From NCBI GenBank assembly GCA_964601915.1, contig CAZRPK010000002.1, forward strand, positions 2,000-65,999: DNA of 64,000 bases, written 5' to 3'. The notes under the pieces are model-generated. The model was not told where the DNA came from and did no database searches. It saw only the letters and a program-made list of their open reading frames with translations. Source of the stretch: an uncultured Kangiella sp. (lineage in GTDB: Bacteria > Pseudomonadota > Gammaproteobacteria > Enterobacterales > Kangiellaceae). Shown in pieces: positions 1 through 64,000 of this stretch (the first letter of the stretch is position 1; each line of letters starts with the position of its first letter). The translations under genes were made by a program, and so were the position numbers.

Positions 1-61
1 GGCGGTTGATGGGCTAATGGATAAGCTTAAAGCTAACTGATACGAAAATTGAGAAACTGCA

Positions 62-1420
62 ATGGAAGACGGTAATACAAATCACCGAGAGAATAAAGAG
101 GCCGGTCAATACTTATCACCTAAACAAAACTCGAAGTATATTTTAAATGTAGAAGATTTTTATGTTTTTAAAATAGGAAATATGTGGAGTTTTTTTAGGG
201 GCCAGCATTTTTCTTTTTGGATGATTTGTTTATATCTTTTTTTTGAATATTTTAGACCTCAATTAATTTATCCAGTGATCGATATTCTTCCTTGGGCACA
301 GTTATTTTTGATTGGTGCCTTAGTAGGAGTTTTTCATGATAAATCAATTCACTGGGTAGGTAATCCGATAAACAAGTGGTTAATTGTATTTGCTATCTTA
401 ATATATGCATCTAGTTTAAATGCATATTTTCCTGAGATTTCACAAAAGCACTATATTGATTTTTATAGTTGGTTTATTGTTTATTTTTTGATCATTAATA
501 TTGTTAATACTAAACAGCGGTATTATTTGTTTTTTCTGATTTTTATTGTTTGTGTTGCTAAAATTGCGATTGGGACTTCTTTAGTGTTCGCGATGAGAGG
601 ATTTAGTTTTGCGAAGTGGGGACTCATGGGACCACCAGGATATTTTCAAAATTCAGGGGAGTTAGCAATTCTTATGCTAACATTATTTCCGGCCACCTAT
701 TATTTATATATTTTTATGAGGAATAAGGTTAGTTTGGTTGAAAAGTATATATTGTTATTATTTTGGATGACTCCTTTATTAACGATCATAGGTTCGAGTA
801 GTCGAGGAGCACAGGTCGCATTAATTGTACAATTATTTCTAATTTTCAGAAAGAGGTTGTTCAAATTAAAGACGTTGGTTCTCATCGGGTTAATTACATA
901 CTCGATTTATTCCATTTTGCCTGAAGAGCAAATTAAACGGTTTGAGTCAGCGGGAAGTGATAAGACTTCTGAGCAGCGATTATTGTATCTAAAACATGGA
1001 TGGGGAATGATGAAAGATCATCCGGCACTTGGTGTTGGTTATTTTAATTTTGCACCATATTATGCGCGTCATCATTCAGAGGATATGCTCTATGATACCC
1101 CACAATTACCGCATAACATACTTATTCAGGTGGGAACTGATACGGGGTTTTTAGGCTTATTTAGTTTTTTTATGTTGCTTTTATTACCATTTAACTTAAC
1201 TAGAAAGCTTATCGCAATGAAGGAAAATGAACCTCTTCTGTACCTGATAAGAATGGCGACTTTGTATGGGGTAGTTGGTTTTTTTGTGGCAGGGCAGTTT
1301 GTTACTGTAACTTACTACCCATTTTTTTGGATAGCTTTATCTTTTGTAACTGCTGGGCAAAGTATTTATTTGAATATTTTCTCAAATAGTGGTAGTCGCT
1401 TGAATATCGAATCTGTTTGA
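62..1420 (+). CDS. O-antigen ligase/polymerase (Wzy_C-type) family integral membrane protein
   Basis: 452-aa ORF with many hydrophobic helices. The loop region 'GSSSRGAQVAL' and 'LPHNILIQVGTDTGFLGL' are typical of Wzy_C/O-antigen ligase proteins. It heads a glycosyltransferase cluster. Confidence 0.7.
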   Translation: MEDGNTNHRENKEAGQYLSPKQNSKYILNVEDFYVFKIGNMWSFFRGQHFSFWMICLYLFFEYFRPQLIYPVIDILPWAQLFLIGALVGVFHDKSIHWVGNPINKWLIVFAILIYASSLNAYFPEISQKHYIDFYSWFIVYFLIINIVNTKQRYYLFFLIFIVCVAKIAIGTSLVFAMRGFSFAKWGLMGPPGYFQNSGELAILMLTLFPATYYLYIFMRNKVSLVEKYILLLFWMTPLLTIIGSSSRGAQVALIVQLFLIFRKRLFKLKTLVLIGLITYSIYSILPEEQIKRFESAGSDKTSEQRLLYLKHGWGMMKDHPALGVGYFNFAPYYARHHSEDMLYDTPQLPHNILIQVGTDTGFLGLFSFFMLLLLPFNLTRKLIAMKENEPLLYLIRMATLYGVVGFFVAGQFVTVTYYPFFWIALSFVTAGQSIYLNIFSNSGSRLNIESV

Positions 1421-1488
1421 AAACAGAAACTTGTCAAAATTTGATATTGTGTATAGGTATAGCTTGTTTCTGAGCGAAAAAACTTTAG

Positions 1489-2627
1489 GGTACCTCTAAA
1501 AACAACCTGTTTATGATATAATTAACCCCGAGTTAATCAAAGAGAAATTGACGATGTTGCAATTTGAATTTTTCGATTTAAATGATCGATTTAAAAAATT
1601 AGATGAAAGAAATCCTCTAGTTAGTTTTAATCGATTAATCGATTGGGATAATTTCAGATCAACTTTAAACATCGTTCGAAATAAAGTCCTCAAAAGCAAC
1701 GAAGGTCGGAAATTCTTTGATGTCGTTCTGATGTTTAAAATGCTGATACTGCAACATTTATACAATGTATCTGATAATCAAATAGAATATCAAATTCGAG
1801 GTCGTTATTTTTTTTGTCGATTTTTAGATTTAACGCCCTCTGCTCGGGCCCCCGATGCTAAAATGATTTGGTTATTTAGAGAGCCGTTAACTCACCTCAA
1901 ACTAATAAGAATATTTTTTTATGATTTTGGCTATCGACTGAACGAGCAATACTATCAAGTCAGAAAAGGACAGAACGTTGACGCCCGTTTTGCTGATGCC
2001 CTCAAACAGCTTAATAATAAGGAAGAAAATAAACAGATCAGCAGCCCCCCCTGAACGACTTGAAGAAAAAATATTGGCTCACAAAAAAAATGCAATGCTC
2101 GCTGGACGAAAAAAATGAAATCCATTTTGGCTATAAAAATCATACAGCCGTGGGTCACGCACACAAACTTATTCGAGAATTTGAAGTTACCTCGGCGGAA
2201 GTGTATGAGGTCTTTTTGGATGGGTTATCTTGATCAGATTCACAAAAAAGGTAAGTGGGAAAAATTATTTTCAAAACGCGATCAAAAAATCAATGCAAAG
2301 AAATCTCGGGTGAGAGCGCGAGTTGAGTATATCTTTGGTTCCATCACCGATGAACAGGGTGGGGGCCATTTTAAAATCATTGGATTTGCGCGCAATGAAT
2401 TAAAGATCGGTATGATGAATGTGGTTTATAATATGAGATATCTTGTGACGTTACACAGGATAAATCCATGTAGTAATTGAAGAAAAGGAAAAATAGCTTT
2501 AAAGAACTGCCGAAAAGCTCCTTTTTTTAACTAAAATAGATTAAAAAATTAATGGGCAATGGTTTTTAAAATCAATCTCAAAATTATTTTTTTGAAAAAG
2601 TTCTAAATTCCAATTTTTAGAGATACC
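1489..2627 (+). mobile_element. Decayed IS5-family insertion sequence (about 1.14 kb) with recognisable terminal inverted repeats
   Basis: Left end 'ggtacctctaaaaa' (1489-1502) is the reverse complement of right end 'tttttagagatacc' (2614-2627) with one mismatch. The repeats bracket a fragmented IS5-type transposase. Confidence 0.75.
1548..2480 (+). pseudogene. IS5-family DDE transposase, frameshifted and internally deleted
   Basis: IS5-type blocks lie in different frames: 'DNQIEYQIRGRYFFCRFLDL...PDAKMIWLFRE', then 'HFGYKNHTAVGHAHKLIREFEVTSAEV' (seen by hand translation), then 'SRVRARVEYIFGSI...IGFARNELKIGMMNVVYNMR'. The region between the DDE blocks is much shorter than in intact IS5. Confidence 0.8.
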
Positions 2628-2652
2628 TTTTTTAATTGATGAGTTGTATGCA

Positions 2653-3726
2653 ATGAGTAGAATCAAAATTTTACACATAATTTCAGGTGATCTTTGGGCT
2701 GGCGCTGAAGTTCAGGTATTTACGCTGATTAAACAGCTTAGACAATGTTCCGATGTAAAAACTATCATCCTAAATGATGGTGAACTAGCAACTCGGATAC
2801 GGAAAATAGGTGTTTCTGTTATTATTTTAGATGAGTCTCAATTTTCTACCTTGCAAATATTTCTTAAGATTCGTAAGATTTTGATGTGTTTTAATCCGGA
2901 TATTGTGCATACTCACCGCCAAAAAGAAAATATTCTTGGTGCTTTAGCAAATGTAACCACTATTAGGGCGCGGTCTGTTCGAACGGTTCATGGGAAAAAT
3001 GAGTTTAGTTTTAATTTTAGGGCAAAAATGCAAGGAATCGTTGAACGACTGGTAACAACTTGTTTTTGTAATGTAATAATAGCGGTGTCAGAAGATTTAA
3101 GAAAAAAATTACATTCGGAGTTCCCTACAAAAATAGTGAAAGTTATTTACAACGGAGTAGATGTAGAAGAATTAAAAAAAAATACTGGTATTGCTCAGTT
3201 TAAAAAGGATAAACCAGATAAAAAGCATATAGGGATGATTGGTCGTTTGGTTGCTGTTAAGCGGGTAGATATTTTCTTAAAAATATCAGAAATCATTAAG
3301 AGAGAGATAGAGGGTGAGTATTTTTTTCATATTGTCGGTGACGGTCCTTTAAGGTCTGAACTCGAGATTTTAGCGAGCAAGTTAGGTGTGACGGATGTAG
3401 TTCAATTTCATGGCCATAGATCTGACATTCCAAGTATAATAAACTCACTAGATGTTGTAGTGATGTGTTCAGATTATGAGGGATTGCCTATGACTGCGTT
3501 AGAAACTATTGCACTAGACTCAATACTGCTAGCGCATAAAATTGGTGGTCTCGCAGAATTGGCATGCTATAATAATGTCTTTTTAACTGATATTAATAGA
3601 GAAAGAAATTATACTAAAAAACTAGTTGAAATCAGTGGCTCAAGAATCAAAACAGTTAATTTCAGCCATACGGCTAATAAAAACATGAGTGAAATATTTT
3701 CTATATATTCCGCTATGTTAGATTAG
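2653..3726 (+). CDS. Glycosyltransferase, GT4 (group 1) family
   Basis: 'ILHIISGDLWAGAEVQV' N-terminus and C-terminal 'GDGPLRSELE...' plus 'SDYEGLPMTALETIA' (E-x7-E type motif). ATG at 2653 is preferred over the TTG at 2644 used by the ORF track. Confidence 0.85.
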   Translation: MSRIKILHIISGDLWAGAEVQVFTLIKQLRQCSDVKTIILNDGELATRIRKIGVSVIILDESQFSTLQIFLKIRKILMCFNPDIVHTHRQKENILGALANVTTIRARSVRTVHGKNEFSFNFRAKMQGIVERLVTTCFCNVIIAVSEDLRKKLHSEFPTKIVKVIYNGVDVEELKKNTGIAQFKKDKPDKKHIGMIGRLVAVKRVDIFLKISEIIKREIEGEYFFHIVGDGPLRSELEILASKLGVTDVVQFHGHRSDIPSIINSLDVVVMCSDYEGLPMTALETIALDSILLAHKIGGLAELACYNNVFLTDINRERNYTKKLVEISGSRIKTVNFSHTANKNMSEIFSIYSAMLD

Positions 3727-3915
3727 GGCTTGTGATTTTTATATTCGTCATGTTCTAAAAAACTCATTTTTTTGATATGTATTTAACTGATTTTTTAGAA
3801 AAACACTAATTTTCTAAGGGTTACATATTATTTTGATGTTCCAGATGCATATCTTATTTATTTGAAGGTGAATGATGGTATTTTATACAAGAAAAATAGT
3901 GTTCGAAGGTCAAAT

Positions 3916-5034
3916 ATGAAAAAAAAATTTATACTTATAATGTTTCATTGCGAACAATATACGGAGTACGCCATTGAATCATTAGAAAGCTCTTTTACGG
4001 ATGCAGCTCTTCTCGCGGGCTTTGAAAGTGATTATATTTTATATTCTTATTCGAAAGTATTGGAGACTAGTCCTAAAGTTTTTGAGATTGGATACTATAC
4101 ACGTCAAGACGCGGAGAAACTTCGGGAAGTTTATCGAAAATACCCAATTGGAACTATTTTAGCATTTGATTTACCCTATCCTACAGCTGTCTGCAAATCG
4201 GCAAGTTGTTTGGGTGTTGACAATATTATATCCTACTGGGGAGCTAGTATGAGTACCACTAACCATGGATTGAAATTACTAGTGAAGAGAGCTGAATGGT
4301 GGTTTAGAGGGGGCTCTGCACCCACGAAGTTTATATTTGAGTCCCAAGCCATGAAACGTAGTGCAACTCATGGTCGAGGTATATCTTCCAAAAATACTAC
4401 CGTCATACCGCTGGGTGTTGACGTTGAAAAATATTATCCAGCAAAGGATAGCCACTATGCACATAATGAATTTAAAATCCCATTTGAAAGAAAAATAATT
4501 TTTTACTCAGGGCATATGGAAGAACGAAAAGGAGTACGGATTTTAATAGAGGCAATAAAAATACTTGGAGAACTAGGTAAAATAGAACCGTTTCATTTAT
4601 TAATTTGTGGAAATAAAGAGAGGCAAAGCAAACGATATGAGGAATTACTTACGGGTTCAATAGCAAAAAAATACGTAACGTTTGCTGGCTATAGAAAGGA
4701 TATTCCGGAAATTATGCAATCTGCTTTTTTAGGAGCGATAGCCTCTACTGGATGGGATTCATTTACAATGTCAAGTATTGAAATGCTGGCTTCTGGTTTG
4801 CCACTAATAGTTTCGGACCTAGATGGCCTTAGGGAGACTATTGAACCTGAATTATGTGGTGAATTGATAGAGCCTGGAGATTCAATGGGGTTGGCTACAC
4901 GAATACTCGAATATTTTGAAAAGCCAAATAAACATAAATCCCATTCTAAATTTGCGAGACAAAGAGCTGTTGACCTGTTCTCTAAATCTCTTCAAATTCG
5001 GCGGATTAGCGAACTCATTGCTAGTACGCGTTAA
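3916..5034 (+). CDS. Glycosyltransferase, GT4 (group 1) family
   Basis: 'IIFYSGHMEERKGVRILIEA', 'GWDSFTMSSIEMLASGLPLIVSD' and 'GELIEPGD' are typical of the GT4 C-terminal domain. Internal ATG at 3916 (MKKKFILIMF) is the likely start. Confidence 0.8.
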   Translation: MKKKFILIMFHCEQYTEYAIESLESSFTDAALLAGFESDYILYSYSKVLETSPKVFEIGYYTRQDAEKLREVYRKYPIGTILAFDLPYPTAVCKSASCLGVDNIISYWGASMSTTNHGLKLLVKRAEWWFRGGSAPTKFIFESQAMKRSATHGRGISSKNTTVIPLGVDVEKYYPAKDSHYAHNEFKIPFERKIIFYSGHMEERKGVRILIEAIKILGELGKIEPFHLLICGNKERQSKRYEELLTGSIAKKYVTFAGYRKDIPEIMQSAFLGAIASTGWDSFTMSSIEMLASGLPLIVSDLDGLRETIEPELCGELIEPGDSMGLATRILEYFEKPNKHKSHSKFARQRAVDLFSKSLQIRRISELIASTR

Positions 5035-5084
5035 GGCCGCTGTAGGCATCACTATTTTAAATAATGCATCAAAGGATTATAATC

Positions 5085-6893
5085 ATGCTTTATCGAGCAC
5101 TGCTCAGATTGATGGGTCGAGAGAACAAAAGAAGAGTAGTATTGCTTCAATTTCTTTTTTTAGTTACTGCTCTTTTTCAAGTTGCGGGTATCGCTCTTAT
5201 AGCTCCCTTTATTACTATGATAAGTAACCCTGCTTTAATTGAAATAAATCCAATTCTTCTCTTTCTCTACAGTGTATATGATTTCAAAACATACACAAAC
5301 TTTATGATTTGTTATGCGGCCGGAGTTGTTATTGTTCTATTACTTGGAAATTTAATTTCATCGTATAGCCTTTGGAAATTATTTTTGGTTTCTATGAGCC
5401 TTGGAGCACATGTTCAACGGACGATTTATGGATGCTATTTAGAAAATGACTATACATTTTTCGCCATGAAGAATAGTAGCAAGCTCATTTCTCAAATAAC
5501 TCAAGAGGTACCCCGGATGGTTTATATGGTGGTGCAACCGATGCTTAACCTAGTTTCTCAAATGTTTATTGCCGTCCTAATAATAGGGGGCTTGTTAATT
5601 GTCGATATTAAAATCGCGTTTATCGCTACTTCAATAGTTGTTATAGTTTATTTCTTCATATTCAAAATAATTCGTGTAAAAGTTATTGAAAATGGGCGTT
5701 TAATTACTTTACTTAATCGAAAAAAATTAAAATTATTAGATGAAAGTATTGGAGGAATCAAAGAGGTTAAATTAAAAGGGAATGAAGATTACTATAGGGA
5801 ACGGTTGAATGATGTTACCGTTAGAGGCTTATCTGCTTCTGCTTATATCGCTTTGGCCGGTGATCTTCCAAAGTTTGTTGTTGAAACGGTAGTTTTTTCT
5901 TCTATTCTAGGGTTGTCAATCTATATACTCTTGACTACTGGGACAGCAAGTGAGGCGGTTAGCATTATTAGTTTATATGCGATGGCTGGTTATAAACTTC
6001 TTCCTGCTGCTCAGTTGATTTATAAGGCGTATTCACAAATTAGGGCTAACGAGTCTGTGGTTTTTAGTATAGATAGAGAAATAGGCAATAGTCAGGATTA
6101 TAACAGCGCCTTGAAATCATTAGGTAGTGAGCCCTCCCCGGAAGGCAAGGTTATTTTTGATAATGTTGGTTTTCGTTATCCTAGTGCAAATAAGTTTGCT
6201 TTGAAGGATTGTAACCTTAGCATAGAAAATTGCCAAGTAACTGCTTTCGTTGGAAGTTCGGGGGCGGGTAAGAGTACCGCAGTTGATTTGTTGCTTGGAT
6301 TGATGCTACCAACTGAAGGTTGTATATCCATTGGAGGAGTGTTGCTAGATAGATCTAATATCCAGGCTTGGCGAAATAGAATTGGTTATGTTGCTCAAGA
6401 TGTTTTTATTTTAGACGCATCGTTTCAAGAAAATATTGCCTTTGGAGTACCTGAATCAATGATTGATAGAGCAAAGCTCGAAAAGGCTGCAAAAATGGCA
6501 AACATCCTAGATTTTATTTTACAATGTGAGGATGGTTTTAATTTTACACTTGGAGAACGAGGTGCGAAGTTAAGCGGTGGGCAAAAACAGAGAATAGGTA
6601 TTGCTCGCGCGCTTTATGATGACCCTGCAATACTAATATTTGACGAGGCTACAAGCGCGCTAGACAACGTTACTGAACAATTGATAATGGCTGATATTAA
6701 AGGGCTTGCTCAAACTAGAACGGTAGTTATGATCGCTCACCGTTTATCGACAGTAGAAAAAGCAAACAATATTTTTGTTTTTAAGGCGGGGAAGACGGAG
6801 TCTCAGGGGACTTTCAATGAATTGGCTAGAGATTCCGCTGAATTTAAGTTGCTTCTTTCTGCAGGTAAAAATCAAGAAGTGAGTCAAGAATGA
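5085..6893 (+). CDS. ABC exporter, fused permease/ATPase (MsbA/PglK-like, candidate lipid-linked glycan flippase)
   Basis: Six-helix N-terminal TMD. Walker A 'GSSGAGKST', signature 'LSGGQKQR', Walker B 'ILIFDEATSALD', H-loop 'IAHRLST'. AAGGA lies 8 nt before the ATG at 5085; 5064 is an alternative start. Confidence 0.9.
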   Translation: MLYRALLRLMGRENKRRVVLLQFLFLVTALFQVAGIALIAPFITMISNPALIEINPILLFLYSVYDFKTYTNFMICYAAGVVIVLLLGNLISSYSLWKLFLVSMSLGAHVQRTIYGCYLENDYTFFAMKNSSKLISQITQEVPRMVYMVVQPMLNLVSQMFIAVLIIGGLLIVDIKIAFIATSIVVIVYFFIFKIIRVKVIENGRLITLLNRKKLKLLDESIGGIKEVKLKGNEDYYRERLNDVTVRGLSASAYIALAGDLPKFVVETVVFSSILGLSIYILLTTGTASEAVSIISLYAMAGYKLLPAAQLIYKAYSQIRANESVVFSIDREIGNSQDYNSALKSLGSEPSPEGKVIFDNVGFRYPSANKFALKDCNLSIENCQVTAFVGSSGAGKSTAVDLLLGLMLPTEGCISIGGVLLDRSNIQAWRNRIGYVAQDVFILDASFQENIAFGVPESMIDRAKLEKAAKMANILDFILQCEDGFNFTLGERGAKLSGGQKQRIGIARALYDDPAILIFDEATSALDNVTEQLIMADIKGLAQTRTVVMIAHRLSTVEKANNIFVFKAGKTESQGTFNELARDSAEFKLLLSAGKNQEVSQE

Positions 6894-6930
6894 TACAGCA
6901 GACAAGTAAACAACAATTATTGATCCGTTT

Positions 6931-7824
6931 ATGTTTAATATGAACCCCAAAAGCATTCTTAAAAGAGCCTTATTGAATCTGGGAATTGAAGTGAAACAAA
7001 TTGAAAAGGCACCCCCTATTCCTCGTTTTTTTGAGTGTTCGAAACAGGCTCTACTTTATAGCCAAGGAGGCAAATCTGCGACCTTTGCTTGTCCAGTTAA
7101 TTTAACTATGCACAATACTGGAATTGGGTTTTGTGCCTCAGGTTGGAATCCCTTTATCGAGACACTTAAAGAGTTTGAAAACAATCCAAAACTAGAATAT
7201 AAGAACTCAGTATTACATGATTTTTATACTGGATGGACGCCGAAGTCAGCAAGAGAAGCCATAATTGATTTTTCAGACTCCCCTGATATATTTGCTAGTT
7301 ATCATCCATTATTTCTATTCTTATCGCCTTGGACATCTCTAACATATTCGGAGGTCGAAGCTGACGTCTTGTGGTGGAATAACAAAGACAATAGAGAACA
7401 TGGATGTAGTCATTTTAACTTTCCAGACGATGGCTGGACGTTTACTGGCCCGGTACGTTTAGAAAAAGGAATGTTAGAGTTCAATAGAACAGTTTGTTTA
7501 TATAAAAAAATAAGAACAGAAGGATATGATAGGAGCAAAGGGGGGATAGGAGTTACCATTCTCAAGAGAGGAAATGATTATCGATATTTGGTGGGAGGGG
7601 GAGGGTATCATAGAGCCATTGTAATGGCTGCTCTTGGATTTGAAACTTTTCCAGCGAGATTTCATAGAAATTCAATTGTAGATATTAATGATGTAGGCGA
7701 TTGGCCGCATATCCGCAGTGGCCTTTGGACTGAGAAACAAGCTTTAAATTATGTAGACCATTTATTTGATGTTGACAGTTTAAGTTGGGCGAATAGAATG
7801 AATTTAGTTCACTATAATAAATGA
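6931..7824 (+). CDS. Hypothetical protein of the polysaccharide cluster (possible ParB/sulfiredoxin-like 'GG-x-HR' motif)
   Basis: 297-aa ORF packed between the ABC exporter and a GT4 gene. 'YLVGGGGYHRAIVMAALG' resembles the DGHHR motif of ParB/Srx-fold proteins. No other recognisable motif. Confidence 0.45.
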   Translation: MFNMNPKSILKRALLNLGIEVKQIEKAPPIPRFFECSKQALLYSQGGKSATFACPVNLTMHNTGIGFCASGWNPFIETLKEFENNPKLEYKNSVLHDFYTGWTPKSAREAIIDFSDSPDIFASYHPLFLFLSPWTSLTYSEVEADVLWWNNKDNREHGCSHFNFPDDGWTFTGPVRLEKGMLEFNRTVCLYKKIRTEGYDRSKGGIGVTILKRGNDYRYLVGGGGYHRAIVMAALGFETFPARFHRNSIVDINDVGDWPHIRSGLWTEKQALNYVDHLFDVDSLSWANRMNLVHYNK

Positions 7825-7912
7825 AGTTTTGATTACACAATGGATTCCTCAAAAATATTTTTTTTATGTGCTAGATATAACTTAATGTTTATAACCAAGG
7901 TAAAAAGAGTAG

Positions 7913-9157
7913 ATGAATATTTTATGGGTTAGCCATTTTTCACCCTATCCACCAAAAGGAGGGGCTTATCAACGTTCATATAATATGATCAGGGGATTAG
8001 CAAAAACTTGTTCGGTAGATTTAGTAACGCTTATTAGCAGGCCTGTAGTGATGGGGTTTTATAGTTCTTATAGCGAAGGGTATGCAGACATTACAAGCTC
8101 TCTGAGGGGGATTGTGGATTCAGCAGAATTTGTTGAAATTGGAAAAAACAGTCGACTGAATAGTAAATTAATAAATGCAGCTAAATCGCTTTTTTCCCTG
8201 AGAACTTATGATGAAATACTCTATTCTTCCCTACGGTTTGCTAAGAGCATAAATGCAAAAGTTAGTGAGAAAAAATACGATGCAATATATGTTGATACGA
8301 TTAGTTTAATGCCGTTAGTCGCTAAAGTTCAGGTGCCAATAATTCTTAATCATCATAACATTGAATCCGATATGCTTAGGCTAAGAGTAAAGAGCTCGTT
8401 AAAACTGATCGCTCCTTACCTGTATTGGGAAGCATTAAAGATGAAGCTTCTTGAAAAAAAATATATAAGTAAGGTGTCAATAAATCTAACCTGTTCCAAA
8501 ATCGATAGTGAAAAATTATCTAAGGTGAGCGATTCTGCCGTTATAGCTGAGATACCTAATGGTGTCGATACAAGTTATTTTAAAAGAATAGAAAAATATG
8601 ATAGCAAAATTGTCGAAGGACTTATTTTTGTTGGTGGTCTAGGTTGGTACCCTAATGCCGATGCTATGAAGTGGTTTTCAAGTGAGATATATCCGGTAAT
8701 CGAGACTGTTGTTTCTGAGGTCAATGTTAATATAGTTGGTCGAGGGCAGGTAGCAGAGTTAAATAAATTAGCTAAAAAAAAACCGAATGTTAAGCTTCAT
8801 GGTTTTGTTGATGATGTTAGAGCTTACATTGAAAAGAGTGCAATATATATCTGTCCAATAAGAGATGGTGGGGGAACAAAATTAAAAATTCTCGATGCGC
8901 TAGCCATGGGGGCTCCTCTTGTCGCTCACTCTAAGTCTTGTGAGGGGATTGATGTTGTGGATGGTAAACATGTTTTAATGGCAGATACGCCGAGCGACTT
9001 CGCGAATAAAGTAAAGAAATTAATAGATAATCCGATTTTAAGACAACATTTATCAGAGAATGGAATAAAGCTTATTGAAGAGAAGTATTCATATCACAAA
9101 ATAGATAAGTTGTTCTACCAATCAATAAAAAAAGCTATTGGCGAGAAAAATTATTGA
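7913..9157 (+). CDS. Glycosyltransferase, GT4 (group 1) family
   Basis: 'MNILWVSHFSPYPPKGGAYQRSYN' N-terminus. 'RDGGGTKLKILDALAMGAPLVAH' is a classic GT4 C-terminal motif. Confidence 0.85.
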   Translation: MNILWVSHFSPYPPKGGAYQRSYNMIRGLAKTCSVDLVTLISRPVVMGFYSSYSEGYADITSSLRGIVDSAEFVEIGKNSRLNSKLINAAKSLFSLRTYDEILYSSLRFAKSINAKVSEKKYDAIYVDTISLMPLVAKVQVPIILNHHNIESDMLRLRVKSSLKLIAPYLYWEALKMKLLEKKYISKVSINLTCSKIDSEKLSKVSDSAVIAEIPNGVDTSYFKRIEKYDSKIVEGLIFVGGLGWYPNADAMKWFSSEIYPVIETVVSEVNVNIVGRGQVAELNKLAKKKPNVKLHGFVDDVRAYIEKSAIYICPIRDGGGTKLKILDALAMGAPLVAHSKSCEGIDVVDGKHVLMADTPSDFANKVKKLIDNPILRQHLSENGIKLIEEKYSYHKIDKLFYQSIKKAIGEKNY

Positions 9158-9179
9158 GTTTTAACCGCATAGCGTAAAT

Positions 9180-9517
9180 CTCGGGCGGCTTGCCCCCGAG
9201 CTGGATAGTGTAAACGGGGTCTTTTTCCAGTTTACGGTATTCAGTTCATGGACCTTCAGAGAAATACGCATCATGTTTACAGGCTGATGTTTCATTTTGT
9301 TTGGATCCCAAAGTATAGGCAGAAGGTATTTGTAGAGCCTCAAAGGGAAGCTATGAAGGCTATTATCAAGAAAATTGGATATGACTATGAAATCGATATT
9401 GTGGAATTGGAAATACCAGAAGACCATATTCACATGATTGTTCGAGGCGTGCCCAAGCAGTCTCCAAGTAGGATAATGCAAATAATAAAAAGCATTTCAG
9501 CAAGAGAGTTTTTTATC
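9180..9517 (+). mobile_element. IS200/IS605-family remnant (left-end hairpin plus 5' two-thirds of tnpA)
   Basis: Hairpin 'ctcggg-cggcttgcc-cccgag' at 9180-9200 lies upstream of a Y1-transposase fragment. Homology stops after about 90 aa. Confidence 0.7.
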
Positions 9518-9607
9518 AAAGAAGCCGATTTATTTACTCTGGTTGTAATTCGATCGATGTGGATTAATGTGAGGTCAATAAGTGAAATATATCGTTTGCG
9601 GTCATAA
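9248..9607 (+). pseudogene. tnpA: IS200-type Y1 (HUH) transposase TnpA, 3'-truncated
   Basis: 'HHVYRLMFHFVWIPKYRQKVF' and the HUH motif 'EDHIHMIV...SPSRIMQIIKSISAREFF' match IS200 TnpA. After about residue 90 the ORF runs into unrelated sequence, and the catalytic-Tyr C-terminal part is absent. Confidence 0.8.
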
Positions 9608-11300
9608 CCTTCATTCGAGAATAAATTTGAAGTGCGAAAGAAGAGCGAGAGTCACTATTTGTGATTGGCTAATCCTTGAGTATGACCCTTTTTACTGTTT
9701 CTATATCCGAGTTGGTGAAACTCATTACATATCAGTTGGAGACGATACTAGAGCTAACAATCAAATAGGCTCTGATTTTAATGGAAAAGGTACTTTATTA
9801 ATTATTGACGAATCGGGAAGGAATCTTCGTATTTACTCAGACTTGTACGGAGCCTATCCGGTATTTTATTGTGAAAAATCATTTGGACACTTGCTGGTTA
9901 GCGACAACCTGTTGGCATTTCAAGGGCTTCGAGCACAAACCGATTATGCGTCAGTTCATCAATACATAAAGAGAGGTTATTGTACGGGGCCTTACACTTT
10001 ACTTAGTGGTATTAGGAGGCTGGAAGCAAATAGTAAGCTCGAAATAAGCGGGTCTAAAATAGCGGTTACTCATTTAAAGAGTTTTTGGACTACAGGAGAC
10101 GTAGCAGAGAGTGATATAGTTGAACAAATATCTTCTTGCTTAATCTCAGGAGCAAAAAGCATTCCTAAAACTCAACTTATGTTTTCTGCAGGATGGGATT
10201 CAAGAACTATTCTTGCAGTGTTTCTTGCGGCTGAATCTGATTTTTATTGTTACAGTCATGGGAATATTAATAGCCGGGAAATTTCAATTGCTGAAAGAAT
10301 ATGTTTGGACGCTGGAGTTCATTTTGTTAAAAATGATTTTAGCGTTGAAATTTTATCAAAAATTTCGCTAGAAAAATTAATGTGCACAAAGGGATCTGCA
10401 ATGTTTCCACATTGGTGGAATTCAGGTGAATATTCGAAATTAAATTCAGCTGCAATAACAGCAGGAACATTCGGTGAAGTATTGGGAGGTCATTATGGTC
10501 TGATAAACTCTTTGAGCGGATACAAGAAGTACCTTAAGTTACTTTCCATTTTGGCGTTAAATAGGGCGGGAGGCAAAATTTTAACGGGCAAATCTTCGGT
10601 AGAGTTTGTGTATGATTTACTTTCTGATTCATCGGTTTTTTCGTCTTGGGTTTTTTCATCTAATGGTAATAGGGCGTTAGAATTCCCCGATATTTTTGAA
10701 GAATCTAACTTGAGACTAAAAGATACATTAGAGCGTTATCAAAATGAAGGTGCTAATTCGGACTTAATATATGAAAGATACATGACGGAGCATAGAGGGG
10801 CTGCATATATTAATCTTCAATTAATGAATACTAACGCTAATCAGTATAATATTTTTCTAAATCCCACTTTAATTAAACTACTGCCCAAAGTACCCTTTAA
10901 AAATAGAATTCATAATCAACTTAATCAAAAGATAGTTCAGCAGCTGAATCCTAAATTGCTCGATTATCCGATGGCTGCGACGTTGGTTAAGGCTAAACGG
11001 TCACTATTATCCCAAGAGCTGTCACGAGCATTAAGAAAGTTACTACAAAAAAGTGAAACTCTTTCTAGGTTAAATCAAAACTATAGCAAATATCGATATA
11101 CTGACGGCTTAGGCTGGAATGATTTTAGAGTTCTTAAGGAGCCTGAAATATCCGATTTTTATGTTCAAGGTTTTAAAACATCACTTTTTTCGTCTGATAG
11201 AATGAAGTCAGCACTTCTCAATGCTAATGATCATTCTCTCTATTCATGGTTAGATATGGTTTGTAAATCATATACAGTCGATAGAATTTTACAACATTAG
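9582..11300 (+). CDS. Asparagine synthetase (AsnB)-like amidotransferase/adenylating enzyme, atypical N-terminus
   Basis: PP-loop-like 'LMFSAGWDSRTILAV' (compare SGGLDSS) and N-domain remnant 'LRIYSDLYGAYPVFYCEK...LVSDNLLAF'. No Met-Cys N-terminal nucleophile. The only available start is GTG at 9582, overlapping the IS200 remnant. Confidence 0.6.
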   Translation: MKYIVCGHNLHSRINLKCERRARVTICDWLILEYDPFYCFYIRVGETHYISVGDDTRANNQIGSDFNGKGTLLIIDESGRNLRIYSDLYGAYPVFYCEKSFGHLLVSDNLLAFQGLRAQTDYASVHQYIKRGYCTGPYTLLSGIRRLEANSKLEISGSKIAVTHLKSFWTTGDVAESDIVEQISSCLISGAKSIPKTQLMFSAGWDSRTILAVFLAAESDFYCYSHGNINSREISIAERICLDAGVHFVKNDFSVEILSKISLEKLMCTKGSAMFPHWWNSGEYSKLNSAAITAGTFGEVLGGHYGLINSLSGYKKYLKLLSILALNRAGGKILTGKSSVEFVYDLLSDSSVFSSWVFSSNGNRALEFPDIFEESNLRLKDTLERYQNEGANSDLIYERYMTEHRGAAYINLQLMNTNANQYNIFLNPTLIKLLPKVPFKNRIHNQLNQKIVQQLNPKLLDYPMAATLVKAKRSLLSQELSRALRKLLQKSETLSRLNQNYSKYRYTDGLGWNDFRVLKEPEISDFYVQGFKTSLFSSDRMKSALLNANDHSLYSWLDMVCKSYTVDRILQH

Positions 11301-11308
11301 GTTTTTCT

Positions 11309-12601
11309 ATGTTACACCGTATATTATTTCGAATTGGAACGAATAAACGAAACCCTTCATTTTTCAAAATTTTGAGAAAACTAAAGGAAACTGAGTTTGT
11401 TAGTAGGCAGGTGCTGGACGAAGTAAAGCATAAGAATGCGAGGTCTTATTTTGCGTTCATAAGTAATAATTCCTCATATTGGTCGGAGTTTCTTAGCAAG
11501 CATGATTTTAATATTGGCTCTCCAGATCTCATTTCAGAAATAAAGAAACTTCCAATCAGTACTAAAAACGATTTAATCACTTTCAACCAAGAAATGAGAA
11601 TAACGGGCCCTTTTAGGAAAATATTTGTTGCTGAAACATCTGGGACATCGGGTCAATCATTAGAGTTTCCAAGAAACGAATATTGGGATTCCTATAATCG
11701 AGCATCTCAGATGCATTTTTATGGCTGGTATGGCGTTAAACCTTGGTTTAAAAGTATATATTTATGGGGGTATGATTTAGAGTTTCGCCAGACGGTAAAA
11801 ATAAAGTTGTTTGATTGGCTATTAAATCGAGTACGCTTATTTTCATACACAGACGAAGAGTTCGAACAATTGGGTAGAAAACTTGATAGATTTAAATTTA
11901 TTGAAGGCTATTCTTCAATGATATACGGAATAGCAAAAAAGGCTGGCGCGGATGGTAGAGCGCTTAATAACTTCATGATGATAAAAGGTACTTCAGAGGT
12001 TATACACGAATCTTATCAAGAAACAGTTAAAAAAGTTTTTGGTCGAAAAATGATCTCTGAGTATGGAGCTGCGGAAACGGGTATTATTTCATTTGAGTGT
12101 CCCGAAGGAAATATGCATTTGCTCGAAGAAAATTTGGTAGTGGAAATTGATGGGGATGGAGCTCTACTAGTTACAAATATCAACTCACAATCCTTTCCTA
12201 TAATACGGTACCGTCTAGGTGATCATGTTGAACTATCCGAAGATCTATGCGCTTGTGGAAGAAACCATCGTTTAATAAAGGAAATACAAGGACGAATTGG
12301 TCAGAATATTTTCGGCTTCAAAGACAAATATCCGTCTCTTATCATTTATTATATTTTTAAAAATATAGCGCAAAAGCATGGAATATTACTAATCTACCAA
12401 GCGAATCAGTCAAAAAAAGGAGAGCTGACATTGGAAATTGAAAAGCAAACTGAGGATATTAATCGTTCTTCACTTAAGAATATATCTTCAGAGGTAGAAA
12501 ACTATTTTAAGGATGATTTATTAGTCAGAGTTGAATATGTAGACAATTTAAAGAAAGGGCAGGGTAAAGCGAAATACTTTACAAGTACGGTACAAGTATA
12601 G
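11309..12601 (+). CDS. Adenylate-forming enzyme, CapK / phenylacetate-CoA ligase (F390-synthetase-like) family
   Basis: AMP-binding P-loop 'AETSGTSGQSLEFP', 'YGAAETG', 'IIRYRLGDHVEL', and a CapK-like size of 430 aa. Confidence 0.7.
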   Translation: MLHRILFRIGTNKRNPSFFKILRKLKETEFVSRQVLDEVKHKNARSYFAFISNNSSYWSEFLSKHDFNIGSPDLISEIKKLPISTKNDLITFNQEMRITGPFRKIFVAETSGTSGQSLEFPRNEYWDSYNRASQMHFYGWYGVKPWFKSIYLWGYDLEFRQTVKIKLFDWLLNRVRLFSYTDEEFEQLGRKLDRFKFIEGYSSMIYGIAKKAGADGRALNNFMMIKGTSEVIHESYQETVKKVFGRKMISEYGAAETGIISFECPEGNMHLLEENLVVEIDGDGALLVTNINSQSFPIIRYRLGDHVELSEDLCACGRNHRLIKEIQGRIGQNIFGFKDKYPSLIIYYIFKNIAQKHGILLIYQANQSKKGELTLEIEKQTEDINRSSLKNISSEVENYFKDDLLVRVEYVDNLKKGQGKAKYFTSTVQV

Positions 12602-12688
12602 AGTTACACTATGATACTTCTATACTGATTCAACCTTAGCTTACCTAAATAATTTTTTATAAGAACTTCAAATTATCGTTATAAATAA

Positions 12689-13534
12689 TTAATACTGTAC
12701 ACTCACTACATTAAATTGGGAAGGGGGATTCGGTGTTTTTCCTGGTGTAAAGCCAATGTTTTCTGCTGTGGTACCAACGCTAAAATCATCAACTAGCAGT
12801 ACGGTTTCTTCATTGAATCCTGCATTTGCCCAGCCTAAAATATATCCCTTTTCAATCCCATTTATCTCGGCATTTTGTCCCCAGTTTTCTATAGATGTTT
12901 GAGAGTGAAGTAGAGCTCCATTTTTCCAAACTTGAATTATCCCATTTGCTTGATTCTGATCGGCTGTTTTTACTTGGATCACAACTTCCTGCCACTTGCC
13001 AAGATCTTTAGTTATATCAATTGCCACTGGATTTGTTACACCGCGACTGTCGGTAAAAAAGTGTTCAGAATAGTTATTGCCTTCATCTCTCCATTTTGTA
13101 GCCATAATTGTTGAACCATTAGAAATAGGCCACCAACTTGTTGCTGCTTGATTGTTCTGGTTTGAGTAACTGCCACTCCATAGCATGATATAGCCCTTTG
13201 CGTTGCTTGAGCTACTAGCCTGTCGGTGATAATAATTATTTGGAATAAAAAGGCGATATTTTATCCATATTTCACTATATATGTTACCCAAATCGAATCG
13301 TTGCTCAGAAAAAGCATCCTCGGATAAATCAGAACTCCCGTCAAATTTAAACGATAAAACTTTATTGTCACTTACATCAGGGTCTTGTATGATTGATGCA
13401 GACACGCCAGATCCCCAAGAAAAACCTGTGGAATATCTCACGTTGTTCTCAAAGTTGGTGAAATCTTCTTCATGTAACAGTTCTGCTAATGTAATAGTTG
13501 GAAACATACTTAGTATCAGTAATAATATCTTCAT
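12689..13534 (-). CDS. Secreted jelly-roll (concanavalin-A-like) protein, polysaccharide-lyase-like
   Basis: Signal peptide 'MKILLLILSMFPTITLA'. Beta-rich body with 'GYIMLWSGSY', 'WQEVVIQVK...NGIIQVWKNGALL' and 'GYILGWANAGF..VLLVDDFSVG', resembling the PF14099-type lyase fold. The functional call is tentative. Confidence 0.45.
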   Translation of the reverse strand: MKILLLILSMFPTITLAELLHEEDFTNFENNVRYSTGFSWGSGVSASIIQDPDVSDNKVLSFKFDGSSDLSEDAFSEQRFDLGNIYSEIWIKYRLFIPNNYYHRQASSSSNAKGYIMLWSGSYSNQNNQAATSWWPISNGSTIMATKWRDEGNNYSEHFFTDSRGVTNPVAIDITKDLGKWQEVVIQVKTADQNQANGIIQVWKNGALLHSQTSIENWGQNAEINGIEKGYILGWANAGFNEETVLLVDDFSVGTTAENIGFTPGKTPNPPSQFNVVSVQY

Positions 13535-13722
13535 TTTTCAACACTCTAGTTTAACCGATTATTGGCCTAACTATATCATATTAAACAAAGCAAACGTGTG
13601 CATGAGGCCTCAAAAGAGTAATTTTTTATCTATCATTAGTTAAATATGGAGTTATTTGCGTTTGTAGAATACGGTTTTTACGCAATACTAGACTTTTTTA
13701 TTAACTTGAAATCGTAAATACA

Positions 13723-14868
13723 TTATCGCTTGGAAGGCTCCCATAAAGTAACCCTCTTTCCAGAAATATACATTAATGATGAATGGAATATTGCTAGATT
13801 CACTTGAATAAAAAAGTAGCAGATCTTAATTAACGGAGTTTGCCTAGCGCTAGTTGAAAGGTAACCAGTAATTGCCATCCCATAAAAAAGCACTTGAATA
13901 GTAAAACTAAATTTATAAAAGTAGGATAGTTTAAATAATAAAAAATTAGTGACTAAAGTGAGTAAAAGGAACCAAGGTACTAGCCAACGCATTAGTTTGT
14001 GAGAAATAACTTGAAAGGCGAAAAAACCATGTTTGAAAGGGTTCATAATAAAAGCTTGGCTGGAAAGCGCAGCCATGCCCCGAATTACTGTTCTTACTTT
14101 TCGTTGATATTCTTTGGTTTCATCCTTTAGGTTTGGATAAAAACCCAGTAATTTAGAATCTGTTACAGCTATTAACTCGTTATGAATACAATTTAATGCA
14201 GTATTAAAATCACTTGGCACATTGATGTTCCAGTTGTTACAAACTTCACGCCTTGCGGTAAAAAATGAACCGCTTAAGCCAACCAAGCTATTTACACGAC
14301 TTTCTAATTGTCGCAACCACATTTCATATTTAACATATGCTCCTTCACCTGCGACTTCGCCACTTTCTGTCAAAAATCGGTCTTCGCTTGAAATTGCACC
14401 GATCATAGGATCTTCAAAGCGCTTAGCTATTTTTAATAGAGCGGTATTTTCTATTTGTGTAGAAACGTCTGAAAATACAAGTATGTCACCAATAGATATT
14501 TCAATGGCGCTTTTTTGAGCGTTTTCTTTTCCTTTTCTTTCCAATACGGGATGCAGGGTTACACCTCTATTTTTGTAGCCATCAACAATTTCATTCGTTT
14601 TGTCCGAAGAGCCATCGGAGGCAACAATAATTTCAATCTTATCGGATGGGTATTTGACTAGTAGTGTATTCTCTATCTTCTTGGCAATCTGATTCTCCTC
14701 ATTATAAGCCGTGATAATAAAGGATATTGAGGGAAGAGGATGAGTTTTATGACTAACGATATAGATGCATTTTTTTCTTGTTTTTGTAATTAGAACTAAA
14801 ATTAATGGGTAAATGAAATAGCTATAACTAACGCCGAATAATCCAATGAAAAAGAGCACTTCTGTCAC
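13723..14868 (-). CDS. Glycosyltransferase family 2 with C-terminal membrane domain (synthase-like)
   Basis: 'ISFIITAYNEENQI', 'IIVASDGSSDKT', 'VFSDVS' (DxD-like), followed by 3-4 C-terminal TM helices. GTG start with AAGGA 7 nt upstream. Confidence 0.85.
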   Translation of the reverse strand: MTEVLFFIGLFGVSYSYFIYPLILVLITKTRKKCIYIVSHKTHPLPSISFIITAYNEENQIAKKIENTLLVKYPSDKIEIIVASDGSSDKTNEIVDGYKNRGVTLHPVLERKGKENAQKSAIEISIGDILVFSDVSTQIENTALLKIAKRFEDPMIGAISSEDRFLTESGEVAGEGAYVKYEMWLRQLESRVNSLVGLSGSFFTARREVCNNWNINVPSDFNTALNCIHNELIAVTDSKLLGFYPNLKDETKEYQRKVRTVIRGMAALSSQAFIMNPFKHGFFAFQVISHKLMRWLVPWFLLLTLVTNFLLFKLSYFYKFSFTIQVLFYGMAITGYLSTSARQTPLIKICYFFIQVNLAIFHSSLMYISGKRVTLWEPSKR

Positions 14869-14905
14869 AACTCATTCCTTAAGGTTATTAAAAATCATTT
14901 TTTAC

Positions 14906-15700
14906 CTAGAATTTAGGTTTTTCTTGTTGTCGTTCAACTTTATGATACTTATGAATAAATCGATCGGTTTTATGAAATACTTTTTGCTTCCATATATCGA
15001 GAGAATGATCATCGCCAGGAGTTCTGAGTACATTTAATTGTGTGTTAAATGCAAATCCATTGGCTTCTAGCTGAGATTTTGCCCATTGCTCTTCAATTCG
15101 ATGTAAAGGTCCCCATTCTTCTCTAGTGCTACCTGGCCTAGCGGCATGATCGATAATAATCAAAGTGCCACCAACTCTTAATGCTTCATAGGCCTGTTTG
15201 AAGAATGCTTCCGGATTGGCTGAAATCACGGGATCGTCGCGTTTGACAAAAAAGTCATGAAAGCTCAAACCCAAAAATAACACGTCGATGTTTCTTGGTA
15301 ATCTCATGTCTGCATAATCACTGTCTAATCGAATAACGTTGGGGAGTCGATTATCTTCTAATCGCTCTTCAAGTTCATCTTTGGAAAAACGAAGAAATAA
15401 AGAGTTGTTTTGAAGAAATACTTTGCCATCTTTACCGACGATATGACTAAATAATTCGGAATAGTATCCGCCACCACCTAGCAGGTCGACGATCCTCATT
15501 CCCGGTGCGGCTTCAGAAAAATTAAGGATCTCTAATGGTTTTCGATATCGATCTTTTGCTAAATCATCAGAAAAACGGGAAGGCAAATGCATTGATTGCT
15601 CGTTTAAGGGCAAGCTATCTATGTCTTTGGAGCACCCTGTTATAAACAACAAAAAGAGAAGAGCCAATAGTTTGATATTTTGGGTTATTTTATGTGCCAT
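14906..15700 (-). CDS. Class I SAM-dependent methyltransferase-fold lipoprotein
   Basis: Lipobox 'LFITGC' after a hydrophobic N-terminus. SAM motif I 'RIVDLLGGGGYYSE' and post-I 'LIIIDH'. Confidence 0.7.
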   Translation of the reverse strand: MAHKITQNIKLLALLFLLFITGCSKDIDSLPLNEQSMHLPSRFSDDLAKDRYRKPLEILNFSEAAPGMRIVDLLGGGGYYSELFSHIVGKDGKVFLQNNSLFLRFSKDELEERLEDNRLPNVIRLDSDYADMRLPRNIDVLFLGLSFHDFFVKRDDPVISANPEAFFKQAYEALRVGGTLIIIDHAARPGSTREEWGPLHRIEEQWAKSQLEANGFAFNTQLNVLRTPGDDHSLDIWKQKVFHKTDRFIHKYHKVERQQEKPKF

Positions 15701-15860
15701 ACTGAAAATCCCATCCCTTTCAATTCAATTGATGACTGAACAAATGATACCAACGCGAAAATTATACACGGACTGCAAACTACTGTCGATACTTTGGACA
15801 CTCCAAATAATGAAAATCAAAAAGCATTGATTTGATTATATTATTTAATCTTTCGAGGGG

Positions 15861-16820
15861 CTATTTTAATTGGTTAATTAATTTGGCCGCCATACGTTTG
15901 CCAGATTGTTTGATTCTTCTTAACCTCAGATTAACGGGTATGGAAACGGATGCTGTTTCTCTGTCTGTATAACCTAGGGATGTTAATAAATCACCTGCAG
16001 TCCAATAGAGTTCCTGAAGCTGAGCCTTGCTAAAAGATGTTTTCCAATCACCCGCGATACCTTTGCGAAAAAAATTTTCGGGTTCTGGCCGGGACTTGGT
16101 GCCAGATGCGTTGGTTTGTCCAGGGTTGATAAAGGTGTCTCTTTTGTAATCATTTTGTTTTAATTTTTTGAAACGGTGTGCTTGATAAAGCTCATCAACT
16201 TCTGCCTTTGAAATGCTGATATCCAGAAACTCGAATACATTTTTCATTTGGGCTATACCATCGTTTAGTAGGTTTTCATATCGAATTTCTAGGTATTGGT
16301 CGGTTAATGTTTTCGCTTTTTGTGCTGCTTGTAACAAGGTTTTCCATTCATTGGACGCATCTTCGACTGACTGGTGATGCCAAGCTTTACCCCAGCCTTT
16401 CTTTGCAGCCAATATAGAGGCTACAACATCTCTACCGTCTCGAATAAGGTGAATAAACTTAGCTTTGGGAAAGCATCGGTAGATTGTTTCTATATGTTCA
16501 CTGTTATTTGGAGATTTTTCTAAAAAATAGGTTGCTTGTGGCTTTTCTTGAAACACTCTGTCAAAAACATCACTTGCAAACTGCTTTAACAAAAAATAAA
16601 ACTGTTCTTCGTTGAGGTAGGCTGAGATACCATGAAATCTAAGATTATTTGAAGTGGGGTATTGAAGCTCTCGGTTCCATTGTTTTACCATGGAGCTAAA
16701 ATAGTTATTGAAAAGCTGGCTTTCCTGGCCGGTAGCAATTAAGGGATGGCTTCCTAGCATGAGCTGAAGCCAGGTTGTACCACTTCGTCCTGCACCAATA
16801 ATAAAAACGATATTGTCCAT
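15861..16820 (-). CDS. PAPS-dependent sulfotransferase
   Basis: 5'-PSB loop 'IIGAGRSGTTWL' and 3'-PB motif 'IHLIRDGRDVVAS'. ATG at 16820 (MDNIVFIIGAG) is preferred over the upstream ATG at 16856. Confidence 0.85.
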   Translation of the reverse strand: MDNIVFIIGAGRSGTTWLQLMLGSHPLIATGQESQLFNNYFSSMVKQWNRELQYPTSNNLRFHGISAYLNEEQFYFLLKQFASDVFDRVFQEKPQATYFLEKSPNNSEHIETIYRCFPKAKFIHLIRDGRDVVASILAAKKGWGKAWHHQSVEDASNEWKTLLQAAQKAKTLTDQYLEIRYENLLNDGIAQMKNVFEFLDISISKAEVDELYQAHRFKKLKQNDYKRDTFINPGQTNASGTKSRPEPENFFRKGIAGDWKTSFSKAQLQELYWTAGDLLTSLGYTDRETASVSIPVNLRLRRIKQSGKRMAAKLINQLK

Positions 16821-16960
16821 AATTTTAACACTACTAGATTGATAGCGAATAAGCATTATAGTATTAATAACGACATTATTGAAGTAGTATACCTATTAGA
16901 CTTTAATATATAGCCTTGTGACCTATTCAAAGGACAAAACGAAAGAACATCATCTGAATT

Positions 16961-18727
16961 ATGGAAGAAACTAAAACATTGGCGAAAGCCGTCGAAAGAA
17001 AAACCGCTTATTTTCACTCCGGTGAACAGTCTCTGTTTTACTGGATGCATCAACCCAACAAGCAAATATCACTTAGAGCAATCGTTCTACTGTGCCCCCC
17101 CTTGGGGCATGAATATATGGCCTCACATCGGACCTTTAGGCATCTCGCTGACAACCTTGCTTGTCGTGGTTTACTTGCAGTCAGGTTTGACTATGCCAAT
17201 ACGGGTAACTCGTCGGATGTTAATGGAGAGTCGTTAGGTATTTCCAATTTAGTGCAAAATGTTGTCGATCTTTGTCACAAGTTGAAATATTCAAATCCTA
17301 AAGCGGATATTTGTTGTATCGGATTTAGAATGGGGGCTTCTGTTGCTATGTTAGCAGCAGAAAAAACTGAAATTACCAATTTAGTTCTTTGGGAGCCTTG
17401 TATTAAAGGTCGTCGATACGCACGAGAGATCAAAGCCTTGTCCGGTATTTTACAAAATTCAAATTATACTCAAGATACTGTAGAGGCTACGGGTGTTACT
17501 TTGACGGAAAAATTCGAAAAGGAGCTGAATAACCTTGACTTAACTAATTGTGCGCCGAAAGATACCAAGAACCTCCTTTATTTACATCGAGGTGAGAAAA
17601 AACCTAACCTAAATTTTAATGATTCCTTGAAAGACAAAGTAGGGCGAGTAAAAACCGCTAGTTTTGAAGGATTTGATTCAATGGTAACTTATCCCACAGA
17701 AACGATTGTGCCGTTTTCAGCAATTAATGCACAGGTGTCTTTTTTGTTAGATTCCGTATCACAATCGAAATCAACCAACCAGTATATAAGTGTAGTAGAA
17801 AAATTTAAGAATAATAATGAGTTACGGACTGAAAGGTTTGTTGAAAGGGCGGTTCATTTTGGAATTGAGAATCAACTATTTGGGATTCTCAATCGTAGCA
17901 GTAAACACAATGAATATCACGATACTTTAGTGATATTTCTTAACTGTGGCTCGGAGCATCACGTGGGACCACATCGTATCTACACCGATTTTGCTAGGAG
18001 GCTCGCTAATGAAGGAATGAATAGTTTTAGGATTGATATAGAAGGGATAGGTGATAGTTTTACTAATGGTAATAATCGAGATAACTATGCCTACTCGCCT
18101 AGTGCTATTCAAGATGTAACTCATGCGTTACGATATGCTAATAAAGAAGGCTTTGACAAGTTTGTTTTTACGGGTATATGTGCTGGCGCGTACCATTCAT
18201 TTAAAGCTGCTGCAGAATTGGTAGAATACGATATTAAAGGAGCAATATTGGTTAATCCTTTGGTTTTTGACTGGTGCGAAAGTGCTTCAAACTCTCAAAG
18301 CAAAAATATTTTACAGCAAGGGGAAATAATGCGTTACCAGGCATTATTATTTAGTCGACATGCTTGGAGTAAGCTACTCAAAGGTGGAGTTGATCTCCGA
18401 AATTTGGCAAATACATTATTTTCTTTTTTGTCTTTTAGAATTATGAAGTTGGTTAGTCATTTCACAAATCCCGACAATAATATAGTTAATCGAAACCTTG
18501 CTCAGTATTCAACTTTAAATAGACAATTGAACTTCATACTAGCCGAAAATGATCCGGGCTACCAAATTTTGCTGGCCGACGCAAAAAAGACTGCGACTAA
18601 GTATCTTAAACAGGGCCGGTTAAAAATTGAGTTTATTGAAGGGGTTGATCATGGGCTATCAAAGGGCTGGATGAGAGAGAGAGTATTTGAAATATTGCTA
18701 CAAGCCATAAAAAAACAATTTCTGTAG
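16961..18727 (+). CDS. Tandem alpha/beta-hydrolase-fold protein (two domains)
   Basis: Two alpha/beta-hydrolase-like halves with elbow-like motifs 'CIGFRMGASVA' (N-half) and 'FTGICAGAYHS' (C-half). Neither has the canonical G-x-S-x-G serine. Confidence 0.55.
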   Translation: MEETKTLAKAVERKTAYFHSGEQSLFYWMHQPNKQISLRAIVLLCPPLGHEYMASHRTFRHLADNLACRGLLAVRFDYANTGNSSDVNGESLGISNLVQNVVDLCHKLKYSNPKADICCIGFRMGASVAMLAAEKTEITNLVLWEPCIKGRRYAREIKALSGILQNSNYTQDTVEATGVTLTEKFEKELNNLDLTNCAPKDTKNLLYLHRGEKKPNLNFNDSLKDKVGRVKTASFEGFDSMVTYPTETIVPFSAINAQVSFLLDSVSQSKSTNQYISVVEKFKNNNELRTERFVERAVHFGIENQLFGILNRSSKHNEYHDTLVIFLNCGSEHHVGPHRIYTDFARRLANEGMNSFRIDIEGIGDSFTNGNNRDNYAYSPSAIQDVTHALRYANKEGFDKFVFTGICAGAYHSFKAAAELVEYDIKGAILVNPLVFDWCESASNSQSKNILQQGEIMRYQALLFSRHAWSKLLKGGVDLRNLANTLFSFLSFRIMKLVSHFTNPDNNIVNRNLAQYSTLNRQLNFILAENDPGYQILLADAKKTATKYLKQGRLKIEFIEGVDHGLSKGWMRERVFEILLQAIKKQFL

Positions 18728-18764
18728 TTATTGCTCTATACCCGATCCGCCTCAAGTTACATAC

Positions 18765-19385
18765 CTATCGTGAGTTTGCTTTATTAGCCATAATACTATT
18801 AATTGCGGCACTGTATTTGGAAAATCTAACTCGTTCAAAAGGAATTTTCTTCATCAAATATTCAATTGGAACATTATCTGGCGCTTTTATTTCTACAGCT
18901 ATTTCTGCGTCTACAATTTTATGCGGAGACTTATGGTGCCCGTCAATACAAACATACTCAATATTTTTGTCGATAGTCAATCTAACTCCAAATATTTGAT
19001 AATATGCTCGTTGATACGTGATTCTAATTTTCGGTTTACAAATACCATAATTATGATCAAAAACGCCAAGTTCCAAAATTTTTTGTAAATTAAACTCTTG
19101 GGTAATCGTTTTATAGCGACCTTCTATTGATGAGGTCTTTATTTCAAGAGAGCTATTTTCTTGAGTGTGAGGTTCTTTGGAATAGCTTCTAACTCGAATT
19201 TTTTTTCTTGGTACCGATCCTTCTTCCGAATCATTAAACATGCCCCAATGATCGTTATCAAAATAGGTGGAGGAAACGGTTCGTGGTTGGTAAAGTTCGG
19301 TGCCGCCATTTTGATAAATCCAACCCAATAGGTTCATCAATTGGCTCTTGTAAATTTTCAATTTCTCTTCTTTGCGAAAGCTCAT
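18765..19385 (-). CDS. VTC-domain (CYTH/triphosphate-tunnel, polyphosphate-polymerase-like) protein
   Basis: 'YQPRTVSSTYFDND...RKKIRVRSY' and 'LEIKTSSIEGRYKT' match the bacterial VTC domain (PF09359) pattern. The start overlaps the CotH stop (ATGA). Confidence 0.7.
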   Translation of the reverse strand: MSFRKEEKLKIYKSQLMNLLGWIYQNGGTELYQPRTVSSTYFDNDHWGMFNDSEEGSVPRKKIRVRSYSKEPHTQENSSLEIKTSSIEGRYKTITQEFNLQKILELGVFDHNYGICKPKIRITYQRAYYQIFGVRLTIDKNIEYVCIDGHHKSPHKIVDAEIAVEIKAPDNVPIEYLMKKIPFERVRFSKYSAAINSIMANKANSR

Positions 19386-21616
19386 TGTCGAACCTCGATT
19401 AAAGATCCTTGCTGTTGAAAATTATTCCCCTTATCGCAAAGACTTCTTTGAATGGTAATCTTACTGCCCCAAAACTCTTGTTTCTTTTTTGTGGCAGTGA
19501 AACAGGTTGTCACATCTTGGAATTTGGCAAGCTTAACATCAATTTCAGAGGAATCTTTTGCCGCAATACCAATATTTGAACGTTGAATATTTACTTCGAT
19601 TAATGTCGCTTTCGACTGTTCGCCAACTGATACACCTTTGTCGTCACAATCAAGCAGTACCGCTTTTTCTATTCGGTATTCGCCAGCCGAAACATCAATG
19701 CAATCATTACCAGCCTTGCTAACGAAAACTTCTTTAACGGATAAATTAGAAAAATCGATATCGAGCGCATCGCTGATCGCATTAGTGATATTGATTGTAC
19801 TCAAATTTCCATTCACTCTGATGAGGTTGACCGAGTCTTCGCAAGCAGACATTTGACTCGAAATGCTAATATTCTCAAGGTGAATATCCAATAAAGTCAA
19901 GCATCCGGTGATCAGGTTTTCATTAAACCTCTGACTATTGGTGGTGGTGCCATGGCTTACACCTTCAAAAATTATATGCCAATTTTTCAACGTTCCTCCC
20001 ATAATCACAGCCCGGCCAAGCGTATCAATCTGTGATAGACGAATGATCCGTTTTTGTGTATCGATCTCAGCTTCCATTGAATCGTAGGTGATTAAACGAG
20101 CTTGATTTTCTATGATTTGGACATTCTGTTTTATGGTTGTTGTTTGATGATTGAGATCGCCTTTTATATAGGAACGTTTATCAACACCAATATAAAGATA
20201 GTGCTGGCCTTGATGGTTTTTATAACGACCACTTAATATAGATGCATAATCGGCAATATTATGTCTTTCACTTTCACAGTGACTTAATGATAAATTACAA
20301 AGTATTATTTCTAAAACATTGTCGTTCGAAAAAGCAATCAGTTTGTCAGAATCATGATACTTCGAAAAATAGGACTTAGTATTAATTTTCAAACTGTTTA
20401 AATTTGACTTAAGCAGTTTAATAAGATTTCTATCGATCCTACTCAATACCTGATCAATTCCAGCTAAAGATATTTTCATTCCAGACAGTGACAATTGTGC
20501 AAGTAATTTATTTTTATCAATTGCCTGAATAGAGTCTTTTGCATGCTGCACCCCCCATTTATTGTTTGGCATAAAATCAGGGTCGAGTGCCGCTTGTTCG
20601 AGGTCCAAAATATTGGAATTGCCATCATAGTAGATAGGAAGTAGATATTTATATAGGGGGTCGTAGTAAAATTTCCGATTGTGAGGTCTTAGTCCATGGG
20701 TCGCCTGTAAAGCAACCATAATGGCAAAAAATTCATCATTTATATTTTTCGCAAAATCATTGTTGTTCGCTAGAATTTCGGGATCTAAAAGCCATCCTTT
20801 GGGTGGTTTTCCTATTTTTGCTTCACTATTATTAGCAAAGCTTCTTGACATAAAATCAAGATAGGCGTGATTGAGCAAACTGACGGCATGTTGAGAAATT
20901 TTTAAACTGACTAATCCTTTACTAGCCCACTTCCTATTCACCAAACGAGCTAAACCTAATCGATGGTCAAGTGAAAACTGATCAGTTTTTAGCCAAGTAA
21001 ATCTTTCATCGCCCACCAATATTGGTCCTTCACGAAGTTGATAGGATTCCAGCATTTCTTTTTGAGCTTTTTCCTGAAACAGATAGGTATATTCAACACC
21101 ATTAAAGATTGTTGGTACATAATAGGTTTTAGGCGAAATAAATCCAAGTTGTCTTAGCAAGGCCGTCGTAAATATTTCGTTGTCAGCATTTCGGGTATGC
21201 GGAAGAAACAGTTTAAATTTGACCACTGAATCAATATTGCCAGTATTTAATTTGACGTCTAAGCTGGCGATCAATGACGGGGCATCTTGGACGTGATCTT
21301 TCCAGTCGCCGTTAACTCTTATTTTTGCTTTAAAAGAACATTTTAGACCATTTGTAAAAGTGGCATTGATTGTAGCCTTAAATTTTTTTTTGTTTTTTGG
21401 TAGTATGTTGTGTTTTTTGCTGCTTAAAATTTCAAAATAATTTTTTGCCCATTTTCGAGATTTTTTTGTATCAATTTGAAGATGTTTTAAATGATGTTTT
21501 TCCAAATATTGATTCACATCATTGCTGTTGCAAAGCAGGTTTTCGCCGGCATAGGTTTGTTGTAACACCAAAAGGCAGCCCATTAGACAACAGGCTTTCA
21601 TTAAAAATTTAAACAT
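19382..21616 (-). CDS. CotH kinase-family protein, secreted, with C-terminal parallel beta-helix repeats
   Basis: Signal peptide 'MFKFLMKACCLMGCLLVLQQTYAGE'. CotH-like blocks 'KIRVNGDW', 'LLRQLGFISPKTYYVPTIFNGVEYTYLFQEK' and 'RPHNRKFYYDP...YYDGNS'. The C-terminus has beta-helix-type repeats. A GTG at 21631 is an alternative start. Confidence 0.7.
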   Translation of the reverse strand: MFKFLMKACCLMGCLLVLQQTYAGENLLCNSNDVNQYLEKHHLKHLQIDTKKSRKWAKNYFEILSSKKHNILPKNKKKFKATINATFTNGLKCSFKAKIRVNGDWKDHVQDAPSLIASLDVKLNTGNIDSVVKFKLFLPHTRNADNEIFTTALLRQLGFISPKTYYVPTIFNGVEYTYLFQEKAQKEMLESYQLREGPILVGDERFTWLKTDQFSLDHRLGLARLVNRKWASKGLVSLKISQHAVSLLNHAYLDFMSRSFANNSEAKIGKPPKGWLLDPEILANNNDFAKNINDEFFAIMVALQATHGLRPHNRKFYYDPLYKYLLPIYYDGNSNILDLEQAALDPDFMPNNKWGVQHAKDSIQAIDKNKLLAQLSLSGMKISLAGIDQVLSRIDRNLIKLLKSNLNSLKINTKSYFSKYHDSDKLIAFSNDNVLEIILCNLSLSHCESERHNIADYASILSGRYKNHQGQHYLYIGVDKRSYIKGDLNHQTTTIKQNVQIIENQARLITYDSMEAEIDTQKRIIRLSQIDTLGRAVIMGGTLKNWHIIFEGVSHGTTTNSQRFNENLITGCLTLLDIHLENISISSQMSACEDSVNLIRVNGNLSTINITNAISDALDIDFSNLSVKEVFVSKAGNDCIDVSAGEYRIEKAVLLDCDDKGVSVGEQSKATLIEVNIQRSNIGIAAKDSSEIDVKLAKFQDVTTCFTATKKKQEFWGSKITIQRSLCDKGNNFQQQGSLIEVRQ

Positions 21617-21633
21617 GGAACGATCCAACACTG

Positions 21634-22278
21634 TTAGGAATACCGTGTTTCTATATGGACAACACTATCATTTTCTTCAATTAAAGTTCTAAGCTCATCC
21701 AGTTCATTGTTGTTATTTCTGGAAGCGAGCCGGTAATGTCTGGTATTGGCTGATTTGTCGTGCACATATTGCAACAAAAGTTTACTGCCGCTGAGTTGAG
21801 GTATATCGTTACTACTGGTGACTTCTAAAATATTAAAAGAGTTACCTTCATCAAAAGATAGTGAATAAACATGAAATCCAAAGCGTTTGGCTAATTTTTC
21901 CATTATATAGGACATGAAAATAACAAGATTGATGATCACTGTGAGCATAATGCCGTACTCGATTTTTGCCGCCATACTAATACCAATGGTCACCAAAGCA
22001 AAAAATATAACCAGTTCAAAAGGATTTTTTACCGGGTTTCTAAAACGAACGATTGAAAGTGCACCAATCATACCAAGAGACAGTGCAATATTGCCCGTGA
22101 TAACCTTGGTAATGGTAAAGGTTATCAAGGGGAGCAAAATATAGGACATTGTGTGATGGTAGGTTGAAACCCATTTTTGCTTGACTATTGTCAGCATGAT
22201 TCTTATTGTGAGTCCGGAAAGGGCGGCTAGAACCAGTGAAATAATGATTCCGTTGGTTCCTTGAATTAATTCTGTCAT
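21634..22278 (-). CDS. DUF4956-family membrane protein
   Basis: 4-5 TM helices and the hallmark 'GALSIVRFRNPVKNPFELVIFFALVTIGI'. It lies 2 nt upstream of the CotH ORF. Confidence 0.7.
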   Translation of the reverse strand: MTELIQGTNGIIISLVLAALSGLTIRIMLTIVKQKWVSTYHHTMSYILLPLITFTITKVITGNIALSLGMIGALSIVRFRNPVKNPFELVIFFALVTIGISMAAKIEYGIMLTVIINLVIFMSYIMEKLAKRFGFHVYSLSFDEGNSFNILEVTSSNDIPQLSGSKLLLQYVHDKSANTRHYRLASRNNNNELDELRTLIEENDSVVHIETRYS

Positions 22279-22473
22279 TTTTTTTCCTTATTAATCGATT
22301 AATTTGTATAGCCAAGGTATGTTGCTTCTTGATATTTCGCCACTTTAGTGGTTAACTAAAAGGACTAAAGATCACAACATAACATAATAATTTAATTTTT
22401 TACTAAATAACACACAAACTTAAACTATCGGCCTATATTTTGCCTTAGTTGTTTCAATCCAACTAAAATATTC

Positions 22474-25041
22474 CTAAGCCATTTTTTGTATTTTGAAACG
22501 AATTGTTTCTTCGATATTAACAGCATTCAGGTAACCTTTTGGAGCTTTATTAGTGGAACTATCGACATCAATAACGATTTCTCGCGTTGTATCCGGAAAC
22601 ATATGAAAATAATTGTCTTCTAAATTAGCGTTTTTTATTTCGATATAGATCCCAAAAATAAAGTCCTGTGCCGAAAGAGAAAGAATACATTGATTCTCAT
22701 TGACCCGAATTAATTCTGCCTGCAACGAACCGGTAGAAGCCTGCGTTGGCATATCGGCCTTTGGAAAATAGAAGGATTCACTTATCATTTGTTGTTTTGC
22801 ATTATTTAATTGGACTAACACTGCGTAGTGGGATGGGGGGCCGAAACGATAGCTGTAGCTAAGATCATAAAAATGTTTCAACAATACTTCACTGTTTAAC
22901 TGAAGTTTAGAGCGGGCATCGATATTAATTGGTTTAGACATATTTGCCATTTCAAGGTGGCGTTGATTGATTATCTTGACGGAAATGCTTCCGTTAAAAT
23001 CCTTATCACCTTCATTTATCAGGTGAATGAGCAATCCATTTAAAGATTCATCAGTTAAATGGATGCTGATTGGTTGCCAACTTCGTTTAAGATAGTAGTA
23101 GCATGCTTTTGGGCTGCCTGTACTATCAATAATTCCCCAGCCAGCGCCAGGCCAAAGGTCTTTCATAAACCAGACCAAGCCACCATTACATCGACTCAGG
23201 CTACTTCGCCATTCTGAATAAACCTGAGTCATAATTTCACCGCTAACAAGCTCACTCAATTGGATATACTTTTGAGGATCAAAACATCTTAAATTAACCG
23301 GATCAACGGCAAATAACTGTTGTAAATAATGATCTCTCACATCCTCAAAATCCCAACCGGTGCCACTATCTCTTGGCGTTCTCTGCTTCCATGTTGGATT
23401 GTGGATCGCCGGTAATTGGCCATTTAGAACAGAATTACTGGTTTTTGGCACTGGCACATTTGAAAAACCTAAACATTCAGAAGTAAATCTAACATCGTGT
23501 TTGCGTAATTCACTGACGGGTTGAAGGTATGCACCAACGCCGTAGTAATGTGACAAACCTTGGTTCACTCGAAAAGGTAAATCACCACCAGTTGGCGAGG
23601 AAGATACATAAGGAACAGAGGGTGCTATTGAGTTGCAGATTTCAGCCAATTGTTGGTCATAGAAAGGGATCTCCCAAATCGAACTATCGAAGCCTAGCAT
23701 TGCAACTTGCTGTTGTATTTCACTGTTGCCGCAATAGATGGTAATGCAGGGGTGTTTGTTGAGTCTTCGTAGTTGTTGTTTTATTTCCTTTTCGACGGAT
23801 TGAAGGAATGATGGTTCGTCAAACGGATAATCCATATTAGCAAACATAAAGTCCTGCCAAACCATAATGCCGAGTTGGTCGCAGATCTGGTAAAATTCAT
23901 CTTGTTCGTAAACCATGGTGCCGCCAATTCGGATCATGTTGGCACCAGCGTCTCTCATCAGGCCAAGTGTGCAGGCGAGTTCCTCATAGCTGCTTCTCAG
24001 AGAAAGAATATCGTTGGTGGTCCAACAGGCTCCGCGACAAAAAATTGGTTGTTGATTAACGTTGATCTTAAAATCTTTATCTTGCACGCTAAGTTGTACC
24101 GATTTAAATCCGATTTTTGCTAGTTCGAAACACTGTTCATAATCATCAGTTTTTATGTGTAGTCGAGGTTGATATAAACGCGGCGTACCATGGGTATGCG
24201 GCCACCAAAGCTCGATATCTAAAATAGTTAGTTCATCAGCGGATAGTTGAAATTTATTAGCTTTGAGATCGTCGTTGTTAGTAGAGTTTCTCTCGCTATT
24301 ACAGACATCGAGTGTGTAGTCTAGGCCATTAATTTCTAATCGGGCTTCGAACGACTTAGTACACGCTTCAATTTCACAACTAAAATCAAGAAAACCGACG
24401 TTATTGTCGACAGAGGTGGCTAGTTTGATGTTACTTGGGGCTGCGTTGTCTAATAGATAGATCGGTTTCCAAGGACCGACGGCTGTCACAGGGGGAGTCC
24501 AACCGGGGATCCGACCTAATAAAGTGGTTCGAAACCAGCGCATTGACTGATTGTCGACCAGTTTAGTTTTCCATTTTGGCCGAGGACGTTTGGTATTTAA
24601 TTGTTTACTGAGCGATCTAAAGCACAGGCTTAAAGTATTGGTTCCATTGATTAGTTGAGAGTTGATTTTAATTTCATGACGATGAAACATATTATCACTA
24701 GCTAAAATAAGCTGGTCATTTAGCCAAACATCGGCCAGTGTCGCCAACCCTTCGAAAACCAGTGTTTGGAATGTATGACGAGGCTCCATGGTAAAGTTTT
24801 TTTGAAACCACCAATCAGAATCATCGTAATTGCTCATCGGCGTCCAGCATTCTGGCTGACGATGATTGATTACTTTGGCGACAGTGCAGGGCACACTGGC
24901 CTTGATTGATTGATGGTTATCCAAATTGATTTCAGCGGGGGACTGATAGTGGTCCGGCGTTGATTGAATAATGGACCAGTCATCACCAAGCAAAATCTTA
25001 TGTGAATTCTCGGATTTTATGTTATTGGTGGTGTCATCCAT
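22474..25041 (-). CDS. Glycoside hydrolase family 2 (beta-mannosidase-like), no signal peptide
   Basis: 855 aa. 'NMIRIGGTMVYEQDEFYQICDQLGIMVWQDFMFAN' is the GH2 TIM-barrel block, with a 'NSEIQQ' acid/base region and a 'FTSECLGF' nucleophile region. Confidence 0.85.
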   Translation of the reverse strand: MDDTTNNIKSENSHKILLGDDWSIIQSTPDHYQSPAEINLDNHQSIKASVPCTVAKVINHRQPECWTPMSNYDDSDWWFQKNFTMEPRHTFQTLVFEGLATLADVWLNDQLILASDNMFHRHEIKINSQLINGTNTLSLCFRSLSKQLNTKRPRPKWKTKLVDNQSMRWFRTTLLGRIPGWTPPVTAVGPWKPIYLLDNAAPSNIKLATSVDNNVGFLDFSCEIEACTKSFEARLEINGLDYTLDVCNSERNSTNNDDLKANKFQLSADELTILDIELWWPHTHGTPRLYQPRLHIKTDDYEQCFELAKIGFKSVQLSVQDKDFKINVNQQPIFCRGACWTTNDILSLRSSYEELACTLGLMRDAGANMIRIGGTMVYEQDEFYQICDQLGIMVWQDFMFANMDYPFDEPSFLQSVEKEIKQQLRRLNKHPCITIYCGNSEIQQQVAMLGFDSSIWEIPFYDQQLAEICNSIAPSVPYVSSSPTGGDLPFRVNQGLSHYYGVGAYLQPVSELRKHDVRFTSECLGFSNVPVPKTSNSVLNGQLPAIHNPTWKQRTPRDSGTGWDFEDVRDHYLQQLFAVDPVNLRCFDPQKYIQLSELVSGEIMTQVYSEWRSSLSRCNGGLVWFMKDLWPGAGWGIIDSTGSPKACYYYLKRSWQPISIHLTDESLNGLLIHLINEGDKDFNGSISVKIINQRHLEMANMSKPINIDARSKLQLNSEVLLKHFYDLSYSYRFGPPSHYAVLVQLNNAKQQMISESFYFPKADMPTQASTGSLQAELIRVNENQCILSLSAQDFIFGIYIEIKNANLEDNYFHMFPDTTREIVIDVDSSTNKAPKGYLNAVNIEETIRFKIQKMA

Positions 25042-25098
25042 TTCGTTTTTCCATAAAAATACGATTACGTCAATATTGCGATATATGGTGGGTTTATC

Positions 25099-26073
25099 TT
25101 ACAAATATTTATTCTGCAAAATAGTCCTTGCGTTGTCCCAATTTTTTGCCATTTCGTCAATAGCGGATAATTCTATCGATTTTCCGCGGCTCACCACTCT
25201 AGCCAGCTGAAACTGATAAATCTTAGCGGATTCAGATATTTGCTTATATTCATGGCTGGCCTCAATCAGTCCGGCTTCTCCGTTGTCTGTCAGCCAGTCC
25301 AGATAGACTGCAGCCAGTTCAAAACAAGCACCTAGTTGGCGTAAAGTGGCAAATGAATACTGATGGAACATTTCAATATTTTCACCTTTTAACCATTCCA
25401 GATCGATCTTTAGTTGATTTTTAAATAGCGCAAAAGGGTTCGTTTTGGGTAATCGTGATAACTGGTCTTTTAGTAACAAGATGGATCTTTGCGTTAACTG
25501 CTCGGCATTAATGGATTGCGATTGGTGTAACTTTGCTATTTCTACGTAGGGTTCTAAGTGAGATTCGTCATATTGACCATTGATGCGGAAGACGGCATCG
25601 AAGTCGTCACCTTCCAACTCGTAATAACCTTGTGCATGAAAATAGCCAAGCTTCTTGTTTTGAATATCAATTGAGTTAACTGAAACGGTGCTTTTTACGT
25701 GAGCGATACCATAGGCCGTTCCGGCAGTATCCGGCAGAAACATCGAATCTAGTTCAACCAAAACGGGGCGACCTAGATTATTCTGTTCAGCAATATGAGT
25801 AAGCAGAGGCTTCCAGATGGCTAGTTCCTGTACTTCAATTTGGTACAGAGTATAGAGGTCAGAGAGTTGAAACTTAAAAAAAGTCCACTGATCGCCTTCG
25901 AAATCGATCCCTAAGGTAAACGGCATAGCGGCAACTGGCTCCAGCCCAAGTGCGTGTAATTGTTCTATCCATACGTCAACATAGCAATTGGTTTCAGCCC
26001 AATCGCGCTCTTGTGTATGGATTGCGTGTCGCTGGTAGGTGGCTGGGTCTAATTTAGTTATTGCGGTGTTCAT
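25099..26073 (-). CDS. DUF1839-family protein
   Basis: 'ERDWAETNCYVDVWIEQLHALGLEP...DFEGDQWTFFKF...VELDSMFLPDT' matches my memory of the DUF1839 consensus. The start overlaps the stop of the aa:CP ligase gene (ATGA). Confidence 0.6.
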   Translation of the reverse strand: MNTAITKLDPATYQRHAIHTQERDWAETNCYVDVWIEQLHALGLEPVAAMPFTLGIDFEGDQWTFFKFQLSDLYTLYQIEVQELAIWKPLLTHIAEQNNLGRPVLVELDSMFLPDTAGTAYGIAHVKSTVSVNSIDIQNKKLGYFHAQGYYELEGDDFDAVFRINGQYDESHLEPYVEIAKLHQSQSINAEQLTQRSILLLKDQLSRLPKTNPFALFKNQLKIDLEWLKGENIEMFHQYSFATLRQLGACFELAAVYLDWLTDNGEAGLIEASHEYKQISESAKIYQFQLARVVSRGKSIELSAIDEMAKNWDNARTILQNKYL

Positions 26074-27008
26074 ATCTCAAGTACTTGTTTAACTTCGGTC
26101 GGCCACTGTTCAGGATCAAGACCGTGTTTTTTTAGCAGTGCCAAGGTGATCCGCTCTAAACCAAAGCCAATGCAGGAAGTGTGGGCATTCTTTCCGTCTG
26201 TAGTTTTAATATTGAACTCTTTACCAAAATGGTCCAAATGACAGTTGCTCGATGAAATCGCTGTCAACTTTTCTTTGGTGGCAACAGGGGCGACTAATTC
26301 AAATTTAAGGACTTGTTCTTTTTGAGTCGCAGCCATCACTCGGCCACCGCGTCCAAAGAAAGGGTCGTTGGCAATTATAGCTTCAACATCTAATCCAATG
26401 GAAAGCAACATCTCCTCGCCTTTTTCTAACCAATAGTCACGATGGGCTAGCGCTTGCTCTGGGGTACCGAGTCTAACAAATTCTCGCTGCCGAAAAATTT
26501 GCATTCTGGCCGGGTCAGGAGAGGGTTCATGTCTAAACACAAAAGCCCGCAAGTCAACTAAGCGACCTTCTTCTGGAAGCACCGTGTTGGCAGCTGTGGG
26601 ATATAGTGGATAACAAGCGGCCGGAACCATCATCACTTCGCTTGGAGATAATTCTGTCGTCCAATCTTCACCATCTTCTTTTTTTTGCACCATTTTAAGG
26701 TGATCTCTCTGGTTACCCAAAAAGGAATGCACCGACCCCATCAAGTCTGGCATGGTTTCGATATGGTCGGTTGCTAAATAGGTTTGCCTATTTAGGATAG
26801 GTGGAAATCGCATTACTTCGGGGTTAAGCTCTTTCCCCGCACGAGTAACATAACCTTCAAATGCTTCCACAATACCTTCGAAAACTCCACTGAGCCCATA
26901 TACTCCTTGGACGCCGGAAGGTAGTAAGATACCTTCATTAATTAGTCGCTCTCTATATTCGCCATAGGCCTGATTGATAGAATCGACTAGGTTAGCTGAA
27001 TCACACAT
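26070..27008 (-). CDS. Amino acid--[acyl-carrier-protein] ligase (truncated atypical seryl-tRNA-synthetase homologue)
   Basis: 312 aa with a class II aaRS core only. 'RFPPILNR', 'DWTTELSPSEVMMVPAACYPLYP', motif 2 'FRHEPS', 'NDPFFGR', 'QKEQVLKFEL' and motif 3 'HTSCIGFGLERI' closely parallel the Bradyrhizobium/Agrobacterium aa:CP ligases. There is no tRNA-binding arm. Confidence 0.85.
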   Translation of the reverse strand: MCDSANLVDSINQAYGEYRERLINEGILLPSGVQGVYGLSGVFEGIVEAFEGYVTRAGKELNPEVMRFPPILNRQTYLATDHIETMPDLMGSVHSFLGNQRDHLKMVQKKEDGEDWTTELSPSEVMMVPAACYPLYPTAANTVLPEEGRLVDLRAFVFRHEPSPDPARMQIFRQREFVRLGTPEQALAHRDYWLEKGEEMLLSIGLDVEAIIANDPFFGRGGRVMAATQKEQVLKFELVAPVATKEKLTAISSSNCHLDHFGKEFNIKTTDGKNAHTSCIGFGLERITLALLKKHGLDPEQWPTEVKQVLEI

Positions 27009-27010
27009 AA

Positions 27011-28198
27011 TTAATGATCTTCTTTATGCATTAGTAATAAGGTTGAATTATGTAGCATAATTCGGTCGTTGTTGACCATCAATGCAGCGCCATAGGCATC
27101 ACGTAATTGTCTACCCAAACTGATAGGAGAATCATTTCTATAACTGGCTATACCGCAAATCATCATCGCTTTTCCGACTATTTCAACAATCAGATTAGCG
27201 CTACTCATTTTTAAGTTATTGGTGCGTATTCCAAAACCAAAATTGGTAAAGGCATTTTCATCATCTTCAATTAGCATTTGTGCGTATTCGTCTTCTTGCT
27301 TAGCAATGTTGCTCCGCATTAGTTGGAGGATTGCATCGACTTCTCCCAAGCGAATAGCTGATATTGGGGGAGCGTCCACATTGTTCAGCGCTTGTCGTTT
27401 AATGACTTTACGAGCCTTATTGACCGCGTTTGAGGCAATCCCAGACCAGAGTGAAGCCCAAGTAATATGTGCGAAAGGGTGCATCGATTGACTCAATATA
27501 TCAGCAAAGGGGGTTGGAAGAACTTGCTCTTTGCTTCCACTGCCTTTTACAATAAATCCGGAACTGCAGGTGCCTCTTAGACCAAGGGTATCCCACCCAG
27601 AGATTGGTTCGAGCTCATAGTCGCCTTTATGTAAAAGTACTTGTACCTGATCGCTTTTGGGGGCATCGGAGTTCTTTCTGGCGGTTAAAATTAAATCATC
27701 TGCTTGCAAACCATAGGAAATAACGGGTGCTTTCTTTTCTAACTTAATGGTATTGCCATCTATTTCAACCGCACAAAGGCTTGAACGTAGGTCGCCGCCA
27801 ATACCGATTTCTGTGGTGGCAGATGCAATCAGGCGTTGCTCGTTGCTGAGCTTAATTAAATAGTTTTTAAAATATTCCGAACCTTTGTAGTGATGTAAAA
27901 TACAAGCTACTTGGATCTGGTGCATTGAGTAGATCATCGCGGTTGAGCCGCAATAATGACCTAAAACTTCACAGATCTTCGAGATTTGGTGAATGCCTAG
28001 ACCCATTCCGCCAAGTTCTTTGGGGAGATAAGCACTTAATAATTTAAGCTCTTTAATTGCGTTAAAGCTTTCTACTGGGAATCTTGCTTGTTTGTCGACA
28101 TCATCGGCATTGGGGCCTATGATATCTTTACAAATTACATAAATTTTTTCTAACAGTTCTAAATATTCAGGTGAATTCTTGGACTGTAATGATGGCAT
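27011..28198 (-). CDS. Acyl-CoA dehydrogenase-fold flavoprotein (non-canonical active site)
   Basis: ACAD-like length and blocks ('ASATTEIGIGGDL', 'ISGWDTLGLRGTCS', 'LRDAYGAALMVNNDRI'). ATG at 28198 has GGGAG 10 nt upstream; the ORF-track start at 28270 is a TTG. Confidence 0.75.
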   Translation of the reverse strand: MPSLQSKNSPEYLELLEKIYVICKDIIGPNADDVDKQARFPVESFNAIKELKLLSAYLPKELGGMGLGIHQISKICEVLGHYCGSTAMIYSMHQIQVACILHHYKGSEYFKNYLIKLSNEQRLIASATTEIGIGGDLRSSLCAVEIDGNTIKLEKKAPVISYGLQADDLILTARKNSDAPKSDQVQVLLHKGDYELEPISGWDTLGLRGTCSSGFIVKGSGSKEQVLPTPFADILSQSMHPFAHITWASLWSGIASNAVNKARKVIKRQALNNVDAPPISAIRLGEVDAILQLMRSNIAKQEDEYAQMLIEDDENAFTNFGFGIRTNNLKMSSANLIVEIVGKAMMICGIASYRNDSPISLGRQLRDAYGAALMVNNDRIMLHNSTLLLMHKEDH

Positions 28199-28283
28199 AT
28201 TAGTACTACTCCCTGTTTTTTGTATTTGATTAGAATCGGTACCACGCAAAAATGACGCGTTAGACTCCAATTGAAGTATATGG

Positions 28284-28523
28284 TTATTCTTGCAATTCTT
28301 CTATGGCATCAGCTATGGATTCAATGCTATCAAAAGTCTTCCGACTAAGCATTGAATCGGGGAATTCAATATCAAAATCATCTTCTAAAGCTAACATCAA
28401 TCCCACGGTTGCTAGTGATGTTAAGCCGGCATGATATAAATCACTTGAATCTTCTAACGTATTGACATCGCTGGTTAGTCTTCCGTGGGAAGTCAATATT
28501 TCCCTAATTTTTTTGATATTCAT
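28284..28523 (-). CDS. Acyl/peptidyl carrier protein
   Basis: 79 aa, acidic. 'LYHAGLTSLATVGLMLALE' carries the phosphopantetheine-Ser context (compare GxDSL). It lies immediately upstream of the ACAD and ligase genes. Confidence 0.8.
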   Translation of the reverse strand: MNIKKIREILTSHGRLTSDVNTLEDSSDLYHAGLTSLATVGLMLALEDDFDIEFPDSMLSRKTFDSIESIADAIEELQE

Positions 28524-28632
28524 TAGTTAATAGTGCCGTAAGATTAGATATTTTTAGTATGAGAAAGATTATATATCATATGAGGAACACTCTGAACAAG
28601 CAATTTCGTGACTTTAATTGACAATAAAAAAG

Positions 28633-29742
28633 CTATTGGTATTTTTGCTTACACTTTCTTAGTGAATCTTCGACCTTAAATCGTATTAAGTTTTTTCGTA
28701 ATCGATATGACGGCATTAAATAGTCGTTAGTCGCAAGGCTTTTTTTGTAACTCATATCGCCAACTAACATATCATAACTATTAAGATCTTCAGATGCATA
28801 TAAATTTACCGCCAGTAAATGGCATATTAGGCCGGGTCGAAATACATTTCCGGCTTGATATTGAAATCCGCTTTGATAGAAGTAAACCCGCTTTTTATAG
28901 ATAAAGTTATAAAGACAACCGATAATTTTATTTCCACAGTATATTGTCAAGAGATCAATTTTGTTAGTTACATGATATTTTTTGATTAACCGATCATGGA
29001 ACACTTTGGAAAAACCGCCACAGAACGAACTCGATTGTCCTTTATTTATCCAGCTTTCTTGATGCATCTTTTTTAAATGATAAAAGGTATCCGCGACTTT
29101 TTTAGGGCTGTCGGCTCGCTCGATTTTAATACGACCATTTTTTTCATAAGCTCTTATAGATCGCCTAATCTGGGAACGTTTATTGGAGCTGAGCATAGGC
29201 AGAAGATCACCACCAAGCTGTCTAACTTTTTCTAAATCTACAGCATAGCCTCTATCTTGTTCTTCGATACGATGGTTAAATTGCTGGTTGCTTAATGAAA
29301 AATATTTGCTTTGTCCTTGCTCGATAAACCCTGCAATGAGTTCACTCCATCCATTGGTCCCTTGAAAGACACTTGTAAAGTCACTTTTTATAAATGTTCG
29401 AGTTGCCAAAATACCGTTATATTCAACAGTTATCGAATCTTTGTCTCGGTCGCCTGTTTTATTAAGGTAGGCACGGGTGCAATAAGTTATCTTGTTATCA
29501 AGTCCTCGTTTGAGTCCGATAAAATAACAAAAGACCGTCGATTCTTCCAACGTGGCATAAACGAGCAAAATATTTTGATCATTTGATAAACAATTAAGCC
29601 AGTTTTCCATCCATACCCATGATAAATAGAAGGAGTTATCGGCATTTTTTTCGACTTCTTGCCAAATGTTTTTGGCTAATTCGTAATCATCGAAAGGATT
29701 TATCTGGTGAAATGTTAAATCGGAACGCGACATGTTGCTCAT
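28633..29742 (-). CDS. GNAT-superfamily, FemAB/CelD (BioF2-like, Acetyltransf_6) type transferase
   Basis: 369 aa. 'FYLSWVWMENWL' N-terminus and C-terminal block 'IIGCLYNFIYKKRVYFYQSGFQY...RPGLICHLLAV...YDMLVGDMSYKKSL' are typical of this family. Confidence 0.65.
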   Translation of the reverse strand: MSNMSRSDLTFHQINPFDDYELAKNIWQEVEKNADNSFYLSWVWMENWLNCLSNDQNILLVYATLEESTVFCYFIGLKRGLDNKITYCTRAYLNKTGDRDKDSITVEYNGILATRTFIKSDFTSVFQGTNGWSELIAGFIEQGQSKYFSLSNQQFNHRIEEQDRGYAVDLEKVRQLGGDLLPMLSSNKRSQIRRSIRAYEKNGRIKIERADSPKKVADTFYHLKKMHQESWINKGQSSSFCGGFSKVFHDRLIKKYHVTNKIDLLTIYCGNKIIGCLYNFIYKKRVYFYQSGFQYQAGNVFRPGLICHLLAVNLYASEDLNSYDMLVGDMSYKKSLATNDYLMPSYRLRKNLIRFKVEDSLRKCKQKYQ

Positions 29743-29813
29743 TGATCCCTAACCATTACTAAATTGATTTAACTAACACTATGATCATATATCAGTAACG
29801 GAAAACTTAAAAC

Positions 29814-30224
29814 CTATCTCTCAATAAATTTAGAGGAAATATCTGATAATTCACTTTCTATGCCTAATGAGTTAACGGCTGTAACTGCAAAATAATAAGT
29901 TTGTTCTATGGTTAAGTTCTCTATCACCTTATTCAAAGTCGAGGCTGAACCAATTGTAACAGTTTGTGATAGTTCATTTTCAGAAATTCCATAATAGATT
30001 TTAAAACTGACAAGATCCGTTAATTTACTGTCATCTGTATTTTCTGTAGGAGAAGTCCAAGATAAAATTGCAACGCCATAATCTATATTTTCTGGTGTTT
30101 CTTCAGTGATTAGCGCTTCTATTTTCCCGCCATCACCGCAAGCGGTTAAAAACACGAGCACTAGCAAGATAAATGAAATAGTGACAATTTGAAGGTAGGG
30201 GTTTAAATATCTGTTTATAAACAT
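29814..30224 (-). CDS. Small lipoprotein with a single fibronectin type III-like domain
   Basis: Internal ATG gives 'MFINRYL...LLVLVFLTACGDG' (lipobox). The FN3 domain 'ILSWTSPTENTDDSKLTDLVSFKIYYG...YYFAVTAVNSLGIESELS' is a paralogue of the C-terminus of the next gene. Confidence 0.6.
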   Translation of the reverse strand: MFINRYLNPYLQIVTISFILLVLVFLTACGDGGKIEALITEETPENIDYGVAILSWTSPTENTDDSKLTDLVSFKIYYGISENELSQTVTIGSASTLNKVIENLTIEQTYYFAVTAVNSLGIESELSDISSKFIER

Positions 30225-30838
30225 CGTTATTACCGAATAATAATGGAATTGGTGATTGGAAATGAGTGATGACAATTTATGCTCATTATATCGGGTAACG
30301 CCTGATTTATTGCTCAAAATTGAAATTTTTGTAAGCTAGCGTTCATAAAAGAGCATGTTTTTAATCGTCAATTAGCTATCAATATAGCCCGATTTTAACA
30401 TAGTTTGCTGAAATTAGTTTGTTTTAGAAAATTAATTAACTGATATATTCAAGTCAAAGCAAGTTGCAGGATTTAGCAAGGTCGCAAAACGTCTAATGTT
30501 ATCTACTCCGGCTAGTCATATTCTGCCAAAACAAGTATTTAAAGCGAGGAAATTACATCTTTTTCCGCATTATTTTTATATGTAATTCTTATTAATCAAT
30601 TAGTTACGAATATTTTTACCGAGATTTGCTGACTAATACCCCTGAATCTCATTATAGAAAAAATCTAAAAATAAGAAAGGCTTGGCTGTATGATAATGAG
30701 CTGAGGGGATGGTAATTTGTGTGATAGACGACTACAGGGTGTCTATGTAAAAACAAAACATTACCCAATGCTCTATATATATGAATAAGAATTCAGACCC
30801 CGCCAACTCTGACTTAAGCATAGTGCTTGAATCTCAAA

Positions 30839-32098
30839 TCAGCTCTCGATAAATTTGGATGAAATATCAGATTTTTCACTTTCAACACCTTGCTCGTTAA
30901 TCGCTGTGACAGCAAAGTAATAAGTTCGCCCTGTGTTTAGGTTTCTTATAGTAGAGGTGGTTTTACTTGAATCTATGGTGATTGTGTGCACCAATTCATT
31001 TTCAGATTCACCATAGTATATTTTGAAACTGGCCAAATCTGTTAATGTGCTATCATCAGTATTTTCTGTTGGCGGTGTCCAAGATAAAGTGGCAACGCCA
31101 TAAGTGTTATCATCATTAATACTGAAGTTTACATTGTTTGCTGATGTTTGATCGCCCGAATCTTTTATTGTTGCAGTGATAATGTGATCACCTAGGCTAA
31201 GTTGGGCTGTAATTTCGGAACCTGAACCTAAACTTTCATCAATATTGGACAACCATTCAATATTATTACTAATATCGCCATCTTCTATATCATTAGCGGT
31301 CGCGGTGAATATTGTAAATTCTCCTAGATTCTGACTGCCATTATTGATTGGTGATGTTATATTTATAACTGGTACGTTATTGTCTGTGTTCGCATTCACC
31401 AACACACTAATCGAGTCAGTTGCGCTGGCGCCATTATTGTCAGTCACCGTCACGCTAAAGGATAAAACTTCTGAACCAGATCCTACCATCGGCGCAGTAA
31501 AAGAAGCATTCGCAAAGTTAGAGTTTACTAAATTAACGTCAGTACCATCCATTTGAATCCAAGCGTAAAAGTCGACCGTACCATCACGATCACTTGCTTC
31601 CGCATTTAACTGAACAAAAGTTTGTTCATTGATATTTATGTCATCACCTGCATTGACTTCTGGGGGAGCATTTGAAACAGGTTGGCTAACGGTGATTGTG
31701 ACAGAATCAGTTGCACTGGCGCCCTTGTCATCTGTTGCTGTGATTTGAAAGGTTAGTCGTATTTGTGATTCACCATTAGTAGAAGGTGCGATAAAAGAAG
31801 CATTCGCAAAATTCGAATTTATTAAATTAACCGCAGTACCGCTTGTTTGAACCCAAATGTAGGATTCAATAGTACCATCACTATCACTTGCAGAAGCATT
31901 AATTGCTACACTCTGATCCGTCAAAGTCGATAGATCTTGTCCAGCATTAACGGATGGTGCATTATTGGAAATTAGTTGTATTTTTTCTACTTCACTCGAT
32001 CCTCCTCCACATGCCGACAATAGTAAAAGGCCGAGTATTATAAGAGTGGTTATTAAGCTGTTAAGGTTGAAGCTATTTGAAGAAATAATATTCATCAT
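30839..32098 (-). CDS. Lipoprotein with tandem PKD/Ig-like repeats and a C-terminal FN3 domain
   Basis: Lipobox 'LLLSACGGG'. Two about 95-aa repeats ('NAGQDL...SASDSDGTIESYIWVQTSGTAVNLINSNFANASFIAPS' and 'NAGDDI...EASDRDGTVDFYAWIQMDGTDVNLVNSNFANASFTAPM'), then 'LSWTPPTENTDDSTLTDLASFKIYYG'. Confidence 0.7.
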   Translation of the reverse strand: MMNIISSNSFNLNSLITTLIILGLLLLSACGGGSSEVEKIQLISNNAPSVNAGQDLSTLTDQSVAINASASDSDGTIESYIWVQTSGTAVNLINSNFANASFIAPSTNGESQIRLTFQITATDDKGASATDSVTITVSQPVSNAPPEVNAGDDININEQTFVQLNAEASDRDGTVDFYAWIQMDGTDVNLVNSNFANASFTAPMVGSGSEVLSFSVTVTDNNGASATDSISVLVNANTDNNVPVINITSPINNGSQNLGEFTIFTATANDIEDGDISNNIEWLSNIDESLGSGSEITAQLSLGDHIITATIKDSGDQTSANNVNFSINDDNTYGVATLSWTPPTENTDDSTLTDLASFKIYYGESENELVHTITIDSSKTTSTIRNLNTGRTYYFAVTAINEQGVESEKSDISSKFIES

Positions 32099-32410
32099 TT
32101 GTCACCAAAAATAGAAAATATTTGCAAATGTAAATGGGGTACAGCAAACTCCCTTGAGTACAAATTGTATCGGTAGTTCTCATAACTCTTGATGTTGTGT
32201 TAATAGGAATGAGGGGTGCGTCACAGTATTAAGAAGGTTTTATTCTAAAATGTGAAGTGGCGCATAGTAGAATGATTTGATAGGAATGTTTCCTAAATTA
32301 GATCCCTCTTAGGATATGCCCTTTAACTATTTGAATATCATAGGATAATCGTCTACTTCGTTGTGGAAAATTACTAATTTAATCCCCTGAAAAAAGTGAT
32401 GAACAGATTT

Positions 32411-32734
32411 TTATCGCTCTAGCTTATCCAACTTACCCTTTACCCCATCCCACTTTTTTGCCTCAGGTAACGGTTCTTTCATTTCGGTAATATTATCCCA
32501 TTTTTGTGCCAACTCGGCATTGAGTGCAATAAATGATTCTTGGCCGTCTGGCAAATCATCTTCTTCAAATATGGCTTCAGCAGGGCATTCGGGTTCACAT
32601 AGTGCGCAATCAATACATTCATCTGGATCGATAACCAAAAAATTGGGACCTTCATAAAAGCAATCTACCGGGCAAACTTCAACACAGTCAGTATATTTGC
32701 ACAGTATGCAGTTGTCAGTCACGACAAATGTCAT
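32411..32734 (-). CDS. fdxA: Ferredoxin, 7Fe (3Fe-4S + 4Fe-4S) Azotobacter FdxA type
   Basis: '[51 protein letters not shown]', 107 aa. Confidence 0.95.
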
Positions 32735-32752
32735 TGATTTTCTCCAATGGGC

Positions 32753-35365
32753 TTAACTTAGCCGAGTCAGTTTGTAGATTAATTCTAGCGCATTTTTCGG
32801 CGATAGTTCGTCGGGATTGGTATTTTCCAGTATTTCCAGACGAGGGTCGAGAGATTCTGGCTGACTGAGCTCATTTAATTGACTTGAATCATCCCGCGAA
32901 CTGCGGTTAGAAGTTGTTTCGAGATGAACTTGGTATTCTCGGGCTTGGTTAGTCACGGATTGGGGGATCCCTGCAATGGTCGCAACATGTATTCCGTAAC
33001 TCTTGCTGGTTGGCCCCTGATGTACTTGGTGATCTAACATTAATTTATCGCCATGCTGGATTGCGCCAAAATGAAGATTTTTGATGTGTTCATCTTTTCG
33101 GCTCATATCCGTAAGTTCAAAGTAATGGGTTGCAAACAATGTATAGGGCGAAATTTTCTTACTGAGATAGTCCAATGTTGAGTAGGCAAGAGCTAAACCG
33201 TCGTAAGTACTGGTTCCTCGTCCAATTTCATCGAGTAGAACTAGACTTTGTGAAGTGGCATTATTGAGAATGTTAGCTGTTTCACTCATTTCGACCATAA
33301 ATGTAGAACGACCACCCGCTAAGTCGTCTGATGCGCCTATACGGGTGAATATTGCGTCTAATAGAGGGATTTGCGCCGACTCTGCCGGTACAAAACAACC
33401 GCAATGAGCGAGTAACGCAATGATGGCCGTCATACGCATATAGGTCGATTTGCCGCCCATATTCGGGCCAGTAATAATTAAGCTCTTAACATGCTGCTTA
33501 ATATCCACATCATTGGCAATAAATTGTTCCGATTGATAGGCTTCAACCACTGGATGACGGCCGTGTTTTATCAACAGAGACTGATCAGATTGCGATGGGT
33601 TTAAAATAGTCGGTTTTATATAATTGTTTTGTACGGCGACAAAAGCAAAACATTGTAAAACGTCCAAATGTGACAAATTATAAGCTGTTTCCTGTAGTGC
33701 CTCGATTGAGGGTGCCAGTTTTTCGACAAGCTGCTGATAGAGTTGTTTTTCTAGAGTTAGTGCTTTCGCTTGGGCGCTGAGCACTTTGTCCTCAAGTTGT
33801 TTTAATTCATGAGTGATAAAACGTTCAGCATTTTTTAGTGTTTGCCGCCGTGTATAGCGAGCGGGTGCTTGTTCAGATTGTGCTTTGGATATTTCTATAA
33901 AGAATCCGTGCACACGATTATATCCGACCTTTAGAGTGTTTATTCCGGTTTGCTCTCGCTCTCTTTGTTCCATTTCTTCGAGTAGTGTCTCTGCGTTGTT
34001 TGACAAAAATCTGAGTTCGTCCAACTCTTGATGATAGCCATCTTTAATGACCTTTCCATCTCTAAGCACCACTGGCGGATTCTCGAAGATCGCTCTCTCT
34101 AACAGCTCATAAATATCCTGATGAAAGGGGAGTCCTTCAGACAGTTCTTTTAGGATCGGGTCTCCCGATTGGTTTAATAACTGGAATAGTATTGGTATTG
34201 CATTCAAGCTTTCTCTTAGCCCGGTTAAATCACGAGGTCTACAGGTATTTAGAGCAATACGGGTCAGTATTCTTTGCATATCTCTGATCGGTAACATTCC
34301 ACTCCGAAGGGCCTCAAGATCTTGGCTCTTGGTGAGCGCTTCAACGGCATCTAATCGATGATTAATGGCTTGCCTGTTGATTAGGGGAGCATGTAGCCAC
34401 GTTTTAAGCAATCTTGTACCCATGGCTGTTTTGCAATGATTAATGACATTAAAAAGAGTGACTTCATTGTCTGCAAAGATGTTTTCGGTTATTTCCAGAT
34501 GCTTACGGGTAAAGGTGTTCAGTTGCAAAATATGGTTGTTATCGAAAGGTGAAAGCTTTTTAATATGGGGTAGTTGGTTTTGCTGAGTTAGGGTGGCGTA
34601 ATTTAGTACCGCTCCAGCCGCGCATATAGCACTTGTCATATCATTACAGCCAAAGCCACTAAGGTCTGTCACAGCAAAATGGTTGATCAATTGTTGATAG
34701 TTTTGCTGGTGGTCAAATTGCCAGTCTTGTAATACTTTGGTCACTAAGTTTCTTTGTTTGAGCAAAGGACAAAACGATTCTTCTGCCAGTATTTCAGCGG
34801 GTTTTAGTCGTGCTAGCTCACTCAATAATCCATCGATTTCGGAAAAGTGATTGCAGAAAAATTGACCACCAGCCAGATCCATCCAAGCCAAACCGAATAA
34901 TTGGGGTGTCTTGCCTGATTTTGAGCGGTAAACTGCAGCGAGTAAATTTTCTGAATGGTCTTCTAAAAGCGATTCTTCACTTAAGGTACCAGGGGTTATC
35001 ACTCTAACCACTTTTCTCTCTACGGGTCCCTTACTTGTTGCAGGATCGCCAATCTGCTCACATATGGCTACGGATCTTCCTTGTTTGACCAAACGGGCAA
35101 GGTAATTATCCACCGCGTGAAAGGGAACGCCAGCCATGGGGATAGGGTCACCATTGGCTTTACCCCGATGGGTTAAAGTGATCCCTAACCAATCGGAAGC
35201 TTTTTTGGCGTCATCAAAAAATAATTCATAAAAATCACCCATGCGGTAGAAAAGAAGAATTTCTGGATGTTGTGATTTAATCGCCAAATATTGGCACATC
35301 ATCGGTGTATGATCCGAGGTGTTTTTATTGGATGCTTTCACTGTTTTTTCAATAACTAGATTCAT
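32753..35365 (-). CDS. mutS: DNA mismatch repair protein MutS
   Basis: 870 aa. '[34 protein letters not shown]', Walker A '[12 protein letters not shown]', '[14 protein letters not shown]'. Confidence 0.97.
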
Positions 35366-35476
35366 AATCGAGATTTTACTGGAAATCGATAGGAAACCAA
35401 ATAGAATAATGGAAATAGATTGTGGAAGATTGCTTATATGGGATAGTTTATGAGAGATCGTTCATAGGAAAGAGTT

Positions 35477-35953
35477 ATGAAATCGTTAGTATCCAAATTA
35501 TCGGTCCGTCTTATCTTTAAGCATCTTAAGTTGGTAACGGTCGAATCTTGCACTGGAGGATTAATGGGTAAGGTTATGACTGATATTGCTGGGAGTTCTG
35601 ATTGGTATGAAGCCGGGTTTATCACCTATAGTAATCGCGCTAAGAATGAACTCGTTAATGTACCGGAAACATTAATCGATCATTATGGCGCAGTATCAAT
35701 CGAAGTAGCCGAAGCGATGGTAAAAGGTGCCGCTATGCAATTTGCTGATTGCGTTTGTGTCTCGGTAACCGGCATTGCCGGGCCGGGAGGTGGAACTCCT
35801 GATAAGCCCGTTGGTACTGTTTGTATTGCTTGCCTCTATTCTTCAGAACTCAAAACTAGAAAGTTTAATTTTGCAGGAAACCGGGACGACATTAGAAAAC
35901 AAACAGTCCAACAAGCATTAGAAATGCTTCTTTCTATGGATTTAAAAAAATAA
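35477..35953 (+). CDS. pncC: Nicotinamide-nucleotide amidohydrolase PncC (CinA C-terminal domain protein)
   Basis: 'LVTVESCTGGLMGKVMTDIAGSSDWYEAGFITYSN', 'VSVTGIAGPGGG', 158 aa. Confidence 0.9.
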   Translation: MKSLVSKLSVRLIFKHLKLVTVESCTGGLMGKVMTDIAGSSDWYEAGFITYSNRAKNELVNVPETLIDHYGAVSIEVAEAMVKGAAMQFADCVCVSVTGIAGPGGGTPDKPVGTVCIACLYSSELKTRKFNFAGNRDDIRKQTVQQALEMLLSMDLKK

Positions 35954-36001
35954 GTGCTCCTTAGAACCTAAAACTCAATTTAGCGATGCTAAAATTTTCT
36001 A

Positions 36002-37042
36002 TTATTGACCTACAGAAATGCGTTTTCTAGCTAATTCGTCTGCGACCACATTGGTGGTTTTCCCTTCGCTTTCTGCAGCACCAAAAATTTCAGTTAGTGT
36101 GCCGTAAATTTCATCCACTTTATCCAAAGCGTCTTGCTTTTTGTAACCACCTTCTTGATGTTCAAAAGAAACATTAATAATACCTCCCGCGTTGATCACA
36201 TAGTCTGGAGTGTATAAAATACCTTTTTGTTTCAGTATGTCACCGTGCCGATCTTCCGAAAGCTGATTGTTTGCCGCGCCGGCAATAATAGAGCATTTTA
36301 GTTGTGGGATGGTGACATCGTTGATTGATGCACCGAGCGCACACGGTGCGTAAACGTCTACATCTTGACAATAAATATCATCAATATCCACTGCTGTTGC
36401 ACCTAAATTACTGACAACTCGTTCGATAGTTTCTTTATTGATATCGGTAACGACAAGCTGTGCACCTTCATTTTTTAGATGCTCACACAAGTAATATCCA
36501 ACGTGACCTAAACCTTGTACGGCGACTTTTAAACCCTCTAAATCATCGCGTCCTAAACGATGTTTAACCGCGGCTTTCATACCCTTAAAAACACCATAAG
36601 CGGTTACTGGAGATGGATCACCACTTTTACCTTTGAGACCTGCCACATGATTAGTTTCTTTATGAACAATAGCCATATCGTCAGGATTGATCCCCACGTC
36701 TTCAGCGGAGATATATTGACCATTCAAGTTTTCGATAAAACGACCAAAAGCCCTAAACAATGCTTCGGATTTCATGGTTTTAGAATTGCCAATAATAACG
36801 GATTTGCCACCGCCCATTTTTAGTCCAGCCAATGCATTTTTGTAACTCATCCCACGCGATAAACGTAAAGCATCGATTAACGCACCTTCGTCAGAGTTAT
36901 ATTCCCACATTCGACAACCACCAACGGCGGGTCCTAGTGCTGTTGAATGAATACTGATAATCGCTTTTAAGCCTGATTCTACATCTCGACAAAATACAAT
37001 TTGTTCGTGATCATCATAAGCTCGTAAGTTAAATACCGCCAT
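36002..37042 (-). CDS. Leucine (branched-chain amino acid) dehydrogenase, Glu/Leu/Phe/Val dehydrogenase family
   Basis: '[12 protein letters not shown]', '[11 protein letters not shown]', Rossmann '[13 protein letters not shown]', 346 aa. Confidence 0.85.
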
Positions 37043-37260
37043 GCTTTGCTCCTATTCAATGAAAAATGTGAGGGTTGATATTTTATCTCTCACACCTAAT
37101 TCTGAAATTTATCGTTTATTAATTGAGGTAAACCTAGATTTATTCAGGTTAAAATTTATGCTCTGTGCGAATACTGGTGTATTCCCTCAAAAATCGTATT
37201 GATCTGCCTTCTCATATAAGCTTTTCAGCTATCCGAACAGGCTTTACGCGACGTTAATAG

Positions 37261-37509
37261 TTAGTACTCCCACCAACAACTTTCCCACCAATTGATAAAT
37301 TCATCAAAATCGATATGACCATCCTGATTTTCATCTATGAGTTCAAATCCCTTTTGTGCCTGTTCAAGTGTGGCGGTGGGAGATATTACTCTCAGTAGTT
37401 TAGTAAACTCACCAAGATCAATTTTGCTATTTGAATCACGGTCAAAAAACTCAAAATTTTCTTTAATTTCTGCTAGTTGTTGTGGGGATAGATCTTTTTT
37501 GGTTGTCAT
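37261..37509 (-). CDS. Small EF-hand calcium-binding protein (two EF-hand loops)
   Basis: Loops 'DRDSNSKIDLGEF' and 'DENQDGHIDFDEF' in an 82-aa ORF. Unusual Trp/Cys-rich tail 'WWESCWWEY'. Confidence 0.65.
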   Translation of the reverse strand: MTTKKDLSPQQLAEIKENFEFFDRDSNSKIDLGEFTKLLRVISPTATLEQAQKGFELIDENQDGHIDFDEFINWWESCWWEY

Positions 37510-37537
37510 TTCAATTCTCTGTTAATGATTATGTCAG

Positions 37538-38674
37538 TTATTCTATAATCGTTTCTTCGGCGCGATAATGAATATCGCGATCTTCCAGATAAGCCAAAAT
37601 AAACTTGAAAGCGCCATCGATTGCACCGAGCGTTTCTGGTGCACAAATGCCTGCCTGAAGTTTATTTTTGAGTACAAAGTTGGTCACAGCCGTTGCGGTG
37701 TAACCATTGGATCGAGCCATTGATGATATTTCACTCTGTTTGTCTGACTTATCTAACATGCGGTAAATATAACGTCTTTTTTTGCCGTTTTCATCACCTT
37801 CTATCGTGGTTCTTACTACCGTAAATTCTTCTTCATTACTTGCCAGTTTCCAGTTTTCTTCCAGTATTCTGGCACTGACTTCAATCGGAGAAAACTCAAT
37901 TCCGTTAAGCTCCAAAGGATCCGTCGAGAAAAATCCTGATGCCTTTAAAACTTGGATATATTCACAATGCCCGGGATAACGTAGTGTTTTTTCCTTCATA
38001 TAGGGAATATGATCCATTGTTTTAATTAAGGTTCGTAGGCCGTCAGTATTAAAGGCTTCCAAAGTGCCCACTCGTTTGATTTCCATCAATTCACAATCAC
38101 TTAGCGCCTCTCTTTCCACCACCTCACCATTTTCAACATAACGGGCGGGCCCGGTGTACTCTTGGATGACATCAATCGGCGAAAACAAGGATCTAAAATT
38201 AAACGGCCAATGTCGTTTGACAGGAAGACCGCCAACTAAGCATTCGAATTTGTTGACTTCCATTTTAGTATCTAAATAGCCCAATATTATATTATCCATA
38301 CCTGGCGCAAGACCGCAGTCGACCACCGCGAATACCTTATTCTTTTTAGCTAGATGGTTGAGATCAAAACAATTTTCAGGGAAAAATGAGGCGTCGACCA
38401 CATTTTTTCCGGCCAACAATATCTTTTTTAAGGTGTTAAAGCCAAGATAACCAGGCATTGCGCTAATCACTAAATCAAAATCTTTTACAAGTTCACCATA
38501 GTGTTCTTGTTCAGACAGGTCAAAATTGACCGTATTTACTGCGGGATTCTGTTTTTGGAGTTTTGCCAAGGCTTTTTTGTTTAGATCAACACAGGTTATT
38601 TGGTGCTCACTGGCAAGATCTAAAGCGATTGCCCGACCGATTAAACCTGCACCAAATACAATTATTTTTGACAT
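37538..38674 (-). CDS. Saccharopine dehydrogenase-family NAD(P)-dependent oxidoreductase
   Basis: Rossmann N-terminus 'MSKIIVFGAGLIGRAIALDL' and Sacchrp_dh-type C-terminal domain. GGAG lies upstream of the ATG at 38674; the ORF-track start at 38725 is less likely. Confidence 0.8.
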   Translation of the reverse strand: MSKIIVFGAGLIGRAIALDLASEHQITCVDLNKKALAKLQKQNPAVNTVNFDLSEQEHYGELVKDFDLVISAMPGYLGFNTLKKILLAGKNVVDASFFPENCFDLNHLAKKNKVFAVVDCGLAPGMDNIILGYLDTKMEVNKFECLVGGLPVKRHWPFNFRSLFSPIDVIQEYTGPARYVENGEVVEREALSDCELMEIKRVGTLEAFNTDGLRTLIKTMDHIPYMKEKTLRYPGHCEYIQVLKASGFFSTDPLELNGIEFSPIEVSARILEENWKLASNEEEFTVVRTTIEGDENGKKRRYIYRMLDKSDKQSEISSMARSNGYTATAVTNFVLKNKLQAGICAPETLGAIDGAFKFILAYLEDRDIHYRAEETIIE

Positions 38675-38748
38675 CAATGTCTCCTGAATAAGGGCAAAAT
38701 GATTGGCTGAGCGGAATAGTCGCACGAATGATTGATTGGATAATCCAT

Positions 38749-39897
38749 CTAAAGTCCTTGTATCTCGTCAACGCTAATGGGTAGTTCTTCCGAATTTAGC
38801 TCATAAGGTCTAATCATGACTAACATTCCGATTAAAGGGTGATCAAAGTAGTGAAGTTGGTTACTTCTCAATCTTCTATTTTGTTTTAGCGGATAGTTAA
38901 ACAAGCGTTCCGTGTACGCTTGTTTGTTATCTTCCGATAAAAAATCATCATCATATTGCCAAGAAAAAGCATCTGTATTTATTGATTGTTGTGTGAGTCC
39001 TGGTAAATCGGTTTCTGTTGATGGCTGGTTAGCGATATCATCTAAAGAGGGTAATGATGTTAAATCAAAAATATCAATTTGCTCTTTGCCTGGTCGACGA
39101 TAATAAAGATCTGTATCAAGGTGAAGATAGTTGCGATGAATGTAAACGATAATACTGCCATCAATTTCCGGCACCCAAGGTAATGCCACTAAAACGGGTT
39201 TGCCATCTTGATGCTTATCCGTTGGAGATGATTGTTGAGTTTGGGTCACTATTTCAGGCGCTAAATTATTTAAATGTGGCTCTTTTTCAATGGAAACTAT
39301 TTCGAGCTTCTTTTCCCCAGAGAACTCATAGGATTGTTGATAGTCGAATCCCCCAGCTATTCGTAAACGGGTCGCTTCGCGTTTGCTTAGCACGGGCTGT
39401 CGCCAAGAAAAATGCGCTAGAAGATCGTAGCTAACGTGTCTCGATATATTAAGCGCTTCTGTTTTAAGTTGAAGTAGATCATCATGCAGTAACACAAAAG
39501 GTTTCTCTTGTGCTAGATTTTCGGATCTAAGTTCTCTGGCTGTTAAAGAAGCGTCAGATGACTCTTTATTTTGGTTAACCGAGGATTGTGGGCCTTTGCC
39601 GAGATCAGATAGTGGGGCTGGATTTTGTTGTTTAGATTCTAATGTTTCAACGAAGCCAAATGGCTGTAAAAAATCAATTATTTCTTCCGGGAGCTTCATT
39701 TTGGTGTCGGTATCCCAAGATTCATTCTGTAGCCCTTTCTCGGAATTGGCTTTATAAAGAATAATTTCAACCTCAAACCAGCGAGGTTGTTCAATATCCT
39801 TATTATCGGCTTGCTCAGCGAAACCCAAGGCGGGCAATAACGCAACCCATCCGAACAACAAGAGGCCTGAAATGCTTTTTGTATTTTGTTTTTTCAT
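38749..39897 (-). CDS. csiV: CsiV-family (DUF2803) periplasmic protein
   Basis: Signal peptide 'LLLFGWVALLPALGFA'. 'RWFEVEIILYK' near the N-terminus and 'HYFDHPLIGMLVMIRPYE' near the C-terminus. The gene lies immediately downstream of mfd, as csiV does in Vibrio. Confidence 0.6.
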   Translation of the reverse strand: MKKQNTKSISGLLLFGWVALLPALGFAEQADNKDIEQPRWFEVEIILYKANSEKGLQNESWDTDTKMKLPEEIIDFLQPFGFVETLESKQQNPAPLSDLGKGPQSSVNQNKESSDASLTARELRSENLAQEKPFVLLHDDLLQLKTEALNISRHVSYDLLAHFSWRQPVLSKREATRLRIAGGFDYQQSYEFSGEKKLEIVSIEKEPHLNNLAPEIVTQTQQSSPTDKHQDGKPVLVALPWVPEIDGSIIVYIHRNYLHLDTDLYYRRPGKEQIDIFDLTSLPSLDDIANQPSTETDLPGLTQQSINTDAFSWQYDDDFLSEDNKQAYTERLFNYPLKQNRRLRSNQLHYFDHPLIGMLVMIRPYELNSEELPISVDEIQGL

Positions 39898-40025
39898 AAA
39901 TCGCTTAAATTTCCGATGTTGCTTGAATACCGATGTCATTTGAATATGAGTGTCACTTGGATATCTAGTAATGAGGTTAAATAATGGCCATTTCATTTGT
40001 ACTCAATCCATCCCAATCTTAACCT

Positions 40026-43000
40026 TTACTGGCTAAGTGTTTCAATTAAAGAATCAATTTGTTGCAATCTTTGAGGCAAATCCTCTGCACTTTGCTCTAC
40101 TTTTAACAAAGTCCCTTTGGCTAGTCTGTAGCGACTTGGATTACGTTGAATTAACTCAATTAATTGACTGGTGTTGATATTGGGGTTTCCACTAAATTCA
40201 ACACTGAACTGGGAGTCATTCGAATCAAGTTTAATCGCCCCTAATTGGGTCAGTTTGTTCTTTAATTCTGCCACTTCAAAAAGATTTTTTGCCTGATTGG
40301 GTAACAATCCGAATCGGTCTATTAATTCAACTTGTAATTCCCGCAGTGATTGATTATTTTGCGCGCTGGCAATGCGCTTATATAAAGACAACCGAATAGC
40401 AACATCGGGTACATAATCATCAGGCAGTAATGCCGAGATACCGAGATTAACTTCTGTTTGTTCGCTTTGTGCTCCTTCCAGAGATAGCGCCTCACCATTT
40501 TTTATCGCGGCAATCGCTCTTTCCAATAATTCCATATAAAGGCTAAAACCGATGGTCTGCATGTGACCGCTTTGTTCATCACCGAGTAGTTCACCTGCAC
40601 CTCGAATTTCCAGATCATGGGTCGCTAGAATAAACCCCGCTCCTAAATTTTCTAATTTTGAAATAGCTTGCAGGCGTTTTTGAGCATCTTTGGTGATGGT
40701 TTTGGGAGGAGGGGTTAGCAAGTAAGCATAAGCTTGATGATGAGATCGTCCGACCCGACCTCTTAGTTGGTGAAGTTGGGCTAAACCAAGTTTATCGGCT
40801 CTATCCATAATAATGGTATTGGCTGTGGGGATATCAATACCCGTTTCTATTATCGTAGTACAAACCAAAACATGATATCGATGATGATAAAATTGTTTCA
40901 TCACATCTTCTAATTGACGTTCTCTCATTTGGCCGTGGGCCACCGCAATCTCTATATCGGGAAGCAATTCTTGAATTTCGTTGGCTGTTCGATCGATTGT
41001 TTCTACCGAGTTATGTAGAAAAAAGACCTGACCACCACGCCTTATTTCCCGTTGAATGGCTTCTTTGATCAAAGGCTCGTTCCTTTGTCTGACAAAGGTT
41101 TTAATCGCTAATCGTTTTGCAGGAGGGGTAGCGATAATAGAAAGATCTCGCATCCCAGACATCGACATATTGAGCGTTCGAGGGATCGGAGTTGCCGTTA
41201 AGGTCAAAATATCAACCTTGGCGCGATAGGACTTGAGAATTTCTTTCTGTCGAACGCCAAATCGATGTTCTTCATCAATCACTAAAAGACCAAGATTATT
41301 AAATTTGAGATTGCCAGAAATTAATCCATGAGTACCAATAATTAAATCAATTTGACCTGATTCAAGTTTTTTTAAGGTTAACTTTTGTTGTTTTTTTGTT
41401 TGAAACCGGGAAAGTACCCCAATATTGATCGGCCATTGAGAAAAACGGTCTTGGAATGAATTAAAATGTTGCTGAGCAAGCAAGGTTGTTGGAACCAGCA
41501 TTGCTACCTGCATACCGTTTTGTACGCTGACAAAGGCAGCTCGCATCGCCACTTCAGTTTTACCAAATCCTACATCACCACAAATAAGGCGATCCATTGG
41601 TTGTTTGGAAGTCATGTCAGCGATCACTGCACCTATCGCATTGACTTGGTCCAGAGTCAATTCAAATGGGAACTCAGCTGCAAATTTTTCATAATCTAGT
41701 TTATTCAGATTGTGGGCATGACCAACTTCCGCACCGCGTCTGGCATAAATATCGAGTAGTTCGGCTGCGGTATCTCGGGCTTTCTCTATCGCTTTTCGTT
41801 TGGCTTTGCCCCAAGATTCACTGCCTAATTTATGCCAGGGTGCCGTTTCCGGACTGCTCCCCGAATAACGATGGATCTGATGAAGTGATTGCACGGGAAC
41901 ATAAAGTTTGTCACCGCCTGCGTACTCTAAGGTGAGGAATTCGGTGCAGATACCCCCGGCTTGGATCGTCTGTAATCCCAAATATCGACCCACACCTTGG
42001 TCCACGTGCACAACAGGATCGCCAATTTTCAATTCCGCCAGTGAGTGAATCAGTTGGTCTGGTGAAATAACTTTATCGCCACGTCGACGTACCTGCAAGA
42101 CCTGCCTACCGAAAAGGTCGCTTTCACAAATAACAAGATCCCCAGCAAAAGAAAATCCCTTTTCAACAGGTGCCGTAACCAGGTTAATCGACTCTTTAGA
42201 AGAATGAAACTGTTGCCAGCTTGTAATCTGATTAGTTTTTATATGGTTTTTTAATAGCAATTCTCTGATGACTTCCTGTCGACCAGTAGATTCTGCACAA
42301 ATCAGCAGCTTATTATAGGGTTGGCAAACTTGCTCAAATCGCAAAAGTGGAGCGCTAGCGCGATGTTCGATTTGTAGATCCGGACAAGGCGTAAATCCTA
42401 AGTCGATGGAGGGAGCCGATTTTGTTGATTTTTTTTCACTAAGAAAAACACTGGGATATTGCTTTTTGTTGGCTAACAATTCATCGAGACTCAAATATAG
42501 TTCGCGGGGTTCAACAATTGGTCTTTCAATATCATGGCGATGTTGTTGATAGCGTTCGTCCAGCTCTCGGCAAAACTGATCCACTGGATCTTCTATTGGA
42601 GCTGATTGAACAAAAATCGTATTGTTATTGGGCAAATAGTCAAAGATGGTCGACAGCGAATCAAAAAACAGTGGCAAATAATATTCGATCCCCGCAGGAA
42701 ATATTCCGCTACTCACATCTCGATAAATGGTTGATTCTTTGAGATTGCTATCAAATTTAGCTCGCCAATTCTGTCTAAAAAGGCTGATCGCAGCATCATC
42801 TGAAGGATATTCTCTAGCGGGTAGCAAGTTAATTTGGTTAACTTTTTGTGTCGTTAATTGAGTTTCGCTATCAAAATATCGTAACGATTCAATCTCATCA
42901 TCCAATAACTCTATCCTGATAGGATCTTTAACCCCCATTGGGTAAAGGTCTAGAATTGAGCCTCTTACAGCGTATTCGCCATACTCCATTACAGTACTAA

Positions 43001-43478
43001 CACTATGATATCCATTATTGTCGAGTAGTATCTTCAATTCTCTGATGTCGAATTTTTGGCCTTTTTCCAGCTGTAAACATTGTTGCTCAATATATTGTCT
43101 GGCCGGTAATTTTTGCAATGCTGAAGATATCGGTAACAAAAGGATCGAACGCTTAAGTCTTGGTAGTTGATAAAGGGTTTGCAATCGTTCTGAAACAATA
43201 TCCTGATGAGGTGAAAAATAATCGTAAGGAAGCGTTTCCCAGTCGGGCAAAGTGATTATTGAGATTTTATTCGGTAATTCTTTTTGCTGTTCATCAAGAA
43301 AGAACTCTATTTCCTTTTTTAGTGGCTGCAAAGAAGACGCATCAGGCAATAATACAACGATTAAGGAAGCTTGTGTTTGAGCCAAATTGACAAGAGTTAG
43401 GCCCAAAGCAGAGTTGGCCACGCCATGGTAGAAATTAACATAGCCGGGTTTTAATGTAAGTTCGAAGGTGGTATGCAA
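40026..43478 (-). CDS. mfd: Transcription-repair coupling factor Mfd
   Basis: 1150 aa. 'GDVGFGKTEVAMRAA', 'DEEHRFGV', 'TATPIPRTL', 'QLRGRVGRS'. The start appears to be TTG. Confidence 0.97.
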   Translation of the reverse strand: MHTTFELTLKPGYVNFYHGVANSALGLTLVNLAQTQASLIVVLLPDASSLQPLKKEIEFFLDEQQKELPNKISIITLPDWETLPYDYFSPHQDIVSERLQTLYQLPRLKRSILLLPISSALQKLPARQYIEQQCLQLEKGQKFDIRELKILLDNNGYHSVSTVMEYGEYAVRGSILDLYPMGVKDPIRIELLDDEIESLRYFDSETQLTTQKVNQINLLPAREYPSDDAAISLFRQNWRAKFDSNLKESTIYRDVSSGIFPAGIEYYLPLFFDSLSTIFDYLPNNNTIFVQSAPIEDPVDQFCRELDERYQQHRHDIERPIVEPRELYLSLDELLANKKQYPSVFLSEKKSTKSAPSIDLGFTPCPDLQIEHRASAPLLRFEQVCQPYNKLLICAESTGRQEVIRELLLKNHIKTNQITSWQQFHSSKESINLVTAPVEKGFSFAGDLVICESDLFGRQVLQVRRRGDKVISPDQLIHSLAELKIGDPVVHVDQGVGRYLGLQTIQAGGICTEFLTLEYAGGDKLYVPVQSLHQIHRYSGSSPETAPWHKLGSESWGKAKRKAIEKARDTAAELLDIYARRGAEVGHAHNLNKLDYEKFAAEFPFELTLDQVNAIGAVIADMTSKQPMDRLICGDVGFGKTEVAMRAAFVSVQNGMQVAMLVPTTLLAQQHFNSFQDRFSQWPINIGVLSRFQTKKQQKLTLKKLESGQIDLIIGTHGLISGNLKFNNLGLLVIDEEHRFGVRQKEILKSYRAKVDILTLTATPIPRTLNMSMSGMRDLSIIATPPAKRLAIKTFVRQRNEPLIKEAIQREIRRGGQVFFLHNSVETIDRTANEIQELLPDIEIAVAHGQMRERQLEDVMKQFYHHRYHVLVCTTIIETGIDIPTANTIIMDRADKLGLAQLHQLRGRVGRSHHQAYAYLLTPPPKTITKDAQKRLQAISKLENLGAGFILATHDLEIRGAGELLGDEQSGHMQTIGFSLYMELLERAIAAIKNGEALSLEGAQSEQTEVNLGISALLPDDYVPDVAIRLSLYKRIASAQNNQSLRELQVELIDRFGLLPNQAKNLFEVAELKNKLTQLGAIKLDSNDSQFSVEFSGNPNINTSQLIELIQRNPSRYRLAKGTLLKVEQSAEDLPQRLQQIDSLIETLSQ

Positions 43479-44117
43479 GGAATATAGTATCTTTTATGAG
43501 GAAAAATGAGGTCAATCCAGATGCTTGGATGATCCTAAAATAATCTGTTGGATTATACACTAGCATGCTTGTTTGTTTAGCTTATACCTTAAGATATTTG
43601 AAAAATATCTTAATTGGGTCTCTCAGTGATCTTGCACTTGGTTCCTCTTTTATTTAGACACTGATACGACTCAATCCTAGGCAAAGTATTCAAAAGACTA
43701 CGAAATCCTTATACTCGATTTATCATGAAAAATGCTTTATATGTAAACTATAAACTAAAAATAGTGTTTAAAAACAAAAAGATACTAAGGCTAGTTAGAA
43801 TTAACTTGAACTTTAGATATAAAAAGAAATTGATAAAGAAATTTTAATAACAATTAAATATTGGCGAAACTTTTTCATCCCATCTACTGTCAAAGATATG
43901 GGACGGGGCAGTCAACAGGGTTATTTCTTCGTTTCAGTTAGTTCAGCTGATCAACCATTAAGGACCCATTAAGCTTACTAATCCAATATTGATTGTCTGG
44001 CTCCAAACATCTGGATATTGTACATATTCTAGATATCGCCAATATGCTGGTGTTCAATAAAACATCTGTATAGGTTATTTTTGAAAAAGATATTTAATCA
44101 TCGAGGTGACAATAGAT

Positions 44118-44291
44118 ATGAAAAGACAAAAACGCGATCGTTTCGAAAGAGCACACAATAAAGGATACAATGCAGGGATCAGTGGCAAAGCAAGTGACAG
44201 CTGTCCATTTTCTACAACTGATATTAAAGAGCACTGGTTAGGAGGCTGGCGTGAAGCAAGAAGCGCAGTGGGTGAAGGATATTTTAACTGA
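44118..44291 (+). CDS. rmf: Ribosome modulation factor
   Basis: 'MKRQKRDRFERAHNKGYNAGISGKASDSCPF...WLGGWREA' closely parallels E. coli RMF. ATG at 44118 is preferred over the GTG at 44106. Confidence 0.9.
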   Translation: MKRQKRDRFERAHNKGYNAGISGKASDSCPFSTTDIKEHWLGGWREARSAVGEGYFN

Positions 44292-44541
44292 TTAATATAC
44301 AGACTAGTCAGGAATGATCGATAGGTTCCGACTAAAATACAAAAGCCTGCATCTTCGGATCTTTAATATCAACTCGCTAAAATACGGGTGCTGAGTCGTT
44401 GCTCTTATCTCGTTGAGGTTATTTACCGTTATATGCGGGCTTTTTTTATTTTTCTTAAGCACCTATTGAATAAGTTTATTGTGCGGATAAATTGTTGGTA
44501 TAATCTCTCCTAATCACTATTTGCCTGTAATTACTCCATTT

Positions 44542-45561
44542 ATGTCTCAAATCGAGAAGTTTGACTTTCCATTCCCAGTCCCGCCTCCCAAAATCAGTGA
44601 ACAGGAAAAACACCGTCTTGTCAAAATATGCAAACAACAGTTAATGGATAACAATGCGGTTTTAATTGCGCACTATTATACCGATCCAGAAATACAGGCA
44701 CTAGCAGAAGCAACTGGCGGTTTTGTTGGCGATTCTTTAGAAATGGCTAAATTTGGGGCAAAACACCCCGCAGAGACCTTGGTCATCGCTGGTGTTCGAT
44801 TTATGGGGGAAACCTCTAAAATGCTCAGCCCTCAAAAGCGTGTAATCATGCCGACTTTGGAGGCTACCTGTTCGTTAGATATAGGTTGTGAAGCCAGTGA
44901 ATTCGCCGATTTTATAAAAATCAATCCAGGTAGAACCGTGGTTGTTTATGCCAATACCTCCGCCGCAGTCAAAGCCCAAGCAGATTGGGTAATAACCAGC
45001 AGTATTGCTGTCGATGTGATTCAGTATCTGGATGCAAAAGGAGAAAAAATCTTATGGGCTCCCGACAAACATCTAGGTGCGTACATTCAAAAACAGACCG
45101 GTGCCGATATGTTGCTGTGGGACGGTCATTGTATTGTTCATGACGAGTTTAAGCATATTGCACTGAGAAATACTAAAGCGCTTTATCCTGATGCAACTGT
45201 TTTAGTACACCCGGAATCCCCTGACAAAGTAATCCAATTGGCTGATCATGTGGGCTCTACCTCTCAGTTAATTCAAGCGGCGCGATCAAGTGCCTCTTCT
45301 CGCATCATTGTAGCCACCGATCAGGGTATTTTTTATAAAATGCAGCAGGCCGCACCAGATAAAGAATTGATTATTGCACCAACGGCCGGAGAAGGCGCCA
45401 CGTGTAAAAGTTGCGCTCAATGTCCTTGGATGAAAATGAATCAACTGACTAATATGACCGGAGTCTTTGAGCCACAAAATAATGAGATTTTTGTGTCAGA
45501 AAAGCTCATTCAACAGGCTCTTAAACCACTCACAAGGATGGTTGAATTTAAACTAAATTGA
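44542..45561 (+). CDS. nadA: Quinolinate synthase A
   Basis: '[18 protein letters not shown]', '[15 protein letters not shown]', '[22 protein letters not shown]', '[18 protein letters not shown]'. ATG at 44542 aligns with the E. coli N-terminus. Confidence 0.95.
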
Positions 45562-45634
45562 TCAATTAATATCACGATAAATAACGCAATTGAAATTCAA
45601 CTGATTAATTATTTATGGATTATTCTAGGGTTAA

Positions 45635-46762
45635 CTACAACTTAGTCGAAAAGGTCGGTTGATTGCTTTTTGACTTAGTCGAGAGTGAAGGTGGGGGTTT
45701 TCCACTTTCAGAAAGTCTCATTTGTAGGTTTAAGTCAGTGCGTGATTCAGCAAATCGTAAAGCATCTTCTTTGGTTATTATCTCATCCTTATAAAGTTTA
45801 AATAGTGATTGATCAAAGGACATCATGCCATCCATGTGATGTTTTTCGATAGCTTTCTTGAGCTCTTCTAAATTACCCTTTTGAATAATTTCCTGGATAT
45901 CGGGTGCTTTCATCAATATTTCTAAAGCGGCCACTCGTTTACCATCCTGACTCATAACCAAACGTTGTGAAACAATCCCTTTTAAAACACTGGCAAGCTC
46001 TTTCATCAAAGTCGAGCGTTGCTCTTTGGGGATCATATTTCTAATACGTTCTAAAACTTGTTTTGAATTATTTCCGTGTATGGTGGCAAGGCACAGGTGT
46101 CCTGTCTGGGCATAACTCAATGCGTATTGCATGGCTTCTTCATCGCGGATTTCACCGATAAGTATCAGATCTGGAGCCTCTCGCATTGCATTTTTAAGTG
46201 CGTGGTGATAACTCTTAGTATCAACCCCTATTTCACGTTGATCAATGATTGATAGTTTGTGCTCATGCAAAAATTCAATTGGATCTTCGATTGTCAAAAT
46301 ATGGCTGGTATCTCTTCGGTTTCGATAGTCGATCATCGCTGCCAAAGTGGTCGATTTACCGGAACCGGTTGGACCACAAATGAGTACCAGTCCGGAACGC
46401 TCCATCACTAACTGACTGACGGTCGCTGGTAAACAAAGCTTTTCAAGATTTGGAATATCTGATTTGATATGGCGCATTACCATACCGACTTCACCTCGTT
46501 GCATGAAAACATTGACGCGGAAGCGCCCAATATCATCCACCGAAATAGCAAAATTTTGTTCCCATTCTTCTTCAAATTCATCAATTTGTTTTTGAGTCAT
46601 TACGTCATAGGCAATATTTTTAATAGCGCCAGAGGGAAGGGCTCCTTGACCCATAGGAGTAGAAACCCCCTCAATTTTCATATGCGGAGGCGCACCGGTA
46701 CTAAAAAACAGATCAGAGGCATTTTTTTCGGCCATTAGACGAAGTAATAACTTAATATCCAT
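45635..46762 (-). CDS. pilU: Type IV pilus retraction ATPase, PilU subtype
   Basis: 'LLLRLMAEKNASDLFFSTGAPPHMKIEG', 'NFAISVDDIGRFRVN', Walker A 'GPTGSGKST', 'TGHLCLATIHGNN', 'DLNLQMRL'. This is closer to PilU than to PilT. Confidence 0.88.
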   Translation of the reverse strand: MDIKLLLRLMAEKNASDLFFSTGAPPHMKIEGVSTPMGQGALPSGAIKNIAYDVMTQKQIDEFEEEWEQNFAISVDDIGRFRVNVFMQRGEVGMVMRHIKSDIPNLEKLCLPATVSQLVMERSGLVLICGPTGSGKSTTLAAMIDYRNRRDTSHILTIEDPIEFLHEHKLSIIDQREIGVDTKSYHHALKNAMREAPDLILIGEIRDEEAMQYALSYAQTGHLCLATIHGNNSKQVLERIRNMIPKEQRSTLMKELASVLKGIVSQRLVMSQDGKRVAALEILMKAPDIQEIIQKGNLEELKKAIEKHHMDGMMSFDQSLFKLYKDEIITKEDALRFAESRTDLNLQMRLSESGKPPPSLSTKSKSNQPTFSTKL

Positions 46763-46902
46763 TAACTAACTTTCTCGCGATTGAATCATTATTGTTTGTA
46801 ACTCTTGTTATTTATAATATTAGCACAGAGTGATAACGGGCTAATTATAACTAGTGAAATAATTATAGCCCATTATTTTGTAAAAATATCTTTTATAAAG
46901 GA

Positions 46903-46929
46903 TTGCCATTCAATGTATTTTTGTATAAT
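46903..46929 (+). promoter_or_regulatory. Candidate sigma70 promoter for tRNA-Ser (extended -10, GC-rich discriminator)
   Basis: 'ttgcca' (46903-08), 15-nt spacer ending in TG, 'tataat' (46924-29), then 'ctacgcgcc'. It lies about 65 nt upstream of the tRNA. The spacer is short, so this is tentative. Confidence 0.35.
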
Positions 46930-46992
46930 CTACGCGCCTCGAAGTTCGATAGAGCACGAATTGTAGTGCTGCGTTGATTTTGAAGATCAAAA

Positions 46993-47082
46993 GGTGAGTT
47001 GTCCGAGCGGCTGAAGGAGCTACCCTGGAAAGGTAGTATAGGAGCAATCTTATCGAGGGTTCGAATCCCTCACTCACCGCCA
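46993..47082 (+). tRNA. tRNA-Ser (anticodon GGA), class II with long variable arm, CCA encoded
   Basis: Acceptor ggtgagt/actcacc, anticodon stem ctacc/ggtag with loop 'ctGGAaa', long variable arm, T-arm 'gagggttcgaatccctc', 3' 'gcca'. Confidence 0.9.
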
Positions 47083-47089
47083 ATAAAGA
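47064..47089. repeat. Direct repeat copy 1 (tRNA-Ser 3' end plus 7 nt), att-like
   Basis: 'aatccctcactcaccgccaataaaga' is repeated exactly at 47248-47273. Similarity extends to 32 bp with one mismatch. Confidence 0.85.
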
Positions 47090-47247
47090 GATAGAACATA
47101 TTGACGATAATCCGGTATTGGTTGATAAAATTAATGCTTGGATCGTGAGGAATTTGAACCTAATCGAGGGTTTGACTAAATTGTCTGGAACAATTTAGAA
47201 CAGCGTAAGCTGGCCTCGAAGAGGTGAAGTACATGGATGTACGGAAT

Positions 47248-47273
47248 AATCCCTCACTCACCGCCAATAAAGA
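47248..47273. repeat. Direct repeat copy 2 (displaced tRNA-Ser 3' end), att-like scar
   Basis: Exact 26-bp copy of 47064-47089. It is preceded at about 47150 by a second short tRNA-derived piece, 'atcgagggtt'. Confidence 0.85.
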
Positions 47274-47289
47274 AATAGATTTACCCATA

Positions 47290-47405
47290 ATGGTGGTCCT
47301 ATTGGTCCTCCCGCAATGATAGATAGTGAACTCCGCCAGGCCCGGAAGGGAGCAACGGTAGCAATCGACTCATGTGCCGGGATGTGGCTGGTGGGACTGC
47401 CTCCA
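47290..47405 (+). ncRNA. ffs: Signal recognition particle RNA (4.5S RNA)
   Basis: 'ggtcctcccgcaa...ccaggcccGGAAgggagcaacggtagc...gtgccgggatgtggctggtggg' parallels E. coli 4.5S RNA, including the GGAA tetraloop. The 5' 'ggtggtcc' pairs with the 3' 'ggactgcc'. Confidence 0.85.
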
Positions 47406-47491
47406 TCTTCTTGTAAGGCCCTACTTTAAAGGCTTTGCTCATTAAATATCTTCAAAGTTAATCATTACGTGTATCACTTTGAGGTTAGATC

Positions 47492-47878
47492 ATGCACCTA
47501 TTATTCTCTCGTCACGGTATCTGGTATTACCGGAAGTCTTATTCATTAGAAACAGGTAAGAGAAAAGAAATCCGCAAGAGCTTAGGAACTAAGGATAAAC
47601 GTGAAGCTAAACTTCTAGTTTCAAGAATTAGCGAGTGATGGAGCATTGGAAAGCTTCAAAAAAATCTTTTGCAGCTATGCCTATCAAGTGGTACTCCGAC
47701 TTTCGAAACAGACATAATTTACCGGATTATCATTCGCTAAGACATACCGTTGCTAACGGTTCCTGCTCAGTGCACTGCTACGATATTGGGACATGCAAAT
47801 GGCAATATTACCTTTGATCGGTATGGTCATGATGTATTATTTGAAAAGCTTCAGATGGCTGTAGAATCTATTAAATAG
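47492..47878 (+). pseudogene. Phage-type tyrosine integrase remnant (N-terminal 48 codons plus frameshifted C-terminal catalytic end)
   Basis: 'MHLLFSRHGIWYYRKSY...' stops at 47636-38. Further on, 'DYHSLRHTVAN' (HxxR box) and, in another frame, 'ILGHANGNITFDRYGH' (catalytic Tyr box) end at 47878. Most of the roughly 400-aa enzyme is missing. Confidence 0.75.
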
Positions 47879-47981
47879 ATTTAATGATTGCATTCCGCTA
47901 CTTGTTCGAGTAGTCTAATTTCGTCTTTCTGGGTCATATAGGGGCGATATACAGTGATATCATTCCATAATAGGTTGATTA

Positions 47982-49316
47982 ATGAACAGTAAATCTGCAT
48001 TCGAGTTACTCCATGAAGTCTTGGAAATCTGGACAGTTCCTCATATCGCTGAGATAACGGGGTTAAGTGTAGATAGAATCAAGAGGTTCAAAAGATTCAA
48101 GAATACCGACCAACAAGAGCTTGATCTATTATTTCCATTCAAAGCTTATCAGAGGCTTGAAGAGCTGTTACCTGAACCAGATACTAATGAAGATTTTACG
48201 TTTATAGATTTGTTTGCCGGTATCGGAGGGATCAGAAAAGGCTTCAGCGATTCAGGAGGACGGTGTCTTCTTACCTGTGAATGGGATGATTATGCAGTTA
48301 GAACATATAAAGCTAATTGGGGAAAGTGTGATGGACATAAGTTTGTAAGAGATATCAAAACGCTCACTCAACCAGAAGGCATTGCAGAGAGTAAAAGAAA
48401 AAAGCATATTCAATCATCCATTCCAGATCATGATGTTCTACTTGCTGGATTTCCTTGCCAACCGTTTTCATTAGCCGGTGTATCAAAGAAGAACTCATTG
48501 GGTCGAAGTCATGGTTTTGATTGTGAAGATCAAGGGCAGTTATTCTTTGATATATTAAGAATACTTGAAGCGAAGTCCCCTAAATTTATTGTTCTTGAAA
48601 ATGTTAAGAACTTAAAGAGCCATGATAAAGGAAATACCTTCAAAGTCATTAAATCCAAACTAACTGAAACTGGTTATTGGATAGCCAATCTTGAAGATGA
48701 CAAGCCCGATCCAAAGATCATTGATGGAGCTAAATTTCTACCACAGCATCGAGAGAGAATCGTCCTAATTGGATTTAGAAATGATATTGCAGACCAACTT
48801 AGAGCGGAAAAACACTTTAATATGAAAGATATTGTGCAGTACTTTCCTGAAGTAAAACCTACTCTCAAAGATATACTAGAACCAAATTCAAAAGTTGATA
48901 AAAAATACACTCTAAGTCAGAAACTCTGGGAATTCCTCTTCAATTATGCAGCTAAGCATAGGGCAAAAGGGAATGGTTTTGGTTATGGTATGGTTAAACG
49001 AAGTTCTGTTCAGGATACTCGCACACTCTCAGCTAGGTATCATAAAGATGGATCTGAAATACTAATACATCAAGAAGGGTTAAAAAGAGCAGAGGGCAGG
49101 CCAAGACGTTTAACTCCACAAGAATGTGCAAGACTTATGGGGTTCTACGCAAAAGGGGAAAAAAAGATGTTAATTCCTGTGTCAGATACTAGAGCATATA
49201 GACAGTTTGGAAACTCAGTTATTGTACCTGTTTTTAGTTCCGTAGCTAAAATGCTTAACCCCTATATAATGAAGTCCTTGATGTTGGAAACTAAGACAAA
49301 AAAACGTTCTGCATAG
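47982..49316 (+). CDS. DNA (cytosine-5)-methyltransferase, Dcm/M.EcoRII-like
   Basis: Motif I 'FIDLFAGIGGIRKGF', IV 'GFPCQPFS', VI 'ENVKNL', TRD 'TLSARYHKDGSEILI', IX-X 'RRLTPQECARLMGF...IPVSDTRAYRQFGNSVIVPVF'. The C-terminal half parallels E. coli Dcm (CCWGG). Confidence 0.93.
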   Translation: MNSKSAFELLHEVLEIWTVPHIAEITGLSVDRIKRFKRFKNTDQQELDLLFPFKAYQRLEELLPEPDTNEDFTFIDLFAGIGGIRKGFSDSGGRCLLTCEWDDYAVRTYKANWGKCDGHKFVRDIKTLTQPEGIAESKRKKHIQSSIPDHDVLLAGFPCQPFSLAGVSKKNSLGRSHGFDCEDQGQLFFDILRILEAKSPKFIVLENVKNLKSHDKGNTFKVIKSKLTETGYWIANLEDDKPDPKIIDGAKFLPQHRERIVLIGFRNDIADQLRAEKHFNMKDIVQYFPEVKPTLKDILEPNSKVDKKYTLSQKLWEFLFNYAAKHRAKGNGFGYGMVKRSSVQDTRTLSARYHKDGSEILIHQEGLKRAEGRPRRLTPQECARLMGFYAKGEKKMLIPVSDTRAYRQFGNSVIVPVFSSVAKMLNPYIMKSLMLETKTKKRSA

Positions 49317-49383
49317 AGTCGTCAATTTTCATGTGTTAAACGGTATACTGAATTAATCAAAGGAAGCAAAAGGTAATTGCTAT

Positions 49384-50802
49384 ATGGCATCGATGCAAGG
49401 AACATATGACTCTCAATCAGCTAAAGAGATAAGCCTTGGCGGTTTGAAGAGTATTCTACAAAAGCTAGATTGCACAGAGATATATGTTAAGAAACTATCG
49501 AGTAATGATAACAGTAAAAATCAAGTTTACTTTGGTGCACATTTAACAGATTTACCTTTCATACCAACCGGAGAGATGACAGCCTCTCAATCAAAATCGA
49601 AGAAAAAGTCCAATGGCAAAAGAGATGTAAAATACCAAGCAACTCTTGATTTATCTTGGGTAGATCCTGAAGGGAACATTCATAAGGCTCCTAATTCTAA
49701 ACTCATCTATTATCCCCAATATCCAGAAGTGAGGTTTTCAGGCTTTCTTAAAAGCTCTAAAGTTAATGTCAGCAATTGGATGGATCCCTATAAGCAAGGT
49801 CGTGCAGAAGGTCGGTGGTTGATTCTTGGGGTTTCAATAGATGGCGGTGTCTTTGCGTACATGGCTGAACCTGAAAGCAATTTAGCCAAAGAATTAACTC
49901 AAGTTGATTTAATTGATGTTGGTAGCGTGTTATCAAAACTAGACAGTCAGTTTATTCATAATCGATTGTCCAGTAGAGAAAACTTGATAGCAACGCTTAA
50001 TAATATTCACCAAATGGGATGGATACCTAGTCAAAAAATGAACAAGGACTTTAGTACAGAGCCATACAAGGCACTAAATGGTGGTGGTTATACTCTGGAG
50101 GCTTTGCTTGGTATTCCTCCTAACGGAATAGCTGAACCAGACTATCTCGGTTGGGAAGTTAAGCAGTTTGGAGTAACAAGATTTCCACGAATAGGCTCAA
50201 AGCCTACAACTCTAATGACTCCTGAACCAAATGGTGGAGTGTATAAAGATAAGGGAGTTATTACGTTTGTGAATGATTACGGTTATCCTGACAAAAACGG
50301 AAAGCCTGATCGATTTAACTTTGGTGGTAAACATAATGTAGGAAAGAGCCAAAAACTCACCAGGCTAACGATGGAACTGATTGGGTTTGATTCAGCAAAG
50401 TCTGTAATTACTGATGCTAGTGGTTGTATAGCATTACTTGATAAATCGGACAATATTACTGCAAGTTGGAGCTTTGCTAAATTAATGGATCATTGGAAGC
50501 GTAAACATTCTAAGGCTGTCTACATACCCTGTATCAAACGCAAGTTGAATTCTGGTTCTCTGGAATATCACTACGGGAAAGATATTGAGCTAGGAACAGG
50601 AACAAATTTCGAAATGATTTTATCCGCAATGCATTTGGGTTCAGTGTATTACGATCCGGGTATAAAAGTAGAGGAAGCTTCAAGTGAAAAACCAAAGATT
50701 AAACGTCGAAATCAATTTAGAGTAAATCATAAGCACCTGAATACGCTGTACAATAAATTCGAATATGTCGAGCTAAAGTCAACAGTCTGGACGAAGAGTT
50801 AA
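49384..50802 (+). CDS. Type II restriction endonuclease: EcoRII-N-like (B3-type) domain fused to an MvaI/BcnI-family catalytic domain
   Basis: N-terminus 'YVKKLSSNDNSKNQVYFG...LPFIP' and 'LIYYPQ...RFSGF' resemble the EcoRII effector domain. C-terminus 'NGGGYTLEALLGIPPNGIAEPDYLGWEVKQ' (D..E-x-K) and 'RRNQFRVNHKHLNTLY' parallel BcnI/MvaI. Confidence 0.7.
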   Translation: MASMQGTYDSQSAKEISLGGLKSILQKLDCTEIYVKKLSSNDNSKNQVYFGAHLTDLPFIPTGEMTASQSKSKKKSNGKRDVKYQATLDLSWVDPEGNIHKAPNSKLIYYPQYPEVRFSGFLKSSKVNVSNWMDPYKQGRAEGRWLILGVSIDGGVFAYMAEPESNLAKELTQVDLIDVGSVLSKLDSQFIHNRLSSRENLIATLNNIHQMGWIPSQKMNKDFSTEPYKALNGGGYTLEALLGIPPNGIAEPDYLGWEVKQFGVTRFPRIGSKPTTLMTPEPNGGVYKDKGVITFVNDYGYPDKNGKPDRFNFGGKHNVGKSQKLTRLTMELIGFDSAKSVITDASGCIALLDKSDNITASWSFAKLMDHWKRKHSKAVYIPCIKRKLNSGSLEYHYGKDIELGTGTNFEMILSAMHLGSVYYDPGIKVEEASSEKPKIKRRNQFRVNHKHLNTLYNKFEYVELKSTVWTKS

Positions 50803-51035
50803 TGAACGATATTGATCTCACCATATTGGGAAGTTCTGAACGGATATACGCTCAGTTCGAGGAAAACGTAAGAAAAGAGTATAAGTGGGTGCCTTATTTC
50901 TTGTACAAAAAGAAGCGGAAGGAAATATTACGAAGCTTTTTGGATAGGGAGAGAATTTACCAAACTAAATATTTCAATAACAAGTTAGAAACTCAAGCAC
51001 AAATTAATTTAAATAACGCTATCGCGTCACTATAG
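50802..51035 (+). CDS. Small hypothetical protein (resembles only the C-terminal tail of a larger HD-domain-associated family)
   Basis: 77 aa, with the ATG overlapping the REase stop by 1 nt. 'VRKEYKWVPYFLYKKKRKEILRSFLDRERIYQTKYF...ETQAQINL' resembles the C-terminal segment of a predicted HD phosphohydrolase family. It may be a gene fragment. Confidence 0.35.
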   Translation: MNDIDLTILGSSERIYAQFEENVRKEYKWVPYFLYKKKRKEILRSFLDRERIYQTKYFNNKLETQAQINLNNAIASL

Positions 51036-51038
51036 ATT

Positions 51039-52136
51039 ATGAAGAAAGATATAAAAGCCAACGACTTTGGAATAACAGTGGAACAATTTTTAAGCTGGCG
51101 AATACCTAGGTTCGGAAAGTCGAACCCAAGTAGATTCGACAACAATGTTTGGGAGTGGTTAGTTAAAACGAGAAATAGTGCCTATCGAGCAATGGAGGAG
51201 ATGCAAGGGCCGTCGCCAATTGAAGAAGGCCCTACTTGGTGTTTCGATAGAATGGGACAAACGACAACAAACTTACCCGACGGTAGAATCGTTTACATCG
51301 GTGGCGAACATGAAGATCACTATGATCCTGACTTCTACATATACAACGATGTAGTGGTGGTGAACCCTGACCAATCCGTTGAAATATATGGCTATCCAAA
51401 AGATACTTTTCCACCAACAGATTTCCATTCAGCGACATTAGTTGATGATAATATTTATATAATAGGTAGTCTTGGCTATCAGGATTCAAGAATAGTTAAC
51501 CAAACACAGGTATATATTCTTGATATTAATAGCTTCGTTATTTCCATTTTTGAAACGATTAGTGAATCACCCGGATGGATTCATGACCACGTAACAGAGC
51601 TTTCAAGCGACGAAAGCTTTCTGAGCATTACTTTAGGTAAGTTAGATGTTGGTGACGAATGTTCGTTAATCGAAAATATTGACGATTGGAAATTAAATAT
51701 AGAAGACAAAAGCTGGGAGCGGTTAACTAACAGGCAATGGACGCGTTGGGAAGTTAAAAGAAGAGACAAAAAATTCAACCAGCTATGGGAATTGCGGCAA
51801 GCACTTTGGCGCCTTGAAAACAATTGGGAAAACAGCTACCAAAAAGATATGAGGACTCTCACTAAGAGTTTAGGAAAAACTCCAGATCTACTTTTAGTGA
51901 ATGAGTTATATAAACCTAATCATACACACAAAGCATTGCCCGAAAATGAAGAGGAATACGGAATCTATCGAATATCTATCGACGATGTTGTTGTTCGCTA
52001 CGTTGAGGAGTTTCATTGCGTTCAAGTAACGGTAGAAGGCGAATTACCAGAAAACATTATCAATTTGTTAAAAGATGATTTGCTAACAAAAGTGTCGTTG
52101 CTAGAGAATACTAAGTACGAGCTTACAGTCATTTAA
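51039..52136 (+). CDS. Hypothetical protein with Kelch/beta-propeller-like N-terminal half
   Basis: 365-aa ORF starting 3 nt after the previous stop. 'DGRIVYIGGEHEDHYDPDFYIYNDVVVV' and 'ATLVDDNIYIIGSLGY' look like Kelch-type blades. Function is unknown. Confidence 0.5.
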   Translation: MKKDIKANDFGITVEQFLSWRIPRFGKSNPSRFDNNVWEWLVKTRNSAYRAMEEMQGPSPIEEGPTWCFDRMGQTTTNLPDGRIVYIGGEHEDHYDPDFYIYNDVVVVNPDQSVEIYGYPKDTFPPTDFHSATLVDDNIYIIGSLGYQDSRIVNQTQVYILDINSFVISIFETISESPGWIHDHVTELSSDESFLSITLGKLDVGDECSLIENIDDWKLNIEDKSWERLTNRQWTRWEVKRRDKKFNQLWELRQALWRLENNWENSYQKDMRTLTKSLGKTPDLLLVNELYKPNHTHKALPENEEEYGIYRISIDDVVVRYVEEFHCVQVTVEGELPENIINLLKDDLLTKVSLLENTKYELTVI

Positions 52137-52378
52137 ATATTATTCAACAAAGTTTTAGTAAGAGCTTTATCAGGTCATGTTGCCATGATGACTCTGATTT
52201 CAGGATGGATTCTGCTAACGCCATTCTTGCTGAACTCAGTTTTACCAATAGTCCCTAGAAATTAACTTTACATATTCGAGTAGCCACTTCTTAATTTAAT
52301 TGATTGCACTGGCGCATGGTTAATTTATAATAGGTAGATGAGAATGATTGTAACGAAAACTAGGTCCTAAAAAACTGA

Positions 52379-54322
52379 ATGAGTTATCAAGTACTAGCCA
52401 GAAAATGGCGTCCCAAATCCTTTGACGAACTGGTTGGACAAAAACAGACCGCCAAAGCATTGATTAATGCCCTTGAAAGTCAACGTTTGCACCATGCTTA
52501 CTTATTCACAGGTACTCGCGGAGTTGGTAAAACTACGATTGCACGGATCTTGTCTAAAAGTCTCAATTGTGAAAAAGGCATCACTTCTAAACCTTGCGGT
52601 GAATGTTCTAGTTGTACAGAAATTGACCAAGGTAATTTTGTCGATCTGATGGAAATTGATGCCGCATCAAAGACTAAGGTGGAAGATACCCGTGAACTTT
52701 TGGATAATGTTCAATATCGACCGACCAGAGGTCGCTACAAAGTCTATCTAATCGATGAAGTTCACATGTTAAGCGGCCATAGTTTTAACGCGTTATTGAA
52801 GACTCTGGAAGAACCACCTCCTCATGTTATATTTTTGCTTGCTACAACCGATCCACAAAAACTTCCTGTGACGGTATTGTCCCGTTGTTTACAATTCCAT
52901 TTAAAACGAATGGAACAGCCACAAATTGTCGATCACCTCGCCATGATTTTGACTGCAGAAAAAATTCAATTTACTGCAGATGCGCTTTTACCCATTGCAA
53001 AAGGGGCTGATGGCAGTATGCGTGATGCACTTAGTTTGCTCGATCAAGCGATTGCGTTTAGTGGTGAAAAACTTGAACTGGACTCAGTTTTGGAAATGCT
53101 GGGCAGTATTGACCAAACTTATTGCTTTCAAATTTTAGCGGCGATCCAGCAAGATAATGCCGCTGAGTTAATGAATATTATTCAGCAGATGTCCCAGTAT
53201 TCACCAGATTATTTTGAAGTGATTTCTGACTGGTTGAGTTTATTGCATTGTATTGCTGTTGCTCAGGCCACTGGTCATTCAGAAGATCCTCAAATTGTTG
53301 AGCTAGCGCAAAAAATTTCGCCTGCCGATCTACAGTTATATTATCAATTATCCTTGCAAGCCAAAAAAGATTTACCTTTTGCGCCACACCCTCGTCAGGG
53401 ATTTGAAATGGCGCTACTTAGAGTATTAGCCTTTAGACCCAACAATGCTCCCGATCAGCCAGCAAAAAAAAAACGAATCAATGTTAGTACAAAAGATAAC
53501 CCGGCCACTCAAACGATAACTGAAAAAAGTCCGGCACAAATCCAATCCCGACAGCATAATAACGAACAACGGCCCCCAGATCACAGTAAAATTTCTGAGA
53601 ATACAATTAGATTAGTGGCTAATAACGAGCCTAAACCTGTGACTTCAACCGATCAAATTATCAATAGAAATTCTGGATTTCAAAAGTCTAATCAGGAGCT
53701 AAAAGCAGAAGTTAAAATGGCGGAGCCACCAGTAGAATATGCACCGCAAGCTCTAATACTGACTTCGGTCGATACCAAAAACAACGATCCACTGATTAAT
53801 GTTACTCACGAAGAAAAGCAAATCCAAGTAGACGCGAAAACAAAAGATATAAATGAAGATCAATTAATAGCCAAACAATCAGTTGAAAACACCCCGTTAT
53901 ATCCGGACGCGGATAAGATAGAACTATCTCAGGTTAATTTTGAAAACTGGCATTATGCGGTTGATCAAATGTCAATTGGTGGGAATGGAATACAAGTTTT
54001 ACTCAATTCTTTGGCTATATTTCAAAGCGGTTTACTAAAAATCAACCATTTATCTAAAGTGAGTCATTTTTTAACCGAGAATCTTCATCATTCTTTACAG
54101 CGAGAAATAAAGGAACATTTTGCCGATGGCACCGCTACTCAATTTAAAATAGAGTTTTTAAGTAAAGATCCATTACCTGAAACTCCCAAACAAAAACAAG
54201 TAAAACGGCATCAAGCAATCATAGAGCAAGCCTATCAAAGTTTGATTGCCGATCCTTGTGTGGCTCAATTGCAAAGGAAGTTAGGGGCAAGCTTGGATAG
54301 ACAGAGTATTTGTTTAACCTGA
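52379..54322 (+). CDS. dnaX: DNA polymerase III subunits tau (full length) and probably gamma (by recoding)
   Basis: 'ARKWRPKSFDELVGQ', Walker A 'GTRGVGKTTIARI', Zn module 'CGECSSC', 'IDEVHMLS', sensor 'SRC'. 647 aa. Confidence 0.97.
   Translation: MSYQVLARKWRPKSFDELVGQKQTAKALINALESQRLHHAYLFTGTRGVGKTTIARILSKSLNCEKGITSKPCGECSSCTEIDQGNFVDLMEIDAASKTKVEDTRELLDNVQYRPTRGRYKVYLIDEVHMLSGHSFNALLKTLEEPPPHVIFLLATTDPQKLPVTVLSRCLQFHLKRMEQPQIVDHLAMILTAEKIQFTADALLPIAKGADGSMRDALSLLDQAIAFSGEKLELDSVLEMLGSIDQTYCFQILAAIQQDNAAELMNIIQQMSQYSPDYFEVISDWLSLLHCIAVAQATGHSEDPQIVELAQKISPADLQLYYQLSLQAKKDLPFAPHPRQGFEMALLRVLAFRPNNAPDQPAKKKRINVSTKDNPATQTITEKSPAQIQSRQHNNEQRPPDHSKISENTIRLVANNEPKPVTSTDQIINRNSGFQKSNQELKAEVKMAEPPVEYAPQALILTSVDTKNNDPLINVTHEEKQIQVDAKTKDINEDQLIAKQSVENTPLYPDADKIELSQVNFENWHYAVDQMSIGGNGIQVLLNSLAIFQSGLLKINHLSKVSHFLTENLHHSLQREIKEHFADGTATQFKIEFLSKDPLPETPKQKQVKRHQAIIEQAYQSLIADPCVAQLQRKLGASLDRQSICLT
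53464..53473 (+). promoter_or_regulatory. A10 slippery run in dnaX (candidate -1 frameshift / transcriptional slippage site for a gamma subunit)
   Basis: 'gca aaa aaa aaa cga' at codons 362-366, just after clamp-loader domain III. The -1 frame reads acg aat caa tgt TAG (stop at 53485-87). Confidence 0.5.
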
Positions 54323-54391
54323 TTATTCTAGTTTAAGTTAAGGTTCAATTTTTATTAATCGTAGTATTTTAGAAATAAGGTAGAGGTAGTT

Positions 54392-54712
54392 ATGAAAGGT
54401 TTAGGCGACTTAATGAAACAGGCTCAGCAAATGCAGGAAAAAATGCAGCAAGCTCAGATCGAAGTTGCAAATGTTGAAGTATCTGGTGGATCTGGGGCAG
54501 GTATGGTCAAAATAGTGATGACCGGAAAACACGATGTGAAATCAGTTAAAATCGATCCATCGCTACTAGAAGAAGATAAAGAAATTCTGGAAGATATGAT
54601 CGCTGCTGCGGTAAACGATGCGGTCAGGAAAGTAGAAGAGCAAACCAAAGATATGATGTCCTCGGTCACCAGTGGTATACCCTTACCGCCTGGTTTTAAA
54701 ATGCCGTTCTAG
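54392..54712 (+). CDS. ybaB: Nucleoid-associated protein YbaB/EbfC
   Basis: '[19 protein letters not shown]...[25 protein letters not shown]' is the classic YbaB sequence, in the dnaX-ybaB-recR synteny. Confidence 0.95.
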
Positions 54713-54727
54713 TAAGGGTTTGATTCA

Positions 54728-55330
54728 ATGCAACAATCACTATTAAGCGAACTAATCGATGCTTTTTGCTGTTTACCGGGTGTCGGTAAAAAATCAGCGC
54801 AAAGAATGGCCTATCATCTTTTGGATAAGAACAGACAGGGCGGTTTAATATTATCTGCTAGCCTGCATCAATCGATGCAGGATATTGGAAATTGTAACCG
54901 TTGTCGCGATTATACTGAAACCGATGAATGTCAAATCTGCCAGAATGATCGCCGTGATGAATCGCTTATATGTGTGGTTGAATCTCCCTCAGATGTGCTA
55001 GCTATCGAATCTACTGCTAATTTTCATGGTAAATTTTTCGTGCTGTTAGGACAATTATCGCCGTTAGATGGAGTGGGGCCAAATGAAATAGGAATACCGC
55101 TGTTAGCGAGTCGTTTAAAGGAAGGGATAATATCTGAAGTGATTGTCGCTACCTCTTCAACGATTGAAGGTGAAGCGACTGCCAACTATATCGCGCAAAT
55201 TGCCCATCAGGAGGTTGGCGAAAGGATTAAAGTAACTCGTTTAGCTCAAGGCGTTCCTGTTGGTGGTGAACTGGAATACCTTGATCAGTCAACTTTGGCT
55301 TTATCATTAGCAAATCGGAGATTAATCTAA
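54728..55330 (+). CDS. recR: Recombination protein RecR
   Basis: 'LIDAFCCLPGVGKKSAQRMAYHLL' (HhH), C4 zinc finger 'CNRCRDYTETDECQIC', Toprim 'ICVVESPSDVLAIE'. Confidence 0.97.
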   Translation: MQQSLLSELIDAFCCLPGVGKKSAQRMAYHLLDKNRQGGLILSASLHQSMQDIGNCNRCRDYTETDECQICQNDRRDESLICVVESPSDVLAIESTANFHGKFFVLLGQLSPLDGVGPNEIGIPLLASRLKEGIISEVIVATSSTIEGEATANYIAQIAHQEVGERIKVTRLAQGVPVGGELEYLDQSTLALSLANRRLI

Positions 55331-55354
55331 TTATTCCCCATTTTTCTAGGTTTA

Positions 55355-55392
55355 GGGGTTTGAAATCCAATGGTACGAAAAGTGACTCTGAG
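55355..55392. repeat. Tn3-family terminal inverted repeat (left end)
   Basis: 'ggggtttgaaatccaatggtacgaaaagtgactctgag' matches the Tn3 IR (GGGGTCTGACGCTCAGTGGAACGAAAACTCACGTTAAG) at 26 of 38 positions. The matches include GGGGT, TGG, ACGAAAA and the terminal AG. It lies 25 bp after the recR stop. Confidence 0.7.
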
Positions 55393-55723
55393 GATAGTGT
55401 TCAACTATTTTGGGGGAAAGAATGGTTTGTCCATTGATAATAAATCGCTCTGGTTTAATGACAGTGTCAGCTTTTTTGGTTTGGAAACTAAATCCAAAAT
55501 TGTTATTTTTCAACATCCTTTTCTGGTCTTAAAAGCTGCTTGGGAAGAACTATTGGCACACAAAGTCCATGCCTCACGCCACGACGGGGTGTTGTGCATA
55601 AACACGATATTATTCGCTTAACGCTCTACAGGCATTGATACAACTGAGCCACAGAGCCTCCACGTTTTTCTGGTAACATTTTTATACGATTAGGGTAACC
55701 TCATTGCATTAAGCACCATTTTC

Positions 55724-56362
55724 TTAAGAACCCTGATCTTCTTGCTTTATTTTTTTTGAAACTGTAGCAATTTTACCTCTAGAGCAACCTAGAAGATGAA
55801 CAATCATTGAATAAGATTTTCCATCACGCAATAACATTCCAATTTTTTCTGATAGCTCCGTATTTTCCCTTCTTCCTTTGTATAATCCATTAGATAAAGC
55901 CTTAACAATACCTTCTTTTTGCCTACGCCTGCGATCTTGATAATCCTTTCTAGCAACTGCGGCTAATAGGTCCAGCATCAAATCGTTTATTGCAGATAAC
56001 ATTCTATTAGTAAATTCGTCACTATATTTCATTAGTTGGTGACTTGTTGGTAAATCGAGTGAAACAACTCTAAGCTCTTTTATTTTGATAATTGCTTTTA
56101 ACTTATTCCAATCTTTGTCATTAAGTCTAGAAATGCGATCAATCTGTTCAACTAGGATAATATCGTCCGGCTGGGCGATTTCCAATAATCTGAATAGTTC
56201 GGGACGATTTAGCGTTGCGCCATTTTCGTTCTCAACAAAAAATGTAGCAATTGTTAGATCAGATTGCTTGGCAAACTCAATTAATTGTTTTTTTGCTCGT
56301 AATGCATCTTGCTCCTTAGTCGAAGCTCGAAGATAAGCATATACGCGATAATTGGAATCCAA
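55724..56362 (-). CDS. tnpR: Serine recombinase (resolvase/invertase family)
   Basis: 'RVYAYLRASTKEQD' (catalytic Ser), 'ILVEQIDRISR', C-terminal HTH 'SYSMIVHLLGCSRGKIATV'. The start codon is TTG, and no in-frame ATG is available. Confidence 0.9.
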   Translation of the reverse strand: MDSNYRVYAYLRASTKEQDALRAKKQLIEFAKQSDLTIATFFVENENGATLNRPELFRLLEIAQPDDIILVEQIDRISRLNDKDWNKLKAIIKIKELRVVSLDLPTSHQLMKYSDEFTNRMLSAINDLMLDLLAAVARKDYQDRRRRQKEGIVKALSNGLYKGRRENTELSEKIGMLLRDGKSYSMIVHLLGCSRGKIATVSKKIKQEDQGS

Positions 56363-56374
56363 TGGAAATATACC

Positions 56375-56480
56375 AGTCTATTATAAGTGGTTCTATAATA
56401 TCGGTCTATTATAGGTGGTGTAAACATTTAAAATAGACCGCTCCAGACTGATTCTATATAGGTATACCCTAAATAGACTG
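56375..56480. promoter_or_regulatory. res-like recombination/regulatory region (resolvase binding repeats)
   Basis: 'gtctattataAgtgg' (56376-90) and 'gtctattataGgtgg' (56404-18) are direct repeats. The half-site occurs inverted as 'aatagacc' (56432-39) and 'aatagact' (56472-79). The region starts immediately upstream of tnpR. Confidence 0.55.
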
Positions 56481-56799
56481 ATTCATTCCCTTTGTTATCA
56501 ATAATCTCTTTGCGGTTGTTTATTATCTGATTACCAGCGGACTCTCACTGACCTGAAAGTAGCAAGCCAATTTAATTATTCCACTTAGAGTGGAATTACC
56601 TTAGATCATGAATGAGTGACATAATTAGCACAAAAGGCTTCTCAATGATTGAAAATGCACAAAACATTCATAGAATAAAGCATTACAAAAGAAGTAACAC
56701 TCTGTTGTGTGGCAAGAAGTCCTATGACTATTGAGCTCTTTTGATTGAATATTAATTGCCACTTAACTGAATTGCTTCTATAATTCGTGTATAGTTTAC

Positions 56800-56829
56800 T
56801 TACTATACATATTATCTTTACTATACATA
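56800..56829. promoter_or_regulatory. Tandem 12-bp direct repeats (candidate operator) abutting the cargo operon start
   Basis: 'ttactatacata' occurs at 56800-56811 and 56818-56829. The second copy ends 6 nt before the ATG at 56836. Confidence 0.4.
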
Positions 56830-56835
56830 GCGATT

Positions 56836-57666
56836 ATGAATATACAAAAACCATTGAAACCACTTAAATCTGCTCCTGTCACTTTTGTTTTATGCAAAAT
56901 TGCATGTGGGGACCTTCTTAATTTCGATTCAGAGCATTTGGGAAGTGTTCAAGATGCTTATCGACAAGAAGGTTATCCGCATTATGGGAAAGTAAGTTCA
57001 AGTGAAATTGAGGTTGTTCGACAACCTAGTGTTCTGGTTAGGCAGCATGAGCGATTGATTCATCACTTTATCAGTAATGATTTTAATGATGGTGTCGCTG
57101 TGTCAGGTGGTGATCTATTTGTTTACACAAATAATTATATTAACTTCGAAAGTTATATAAAGAAAGTACTCAATGCTCATAGGATTTTCTCGGCGACAGT
57201 AAATATGCAAACCATTGCAGGAATAGGGATTCGATACATTGATTTTATCAACCCCAAACAAGGGAAGTCTTTACCTGATTATTTAAATCCTGCTATCTTG
57301 AGCCCTGAATACAAAGGTGATTTAAGTAGTATTGAACCTTTAAATTCTTCAATGCAGCATACTTATCAAACAGAGTTAGGATCAGTCCTTGTATTAAGGT
57401 CGTTAGCTGGTCGTGGGCTTAAGATTGTGCCTGATGATTTAGTATCAATGATCAGCCCTATGCTTGTAAAAGCGGCTACTGAATCTACGTTAGATAACAC
57501 TTCTGGTATCTCCGCTCTTATTGATACAGACCACTTTGTTCAGTTTAAGGCTTTAGAAAATGTGAAGGAATTAAATTTGCGAGAATTGATCGATAGGTTG
57601 CATGAGTACACCTCAAACTTGTTTTTTGAAAATGTAACTTCAGCAGCTATCAAAGAATGGAGTTAA
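56836..57666 (+). CDS. TIGR04255-like uncharacterised family protein
   Basis: 276 aa. 'LKSAPVTFVLCKI' N-terminus, central 'GIGIRYIDFINP' and C-terminal 'LIDTDHF...' match the pattern I recall for the sporadically distributed TIGR04255 family. Confidence 0.55.
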   Translation: MNIQKPLKPLKSAPVTFVLCKIACGDLLNFDSEHLGSVQDAYRQEGYPHYGKVSSSEIEVVRQPSVLVRQHERLIHHFISNDFNDGVAVSGGDLFVYTNNYINFESYIKKVLNAHRIFSATVNMQTIAGIGIRYIDFINPKQGKSLPDYLNPAILSPEYKGDLSSIEPLNSSMQHTYQTELGSVLVLRSLAGRGLKIVPDDLVSMISPMLVKAATESTLDNTSGISALIDTDHFVQFKALENVKELNLRELIDRLHEYTSNLFFENVTSAAIKEWS

Positions 57667-57671
57667 TTAAT

Positions 57672-58265
57672 ATGGAAAATACAATACTACCAGAAACAAG
57701 GGAATTCAATACAACTAGAAACACTGCAGCGGCTTTAGTGTTTGTAGCTATGGTTGGAACCGGTGGTGCTCTACTTAGTGAAACATCAAGAATTGATACT
57801 CCGACTAATAAACAGTACCAAATGGTTAAAGTTAGCTCTGCCAGTTTTCATGTTGAGAAAGGTGATAAGTTAGGTGGCCCGAATCTACAATTCCAAAAGG
57901 GTGTTATTGCTTTGATGGAAACCTACGGGTTTAATATTAAACAGTATGCTGAATATATGAAGGTTACTAGAGCAACAATCTATAGTTGGCTCAATATCAA
58001 GAAACCTATTAGAAGAGTTAAGAGTGTCAATCGTATTAGATTGGATGATTTATCAAAAGCATTAATAATCGTTAAGGAGGATAGGGCAAGTACATTTGGT
58101 GTGTGGTTACTAAATCCTTTAGATGATTTGACCAGTAAAGTAAAAAATTTGTTATCTAGCGATGGAATAGAGCTGGATGCCTTTTATGAACTCGCACCGA
58201 AAATAAACTCAGCGTTGCGCTCTGAGACTAGCAGAATTGAACTTGATGATTTGTTAGGGTTGTAA
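57672..58265 (+). CDS. HTH protein with Xre/MbcA/ParS-type (DUF2384-like) C-terminal domain; antitoxin-like
   Basis: HTH 'NIKQYAEYMKVTRATIYSWLN', then 'FGVWLLNPLDDLTSKVKNLLSSDG' (compare the DUF2384 pattern W-x-x-x-P-x-x-x-L). GGAG lies 9 nt before the ATG at 57672. An alternative ATG at 57657 overlaps the upstream gene by 10 nt. Confidence 0.5.
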   Translation: MENTILPETREFNTTRNTAAALVFVAMVGTGGALLSETSRIDTPTNKQYQMVKVSSASFHVEKGDKLGGPNLQFQKGVIALMETYGFNIKQYAEYMKVTRATIYSWLNIKKPIRRVKSVNRIRLDDLSKALIIVKEDRASTFGVWLLNPLDDLTSKVKNLLSSDGIELDAFYELAPKINSALRSETSRIELDDLLGL

Positions 58266-58270
58266 TTTTG

Positions 58271-59101
58271 ATGTTTGACCGTAACAAAGCCATTAAGTTT
58301 GGTTGGAATCAATGTGTAATATTTAATCATACAAGCTCGCCAAAAGTATTTAGTTGCATTCCTGAAAAACACAAGGGTGAAGATAATTATTATATAGTTT
58401 TGTCTCATCCCTGTTCACTACTGAATTACTCATTGGTGAATGAGCCTACTTTTGAATACGTCATAGCTAAACCTATAGAAAAAATTGATGGTAATTGCAC
58501 TTTTGGCAAAAATCCCAGAAAGTTGCACATCTATATAGCTTCGATGGGTAAAGCATTTGAACTGGAACAGTGCAATCGAAATTATGTCATTAGAGATTTG
58601 ATTTCTGATGAAGCCCCAATTAGTGCGATATTTGAACCTGAGATTGCCCGCTCTATATGCCTATGGGTCGCGAATAGGTATTTAGCTTCATCATTTCCGG
58701 ATGAGTTCGAGAATAGAATTAGCAAGGCTAAAAAGAATCTGAGGAAAAAATATAGTGGTGCAGTTGGCGAAAAATGTAGAAGTGCTTACCTTATTTTAAA
58801 TGAACCGTTGCTCGACCTTGAATCAGATGAAGACTACAAACTACGCTTGTTTTTCACTCTAAGCCCTGATGATTTCCAAACATACGATCAAGAGAGTGAT
58901 ACTGCGCAGATGCCTTTTAAAGAGTTCTTATTAAGTGTAAAAAAAATACTAAATGAACTAAAAGGTATTTCTATTGAACAAATCGCATATCTTAATGAAA
59001 ACCAAATAACCTTAAACCAAATCCAGAGCCCAAAGTTTAAAAAATGGAATTATGATTTTTTATCCGTGGTATCAAATACCGAAACGGATGATGCATTCTA
59101 G
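58271..59101 (+). CDS. Hypothetical protein (third gene of the Tn3 cargo cassette)
   Basis: 277-aa ORF starting 5 nt after the previous stop. No motif recognised; 'YYIVLSHPCSLL' is a possible Cys/His site. Confidence 0.5.
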   Translation: MFDRNKAIKFGWNQCVIFNHTSSPKVFSCIPEKHKGEDNYYIVLSHPCSLLNYSLVNEPTFEYVIAKPIEKIDGNCTFGKNPRKLHIYIASMGKAFELEQCNRNYVIRDLISDEAPISAIFEPEIARSICLWVANRYLASSFPDEFENRISKAKKNLRKKYSGAVGEKCRSAYLILNEPLLDLESDEDYKLRLFFTLSPDDFQTYDQESDTAQMPFKEFLLSVKKILNELKGISIEQIAYLNENQITLNQIQSPKFKKWNYDFLSVVSNTETDDAF

Positions 59102-59220
59102 AGGTTATACCCTAAACAAAAAAAGCAAAACCAATGCTTCTCTTCATTTTTATTGTTGAATGATCGTTTTAGCCAGAAGTTAGCGTTAGAGTAATAACTT
59201 CCTAGTGGTCAATTTAGGGT

Positions 59221-59879
59221 ACACCCATAATAGACTAGGACTGTTTGAAAGCTCGTTACTGTCCTAATATGTCAATATTTTAATCGCTCAGGTAACATTG
59301 TTCGACTTACTCAGCTATTCGAGCAACAAATATGGCAAATAATTCACCCGGTATTGATACCGTTGATAACTCTGAACACCATGATTTATATGACCTACCG
59401 CGTTTTAATGACAATGACCGAGCTTACTTCTTTAATCTTAGTGATCTAGAATTATCAATACTCAAGCAATTTCGAATTGTTCAGAACAAAGTCCATTTTA
59501 TTTTGTTGTTGGGTTATTTTAAGGCAAAGCCGGTAACTTTAACCTTCACTTGGGGAATGGTAAAAAAAGACCTTACACATATTTACGCTCGATATTTCCC
59601 GAAAGCTCGTTTGGTTCGCAAGAACCTGAACAAAGATGCCAAATCCAACATCTACCAAAAGGTTTTTTTTCTAACTGGTTTTCAACGATTTTTAGAACAG
59701 CATCAAAAGAAACTCTTTAAACAGGCTGATTTAGCGGTTGCTAACAGAGCAAGCAATAAGGCAGTGTTTGATGAGTGCGTGACTTATTTGAATCAGCATT
59801 GGATTGCGTTACCCGCTCTTTCTCGGGTACAAAACGTTGTAAGCTAGGCACTAAATAAAGAAGAAGATCGACTTACTGC
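59221..59879 (+). pseudogene. Truncated second copy of the res-proximal region plus first 171 codons of a Tn3-family tnpA
   Basis: Collinear with 61073-61731, with scattered substitutions and one 1-bp indel. A CAG-to-TAG change gives a stop at 59845-47. Homology ends at 59879. Confidence 0.85.
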
Positions 59880-59990
59880 GTATTACCGCGAACGTGAACA
59901 CCTAATGGCGGCCATCGTGAACACCTGACCTTCGGAGGAGCCTTAGAAAGGAGAAAAGCACGTGAGTGGTATAATGAAAACAAAGGCAAA

Positions 59991-60458
59991 TTGGTCATAT
60001 CGGACAAGTCAACACTTGGATGCAGATTAGTCAAAAAGCGGACAACAGCTGTGGAGCGGATAATAGGTATGGAAAAATATTATAACAGTCGACTCTGCAC
60101 TTTTACGGCAGAAATAGAGAATAATTCAAAACATGTGCTGAGCGGCCTAATTTTAAAAGTAAAGGTGTACAACAAATCAAAAAAACAGCTCGTTGTACAA
60201 AAATATGCCAGCCTGCCAATATCAATTTATCCAACGGTTAAGAAAAAAGAGTCTATTGAATTTAACGCTAGTGCCATCGGCGAAGTAATTTCACAGCTTG
60301 GAAATAATTACTATTGGAATTATGAATTAATAGCTTACCTTCCCAGTGAATTTTACCATGCACCAGAGTCTTCAGAGTCTAAAGAACATGTTGACTTTTT
60401 TGATGACGGCGATGACAGCGCTGACTGGGTAGGCGACTACAGTTGGTTAGACCAATGA
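59991..60458 (+). CDS. Hypothetical protein (start uncertain, acidic C-terminus)
   Basis: ORF between the two tnpA copies. The ORF-track start is TTG; an internal ATG gives 'MEKYYNSRL...'. No recognisable motif. Confidence 0.35.
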   Translation: MVISDKSTLGCRLVKKRTTAVERIIGMEKYYNSRLCTFTAEIENNSKHVLSGLILKVKVYNKSKKQLVVQKYASLPISIYPTVKKKESIEFNASAIGEVISQLGNNYYWNYELIAYLPSEFYHAPESSESKEHVDFFDDGDDSADWVGDYSWLDQ

Positions 60459-60585
60459 CCTTCCTCTAAACGTAAAAACACCTTTTATTTCCAATAATGA
60501 AGTGTGAACAACTCTATAAGTTGACTCCTTCATAATAAAATACGTAAACAGGTTAATTTTTTAAATAGGAATTACCTATTTTTTT

Positions 60586-60894
60586 CTAAAGCTTTTTTTC
60601 ATGATCTTGCGCTGAACCTTTTCCATAGTTATCCCACCCTTCTTGCAAAATTGGGTAAACTCTATTATCCAGTTCACAGTAATAGGTGTCTGTAAATTTG
60701 TCTTTACGAGCAGTTTCAATTTCCATAACATATCGACAGTAAGAATTTGCCTTGCTCATATTTTTATGCTCAATAACTACTGTATACGTAATAAAAGCAA
60801 TAAGACTGATAACACAGGTTACTACTACTAAGTCCACTCCAACAGCGAACCAGTTTTGATCTTTGATGTGTTGCGTGAAACGACGAAGAAGCAT
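60586..60894 (-). CDS. Small single-pass membrane protein, hypothetical
   Basis: 'RRFTQHIKDQNWFAVGVDLVVVTCVISLIAFI' is an N-terminal anchor pattern seen in small uncharacterised proteins of other bacteria. 102 aa. Confidence 0.45.
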   Translation of the reverse strand: MLLRRFTQHIKDQNWFAVGVDLVVVTCVISLIAFITYTVVIEHKNMSKANSYCRYVMEIETARKDKFTDTYYCELDNRVYPILQEGWDNYGKGSAQDHEKKL

Positions 60895-61182
60895 GAGTTT
60901 CCTTAATTATTATTAATATTTATCCATTAGAGATAATGTACTGCTATTAAAGCTATTTATCAATACTATGAAACATATCAACGTCCGTTAATCGAACTAA
61001 GCGGTTGTGAAATTGCTTTGTTTTCGCGTTTACATGCAAAATCACCAAGAAATTGACTGGTTCACGATAAGCACACCCATAATAGACTAGGACTGTTTGA
61101 AAGCTCGTTACAGTCCTATATGTCAATATTTTAATCGCTCAGGTAACATTGTTCGACTTACTCAGCTATTCGAGCAACAAAT

Positions 61183-64000
61183 ATGGCAAATAATTCACCC
61201 GGTATTGATACCGTTGATAACTCTGAACACCATGATTTATATGACCTACCGCGTTTTAATGACAATGACCGAGCTTACTTCTTTAATCTTAGTGATCTAG
61301 AATTATCAACACTCAAGCAATTTCGAATTGTGCAGAACAAAGTCCATTTTATTTTGTTGCTAGGTTATTTTAAGGCAAAGCCGGTAACTTTAACCTTCAC
61401 GTTGGGAATTGTAAAAAAAGATCTCACATATATTTATGCTCGATATTTTCCGAAAGCTCGTTTAGTTCGCAAAAACCTGAACAAAGATGCCAAATCCAAC
61501 ATCTACCAAAAGGTTTTTTCTTTAACTGGTTTTCAACGATTTTCGGAACAGCATCAAAATAAACTCTTTAAACAGGCTGATTTAGCGGTTGCCAACCGGG
61601 CAAGCAATAAGACAGTGTTTGATGAGTGCGTGACTTACTTGAATCAGAATTGGATTGCGTTGCCCGCTCTTTCTCGGGTCCAAAACGTTGTCAGCCAGGC
61701 ACTAAATAAAGAAGAATACCGACTTACTGCCATATTTGACAGAAAACTTAAGGGCAAGCTAAAGGATTACATTACAGCATTGTTAGCTCCTCATCAGACA
61801 ACAGATGAATTTCGAACTCTTAGAAGCCAAGCGAAGGATTTTACTTTCGGAGAGATAAGTCGAGAATTACAAGATAAACAAAAACTGGAGCCTATCTTTT
61901 TACAAGCGAAAATGATTTTACAACAAGCGCATATATCCGAAGGAAATATTTGTTATTACAGTGATATGTTTCAAAACTACCGAACCTCGCAGTTGAAACA
62001 ATTTTCACCGGCTAAGGCCTGTATTTATGTGGTCTCATTTCTATGTCAACTCTATGGCCACATAAATGATAATTTGACTAACGGTTTTTATCGAGGGATC
62101 AGAAAGTACAGACAGAACGCGAGTCAATATAGTGATTCGCAAATTACCAGTGAGGCTAGTCGGCTCGGCAAACAGGTTAATAAAGTATCGGATGTCCTAC
62201 ATATGCTGGCTAGCAGCGCTGATGATGAAACCATGCTGGCAAAAGCATTACTCAAGAAGATCTACAAGATTTTACCTCAATCAGATTTAGTATCAGTGGC
62301 TGATTTTATGGCCAAAGTAGAGCTGGATAAGAAACAATTTGTTTGGCAATACTATCGCCAAAATAAATCGACTATCAGGCGTAACTTAAGGCGGCTATTT
62401 ATGACCCTAGAGTTTGAAATCGATAAAGCTCATTTTGAACTCGCTAATCAAGTTGTTTTGGCAAAACAGGAAATTCGCCAATATGGAGAAATTAAAACGA
62501 TAAATGAAGCACTGATCCGTCCGTCGGATTTACATTATATTCAGAACGATGATCAAGAAAATCGAACTGTTGATGCCTTTCTTTTCGAATGTTATTTGTA
62601 CCGAAAAATTCTTGTAGCACTAGATAACGATGTTTGTTACATCCATCATAGTCATCAATACCGGCCGCTTGGTGACTATCTCGTTAATAAAGTCGACCAA
62701 AAGCGATTGAGTAAATCCATGTCACTACCTATGTTGAAAGTGACAATTTCAGAATTAAGTACTGGTTTAAAAGAGTTACTAGAAGACCAAATAAAAAATA
62801 CCAGTAAGCGGATCAATCAGGGAGAAAATGATTATGTGATTTATTCTGATCAGACCAACACCATAAAATGGTCTTTGTCGGTCAAAAATCCAGTCGCTAC
62901 GGTGAATAATAGGGTGTTTGAACAATTTGATCAGGTAGGGATCATTGAACTGATGCGGGTGGTTAATCAGGAAACGAATTTCTTCGATGAATTTACTCAT
63001 TTTCAGTCAAAATATCAGCGCACCCAACCCAGCCTTAATGACATTTTGGCATGTATATTGGGCAATGGCACTAACTTCGGTTTATATAAAATAGCCAATA
63101 TTTCAGACCGGTCATTCAACGACTTACGAGCTACACAGGCCAACTATTTGCGCCTGGAGACTTTAAAAGCTGCAAACGACGCAATCTCAAATAAAACAGC
63201 TTCTTTACCAATATTCGAGTACTACCAAATAGATGAGCGCGGTCAGCACGGTAGTATCGATGGGCAAAAGTTTGAATGTCGTTTTAGCTCTTTAATGGCT
63301 AGGTATTCACCTAAATACTTCGGCCAAGGCAAAGGCGTATCAGCGGTGACATTAGTGCTTAACCACATACCGGCAGATAGCAAAATTATTAGTGCAGATG
63401 ATCACGAAAGCCATCACATTTTTGATTTACTCTATAACAACACTTCTGATGTTAAGCCTGATATTTTGTCAACCGATACTCACGGGACAAATAGATATAA
63501 TTTTGCCATACTCCATTTCTTTGGTTATCAATTTGCACCGCGATACAAAACGTTTAAAAATCATTTTGAGAAAATGTTTCAGGTAGAAAATACTGAAGAT
63601 GCCGAGCAGTTGATCTCGTTGAGGACTCCGATAGATTGGGAGTTGATCACAAAAGAATGGGATAATATCTGCCGATTAATGATTTCACTGGGACAGCACA
63701 AAACCAGTCAGAGTGTACTTATTAAAAAAATTTGTCGGTATAAATCGAACACAGCAACTCTAAAGGCATTAGCTGAATATGACAGAGCAATAAAAGCACA
63801 ATACATACTGGATTATATTGATAGTGAAACACTTCGTAGGCATGTTCAACGTGCTCTCAATCGAGGCGAAGCATACCACCAGTTAAGGCGTGTAATAGCA
63901 GAAACAAACGGTAAGAAATTCAGAGGCAGTCATCATGCAGAGTTAACGCTATGGAATGAGTGTGCAAGGCTGATTGCAAATTGTGTTATTCATTATAACG
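61183..64000 (+). CDS. tnpA: Tn3-family DDE transposase, 3'-partial (runs off the window)
   Basis: Hand translation from the ATG at 61183 is open for 939 codons to the window end. It contains the N-terminal DUF4158-like 'LYDLPRFNDNDRAYFFNLSDLE...FILLLGYFKAKP' and the DDE-region blocks 'GSIDGQKFE', 'HESHHIFDLL', 'LSTDTHGTN' and 'ALNRGEAYHQLRR'. The ORF track omits it because no stop lies in the window. Confidence 0.9.
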   Translation, partial: MANNSPGIDTVDNSEHHDLYDLPRFNDNDRAYFFNLSDLELSTLKQFRIVQNKVHFILLLGYFKAKPVTLTFTLGIVKKDLTYIYARYFPKARLVRKNLNKDAKSNIYQKVFSLTGFQRFSEQHQNKLFKQADLAVANRASNKTVFDECVTYLNQNWIALPALSRVQNVVSQALNKEEYRLTAIFDRKLKGKLKDYITALLAPHQTTDEFRTLRSQAKDFTFGEISRELQDKQKLEPIFLQAKMILQQAHISEGNICYYSDMFQNYRTSQLKQFSPAKACIYVVSFLCQLYGHINDNLTNGFYRGIRKYRQNASQYSDSQITSEASRLGKQVNKVSDVLHMLASSADDETMLAKALLKKIYKILPQSDLVSVADFMAKVELDKKQFVWQYYRQNKSTIRRNLRRLFMTLEFEIDKAHFELANQVVLAKQEIRQYGEIKTINEALIRPSDLHYIQNDDQENRTVDAFLFECYLYRKILVALDNDVCYIHHSHQYRPLGDYLVNKVDQKRLSKSMSLPMLKVTISELSTGLKELLEDQIKNTSKRINQGENDYVIYSDQTNTIKWSLSVKNPVATVNNRVFEQFDQVGIIELMRVVNQETNFFDEFTHFQSKYQRTQPSLNDILACILGNGTNFGLYKIANISDRSFNDLRATQANYLRLETLKAANDAISNKTASLPIFEYYQIDERGQHGSIDGQKFECRFSSLMARYSPKYFGQGKGVSAVTLVLNHIPADSKIISADDHESHHIFDLLYNNTSDVKPDILSTDTHGTNRYNFAILHFFGYQFAPRYKTFKNHFEKMFQVENTEDAEQLISLRTPIDWELITKEWDNICRLMISLGQHKTSQSVLIKKICRYKSNTATLKALAEYDRAIKAQYILDYIDSETLRRHVQRALNRGEAYHQLRRVIAETNGKKFRGSHHAELTLWNECARLIANCVIHYN

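What the first reader, a model, noticed from the sequence alone, without database searches (positions are those of the whole stretch)
22474..29742. Carrier-protein aminoacylation operon: FemAB-like transferase, ACP, ACAD-fold enzyme, aaRS-like aa:CP ligase, DUF1839, GH2
Six minus-strand genes have very short junctions: 13 nt or 85 nt (with the TTG at 28270 or the annotated ATG at 28198 as the ACAD start), 2 nt, a 4-nt overlap, and 57 nt. The 312-aa protein is a tRNA-arm-less homologue of atypical seryl-tRNA synthetase, of the kind shown in Bradyrhizobium and Agrobacterium to load Gly or Ala onto a dedicated carrier protein instead of tRNA. The fate of that aminoacyl-S-carrier protein has remained unknown. 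Here the ligase/ACP/ACAD/DUF1839 core is preceded by a FemAB/CelD-type GNAT. That family normally takes aminoacyl groups from tRNA or acyl groups from CoA, which suggests an aminoacyl-ACP-dependent transfer onto an acceptor. The core is followed by a cytoplasmic GH2 beta-mannosidase-like enzyme, all inside a surface-glycan region. The ligase-ACP-ACAD arrangement also resembles prolyl-S-PCP oxidation modules (PltF/PltL/PltE type). This is the best candidate in the window for an uncharacterised pathway, possibly aminoacyl or modified-aminoacyl decoration of a glycan or lipid.
Basis: partly seen in the sequence, partly recalled or inferred. Interest (0 to 1): 0.8.

Follow-up and report, generated by a model that had tools for sequence, protein, structure and literature searches.

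The report
Conserved aminoacyl-carrier-protein pathway cassette
This is a real member of a widespread bacterial gene set, of unknown product, that loads a small amino acid onto a dedicated carrier protein; fold evidence suggests one member then passes the (probably oxidised) group to an amine or sugar-type acceptor.

Summary
The six minus-strand genes exist as described. The 312-aa protein is a genuine tRNA-domain-less amino acid:[carrier protein] ligase. It scores above the NCBIfam equivalog cutoff, and its Zn ligands Cys132, Glu161 and Cys279 are invariant.

In 80 related loci from eight phyla the conserved unit is ACP–ACAD–ligase–DUF1839–GH2. A sixth gene, a tandem α/β-hydrolase with an invariant Cys nucleophile, usually follows. 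In this window it lies displaced at 16961-18727.

The GNAT is not core: it is within 10 kb in 5 of 80 loci. It does recur, with a sulfotransferase and a GT2, as an optional accessory set in distant phyla.

The five-gene neighbourhood was already noted in a 2023 paper supplement. The pathway's role is still reported as unknown.

New points from this work:
- A confident DUF1839 model matches, over its full length, the carrier-protein-dependent Cys transacylases CcbD and CtaG. This makes DUF1839, rather than the GNAT, the likely off-loading enzyme.
- The ACAD lacks both canonical catalytic glutamates.
- The GH2 keeps its catalytic Glu pair, but residues corresponding to β-mannosidase signature positions are replaced.

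The product and the acceptor remain inferred.

The parts
28284..28523 (-). Dedicated acyl carrier protein (79 aa). The phosphopantetheine site is Ser36, in G-L-T-S.
   Evidence: PF00550 and NF005480 equivalog at 111 bits against a cutoff of 72. Ser36 is invariant in 48 of 48 cassette ACPs. An ACP is present in 72 of 80 related loci.
27011..28198 (-). ACAD-fold flavoenzyme (395 aa from the ATG; a TTG at 28270 would give 419 aa). It lacks the catalytic glutamate at both the MCAD-type and the IVD-type positions.
   Evidence: Acyl-CoA_dh_N 51 bits. A family profile hits butyryl-CoA dehydrogenase at 93 bits and the nitrososynthase DnmZ at 77 bits. The YEG motif reads MVN, and the IVD-type position is Ser243 next to invariant His244. 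Present in 78 of 80 loci.
26070..27008 (-). Amino acid:[carrier protein] ligase (312 aa). It is a class II seryl-tRNA-synthetase-like catalytic core with no tRNA-binding domain.
   Evidence: NF005479 at 429 bits against a cutoff of 357, covering profile positions 15-316 of 318. Bll0957 structures 3mey and 4h2w at 232 bits. Cys132, Glu161 and Cys279 are invariant in 74 of 74 ligases.
25099..26073 (-). DUF1839 protein (324 aa). Predicted to be a papain-like Cys transacylase that takes the acyl group from the ACP.
   Evidence: PF08893 at 381 bits. AlphaFold2 model with pLDDT 91.3 and pTM 0.90. Foldseek gives full-length matches at probability 1.00 and TM about 0.6 to AziU3/U2, CcbD (including its PCP complex) and CtaG. 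Cys30 lies at a helix N-terminus and is invariant, as are His19, His125 and His146. Present in 78 of 80 loci.
22474..25041 (-). Cytoplasmic GH2 protein of the β-mannosidase branch (855 aa). The catalytic Glu441 and Glu522 are kept; residues that correspond to signature substrate contacts are changed.
   Evidence: PDB 5n6u at 233 bits and BtMan2A at 186 bits. Ser440-Glu441 in 59 of 60 and Glu522 in 60 of 60 cassette GH2s. BtMan2A GWDWG aligns to GW(S/T)P, and its NNE to (N)SE. No signal peptide or TM segment. Present in 68 of 80 loci.
16961..18727 (+). Tandem α/β-hydrolase (588 aa), a member of the sixth cassette family. Domain 1 has Arg at the nucleophile elbow (G-x-R-x-G). Domain 2 has an invariant G-x-C407-x-G and His564. 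It is displaced from the cassette in this window.
   Evidence: 29% identity over 566 aa, E 1e-86, to the gene that follows GH2 in L063. The family is present in 48 to 53 of 80 loci, about 35 times immediately after GH2. Motif conservation. TIGR03101 matches the N-terminal domain and TIGR03100 the C-terminal domain, both below cutoff. Model pLDDT 90.4.
28633..29742 (-). Acetyltransf_6-type GNAT (369 aa). It is an optional accessory, not a core member.
   Evidence: PF13480 at 69.6 bits; FemAB_like 15.5 bits against a cutoff of 27. Homologues occur in 5 of 80 loci, directly beside the cassette in L012, L028 and L005. No sequence match in the PDB.
28568..28596 (-). Promoter-like site in the 109-nt gap between the GNAT and ACP genes.
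   Evidence: TTCAGA-17-TATAAT, 10 of 12 matches. It is a consensus match only: such matches are not enriched over shuffled sequence.
15861..16856 (-). Sulfotransferase; possible accessory gene.
   Evidence: Sulfotransfer_3 at 140.7 bits. Close homologues lie beside the cassette in L012 and L035, and a distant one between GH2 and the hydrolase in L028.
13723..14868 (-). Membrane-anchored GT2 glycosyltransferase; possible accessory gene.
   Evidence: Glycos_transf_2. Homologues occur in 14 of 80 loci, some above 300 bits (L035, L066, L012, L022). TM-like segments.

Best explanation
The region holds one copy of a widespread, self-contained thiotemplated cassette: ACP, ACAD-fold flavoenzyme, aa:CP ligase, DUF1839 and GH2, usually followed by a tandem α/β-hydrolase.

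Proposed course of events:
1. The ligase uses ATP to put a small amino acid on the phosphopantetheine arm of the dedicated ACP. This activity has been shown for the homologues Bll0957, Bll6282 and Atu2573, with Gly or Ala according to the 2010 work as recalled and as stated in the finding. It is inferred here.
2. The ACAD-fold flavoenzyme modifies the tethered aminoacyl group. It has no canonical catalytic glutamate, so this is more likely amine oxidation or N-oxygenation than a standard α,β-dehydrogenation. Inferred.
3. DUF1839 is a papain-like enzyme with the bipartite fold of CcbD, CtaG and BtrH. It picks the acyl group up on Cys30 and passes it, ping-pong fashion, to an amine or hydroxyl of a free acceptor, most plausibly an amino sugar or glycoside. 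Inferred from fold.
4. The cytoplasmic GH2 is catalytically intact but has an altered −1 subsite. It supplies, trims or releases the glycoside. The Cys-nucleophile hydrolase performs a second thioester-based acyl transfer or editing step. Both roles are inferred and are the weakest steps.

In this window and a few distant lineages, an accessory set (GT2, sulfotransferase, Acetyltransf_6 GNAT) suggests that the product is further glycosylated, sulfated or acylated.
For: Ligase and ACP identity:
- NF005479 at 429 bits (cutoff 357) and NF005480 at 111 bits (cutoff 72).
- 232 bits to the Bll0957 structures.
- Zn ligands invariant in 74 of 74 ligases and ACP Ser36 in 48 of 48 ACPs.

Cassette conservation in 80 loci from eight phyla, out of at least 575 species genomes that encode a relative:
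- ACAD 78, DUF1839 78, ACP 72, GH2 68, tandem hydrolase 48 to 53.
- Same order and strand, with short or overlapping junctions.
- PGAP-annotated operons in Azospirillum and Rhizobium plasmids have unrelated flanks.

DUF1839 as transacylase:
- The model has pLDDT 91.3.
- The only full-length structural neighbours are AziU3/U2, CcbD (including its complex with the CcbZ PCP) and CtaG, at probability 1.00 and TM 0.55 to 0.62.
- CcbD makes an amide between a carrier-protein-bound amino acid and an amino sugar through a Cys acyl-enzyme (PMC12945683).
- CtaG, BtrH and AsbE accept carrier-protein-bound donors (PMC12865890).
- Cys30 lies at a helix N-terminus, and Cys30, His125 and His146 are all invariant.

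ACAD: Glu is absent at both canonical base positions, and there are full-length matches to the nitrososynthases DnmZ, KijD3 and ORF36. Flavin reductases were found among nearest neighbours twice.

GH2: the Glu441/Glu522 pair is invariant.

All cassette proteins lack signal peptides and TM segments.

Accessory genes near the cassette elsewhere fit chemistry on sugar amines: GT2, sulfotransferase, GNAT, polysaccharide deacetylase (3), formyltransferase and PPTase.
Against: - No step after ACP loading has experimental support anywhere. The 2022 review says the biological role remains unknown.
- The link from DUF1839 to CcbD and CtaG is at fold level only, with 10-14% identity. A profile search of PDB sequences finds nothing.
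- The single best structural hit, AziU3/U2, is not a transacylase.
- The acidic third residue of a catalytic triad was not identified. The 2023 classification proposes a non-canonical C-(T/S)-H site.
- The acceptor is unknown. No glycosyltransferase, exporter or amino-sugar gene is conserved with the core, and the neighbours are heterogeneous.
- The roles given to GH2 and the hydrolase are guesses.
- The window's hydrolase lies 3.7 kb away on the other strand, and its closest relative is a second, distal copy in L035. It may therefore be a paralogue tied to the sulfotransferase rather than to the cassette.
- The amino acid specificity of this clade was not determined.
Confidence: 0.45

Rival explanations
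1. The FemAB/CelD-type GNAT is the enzyme that takes the aminoacyl group from the ACP and places it on a glycan or lipid acceptor. DUF1839 plays an unknown side role.
For: The GNAT gene lies 109 nt upstream on the same strand. Acetyltransf_6 homologues sit directly beside the cassette in Longimicrobiales (L012, L018), Planctomycetia (L028, between GH2 and the hydrolase) and a gammaproteobacterial MAG (L005). That is more than chance would give across phyla.
Against: A GNAT is absent from 75 of 80 loci, although the aminoacyl-ACP must have a fate in all of them. FemAB_like scores 15.5 bits against a cutoff of 27, there are no NCBIfam hits and no PDB relative. A promoter-like site lies between the GNAT and the ACP gene. 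DUF1839 is universally present and has a carrier-protein transacylase fold.
Confidence: 0.12
2. The cassette makes a free small molecule rather than decorating a sugar. DUF1839 would act as a hydrolase or cyclase: a thioesterase-like release step, or an AziU3/U2-like ring closure after sulfation. GH2 would remove a protecting or carrier glycosyl group.
For: AziU3/U2 is the best structural hit (E 4e-8). Sulfotransferases accompany the cassette in L012, L028, L035 and this window. The cassette is self-contained on plasmids with no glycan genes. No exporter or glycosyltransferase is conserved with the core.
Against: An invariant Cys at the papain nucleophile position, together with invariant His residues, fits acyl-enzyme chemistry. 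The sulfotransferase is present in only 3 or 4 of 80 loci. CcbD and CtaG match nearly as well and over the same full length.
Confidence: 0.2
3. A carrier-protein oxidation module of the prolyl-S-PCP (PltF/PltL/PltE) or aminomalonyl/hydroxymalonyl-ACP (Zma/Fkb) type, feeding a PKS or NRPS assembly line.
For: The ligase-ACP-ACAD order resembles these modules. Weak NCBIfam hits to PigA (40.8 bits) and RedW-type prolyl-PCP dehydrogenase (31.4 bits), and AnaB at 48 bits with the family profile.
Against: These scores are far below the cutoffs of 500 to 650. Characterised homologues of the ligase load Gly or Ala, not Pro or Ser (2010 work as recalled; not read here). There is no 3-hydroxyacyl dehydrogenase partner. 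No PKS or NRPS domains appear among the 25 most frequent families in either survey of 237 nearest neighbours. The ACAD lacks a catalytic Glu.
Confidence: 0.03
4. A Dlt/Alm-like envelope aminoacylation system. Gly or Ala would be carried on the ACP to lipid A, teichoic-acid-like polymers or EPS without prior oxidation. GH2 and the hydrolase would be remodelling enzymes.
For: The ACP scores weakly on the DltC models (33.7 bits). The window has a flanking glycan cluster. The hydrolase domains are related to the 'exosortase A system-associated' hydrolases 1 and 2.
Against: No membrane-bound acyltransferase of the DltB/MBOAT or AlmG/LpxL type is conserved. All cassette proteins are soluble and cytoplasmic. 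The universally conserved flavoenzyme is left unexplained.
Confidence: 0.1

Closest known systems
Amino acid:[carrier protein] ligases with their carrier proteins (Bradyrhizobium Bll0957/Bsr0959 and Bll6282, Agrobacterium Atu2573; Mocibob et al. 2010, 2013)
   Same: Same family by curated model and by structure-backed alignment. The protein is a truncated atypical-SerRS catalytic core with the Cys/Glu/Cys zinc site and an adjacent dedicated ACP and ACAD gene.
   Different: 39% identity to Bll0957. It belongs to a marine gammaproteobacterial clade near Kangiellaceae. Amino acid specificity was not determined. In this window the sixth gene is displaced, and a GNAT, a sulfotransferase and a GT2 lie nearby.
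Conserved DUF1839 neighbourhood described in Ozhelvaci & Steczkiewicz 2023 (JBC; PMC10318531 supplement)
   Same: Same gene set and order: GH2, DUF1839, aa:CP ligase, ACAD, ACP. DUF1839 is classed there as papain-like with a C-(T/S)-H site.
   Different: That work reported the family mainly in α- and β-proteobacteria and high-GC Gram-positives, and suggested fatty-acid or phospholipid protein processing. Here the set is found in eight phyla. A sixth conserved gene is added, and DUF1839 is linked by fold to carrier-protein-dependent transacylases.
CcbD/LmbD (lincosamide synthetase condensation enzyme), CtaG (closthioamide), BtrH (butirosin) and AsbE: protease-like thiotemplated ligases
   Same: [quoted passage not shown] The nucleophile Cys sits at a helix N-terminus, and a stand-alone carrier protein acts as donor. 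CcbD and BtrH acylate sugar amines.
   Different: No detectable sequence similarity (10-14% identity). The donor is loaded by an aaRS-like ligase rather than an ANL adenylating enzyme. The third catalytic residue is unassigned, and the acceptor is unknown.
AziU3/AziU2 (azinomycin aziridine-forming complex)
   Same: The best Foldseek match to the DUF1839 model (E 4e-8, TM 0.60).
   Different: Described as structurally similar to CtaG but functionally unrelated, forming an aziridine ring (PMC12865890). It is a heteromer. No partner paralogue of DUF1839 is present here.
GH2 β-mannosidases (DtMan 5n6u, BtMan2A 2je8, CapGH2b 9nfe)
   Same: Same multi-domain architecture, with both the acid/base and nucleophile glutamates aligned.
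   Different: In BtMan2A the residue before the acid/base is Asn; here it is Ser in 59 of 60 sequences. The BtMan2A WDW segment aligns to W-(S/T)-P. There is a family-specific conserved loop, PRDSGTGWDFEDVRDHY. The protein is cytoplasmic and is encoded in a carrier-protein operon rather than a mannan-utilisation locus.
Hydrolase 1 and hydrolase 2, exosortase A system-associated (TIGR03100, TIGR03101)
   Same: The two halves of the tandem hydrolase match these two models in the order hydr2 then hydr1. From memory of the TIGRFAMs and Genome Properties descriptions, and not checked here, that pair is encoded in EPS loci beside an ACP and an AMP-forming ligase.
   Different: The scores (70-138 bits) are below the curated cutoffs (203 and 168). 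Here the two are fused. Domain 1 has Arg at the nucleophile position and domain 2 has Cys. The function of the reference families is itself unknown.
DltABCD and AlmEFG (D-Ala or Gly carried on a small carrier protein to envelope polymers)
   Same: A dedicated carrier protein is charged with Gly or Ala by a stand-alone ATP-dependent enzyme (own knowledge). The ACP scores weakly on DltC models.
   Different: The ligase fold differs (class II aaRS against ANL). There is no membrane acyltransferase. This cassette has additional flavoenzyme, papain-like, GH2 and hydrolase components.

Membership tests
Amino acid:[carrier protein] ligase (NF005479) | Whole-protein score above the curated equivalog cutoff | tested here: met
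   429.2 bits against a cutoff of 357, covering profile positions 15-316 of 318.
Amino acid:[carrier protein] ligase (NF005479) | Class II catalytic core only, with no N-terminal tRNA-binding domain | tested here: met
   The 312-aa protein aligns end to end with Bll0957 (residues 30-310 to 50-330 of the tagged chain). Only the C-terminal catalytic part of the 520-aa archaeal-type SerRS aligns.
Amino acid:[carrier protein] ligase (NF005479) | Zinc site of Cys, Glu and Cys | tested here: met
   Cys132, Glu161 and Cys279 are invariant in 74 of 74 family members and align with Bll0957.
Amino acid:[carrier protein] ligase (NF005479) | Aminoacylates the phosphopantetheine arm of a cognate carrier protein and not tRNA | not testable with these tools
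   This needs an in vitro assay. The adjacent cognate-type ACP (NF005480, 111 bits against a cutoff of 72) is consistent with it.
Acyl-CoA dehydrogenase family | ACAD fold (N-terminal, middle and C-terminal domains) | tested here: met
   Acyl-CoA_dh_N 51 bits. The family profile gives full-length alignments to many solved ACADs, up to 93 bits.
Acyl-CoA dehydrogenase family | Catalytic glutamate base (MCAD Glu376-type or IVD Glu254-type) | tested here: not met
   The YEG motif aligns to M-V-N (consensus RDAYGAALMVNNDRI). The IVD-type position is Ser243. The mapping of the positions onto MCAD and IVD is from memory.
Prolyl-PCP dehydrogenase (PltE/RedW/PigA type) | Score at equivalog level on NF045652 or NF053553 | tested here: not met
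   31.4 bits against a cutoff of 650, and 40.8 bits against a cutoff of 500.
DUF1839 (PF08893) | Pfam model match | tested here: met
   381 bits, profile positions 2-312 of 313.
CtaG/CcbD/BtrH-like protease-like thiotemplated ligases | Bipartite architecture: N-terminal papain-like domain plus C-terminal helical domain | tested here: met
   The model (pLDDT 91.3) has an α/β domain at 1-182 and helices at 190-323. Foldseek gives full-length matches to CcbD, CtaG and AziU3/U2 at TM 0.55-0.62.
CtaG/CcbD/BtrH-like protease-like thiotemplated ligases | Cys-His-Asp/Glu catalytic triad | tested here: inconclusive
   Cys30 lies at a helix N-terminus and is invariant, as are His125 and His146. The Cys30-His146 spacing (116) resembles CtaG Cys11-His128 (117). 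The acidic residue was not assigned, and no model coordinates were available for checking the geometry.
CtaG/CcbD/BtrH-like protease-like thiotemplated ligases | Detectable sequence homology to characterised members | tested here: not met
   A profile search of PDB sequences returns no CcbD, CtaG or AziU hit at E up to 10. Pfam returns only DUF1839 at E up to 1.
CtaG/CcbD/BtrH-like protease-like thiotemplated ligases | Accepts a carrier-protein-bound acyl donor | not testable with these tools
   Supported only by invariant co-location with the ACP and ligase genes.
GH2 β-mannosidase subfamily | GH2 multi-domain architecture with acid/base and nucleophile Glu | tested here: met
   Pfam GH2 domains. 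Glu441 and Glu522 align with the BtMan2A catalytic residues and are invariant.
GH2 β-mannosidase subfamily | Mannose-recognising signature residues (Asn before the acid/base; WDW motif) | tested here: not met
   The motifs are S-E in place of N-E, and GW(S/T)P in place of GWDWG. Both replacements are conserved in 58 or 59 of 60 cassette GH2s. That these residues contact mannose is from memory of the BtMan2A literature.
FemAB family (aminoacyl-tRNA-dependent transferases) | Match to FemAB_like (PF04339) above the gathering score | tested here: not met
   15.5 bits against a cutoff of 27. The GNAT does pass Acetyltransf_6 (69.6 bits against a cutoff of 22).
Exosortase A-associated hydrolases 1 and 2 (TIGR03100, TIGR03101) | Score above the curated cutoffs | tested here: not met
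   127.6 bits against a cutoff of 168, and 69.7 bits against a cutoff of 203. It is a distant, fused relative only.

The most novel reading that the evidence does not exclude
The six-gene cassette is a complete, previously unrecognised thiotemplated pathway found across at least eight bacterial phyla. An aaRS-derived ligase, rather than an NRPS-type adenylating enzyme, feeds glycine or alanine to a carrier protein. An ACAD-fold enzyme without the usual base oxidises or N-oxygenates it. A CcbD/CtaG-like protease-fold ligase (DUF1839) installs it on an amino-sugar-type acceptor, which a re-tooled GH2 and a Cys-dependent tandem hydrolase then process. If so, this answers what aa:CP ligases are for, a question open since 2010, and defines a new class of aminoacyl-derived glycoconjugate.
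Probability: 0.3. Interest if true: 0.8.

Novelty: new variant of a known kind. Interest (0 to 1): 0.58.

Why it matters
aa:CP ligases were shown in 2010 to charge carrier proteins, linking ribosomal and non-ribosomal peptide chemistry. A 2022 review still states that the biological role is unknown.

This work shows that the conserved partners include a protein with the fold of carrier-protein-dependent amide-forming ligases, an atypical flavoenzyme, an altered GH2 and a Cys-hydrolase. That turns an open question into a short list of in vitro experiments. These can be done in culturable carriers of the cassette, such as Agrobacterium, Bradyrhizobium, Rhizobium, Azospirillum and Pleionea.

The cassette is widespread in soil and aquatic bacteria, so its product could be a common but overlooked metabolite or glycoconjugate. 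For this window specifically, the gain is modest. It is one more copy of the cassette, in a rarer variant with GNAT, sulfotransferase and GT2 genes nearby.

Tried and rejected
- Riboswitch or leader search for a clue to the amino acid. Rfam found nothing in 22000-30900, at gathering score or at E up to 1, and nothing upstream of the ACP in seven related loci.
- Source organism. Proteins identical to the window's exist on a 73,730-bp contig, but no record or name could be retrieved. The taxonomy is inferred only from the closest relatives, Kangiellaceae (Pleionea, Aliikangiella).
- Sequence-level link from DUF1839 to solved structures: none. GNAT against PDB sequences: none.
- Fold search with the tandem hydrolase returned only generic single-domain esterases and lipases, with no specific clue.
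- GH2–hydrolase fusions suggested by long ORFs in L020 and L024 were rejected. The apparent overlaps are upstream ORF extensions in another frame in high-GC DNA.
- The Mocibob 2010 paper could not be read; it is not held. The PEP-CTERM paper (PMC1569441) does not mention the hydrolase/ACP/ligase sub-cluster, so that parallel rests on memory.
- The Plt/Zma-type module reading and the Dlt/Alm-type reading were considered and ranked low (see rival explanations).
- Amino acid specificity from pocket residues was not attempted, because no Atu2573 sequence or coordinates were available.
- The VTC / 749-aa / DUF4956 trio between GH2 and the hydrolase was tested for linkage. It is absent from all 80 loci, so it is treated as an unrelated insertion.

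Full report
OBSERVATION

- GNAT 28633-29742
- ACP 28284-28523
- ACAD 27011-28270 (TTG start) or 27011-28198 (ATG start)
- ligase 26070-27008
- DUF1839 25099-26073
- GH2 22474-25041

The junctions are 13 or 85 nt, 2 nt, a 4-nt overlap and 57 nt, as stated. The GNAT-to-ACP junction was not listed. It is 109 nt and carries a promoter-like TTCAGA-17-TATAAT, although such matches are no more frequent here than in shuffled sequence. The ATG at 28198 is the better ACAD start. It gives 395 aa against a family median of 396 and has a GGGAG upstream.

Pfam and NCBIfam confirm each assignment. [quoted passage not shown] The ACP passes its partner model NF005480 (111 bits against 72). The GNAT passes Acetyltransf_6 (69.6 bits) but not FemAB_like (15.5 bits against 27).

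THE LIGASE

The ligase aligns end to end with the solved Bradyrhizobium Bll0957 structures (232 bits; 39% identity in the eight-sequence alignment). Only the catalytic C-terminal half of archaeal-type SerRS aligns, so there is no tRNA-binding domain. The ACP phosphopantetheine serine (Ser36) is invariant in 48 of 48. The closest relatives are from Kangiellaceae (Pleionea, Aliikangiella) and uncultured marine Gammaproteobacteria.

WHAT IS CONSERVED AROUND IT

A scan of one genome per species found at least 575 genomes encoding a relative. The 80 best loci come from Pseudomonadota, Planctomycetota, Verrucomicrobiota, Gemmatimonadota, Acidobacteriota, Chloroflexota, Myxococcota and Actinomycetota.

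Searching their ORFs with the window's proteins gave the following counts out of 80:
- ACAD 78
- DUF1839 78
- ACP 72
- GH2 68
- GNAT 5

The first four almost always lie in the order ACP-ACAD-ligase-DUF1839-GH2 on one strand. Most absences are contig ends.

Unbiased clustering of all ORFs found a sixth family. It is a protein of about 615 aa made of two α/β-hydrolase domains, present in 48 loci (53 by phmmer). In about 35 loci it starts within a few bases of the GH2 stop, and in about 8 it lies just upstream of the ACP gene.

The window has a full-length member of this family at 16961-18727 on the plus strand (29% identity over 566 aa, E 1e-86). It is separated from GH2 by three unrelated genes: a VTC-domain protein, a 749-aa secreted protein and a DUF4956 protein. 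None of the 80 loci has these three.

PGAP-annotated plasmids show the same operons with unrelated flanks. Azospirillum ramasamyi has ACP, ACAD-family protein, aa:ACP ligase, DUF1839, GH2 and an α/β-fold hydrolase. Rhizobium leguminosarum has the first five. The cassette is therefore self-contained.

WHAT WAS ALREADY KNOWN

The ligase and carrier-protein pair dates from 2010. That paper is not held and could not be read here. [quoted passage not shown] The supplement of a 2023 survey of papain-like proteins already records that DUF1839 genes lie next to GH2, aa:ACP ligase, ACAD and ACP genes. It predicts a papain-like fold with a C-(T/S)-H site (PMC10318531). In Bradyrhizobium, bll0958 next to bll0957 is annotated as an ACAD. 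The neighbourhood is thus known and the function is not.

NEW EVIDENCE ON THE PARTS

(a) DUF1839.
- An AlphaFold2 model built on 53 homologues is confident (pLDDT 91.3, pTM 0.90). It shows an N-terminal α/β domain and a C-terminal helical domain.
- Against the PDB, the only full-length matches are AziU3/U2, CcbD (including CcbD bound to the PCP domain of CcbZ) and CtaG. These have probability 1.00, TM 0.55-0.62 and about 330-355 aligned columns.
- The next tier is just papain-like cores at TM 0.2-0.3.
- CcbD and LmbD form the amide between a carrier-protein-bound (alkyl)proline and an amino-octose by a ping-pong mechanism through a catalytic Cys (PMC12945683).
- CtaG is a papain-like ligase with the same bipartite build. 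Its structural relatives BtrH and AsbE take carrier-protein-bound donors and free acceptors (PMC12865890).
- In DUF1839, Cys30 lies at the N-terminus of a helix and is invariant, as are His19, His125 and His146.
- The Cys30-His146 spacing (116 residues) is close to CtaG Cys11-His128 (117). This is an inference.
- There is no sequence-level link, so the relation is fold-level only.

(b) The ACAD.
- A family profile hits true ACADs best (93 bits). It also aligns full-length to the nitrososynthases DnmZ, KijD3 and ORF36 (62-77 bits).
- The MCAD-type YEG glutamate aligns to Val, and the IVD-type position is Ser243 beside invariant His244.
- A standard α,β-dehydrogenation is therefore doubtful.

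(c) GH2.
- The closest structures are β-mannosidases (DtMan 233 bits, BtMan2A 186 bits).
- The acid/base Glu441 and nucleophile Glu522 are invariant.
- The residue before the acid/base is Ser rather than Asn in 59 of 60 sequences. BtMan2A GWDWG aligns to GW(S/T)P.
- The enzyme is probably active, but probably not on plain β-mannosides.

(d) The tandem hydrolase.
- Domain 1 has G-x-R-x-G, with no nucleophile.
- Domain 2 has an invariant G-x-Cys407-x-G and His564.
- Its halves match the models 'hydrolase 2' and 'hydrolase 1, exosortase A system-associated', both below cutoff.
- The fold search gave only generic esterases.

(e) Location. None of the seven proteins has a signal peptide or TM segment.

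THE GNAT AND OTHER ACCESSORIES

The GNAT is absent from 75 of 80 loci, so it cannot be the general outlet for aminoacyl-ACP. Its few occurrences are still telling:
- In a Planctomycetia MAG (L028) the order is GH2, sulfotransferase, Acetyltransf_6 GNAT, GT2, tandem hydrolase, all on one strand.
- In a Longimicrobiales MAG (L012) a window-like GT2 precedes the ACP, and a GNAT and a sulfotransferase follow the hydrolase.
- L005 has a GNAT right after the hydrolase.
- L035 has the window-like GT2 and the same divergent sulfotransferase/hydrolase pair as the window.

The window carries all three: GT2 13723-14868, sulfotransferase 15861-16856 and GNAT 28633-29742.

Otherwise the nearest neighbours are heterogeneous. 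Sugar-modifying functions recur among the 237 surveyed:
- Bac_transf 7
- Acyl_transf_3 8
- GT2 6
- Sulfotransfer_3 7
- Polysacc_deac_1 3
- ACPS phosphopantetheinyl transferase 4, twice inside the cassette
- flavin reductase 2
- a formyltransferase between two hydrolase copies in Pleionea

MECHANISM

I commit to the following, with an overall confidence of about 0.45.
1. The ligase loads a small amino acid (Gly or Ala type) on the ACP. This is shown for homologues.
2. The base-less ACAD-fold flavoenzyme oxidises or N-oxygenates the tethered group. This is inferred.
3. DUF1839 forms an acyl-Cys30 intermediate and transfers the group to an amine or hydroxyl of a free acceptor, most plausibly an amino sugar or glycoside. 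This is inferred from the fold, from the precedents CcbD and BtrH, and from the accessory genes.
4. GH2 and the Cys-hydrolase supply, trim, edit or release the product. This is the weakest step.

The logic resembles NodF, NodA, NodB and NodH in Nod-factor synthesis (own knowledge).

Rivals, with their confidences:
- the GNAT as the transferase (0.12)
- a free small-molecule product, with DUF1839 as a hydrolase or an AziU-like cyclase (0.2)
- a Dlt/Alm-like envelope aminoacylation (0.1)
- a Plt/Zma-type PKS/NRPS feeder (0.03)

NOVELTY AND VERDICT

The ligase and ACP are known, and the five-gene neighbourhood is in print, so the window holds a new member of a recognised but uncharacterised cassette. 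Measured against characterised systems (Lmb/Ccb, Btr, Cta, Dlt, Alm), it is a new variant. It has an aaRS-type loader, an atypical flavoenzyme, a protease-fold ligase, a re-tooled GH2 and a Cys-hydrolase.

Interest is 0.58. The finding does make a question open since 2010 directly testable. However, it is not unique to this window, and much of the gene context was already noted.

Noticed in passing
window 18765-22278 (minus strand): Three tightly packed genes lie between GH2 and the tandem hydrolase: a VTC-domain protein (206 aa), a 749-aa protein with an N-terminal signal-like segment and no Pfam match, and a 4-TM DUF4956 protein. None has a homologue in any of the 80 related loci, so this looks like an unrelated insertion into the cassette.
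   Followed up: partly
window 29814-30317 and 30839-32098 (minus strand): Two predicted lipoproteins share a nearly identical C-terminal fn3 domain. The larger one also has PKD/Big_9 repeats. Homologues lie upstream of the ACP gene in L003 (Pleionea), L062, L066 and L070, which hints at a recurrent neighbour of the cassette.
   Followed up: partly
window 15861-18727; L035 17838-20649: The divergent pair of a sulfotransferase (minus strand) and a tandem hydrolase (plus strand) is conserved in a Cellvibrionaceae MAG. There it is a second hydrolase copy, distal to the cassette. The window's hydrolase may therefore be this paralogue rather than the copy that normally follows GH2.
   Followed up: partly
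L003 (Pleionea mediterranea) 14407-18940: Two tandem-hydrolase genes flank a Formyl_trans_N gene immediately downstream of GH2. A formyltransferase next to an aminoacyl-carrier pathway suggests that an amine is N-formylated in this lineage.
   Followed up: no
L067 8171-8620, L074 6498-6971; L066 8061-8750, L072 8040-8744: In the more distant clade (Aquabacterium, Steroidobacteraceae) the gene order is rearranged, with ACP and GH2 apart from ACAD-ligase-DUF1839. Extra genes sit inside the cassette: a 4'-phosphopantetheinyl transferase or a small Abhydrolase_2 protein.
   Followed up: partly
window 1-16900: A surface-glycan cluster with a Wzy_C-type polymerase or ligase, three GT4 genes, an ABC exporter, a GT2 and a sulfotransferase. 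Several 280-570-aa ORFs here have no Pfam match (6931-7824, 9582-11300, 11309-12601, 12689-13534).
   Followed up: partly
window 46993-47079 and 47300-47396 (plus strand): A tRNA gene and the small SRP RNA. These are the only Rfam matches at gathering score in the window.
   Followed up: no
GH2 residues 555-572 (window about 23326-23379, minus strand): A strongly conserved, family-specific loop, PRDSGTGWDFEDVRDHY. It has no matching motif in the β-mannosidase alignments. It is a candidate determinant of the unknown substrate or of a protein partner.
   Followed up: no

What the first reader, a model, noticed from the sequence alone, without database searches (positions are those of the whole stretch)
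56836..59101. Three-gene cargo cassette next to res: TIGR04255-like, HTH/DUF2384 antitoxin-like, unknown 277-aa protein
The three ORFs are tightly linked: a 10-nt overlap or 5-nt gap at the first junction, and a 5-nt gap at the second. They sit between res and tnpA, the position where Tn3-family transposons have been reported to carry toxin-antitoxin modules. The middle protein has an HTH plus a C-terminal segment resembling the toxin-binding domain of Xre/MbcA/ParS antitoxins. Neither neighbour looks like the usual RES/ParT partner. One is a TIGR04255-like protein, a sporadically distributed family of unknown function. The other has no motif I recognise. This could be an undescribed three-component TA, abortive-infection or transposon-stabilisation system.
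Basis: partly seen in the sequence, partly recalled or inferred. Interest (0 to 1): 0.7.

Follow-up and report, generated by a model that had tools for sequence, protein, structure and literature searches.

The report
Conserved three-gene toxin-like cassette in transposon
The three genes form a real, widespread and apparently undescribed operon carried by many kinds of mobile DNA: a TIGR04255 protein, a DNA-binding regulator and a protein with a MazF/CcdB toxin-like fold, most likely a self-regulated three-part toxin-antitoxin or phage-defence module whose activity is untested.

Summary
Three co-oriented, tightly spaced ORFs (56836-57666, 57672-58265, 58271-59101) lie between tnpR/res and tnpA of a Tn3-family transposon.

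- **ORF1** is a TIGR04255 protein (102 bits against a cutoff of 30).
- **ORF2** is an Xre-type HTH protein. The proposed DUF2384 domain has only sub-threshold support.
- **ORF3** belongs to a large unnamed family: 1650 clusters at 50% identity, no Pfam hit. Its confident model (pLDDT 92.7) has an N-terminal PemK/MazF/CcdB-like fold in two independent structure libraries.

The trio recurs in the same order in every intact locus examined: 49 of 52 metagenome loci (the other three hold only ORF3 fragments), plus plasmids, Tn7-like transposons, integrase islands and viral contigs. It spans Proteobacteria, Bacteroidota, Deinococcota and Cyanobacteria, often beside defence or TA genes.

A TGTAWAsY operator-like motif precedes ORF1 and was confirmed on an independent set (34-fold enrichment). 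In two Ralstonia replicons a Zeta-toxin kinase replaces ORF3.

My best reading is an autoregulated tripartite TA or abortive-infection module with a swappable toxin. ORF1's role is unknown and nothing has been tested experimentally. I found no description of it in the literature or in PADLOC.

The parts
55586..55623 (.). Left terminal inverted repeat (38 bp, GGGGTGTTGTGCATAAAC...) of the Tn3-family transposon that carries the cassette
   Evidence: It aligns with its inverted partner beyond the window end (L004 16018-16055, about window 64288-64325); 40 of 53 alignment columns (IR plus flanks) are invariant.
55724..56362 (-). tnpR, serine resolvase (212 aa)
   Evidence: Pfam Resolvase, E 1.9e-18.
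56376..56478 (.). res-like region with four GTCTATTW half-sites (two on +, two on -)
   Evidence: Six of the 8 window occurrences lie here or just upstream of the two tnpA copies.
56756..56784 (+). Sigma-70 promoter-like site, TTGCCA-17-TATAAT (11 of 12 matches), about 50 nt upstream of ORF1
   Evidence: This is a consensus match only; the total number of such sites in the region is no higher than in shuffles.
56788..56827 (+). Putative operator: three TGTATAGT sites at 56788-56795 (+), 56802-56809 (-) and 56820-56827 (-)
   Evidence: The motif TGTAWA[ACG]Y recurs upstream of ORF1 homologues in 11 of 12 first loci. In an independent set it occurs in 39 of 48 loci, at 5.65 per kb against 0.17 per kb background.
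56836..57666 (+). ORF1, TIGR04255 family protein (276 aa). Conserved R133, D136, D201, D230-x-D232. Two-lobed alpha+beta model.
   Evidence: NCBIfam TIGR04255, 102.5 bits against cutoff 30. AF2 pLDDT 80.3. Foldseek gives only weak, topological hits to AdoMetDC and TBP.
57672..58265 (+). ORF2, Xre-type HTH protein (197 aa; alternative start 57657). Has an N-terminal hydrophobic GTGG motif and a C-terminal helical region. Probable autorepressor and antitoxin.
   Evidence: It is the least conserved of the three proteins in 1096 of 1176 locus pairs.
58271..59101 (+). ORF3 (276 aa; alternative TTG start 58268). New family with motifs GWxQ, S[HQ]xC, GKNPRxLH, WxxxRY..FPDxF and W.[FY]D..S. Has an N-terminal PemK/MazF/CcdB-like fold plus a C-terminal alpha/beta domain. 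Probable toxin or effector.
   Evidence: AF2 pLDDT 92.7. Foldseek PDB and BFVD.
59221..59235 (-). Extra res-like half-site (GTCTATTATGGGTGT) downstream of the cassette, duplicated at 61073-61087
59332..59847 (+). Truncated tnpA 5' fragment (171 codons, then a stop)
   Evidence: DUF4158, E 1.5e-24. It duplicates 61183 onward.
61183..64000 (+). Intact Tn3-family tnpA (1001 aa on the parent contig), running off the window

Best explanation
The cassette is one copy of a widespread, self-contained, autoregulated three-gene module that behaves like a tripartite toxin-antitoxin or abortive-infection system.

**Proposed working**
1. One promoter upstream of ORF1 transcribes all three genes, which are translationally coupled.
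2. ORF2, the Xre-type HTH protein, binds the repeated TGTATAGT sites between the -10 box and the ORF1 start. This represses the operon (inferred).
3. ORF3 is the growth-inhibiting effector. Its N-terminal PemK/MazF/CcdB-like domain is the likely toxic part, acting as an RNase or a gyrase poison. Which of the two is undetermined.
4. ORF2 is the fastest-evolving protein and sits immediately upstream of the toxin. It probably also neutralises ORF3 (inferred).
5. ORF1 (TIGR04255) is an obligatory third partner. Candidate roles are sensor, stabiliser or chaperone of ORF2, or an enzyme using its conserved Asp/Arg cluster. Its role is unknown.

In the transposon, the module would penalise loss of the element, protect the host against phage, or both.

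**What is shown:** gene linkage, family spread, the conserved operator motif, the fold similarity and the toxin swap.

**What is inferred:** toxicity, who neutralises whom, and the trigger.
For: **Linkage**
- The trio occurs in the same order in all 4 ORF3 sequence clusters found by word search and in further ORF1 relatives.
- It occurs in distant ORF3 relatives at about 25% identity.
- It occurs in six annotated plasmids examined from five phyla or classes.
- It occurs in 3 of 4 viral contigs; the fourth is cut by the contig end.
- In metagenome loci with enough upstream DNA, 48 of 52 have the trio by an automatic filter. One more has it on inspection, and 3 hold only ORF3 fragments.
- Pairwise identities of the three proteins correlate strongly across 49 loci (r 0.86-0.90), so they are inherited as a unit.

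**Toxin-like effector**
- The ORF3 model has pLDDT 92.7.
- Top PDB hits are CcdB and many MazF structures: E 6e-3, probability up to 1.0, TM 0.55-0.65 normalised to target length over about 130 columns.
- The top hit in the independent BFVD library is a PemK/MazF toxin (E 1.1e-3, TM 0.66), with several other PemK-like proteins.
- In two diverged Ralstonia replicons (ORF1 78% identical), the third position holds a Zeta_toxin protein (PF06414, E 9e-10, above cutoff) with 4-nt gene overlaps.

**Regulation**
- The HTH is detected across the ORF2 family.
- A promoter-like site scores 11 of 12.
- The motif TGTAWA[ACG]Y was defined on 12 loci (27 per kb against 0.39 per kb). On 48 independent loci it reached 5.65 per kb against 0.17 per kb, present in 39 of 48, typically as two copies 12 nt apart.

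**Antitoxin-like behaviour of ORF2**
- It is the least conserved of the three proteins in 93% of locus pairs.
- It shows sub-threshold similarity to Xre/ParS antitoxins.

**Context**
- The cassette lies next to res, as reported for Tn3-family TA pairs.
- Elsewhere the trio lies in Tn7-like transposons, integrase islands and a plasmid region with phage tail genes.
- Neighbours include BREX, NACHT, HipA, RES, VapBC, PIN, AbiE, TIR, Qat, DISARM and RM genes.
Against: - There is no experimental evidence of toxicity, neutralisation or defence.
- The MazF/CcdB similarity is at the fold level only. No PemK or CcdB Pfam hit appears in any of 84 family members, even at E<=1.
- hhalign against a small MazF/CcdB set gave no signal.
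- Foldseek E-values are marginal (1e-3 to 1e-2).
- The invariant residues of ORF3 (C49, E63, R84, W133, R137, Y190) were not mapped onto MazF or CcdB functional sites.
- ORF1 and ORF2 stay homologous when the toxin changes from the ORF3 family to Zeta. This is unexpected if either one is a tightly toxin-specific binding antitoxin.
- ORF1 has no functional homologue.
- The neighbour census has no formal background control.
Confidence: 0.55

Rival explanations
1. The module is a transcriptionally gated defence effector, not a classical TA. ORF1 and ORF2 form a sensor-repressor pair, analogous to CapP/CapH, ImmA/ImmR or BrxR-type controllers. They keep a toxic effector (ORF3 or Zeta) silent. A signal sensed by ORF1 inactivates ORF2, possibly by acting on its conserved GTGG segment, and the operon is derepressed.
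For: - ORF1 and ORF2 are retained while the third gene is swapped.
- A conserved operator precedes the operon.
- ORF1 has a conserved acidic cluster, D201 and D230-x-D232 with R133 and D136, which is compatible with an enzyme or ligand site.
- ORF2 carries a conserved GTGG motif at a fixed distance (60-71 aa) from the HTH in 30 of 53 homologues, against 0 of 37 in ORF1 or ORF3 controls. The motif is absent from the Zeta variant.
- Regulator pairs placed upstream of diverse immune operons are an established theme (papers listed).
Against: - ORF1 has no detectable protease, kinase or other sensor-domain similarity.
- All three genes share one promoter, so derepression raises the repressor and the effector together.
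- Only one alternative effector type was found among roughly 70 loci, so the pair is not a promiscuous regulator of many operons.
Confidence: 0.22
2. The trio is not a toxin or defence system. It is a mobile-element housekeeping or regulatory module, for example controlling transposition, resolution or maintenance, or performing a small-molecule transformation. The MazF/CcdB-like barrel would then be a non-toxic binding domain.
For: - The fold match is marginal and lacks sequence support.
- ORF1 resembles, only topologically, AdoMetDC, TBP and SAM-lyase-type alpha+beta folds.
- Some neighbourhoods contain ordinary metabolic genes.
Against: - The trio is carried by unrelated mobile elements with different transposition chemistries: Tn3, Tn7-like, tyrosine-integrase islands, plasmids and phage-like contigs. 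This argues against a role tied to one machinery.
- Replacement of ORF3 by a bona fide Zeta toxin family member is hard to reconcile with a benign function.
- Defence and TA genes are frequent neighbours.
Confidence: 0.13
3. It is a toxin-antitoxin-chaperone-like system. ORF1 acts as a dedicated chaperone that stabilises an aggregation-prone segment of the ORF2 antitoxin, the hydrophobic GTGG region, as SecB-like chaperones do in TAC systems.
For: - ORF2 has a hydrophobic N-terminal segment (Kyte-Doolittle 19-residue mean 1.81 in the window protein).
- That segment carries a conserved GTGG motif.
- The architecture is tripartite with an obligatory third partner.
Against: - ORF1 shows no SecB-like hit.
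- Only 3 of 37 broader-family homologues pass the hydrophobicity threshold.
- The motif is absent from some clades (L019, L020, L021-L024).
- ORF1's conserved charged cluster looks more like an active or ligand site than a chaperone groove.
Confidence: 0.1

Closest known systems
Toxin-antitoxin passenger modules of Tn3-family transposons (Lima-Mendez et al. 2020, mBio, PMC7157771)
   Same: The position is the same: embedded in the transposition module, next to res, between divergent tnpR and tnpA, as in TnXc5 and Tn5044. A role in stable invasion or maintenance was proposed for those pairs.
   Different: The reported modules are two-gene pairs of the ParE, PIN_3, Gp49, PIN and HEPN types. This is a three-gene unit with a TIGR04255 protein, an Xre-HTH protein and a MazF/CcdB-like two-domain protein. 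The same trio also occurs outside Tn3 elements.
MazEF / Kid-Kis / CcdAB type II TA systems (PemK/MazF/CcdB toxin superfamily)
   Same: The ORF3 N-terminal domain (about 130 aa) superposes on CcdB and MazF structures. The gene directly upstream is small, fast-evolving and DNA-binding, as antitoxins are.
   Different: ORF3 is 276 aa with an extra C-terminal alpha/beta domain. It gives no PemK or CcdB HMM signal. The putative antitoxin has an Xre HTH rather than an AbrB or RHH fold. There is an obligatory third gene.
Xre/ParS/MbcA-RES TA systems (COG5642-COG5654)
   Same: The HTH type is the same: PF20432 Xre-like-HTH gives weak hits in some homologues. NF049845 gives sub-threshold alignments that extend past the HTH.
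   Different: There is no PF09722 (DUF2384) hit. There is no RES or ParT toxin. Scores are far below cutoff (12 bits against 90).
Tripartite TA systems: omega-epsilon-zeta, and toxin-antitoxin-chaperone (TAC)
   Same: Three co-transcribed genes include a regulator and a toxin. A Ralstonia variant of this module actually carries a Zeta-family toxin.
   Different: There is no epsilon, omega (RHH) or SecB-like component. The gene order differs. TIGR04255 has no counterpart in those systems.
Promiscuous antitoxin or regulator modules (the PanA/DUF4065 antitoxin; CapH-CapP, CapK-CapS and BrxR regulators of defence operons)
   Same: A conserved upstream module is paired with different toxic effectors, with an HTH repressor and operator.
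   Different: The components are unrelated in sequence. Only two effector types have been seen so far. The three genes share one promoter.

Membership tests
TIGR04255 family (ORF1) | Score above the curated NCBIfam cutoff over the full-length model | tested here: met
   102.5 bits against a cutoff of 30, model positions 2-251 of 252. The partners in other loci also pass.
Type II toxin-antitoxin system (generic) | Adjacent, co-oriented, translationally coupled genes forming a conserved unit | tested here: met
   Gaps are 5 nt and 5 nt. The trio is conserved in 49 of 52 metagenome loci plus the plasmid and viral loci.
Type II toxin-antitoxin system (generic) | The toxin inhibits growth and the antitoxin protein neutralises it by binding | not testable with these tools
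   This needs expression and rescue experiments or complex structures.
Type II toxin-antitoxin system (generic) | Autoregulation by a DNA-binding antitoxin at an operator in the promoter | tested here: inconclusive
   An HTH is present. A conserved TGTAWAsY motif lies upstream of ORF1 and was validated on independent loci. Binding itself is not shown.
PemK/MazF/CcdB toxin superfamily (ORF3 N-terminal domain) | Match to Pfam PemK_toxin or CcdB, or profile-level sequence similarity | tested here: not met
   No hit in the window protein or in 84 homologues at E<=1.
PemK/MazF/CcdB toxin superfamily (ORF3 N-terminal domain) | SH3-like barrel fold with a C-terminal helix that superposes on solved toxins | tested here: met
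   Foldseek PDB: CcdB 4elz/3tcj at E 6e-3, probability 1.0, TM 0.62-0.65, and more than 20 MazF chains. BFVD: a PemK/MazF toxin at E 1.1e-3, TM 0.66. Significance is moderate.
PemK/MazF/CcdB toxin superfamily (ORF3 N-terminal domain) | Conserved catalytic or gyrase-binding residues | not tested
Xre/ParS/MbcA antitoxins (ORF2) | C-terminal DUF2384 (PF09722) toxin-binding domain | tested here: not met
   No PF09722 hit in 12 homologues at E<=1. NF049845 gives 12.3 bits against a cutoff of 90; 5 of 16 homologues are sub-threshold, best E 0.0025. The PDB Xre/MbcA/ParS entry 8qnl scores E 0.3 over the HTH only.
Xre/ParS/MbcA antitoxins (ORF2) | Partner toxin of the RES or ParT family | tested here: not met
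   ORF1 and ORF3 have no RES or ParT hits.
Tn3-family transposon TA passenger (Lima-Mendez 2020) | Located within the transposition module, adjacent to res | tested here: met
   The order is tnpR, res half-sites, cassette, tnpA.
Tn3-family transposon TA passenger (Lima-Mendez 2020) | Belongs to one of the reported toxin types (ParE, PIN_3, Gp49, PIN, HEPN) | tested here: not met
   No such Pfam hits.
Known anti-phage defence systems (PADLOC-DB v2.0.0) | HMM match of the component proteins | tested here: not met
   ORF1 and ORF3 have no hits at E<=1. ORF2 has only weak HTH-level hits, to mad1 and PDC-M64B.
Toxin-antitoxin-chaperone (TAC) | SecB-like chaperone as the third component | tested here: not met
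   The ORF1 model has no SecB hit among the top Foldseek matches and no Pfam hit.

The most novel reading that the evidence does not exclude
TIGR04255 plus the GTGG-HTH protein is a portable two-protein control unit that arms interchangeable toxins. So far these are a two-domain MazF/CcdB-like protein in more than 1000 sequence clusters, and a Zeta kinase in Ralstonia.

On this reading the trio defines a new, phylum-spanning family of tripartite abortive-infection or addiction systems spread by Tn3, Tn7-like, integrase and phage elements. TIGR04255 would be a new kind of sensor or enzymatic antitoxin. It would act through its conserved Asp/Arg site on the GTGG segment of the repressor-antitoxin.
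Probability: 0.3. Interest if true: 0.8.

Novelty: new variant of a known kind. Interest (0 to 1): 0.62.

Why it matters
- TIGR04255 is a named but functionless family. This analysis ties it to a fixed genomic partnership and gives it a testable role.
- The ORF3 family has about 1650 clusters at 50% identity and no Pfam model. It would be a new branch, or a structural analogue, of the MazF/CcdB toxins with an added domain.
- A three-gene module that rides on at least four kinds of mobile element across distant phyla, sits beside defence genes and has a conserved operator is a strong candidate for a new defence or addiction system.
- It also extends the observation that Tn3-family transposons keep TA-like modules next to res.
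- The conserved operator and the toxin swap give clear experimental handles.

Tried and rejected
- **Sequence searches for ORF3 function.** Pfam, NCBIfam and PADLOC gave nothing. PDB phmmer and profile searches gave nothing meaningful. PHROGs gave only an unknown-function family, phrog_34320.
- **Profile-profile test of MazF/CcdB homology.** There was no signal. A lenient Pfam scan of 84 homologues also gave no PemK or CcdB hit. The toxin link therefore rests on fold only.
- **ORF1 function.** The PDB sequence and profile searches were empty. Foldseek gave only low-TM topological matches to AdoMetDC/prozyme, TBP, SAM lyase and McrD. I do not treat these as homology.
- **ORF2 as a membrane-anchored regulator.** The window protein's N-terminal segment passes a transmembrane-like hydropathy threshold. 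Only 3 of 37 broader homologues do, the same rate as controls. I rejected this as a general feature and kept the GTGG motif as an unexplained conserved element.
- **DUF2384 in ORF2.** Not supported.
- **Wide locus searches.** The search for related loci with broad alignments failed for lack of conserved stretches. The single genome-contig scan found only two close relatives.
- **Literature.** Searches for TIGR04255, for RefSeq accessions of trio members, and for multidomain MazF/CcdB defence toxins found nothing.
- **Possible NTase-like C-terminal domain of ORF3.** Weak Foldseek hits to MNT, AadA and pol-beta NTases appear. By my reading of the family consensus I see no G[SG]...DxD signature, so I record this as tentative only.
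Full report
**1. What is in the window**

The three ORFs are present as described.
- ORF1 is 56836-57666 (276 aa).
- ORF2 is 57657-58265, most likely starting at ATG 57672. That start has a GGAG 9 nt upstream and lies 5 nt after the ORF1 stop. Public gene calls give 197 aa.
- ORF3 is 58268-59101, with an ATG at 58271, 5 nt after the ORF2 stop.

The cassette lies inside a Tn3-family transposon.
- The true left inverted repeat is at 55586-55623. Its partner lies just past the window end on the parent metagenome contig.
- tnpR (55724-56362, minus strand; Resolvase E 1.9e-18) is followed by four GTCTATTW half-sites at 56376-56478.
- Two further copies of the half-site sit upstream of each tnpA copy. 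Together these six are six of only eight occurrences in 64 kb.
- The tnpA immediately downstream of the cassette (59332-59847) is a 171-codon truncated duplicate. After a 1.2-kb insert, the intact tnpA starts at 61183.

The layout tnpR <- res -> cassette -> tnpA matches what Lima-Mendez et al. 2020 report for TA pairs in TnXc5 and Tn5044 (PMC7157771, section 14).

**2. The three proteins**

*ORF1.* It is a clear TIGR04255 member (102.5 bits against a cutoff of 30) and has no Pfam hit. A model built from seven homologues has pLDDT 80.3 and shows a two-lobed alpha+beta protein. Foldseek finds only low-TM, topological matches to AdoMetDC/prozyme, TBP, a phage SAM lyase and McrD. PDB sequence and profile searches are empty. 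The conserved residues form a charged set: R133, D136, D201 and D230-x-D232, among others. Its function remains unknown.

*ORF2.* It has an Xre-type HTH.
- The window protein alone gives weak hits (HTH_17 E 0.0035). Across homologues the HTH is consistent: HTH_23 in 11 of 12, and PF20432 Xre-like-HTH in 2 of 12 and in the Ralstonia protein.
There is no PF09722 hit. NF049845 (Xre_ParS_antitoxin) gives 12 bits against a cutoff of 90, with sub-threshold hits in 5 of 16 homologues.
- The N-terminal part is variable but carries a hydrophobic stretch ending in G-T-G-G. The motif sits 60-71 residues before the HTH in 30 of 53 homologues, against 0 of 37 in ORF1 or ORF3 controls.
- This stretch is not a general transmembrane helix.

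*ORF3.* It has no Pfam, NCBIfam or PADLOC hit. A word-indexed search found only four clusters. An exhaustive HMMER search with their alignment found 1650 representative clusters at E<=1e-3, and 1080 at E<=1e-10. Nearly all are 260-285 aa.
- Family motifs are GWRQG, S[HQ]DCD, DGN...GKNPRxLH, W.A.RY.R.AFPD.FN.R and RWDFDYLS. Invariant residues are W13, C49, E63, R84, W133, R137 and Y190.
- With an 84-sequence alignment the AlphaFold model is confident (pLDDT 92.7, pTM 0.85).
- Against the PDB, the best matches are CcdB (4elz, 3tcj; E about 6e-3, probability 1.0, TM 0.62-0.65 normalised to the target) and more than twenty MazF chains, aligned over about 130 columns.
- Against the independent BFVD library, the best match is a phage PemK/MazF toxin (E 1.1e-3, TM 0.66), followed by several PemK-like proteins.
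- Weaker hits to minimal nucleotidyltransferases (MNT, AadA, pol-beta NTase) probably reflect the C-terminal alpha/beta domain. By my reading of the family consensus I see no NTase signature.
- There is no sequence-level support for MazF/CcdB homology. The claim is fold resemblance, not membership.

**3. The trio is a conserved unit**

Every context I could retrieve shows the same order and sizes: about 270 aa TIGR04255, about 160-245 aa HTH protein, about 275 aa ORF3 family.
- Alteromonas stellipolaris, next to NACHT and HipA genes.
- A contig where the trio lies between BrxR/A/B and Tn7-like TnsABCD genes.
- Further Tn7-like elements.
- Tyrosine-integrase islands in a gammaproteobacterial contig, in Sediminicola and in a Meiothermus plasmid.
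- Plasmids of Pseudomonas putida, Gloeocapsopsis, Klebsiella (beside a tape-measure gene), Mesorhizobium (beside VapBC) and Acinetobacter baumannii.
- Thalassotalea and Oleiphilus genomes.
- Three IMG/VR viral contigs.

My own HMMs confirm homology of all three proteins in these loci.

I then scanned metagenomes with a different subclade of the ORF3 family and obtained 80 loci.
- Of 52 loci with at least 1750 nt upstream, 48 have ORF1 and ORF2 homologues directly upstream on the same strand.
- One more has them on inspection. Its ORF3 reading frame overlapped my filter.
- The other three contain only ORF3 fragments.

Across 49 loci the pairwise identities of the three proteins are strongly correlated (r 0.86-0.90). 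ORF2 is the least conserved in 1096 of 1176 pairs. Flanking genes are not conserved, so the trio is self-contained. Many flanking genes are mobile-element or defence genes: integrases, IS21, resolvase, AbiEi/Eii, TIR effectors, PglZ, BrxC/D, DrmD, QatC/D, SoFic, RT and methyltransferases. I did not compute a background rate for this census.

**4. A conserved operator**

Upstream of ORF1 there is a promoter-like TTGCCA-17-TATAAT at 56756-56784 (11 of 12). Three TGTATAGT sites follow at 56788-56827.

The same sequence, as an inverted or direct pair about 12-14 nt apart, lies 20-50 nt upstream of ORF1 homologues in Gammaproteobacteria, Deinococcota and Cyanobacteria.

The motif TGTAWA[ACG]Y was derived from those 12 loci, so I tested it on the 48 independent metagenome loci. 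It is present near the ORF1 start in 39 of them, at 5.65 per kb against 0.17 per kb in the rest of the same loci. The usual form is TGTAAAGT repeated at 12-nt spacing.

This is good evidence for a family-wide cis element. The conserved HTH protein is the obvious candidate to bind it, but binding is inferred.

**5. Effector swap**

In the Ralstonia pseudosolanacearum megaplasmid and a R. solanacearum plasmid (ORF1 78% identical), ORF1 and ORF2 homologues are not followed by an ORF3-family gene. Instead there is a 231-236 aa P-loop protein that passes the Pfam Zeta_toxin threshold (E 9e-10, 38.7 bits against a cutoff of 22.3). The genes overlap by 4 nt.

A bona fide TA toxin family in the third position is the strongest indirect evidence that this slot encodes a toxic effector. 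It also suggests that ORF1 and ORF2 are the control part.

**6. Most likely mechanism and rivals**

*Best reading (about 0.55).* This is an autoregulated tripartite TA-like or abortive-infection module.
- ORF2 represses the operon at the TGTATAGT sites and probably neutralises ORF3.
- ORF3 is the toxin, acting through its MazF/CcdB-like domain.
- ORF1 is an obligatory third partner of unknown activity.
- On the transposon, the module would favour retention of the element, provide phage defence, or both.

*Main rival (about 0.22).* ORF1 and ORF2 form a sensor-repressor pair that gates expression of a toxic effector, like CapP/CapH. This fits the effector swap and the GTGG motif. It lacks any recognisable sensor or protease domain in ORF1.

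*Other rivals.* A TAC-like chaperone role for ORF1 (about 0.10) and a non-toxic housekeeping role (about 0.13) are less well supported.

None of these can be settled without experiments or complex modelling.

**7. Comparison with known systems and novelty**

- The cassette occupies the same place as Tn3-family TA pairs but belongs to none of the reported toxin types.
- It resembles MazEF and CcdAB in toxin fold and gene order, but fails their sequence definitions and has extra parts.
- It shares an HTH type with Xre/ParS/MbcA antitoxins, but lacks DUF2384 and a RES partner.
- It is tripartite like omega-epsilon-zeta and TAC, but shares no accessory component with them.
- No PADLOC (2023) model matches ORF1 or ORF3.
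- No paper in the searchable library mentions TIGR04255 or the RefSeq accessions of trio members.

I rate it a new variant of a known kind: a TA or abortive-infection module with new components.

**Verdict**

Interest is 0.62: this is a widespread, well-delimited, experimentally tractable candidate system, but the functional claims are still inferential.

Noticed in passing
window 55355-55393; L004 16170-16317 (beyond the window end): A second Tn3-type terminal repeat (GGGGTTTGAAATCC...ACGAAAAG) lies 190 bp outside the left IR of the cassette-bearing transposon and has no partner in the window or in L004. Just past the right IR, another DUF4158-like tnpA N-terminus begins. The transposon appears nested in, or abutting, a second Tn3-family element directly downstream of recR.
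   Followed up: partly
window 59221-59880 and 61073-61730: A res-like half-site plus the first ~180 codons of tnpA are duplicated. The first 346 nt are 98% identical and the protein alignment shows about a dozen substitutions. The first copy ends in a premature stop. This suggests recombination between two related transposons at or near res, which could be how the cassette was acquired.
   Followed up: partly
window 59880-61072: A 1.2-kb insert lies between the tnpA fragment and the intact tnpA. It holds two orphan ORFs: 59991-60458 (+, 155 aa) and 60586-60894 (-, 102 aa, hydrophobic N-terminus). Neither has a significant family hit.
   Followed up: partly
window 57738-57749 (ORF2 residues ~28-31 counted from ATG 57657 as: V-G-T-G-G): A G-T-G-G motif follows a hydrophobic run 60-71 residues upstream of the HTH. 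It is conserved in 30 of 53 ORF2 homologues across distant clades and absent from the Zeta-toxin variant. It could be an interaction or processing site; this is unexplained.
   Followed up: partly
L024 2398-3892 (Ralstonia pseudosolanacearum megaplasmid): The Zeta-toxin variant of the module sits next to a ThiF/E1-like protein with DUF6791 and a multiubiquitin-domain protein. This is a bacterial ubiquitin-like conjugation cluster of the kind linked to defence.
   Followed up: no
window ~48271-50802: A DNA methylase and an MvaI/BcnI-type restriction endonuclease lie a few kb upstream of dnaX, followed by a Kelch-repeat protein at 51039-52136. They are outside the transposon.
   Followed up: no
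L007 4035-4235 (Sediminicola-type loci L007-L011): In the Bacteroidota version, an extra 66-aa HTH_3 gene precedes the trio and the TGTAWAsY motif is missing upstream of ORF1. Regulation may differ in that clade.
   Followed up: no
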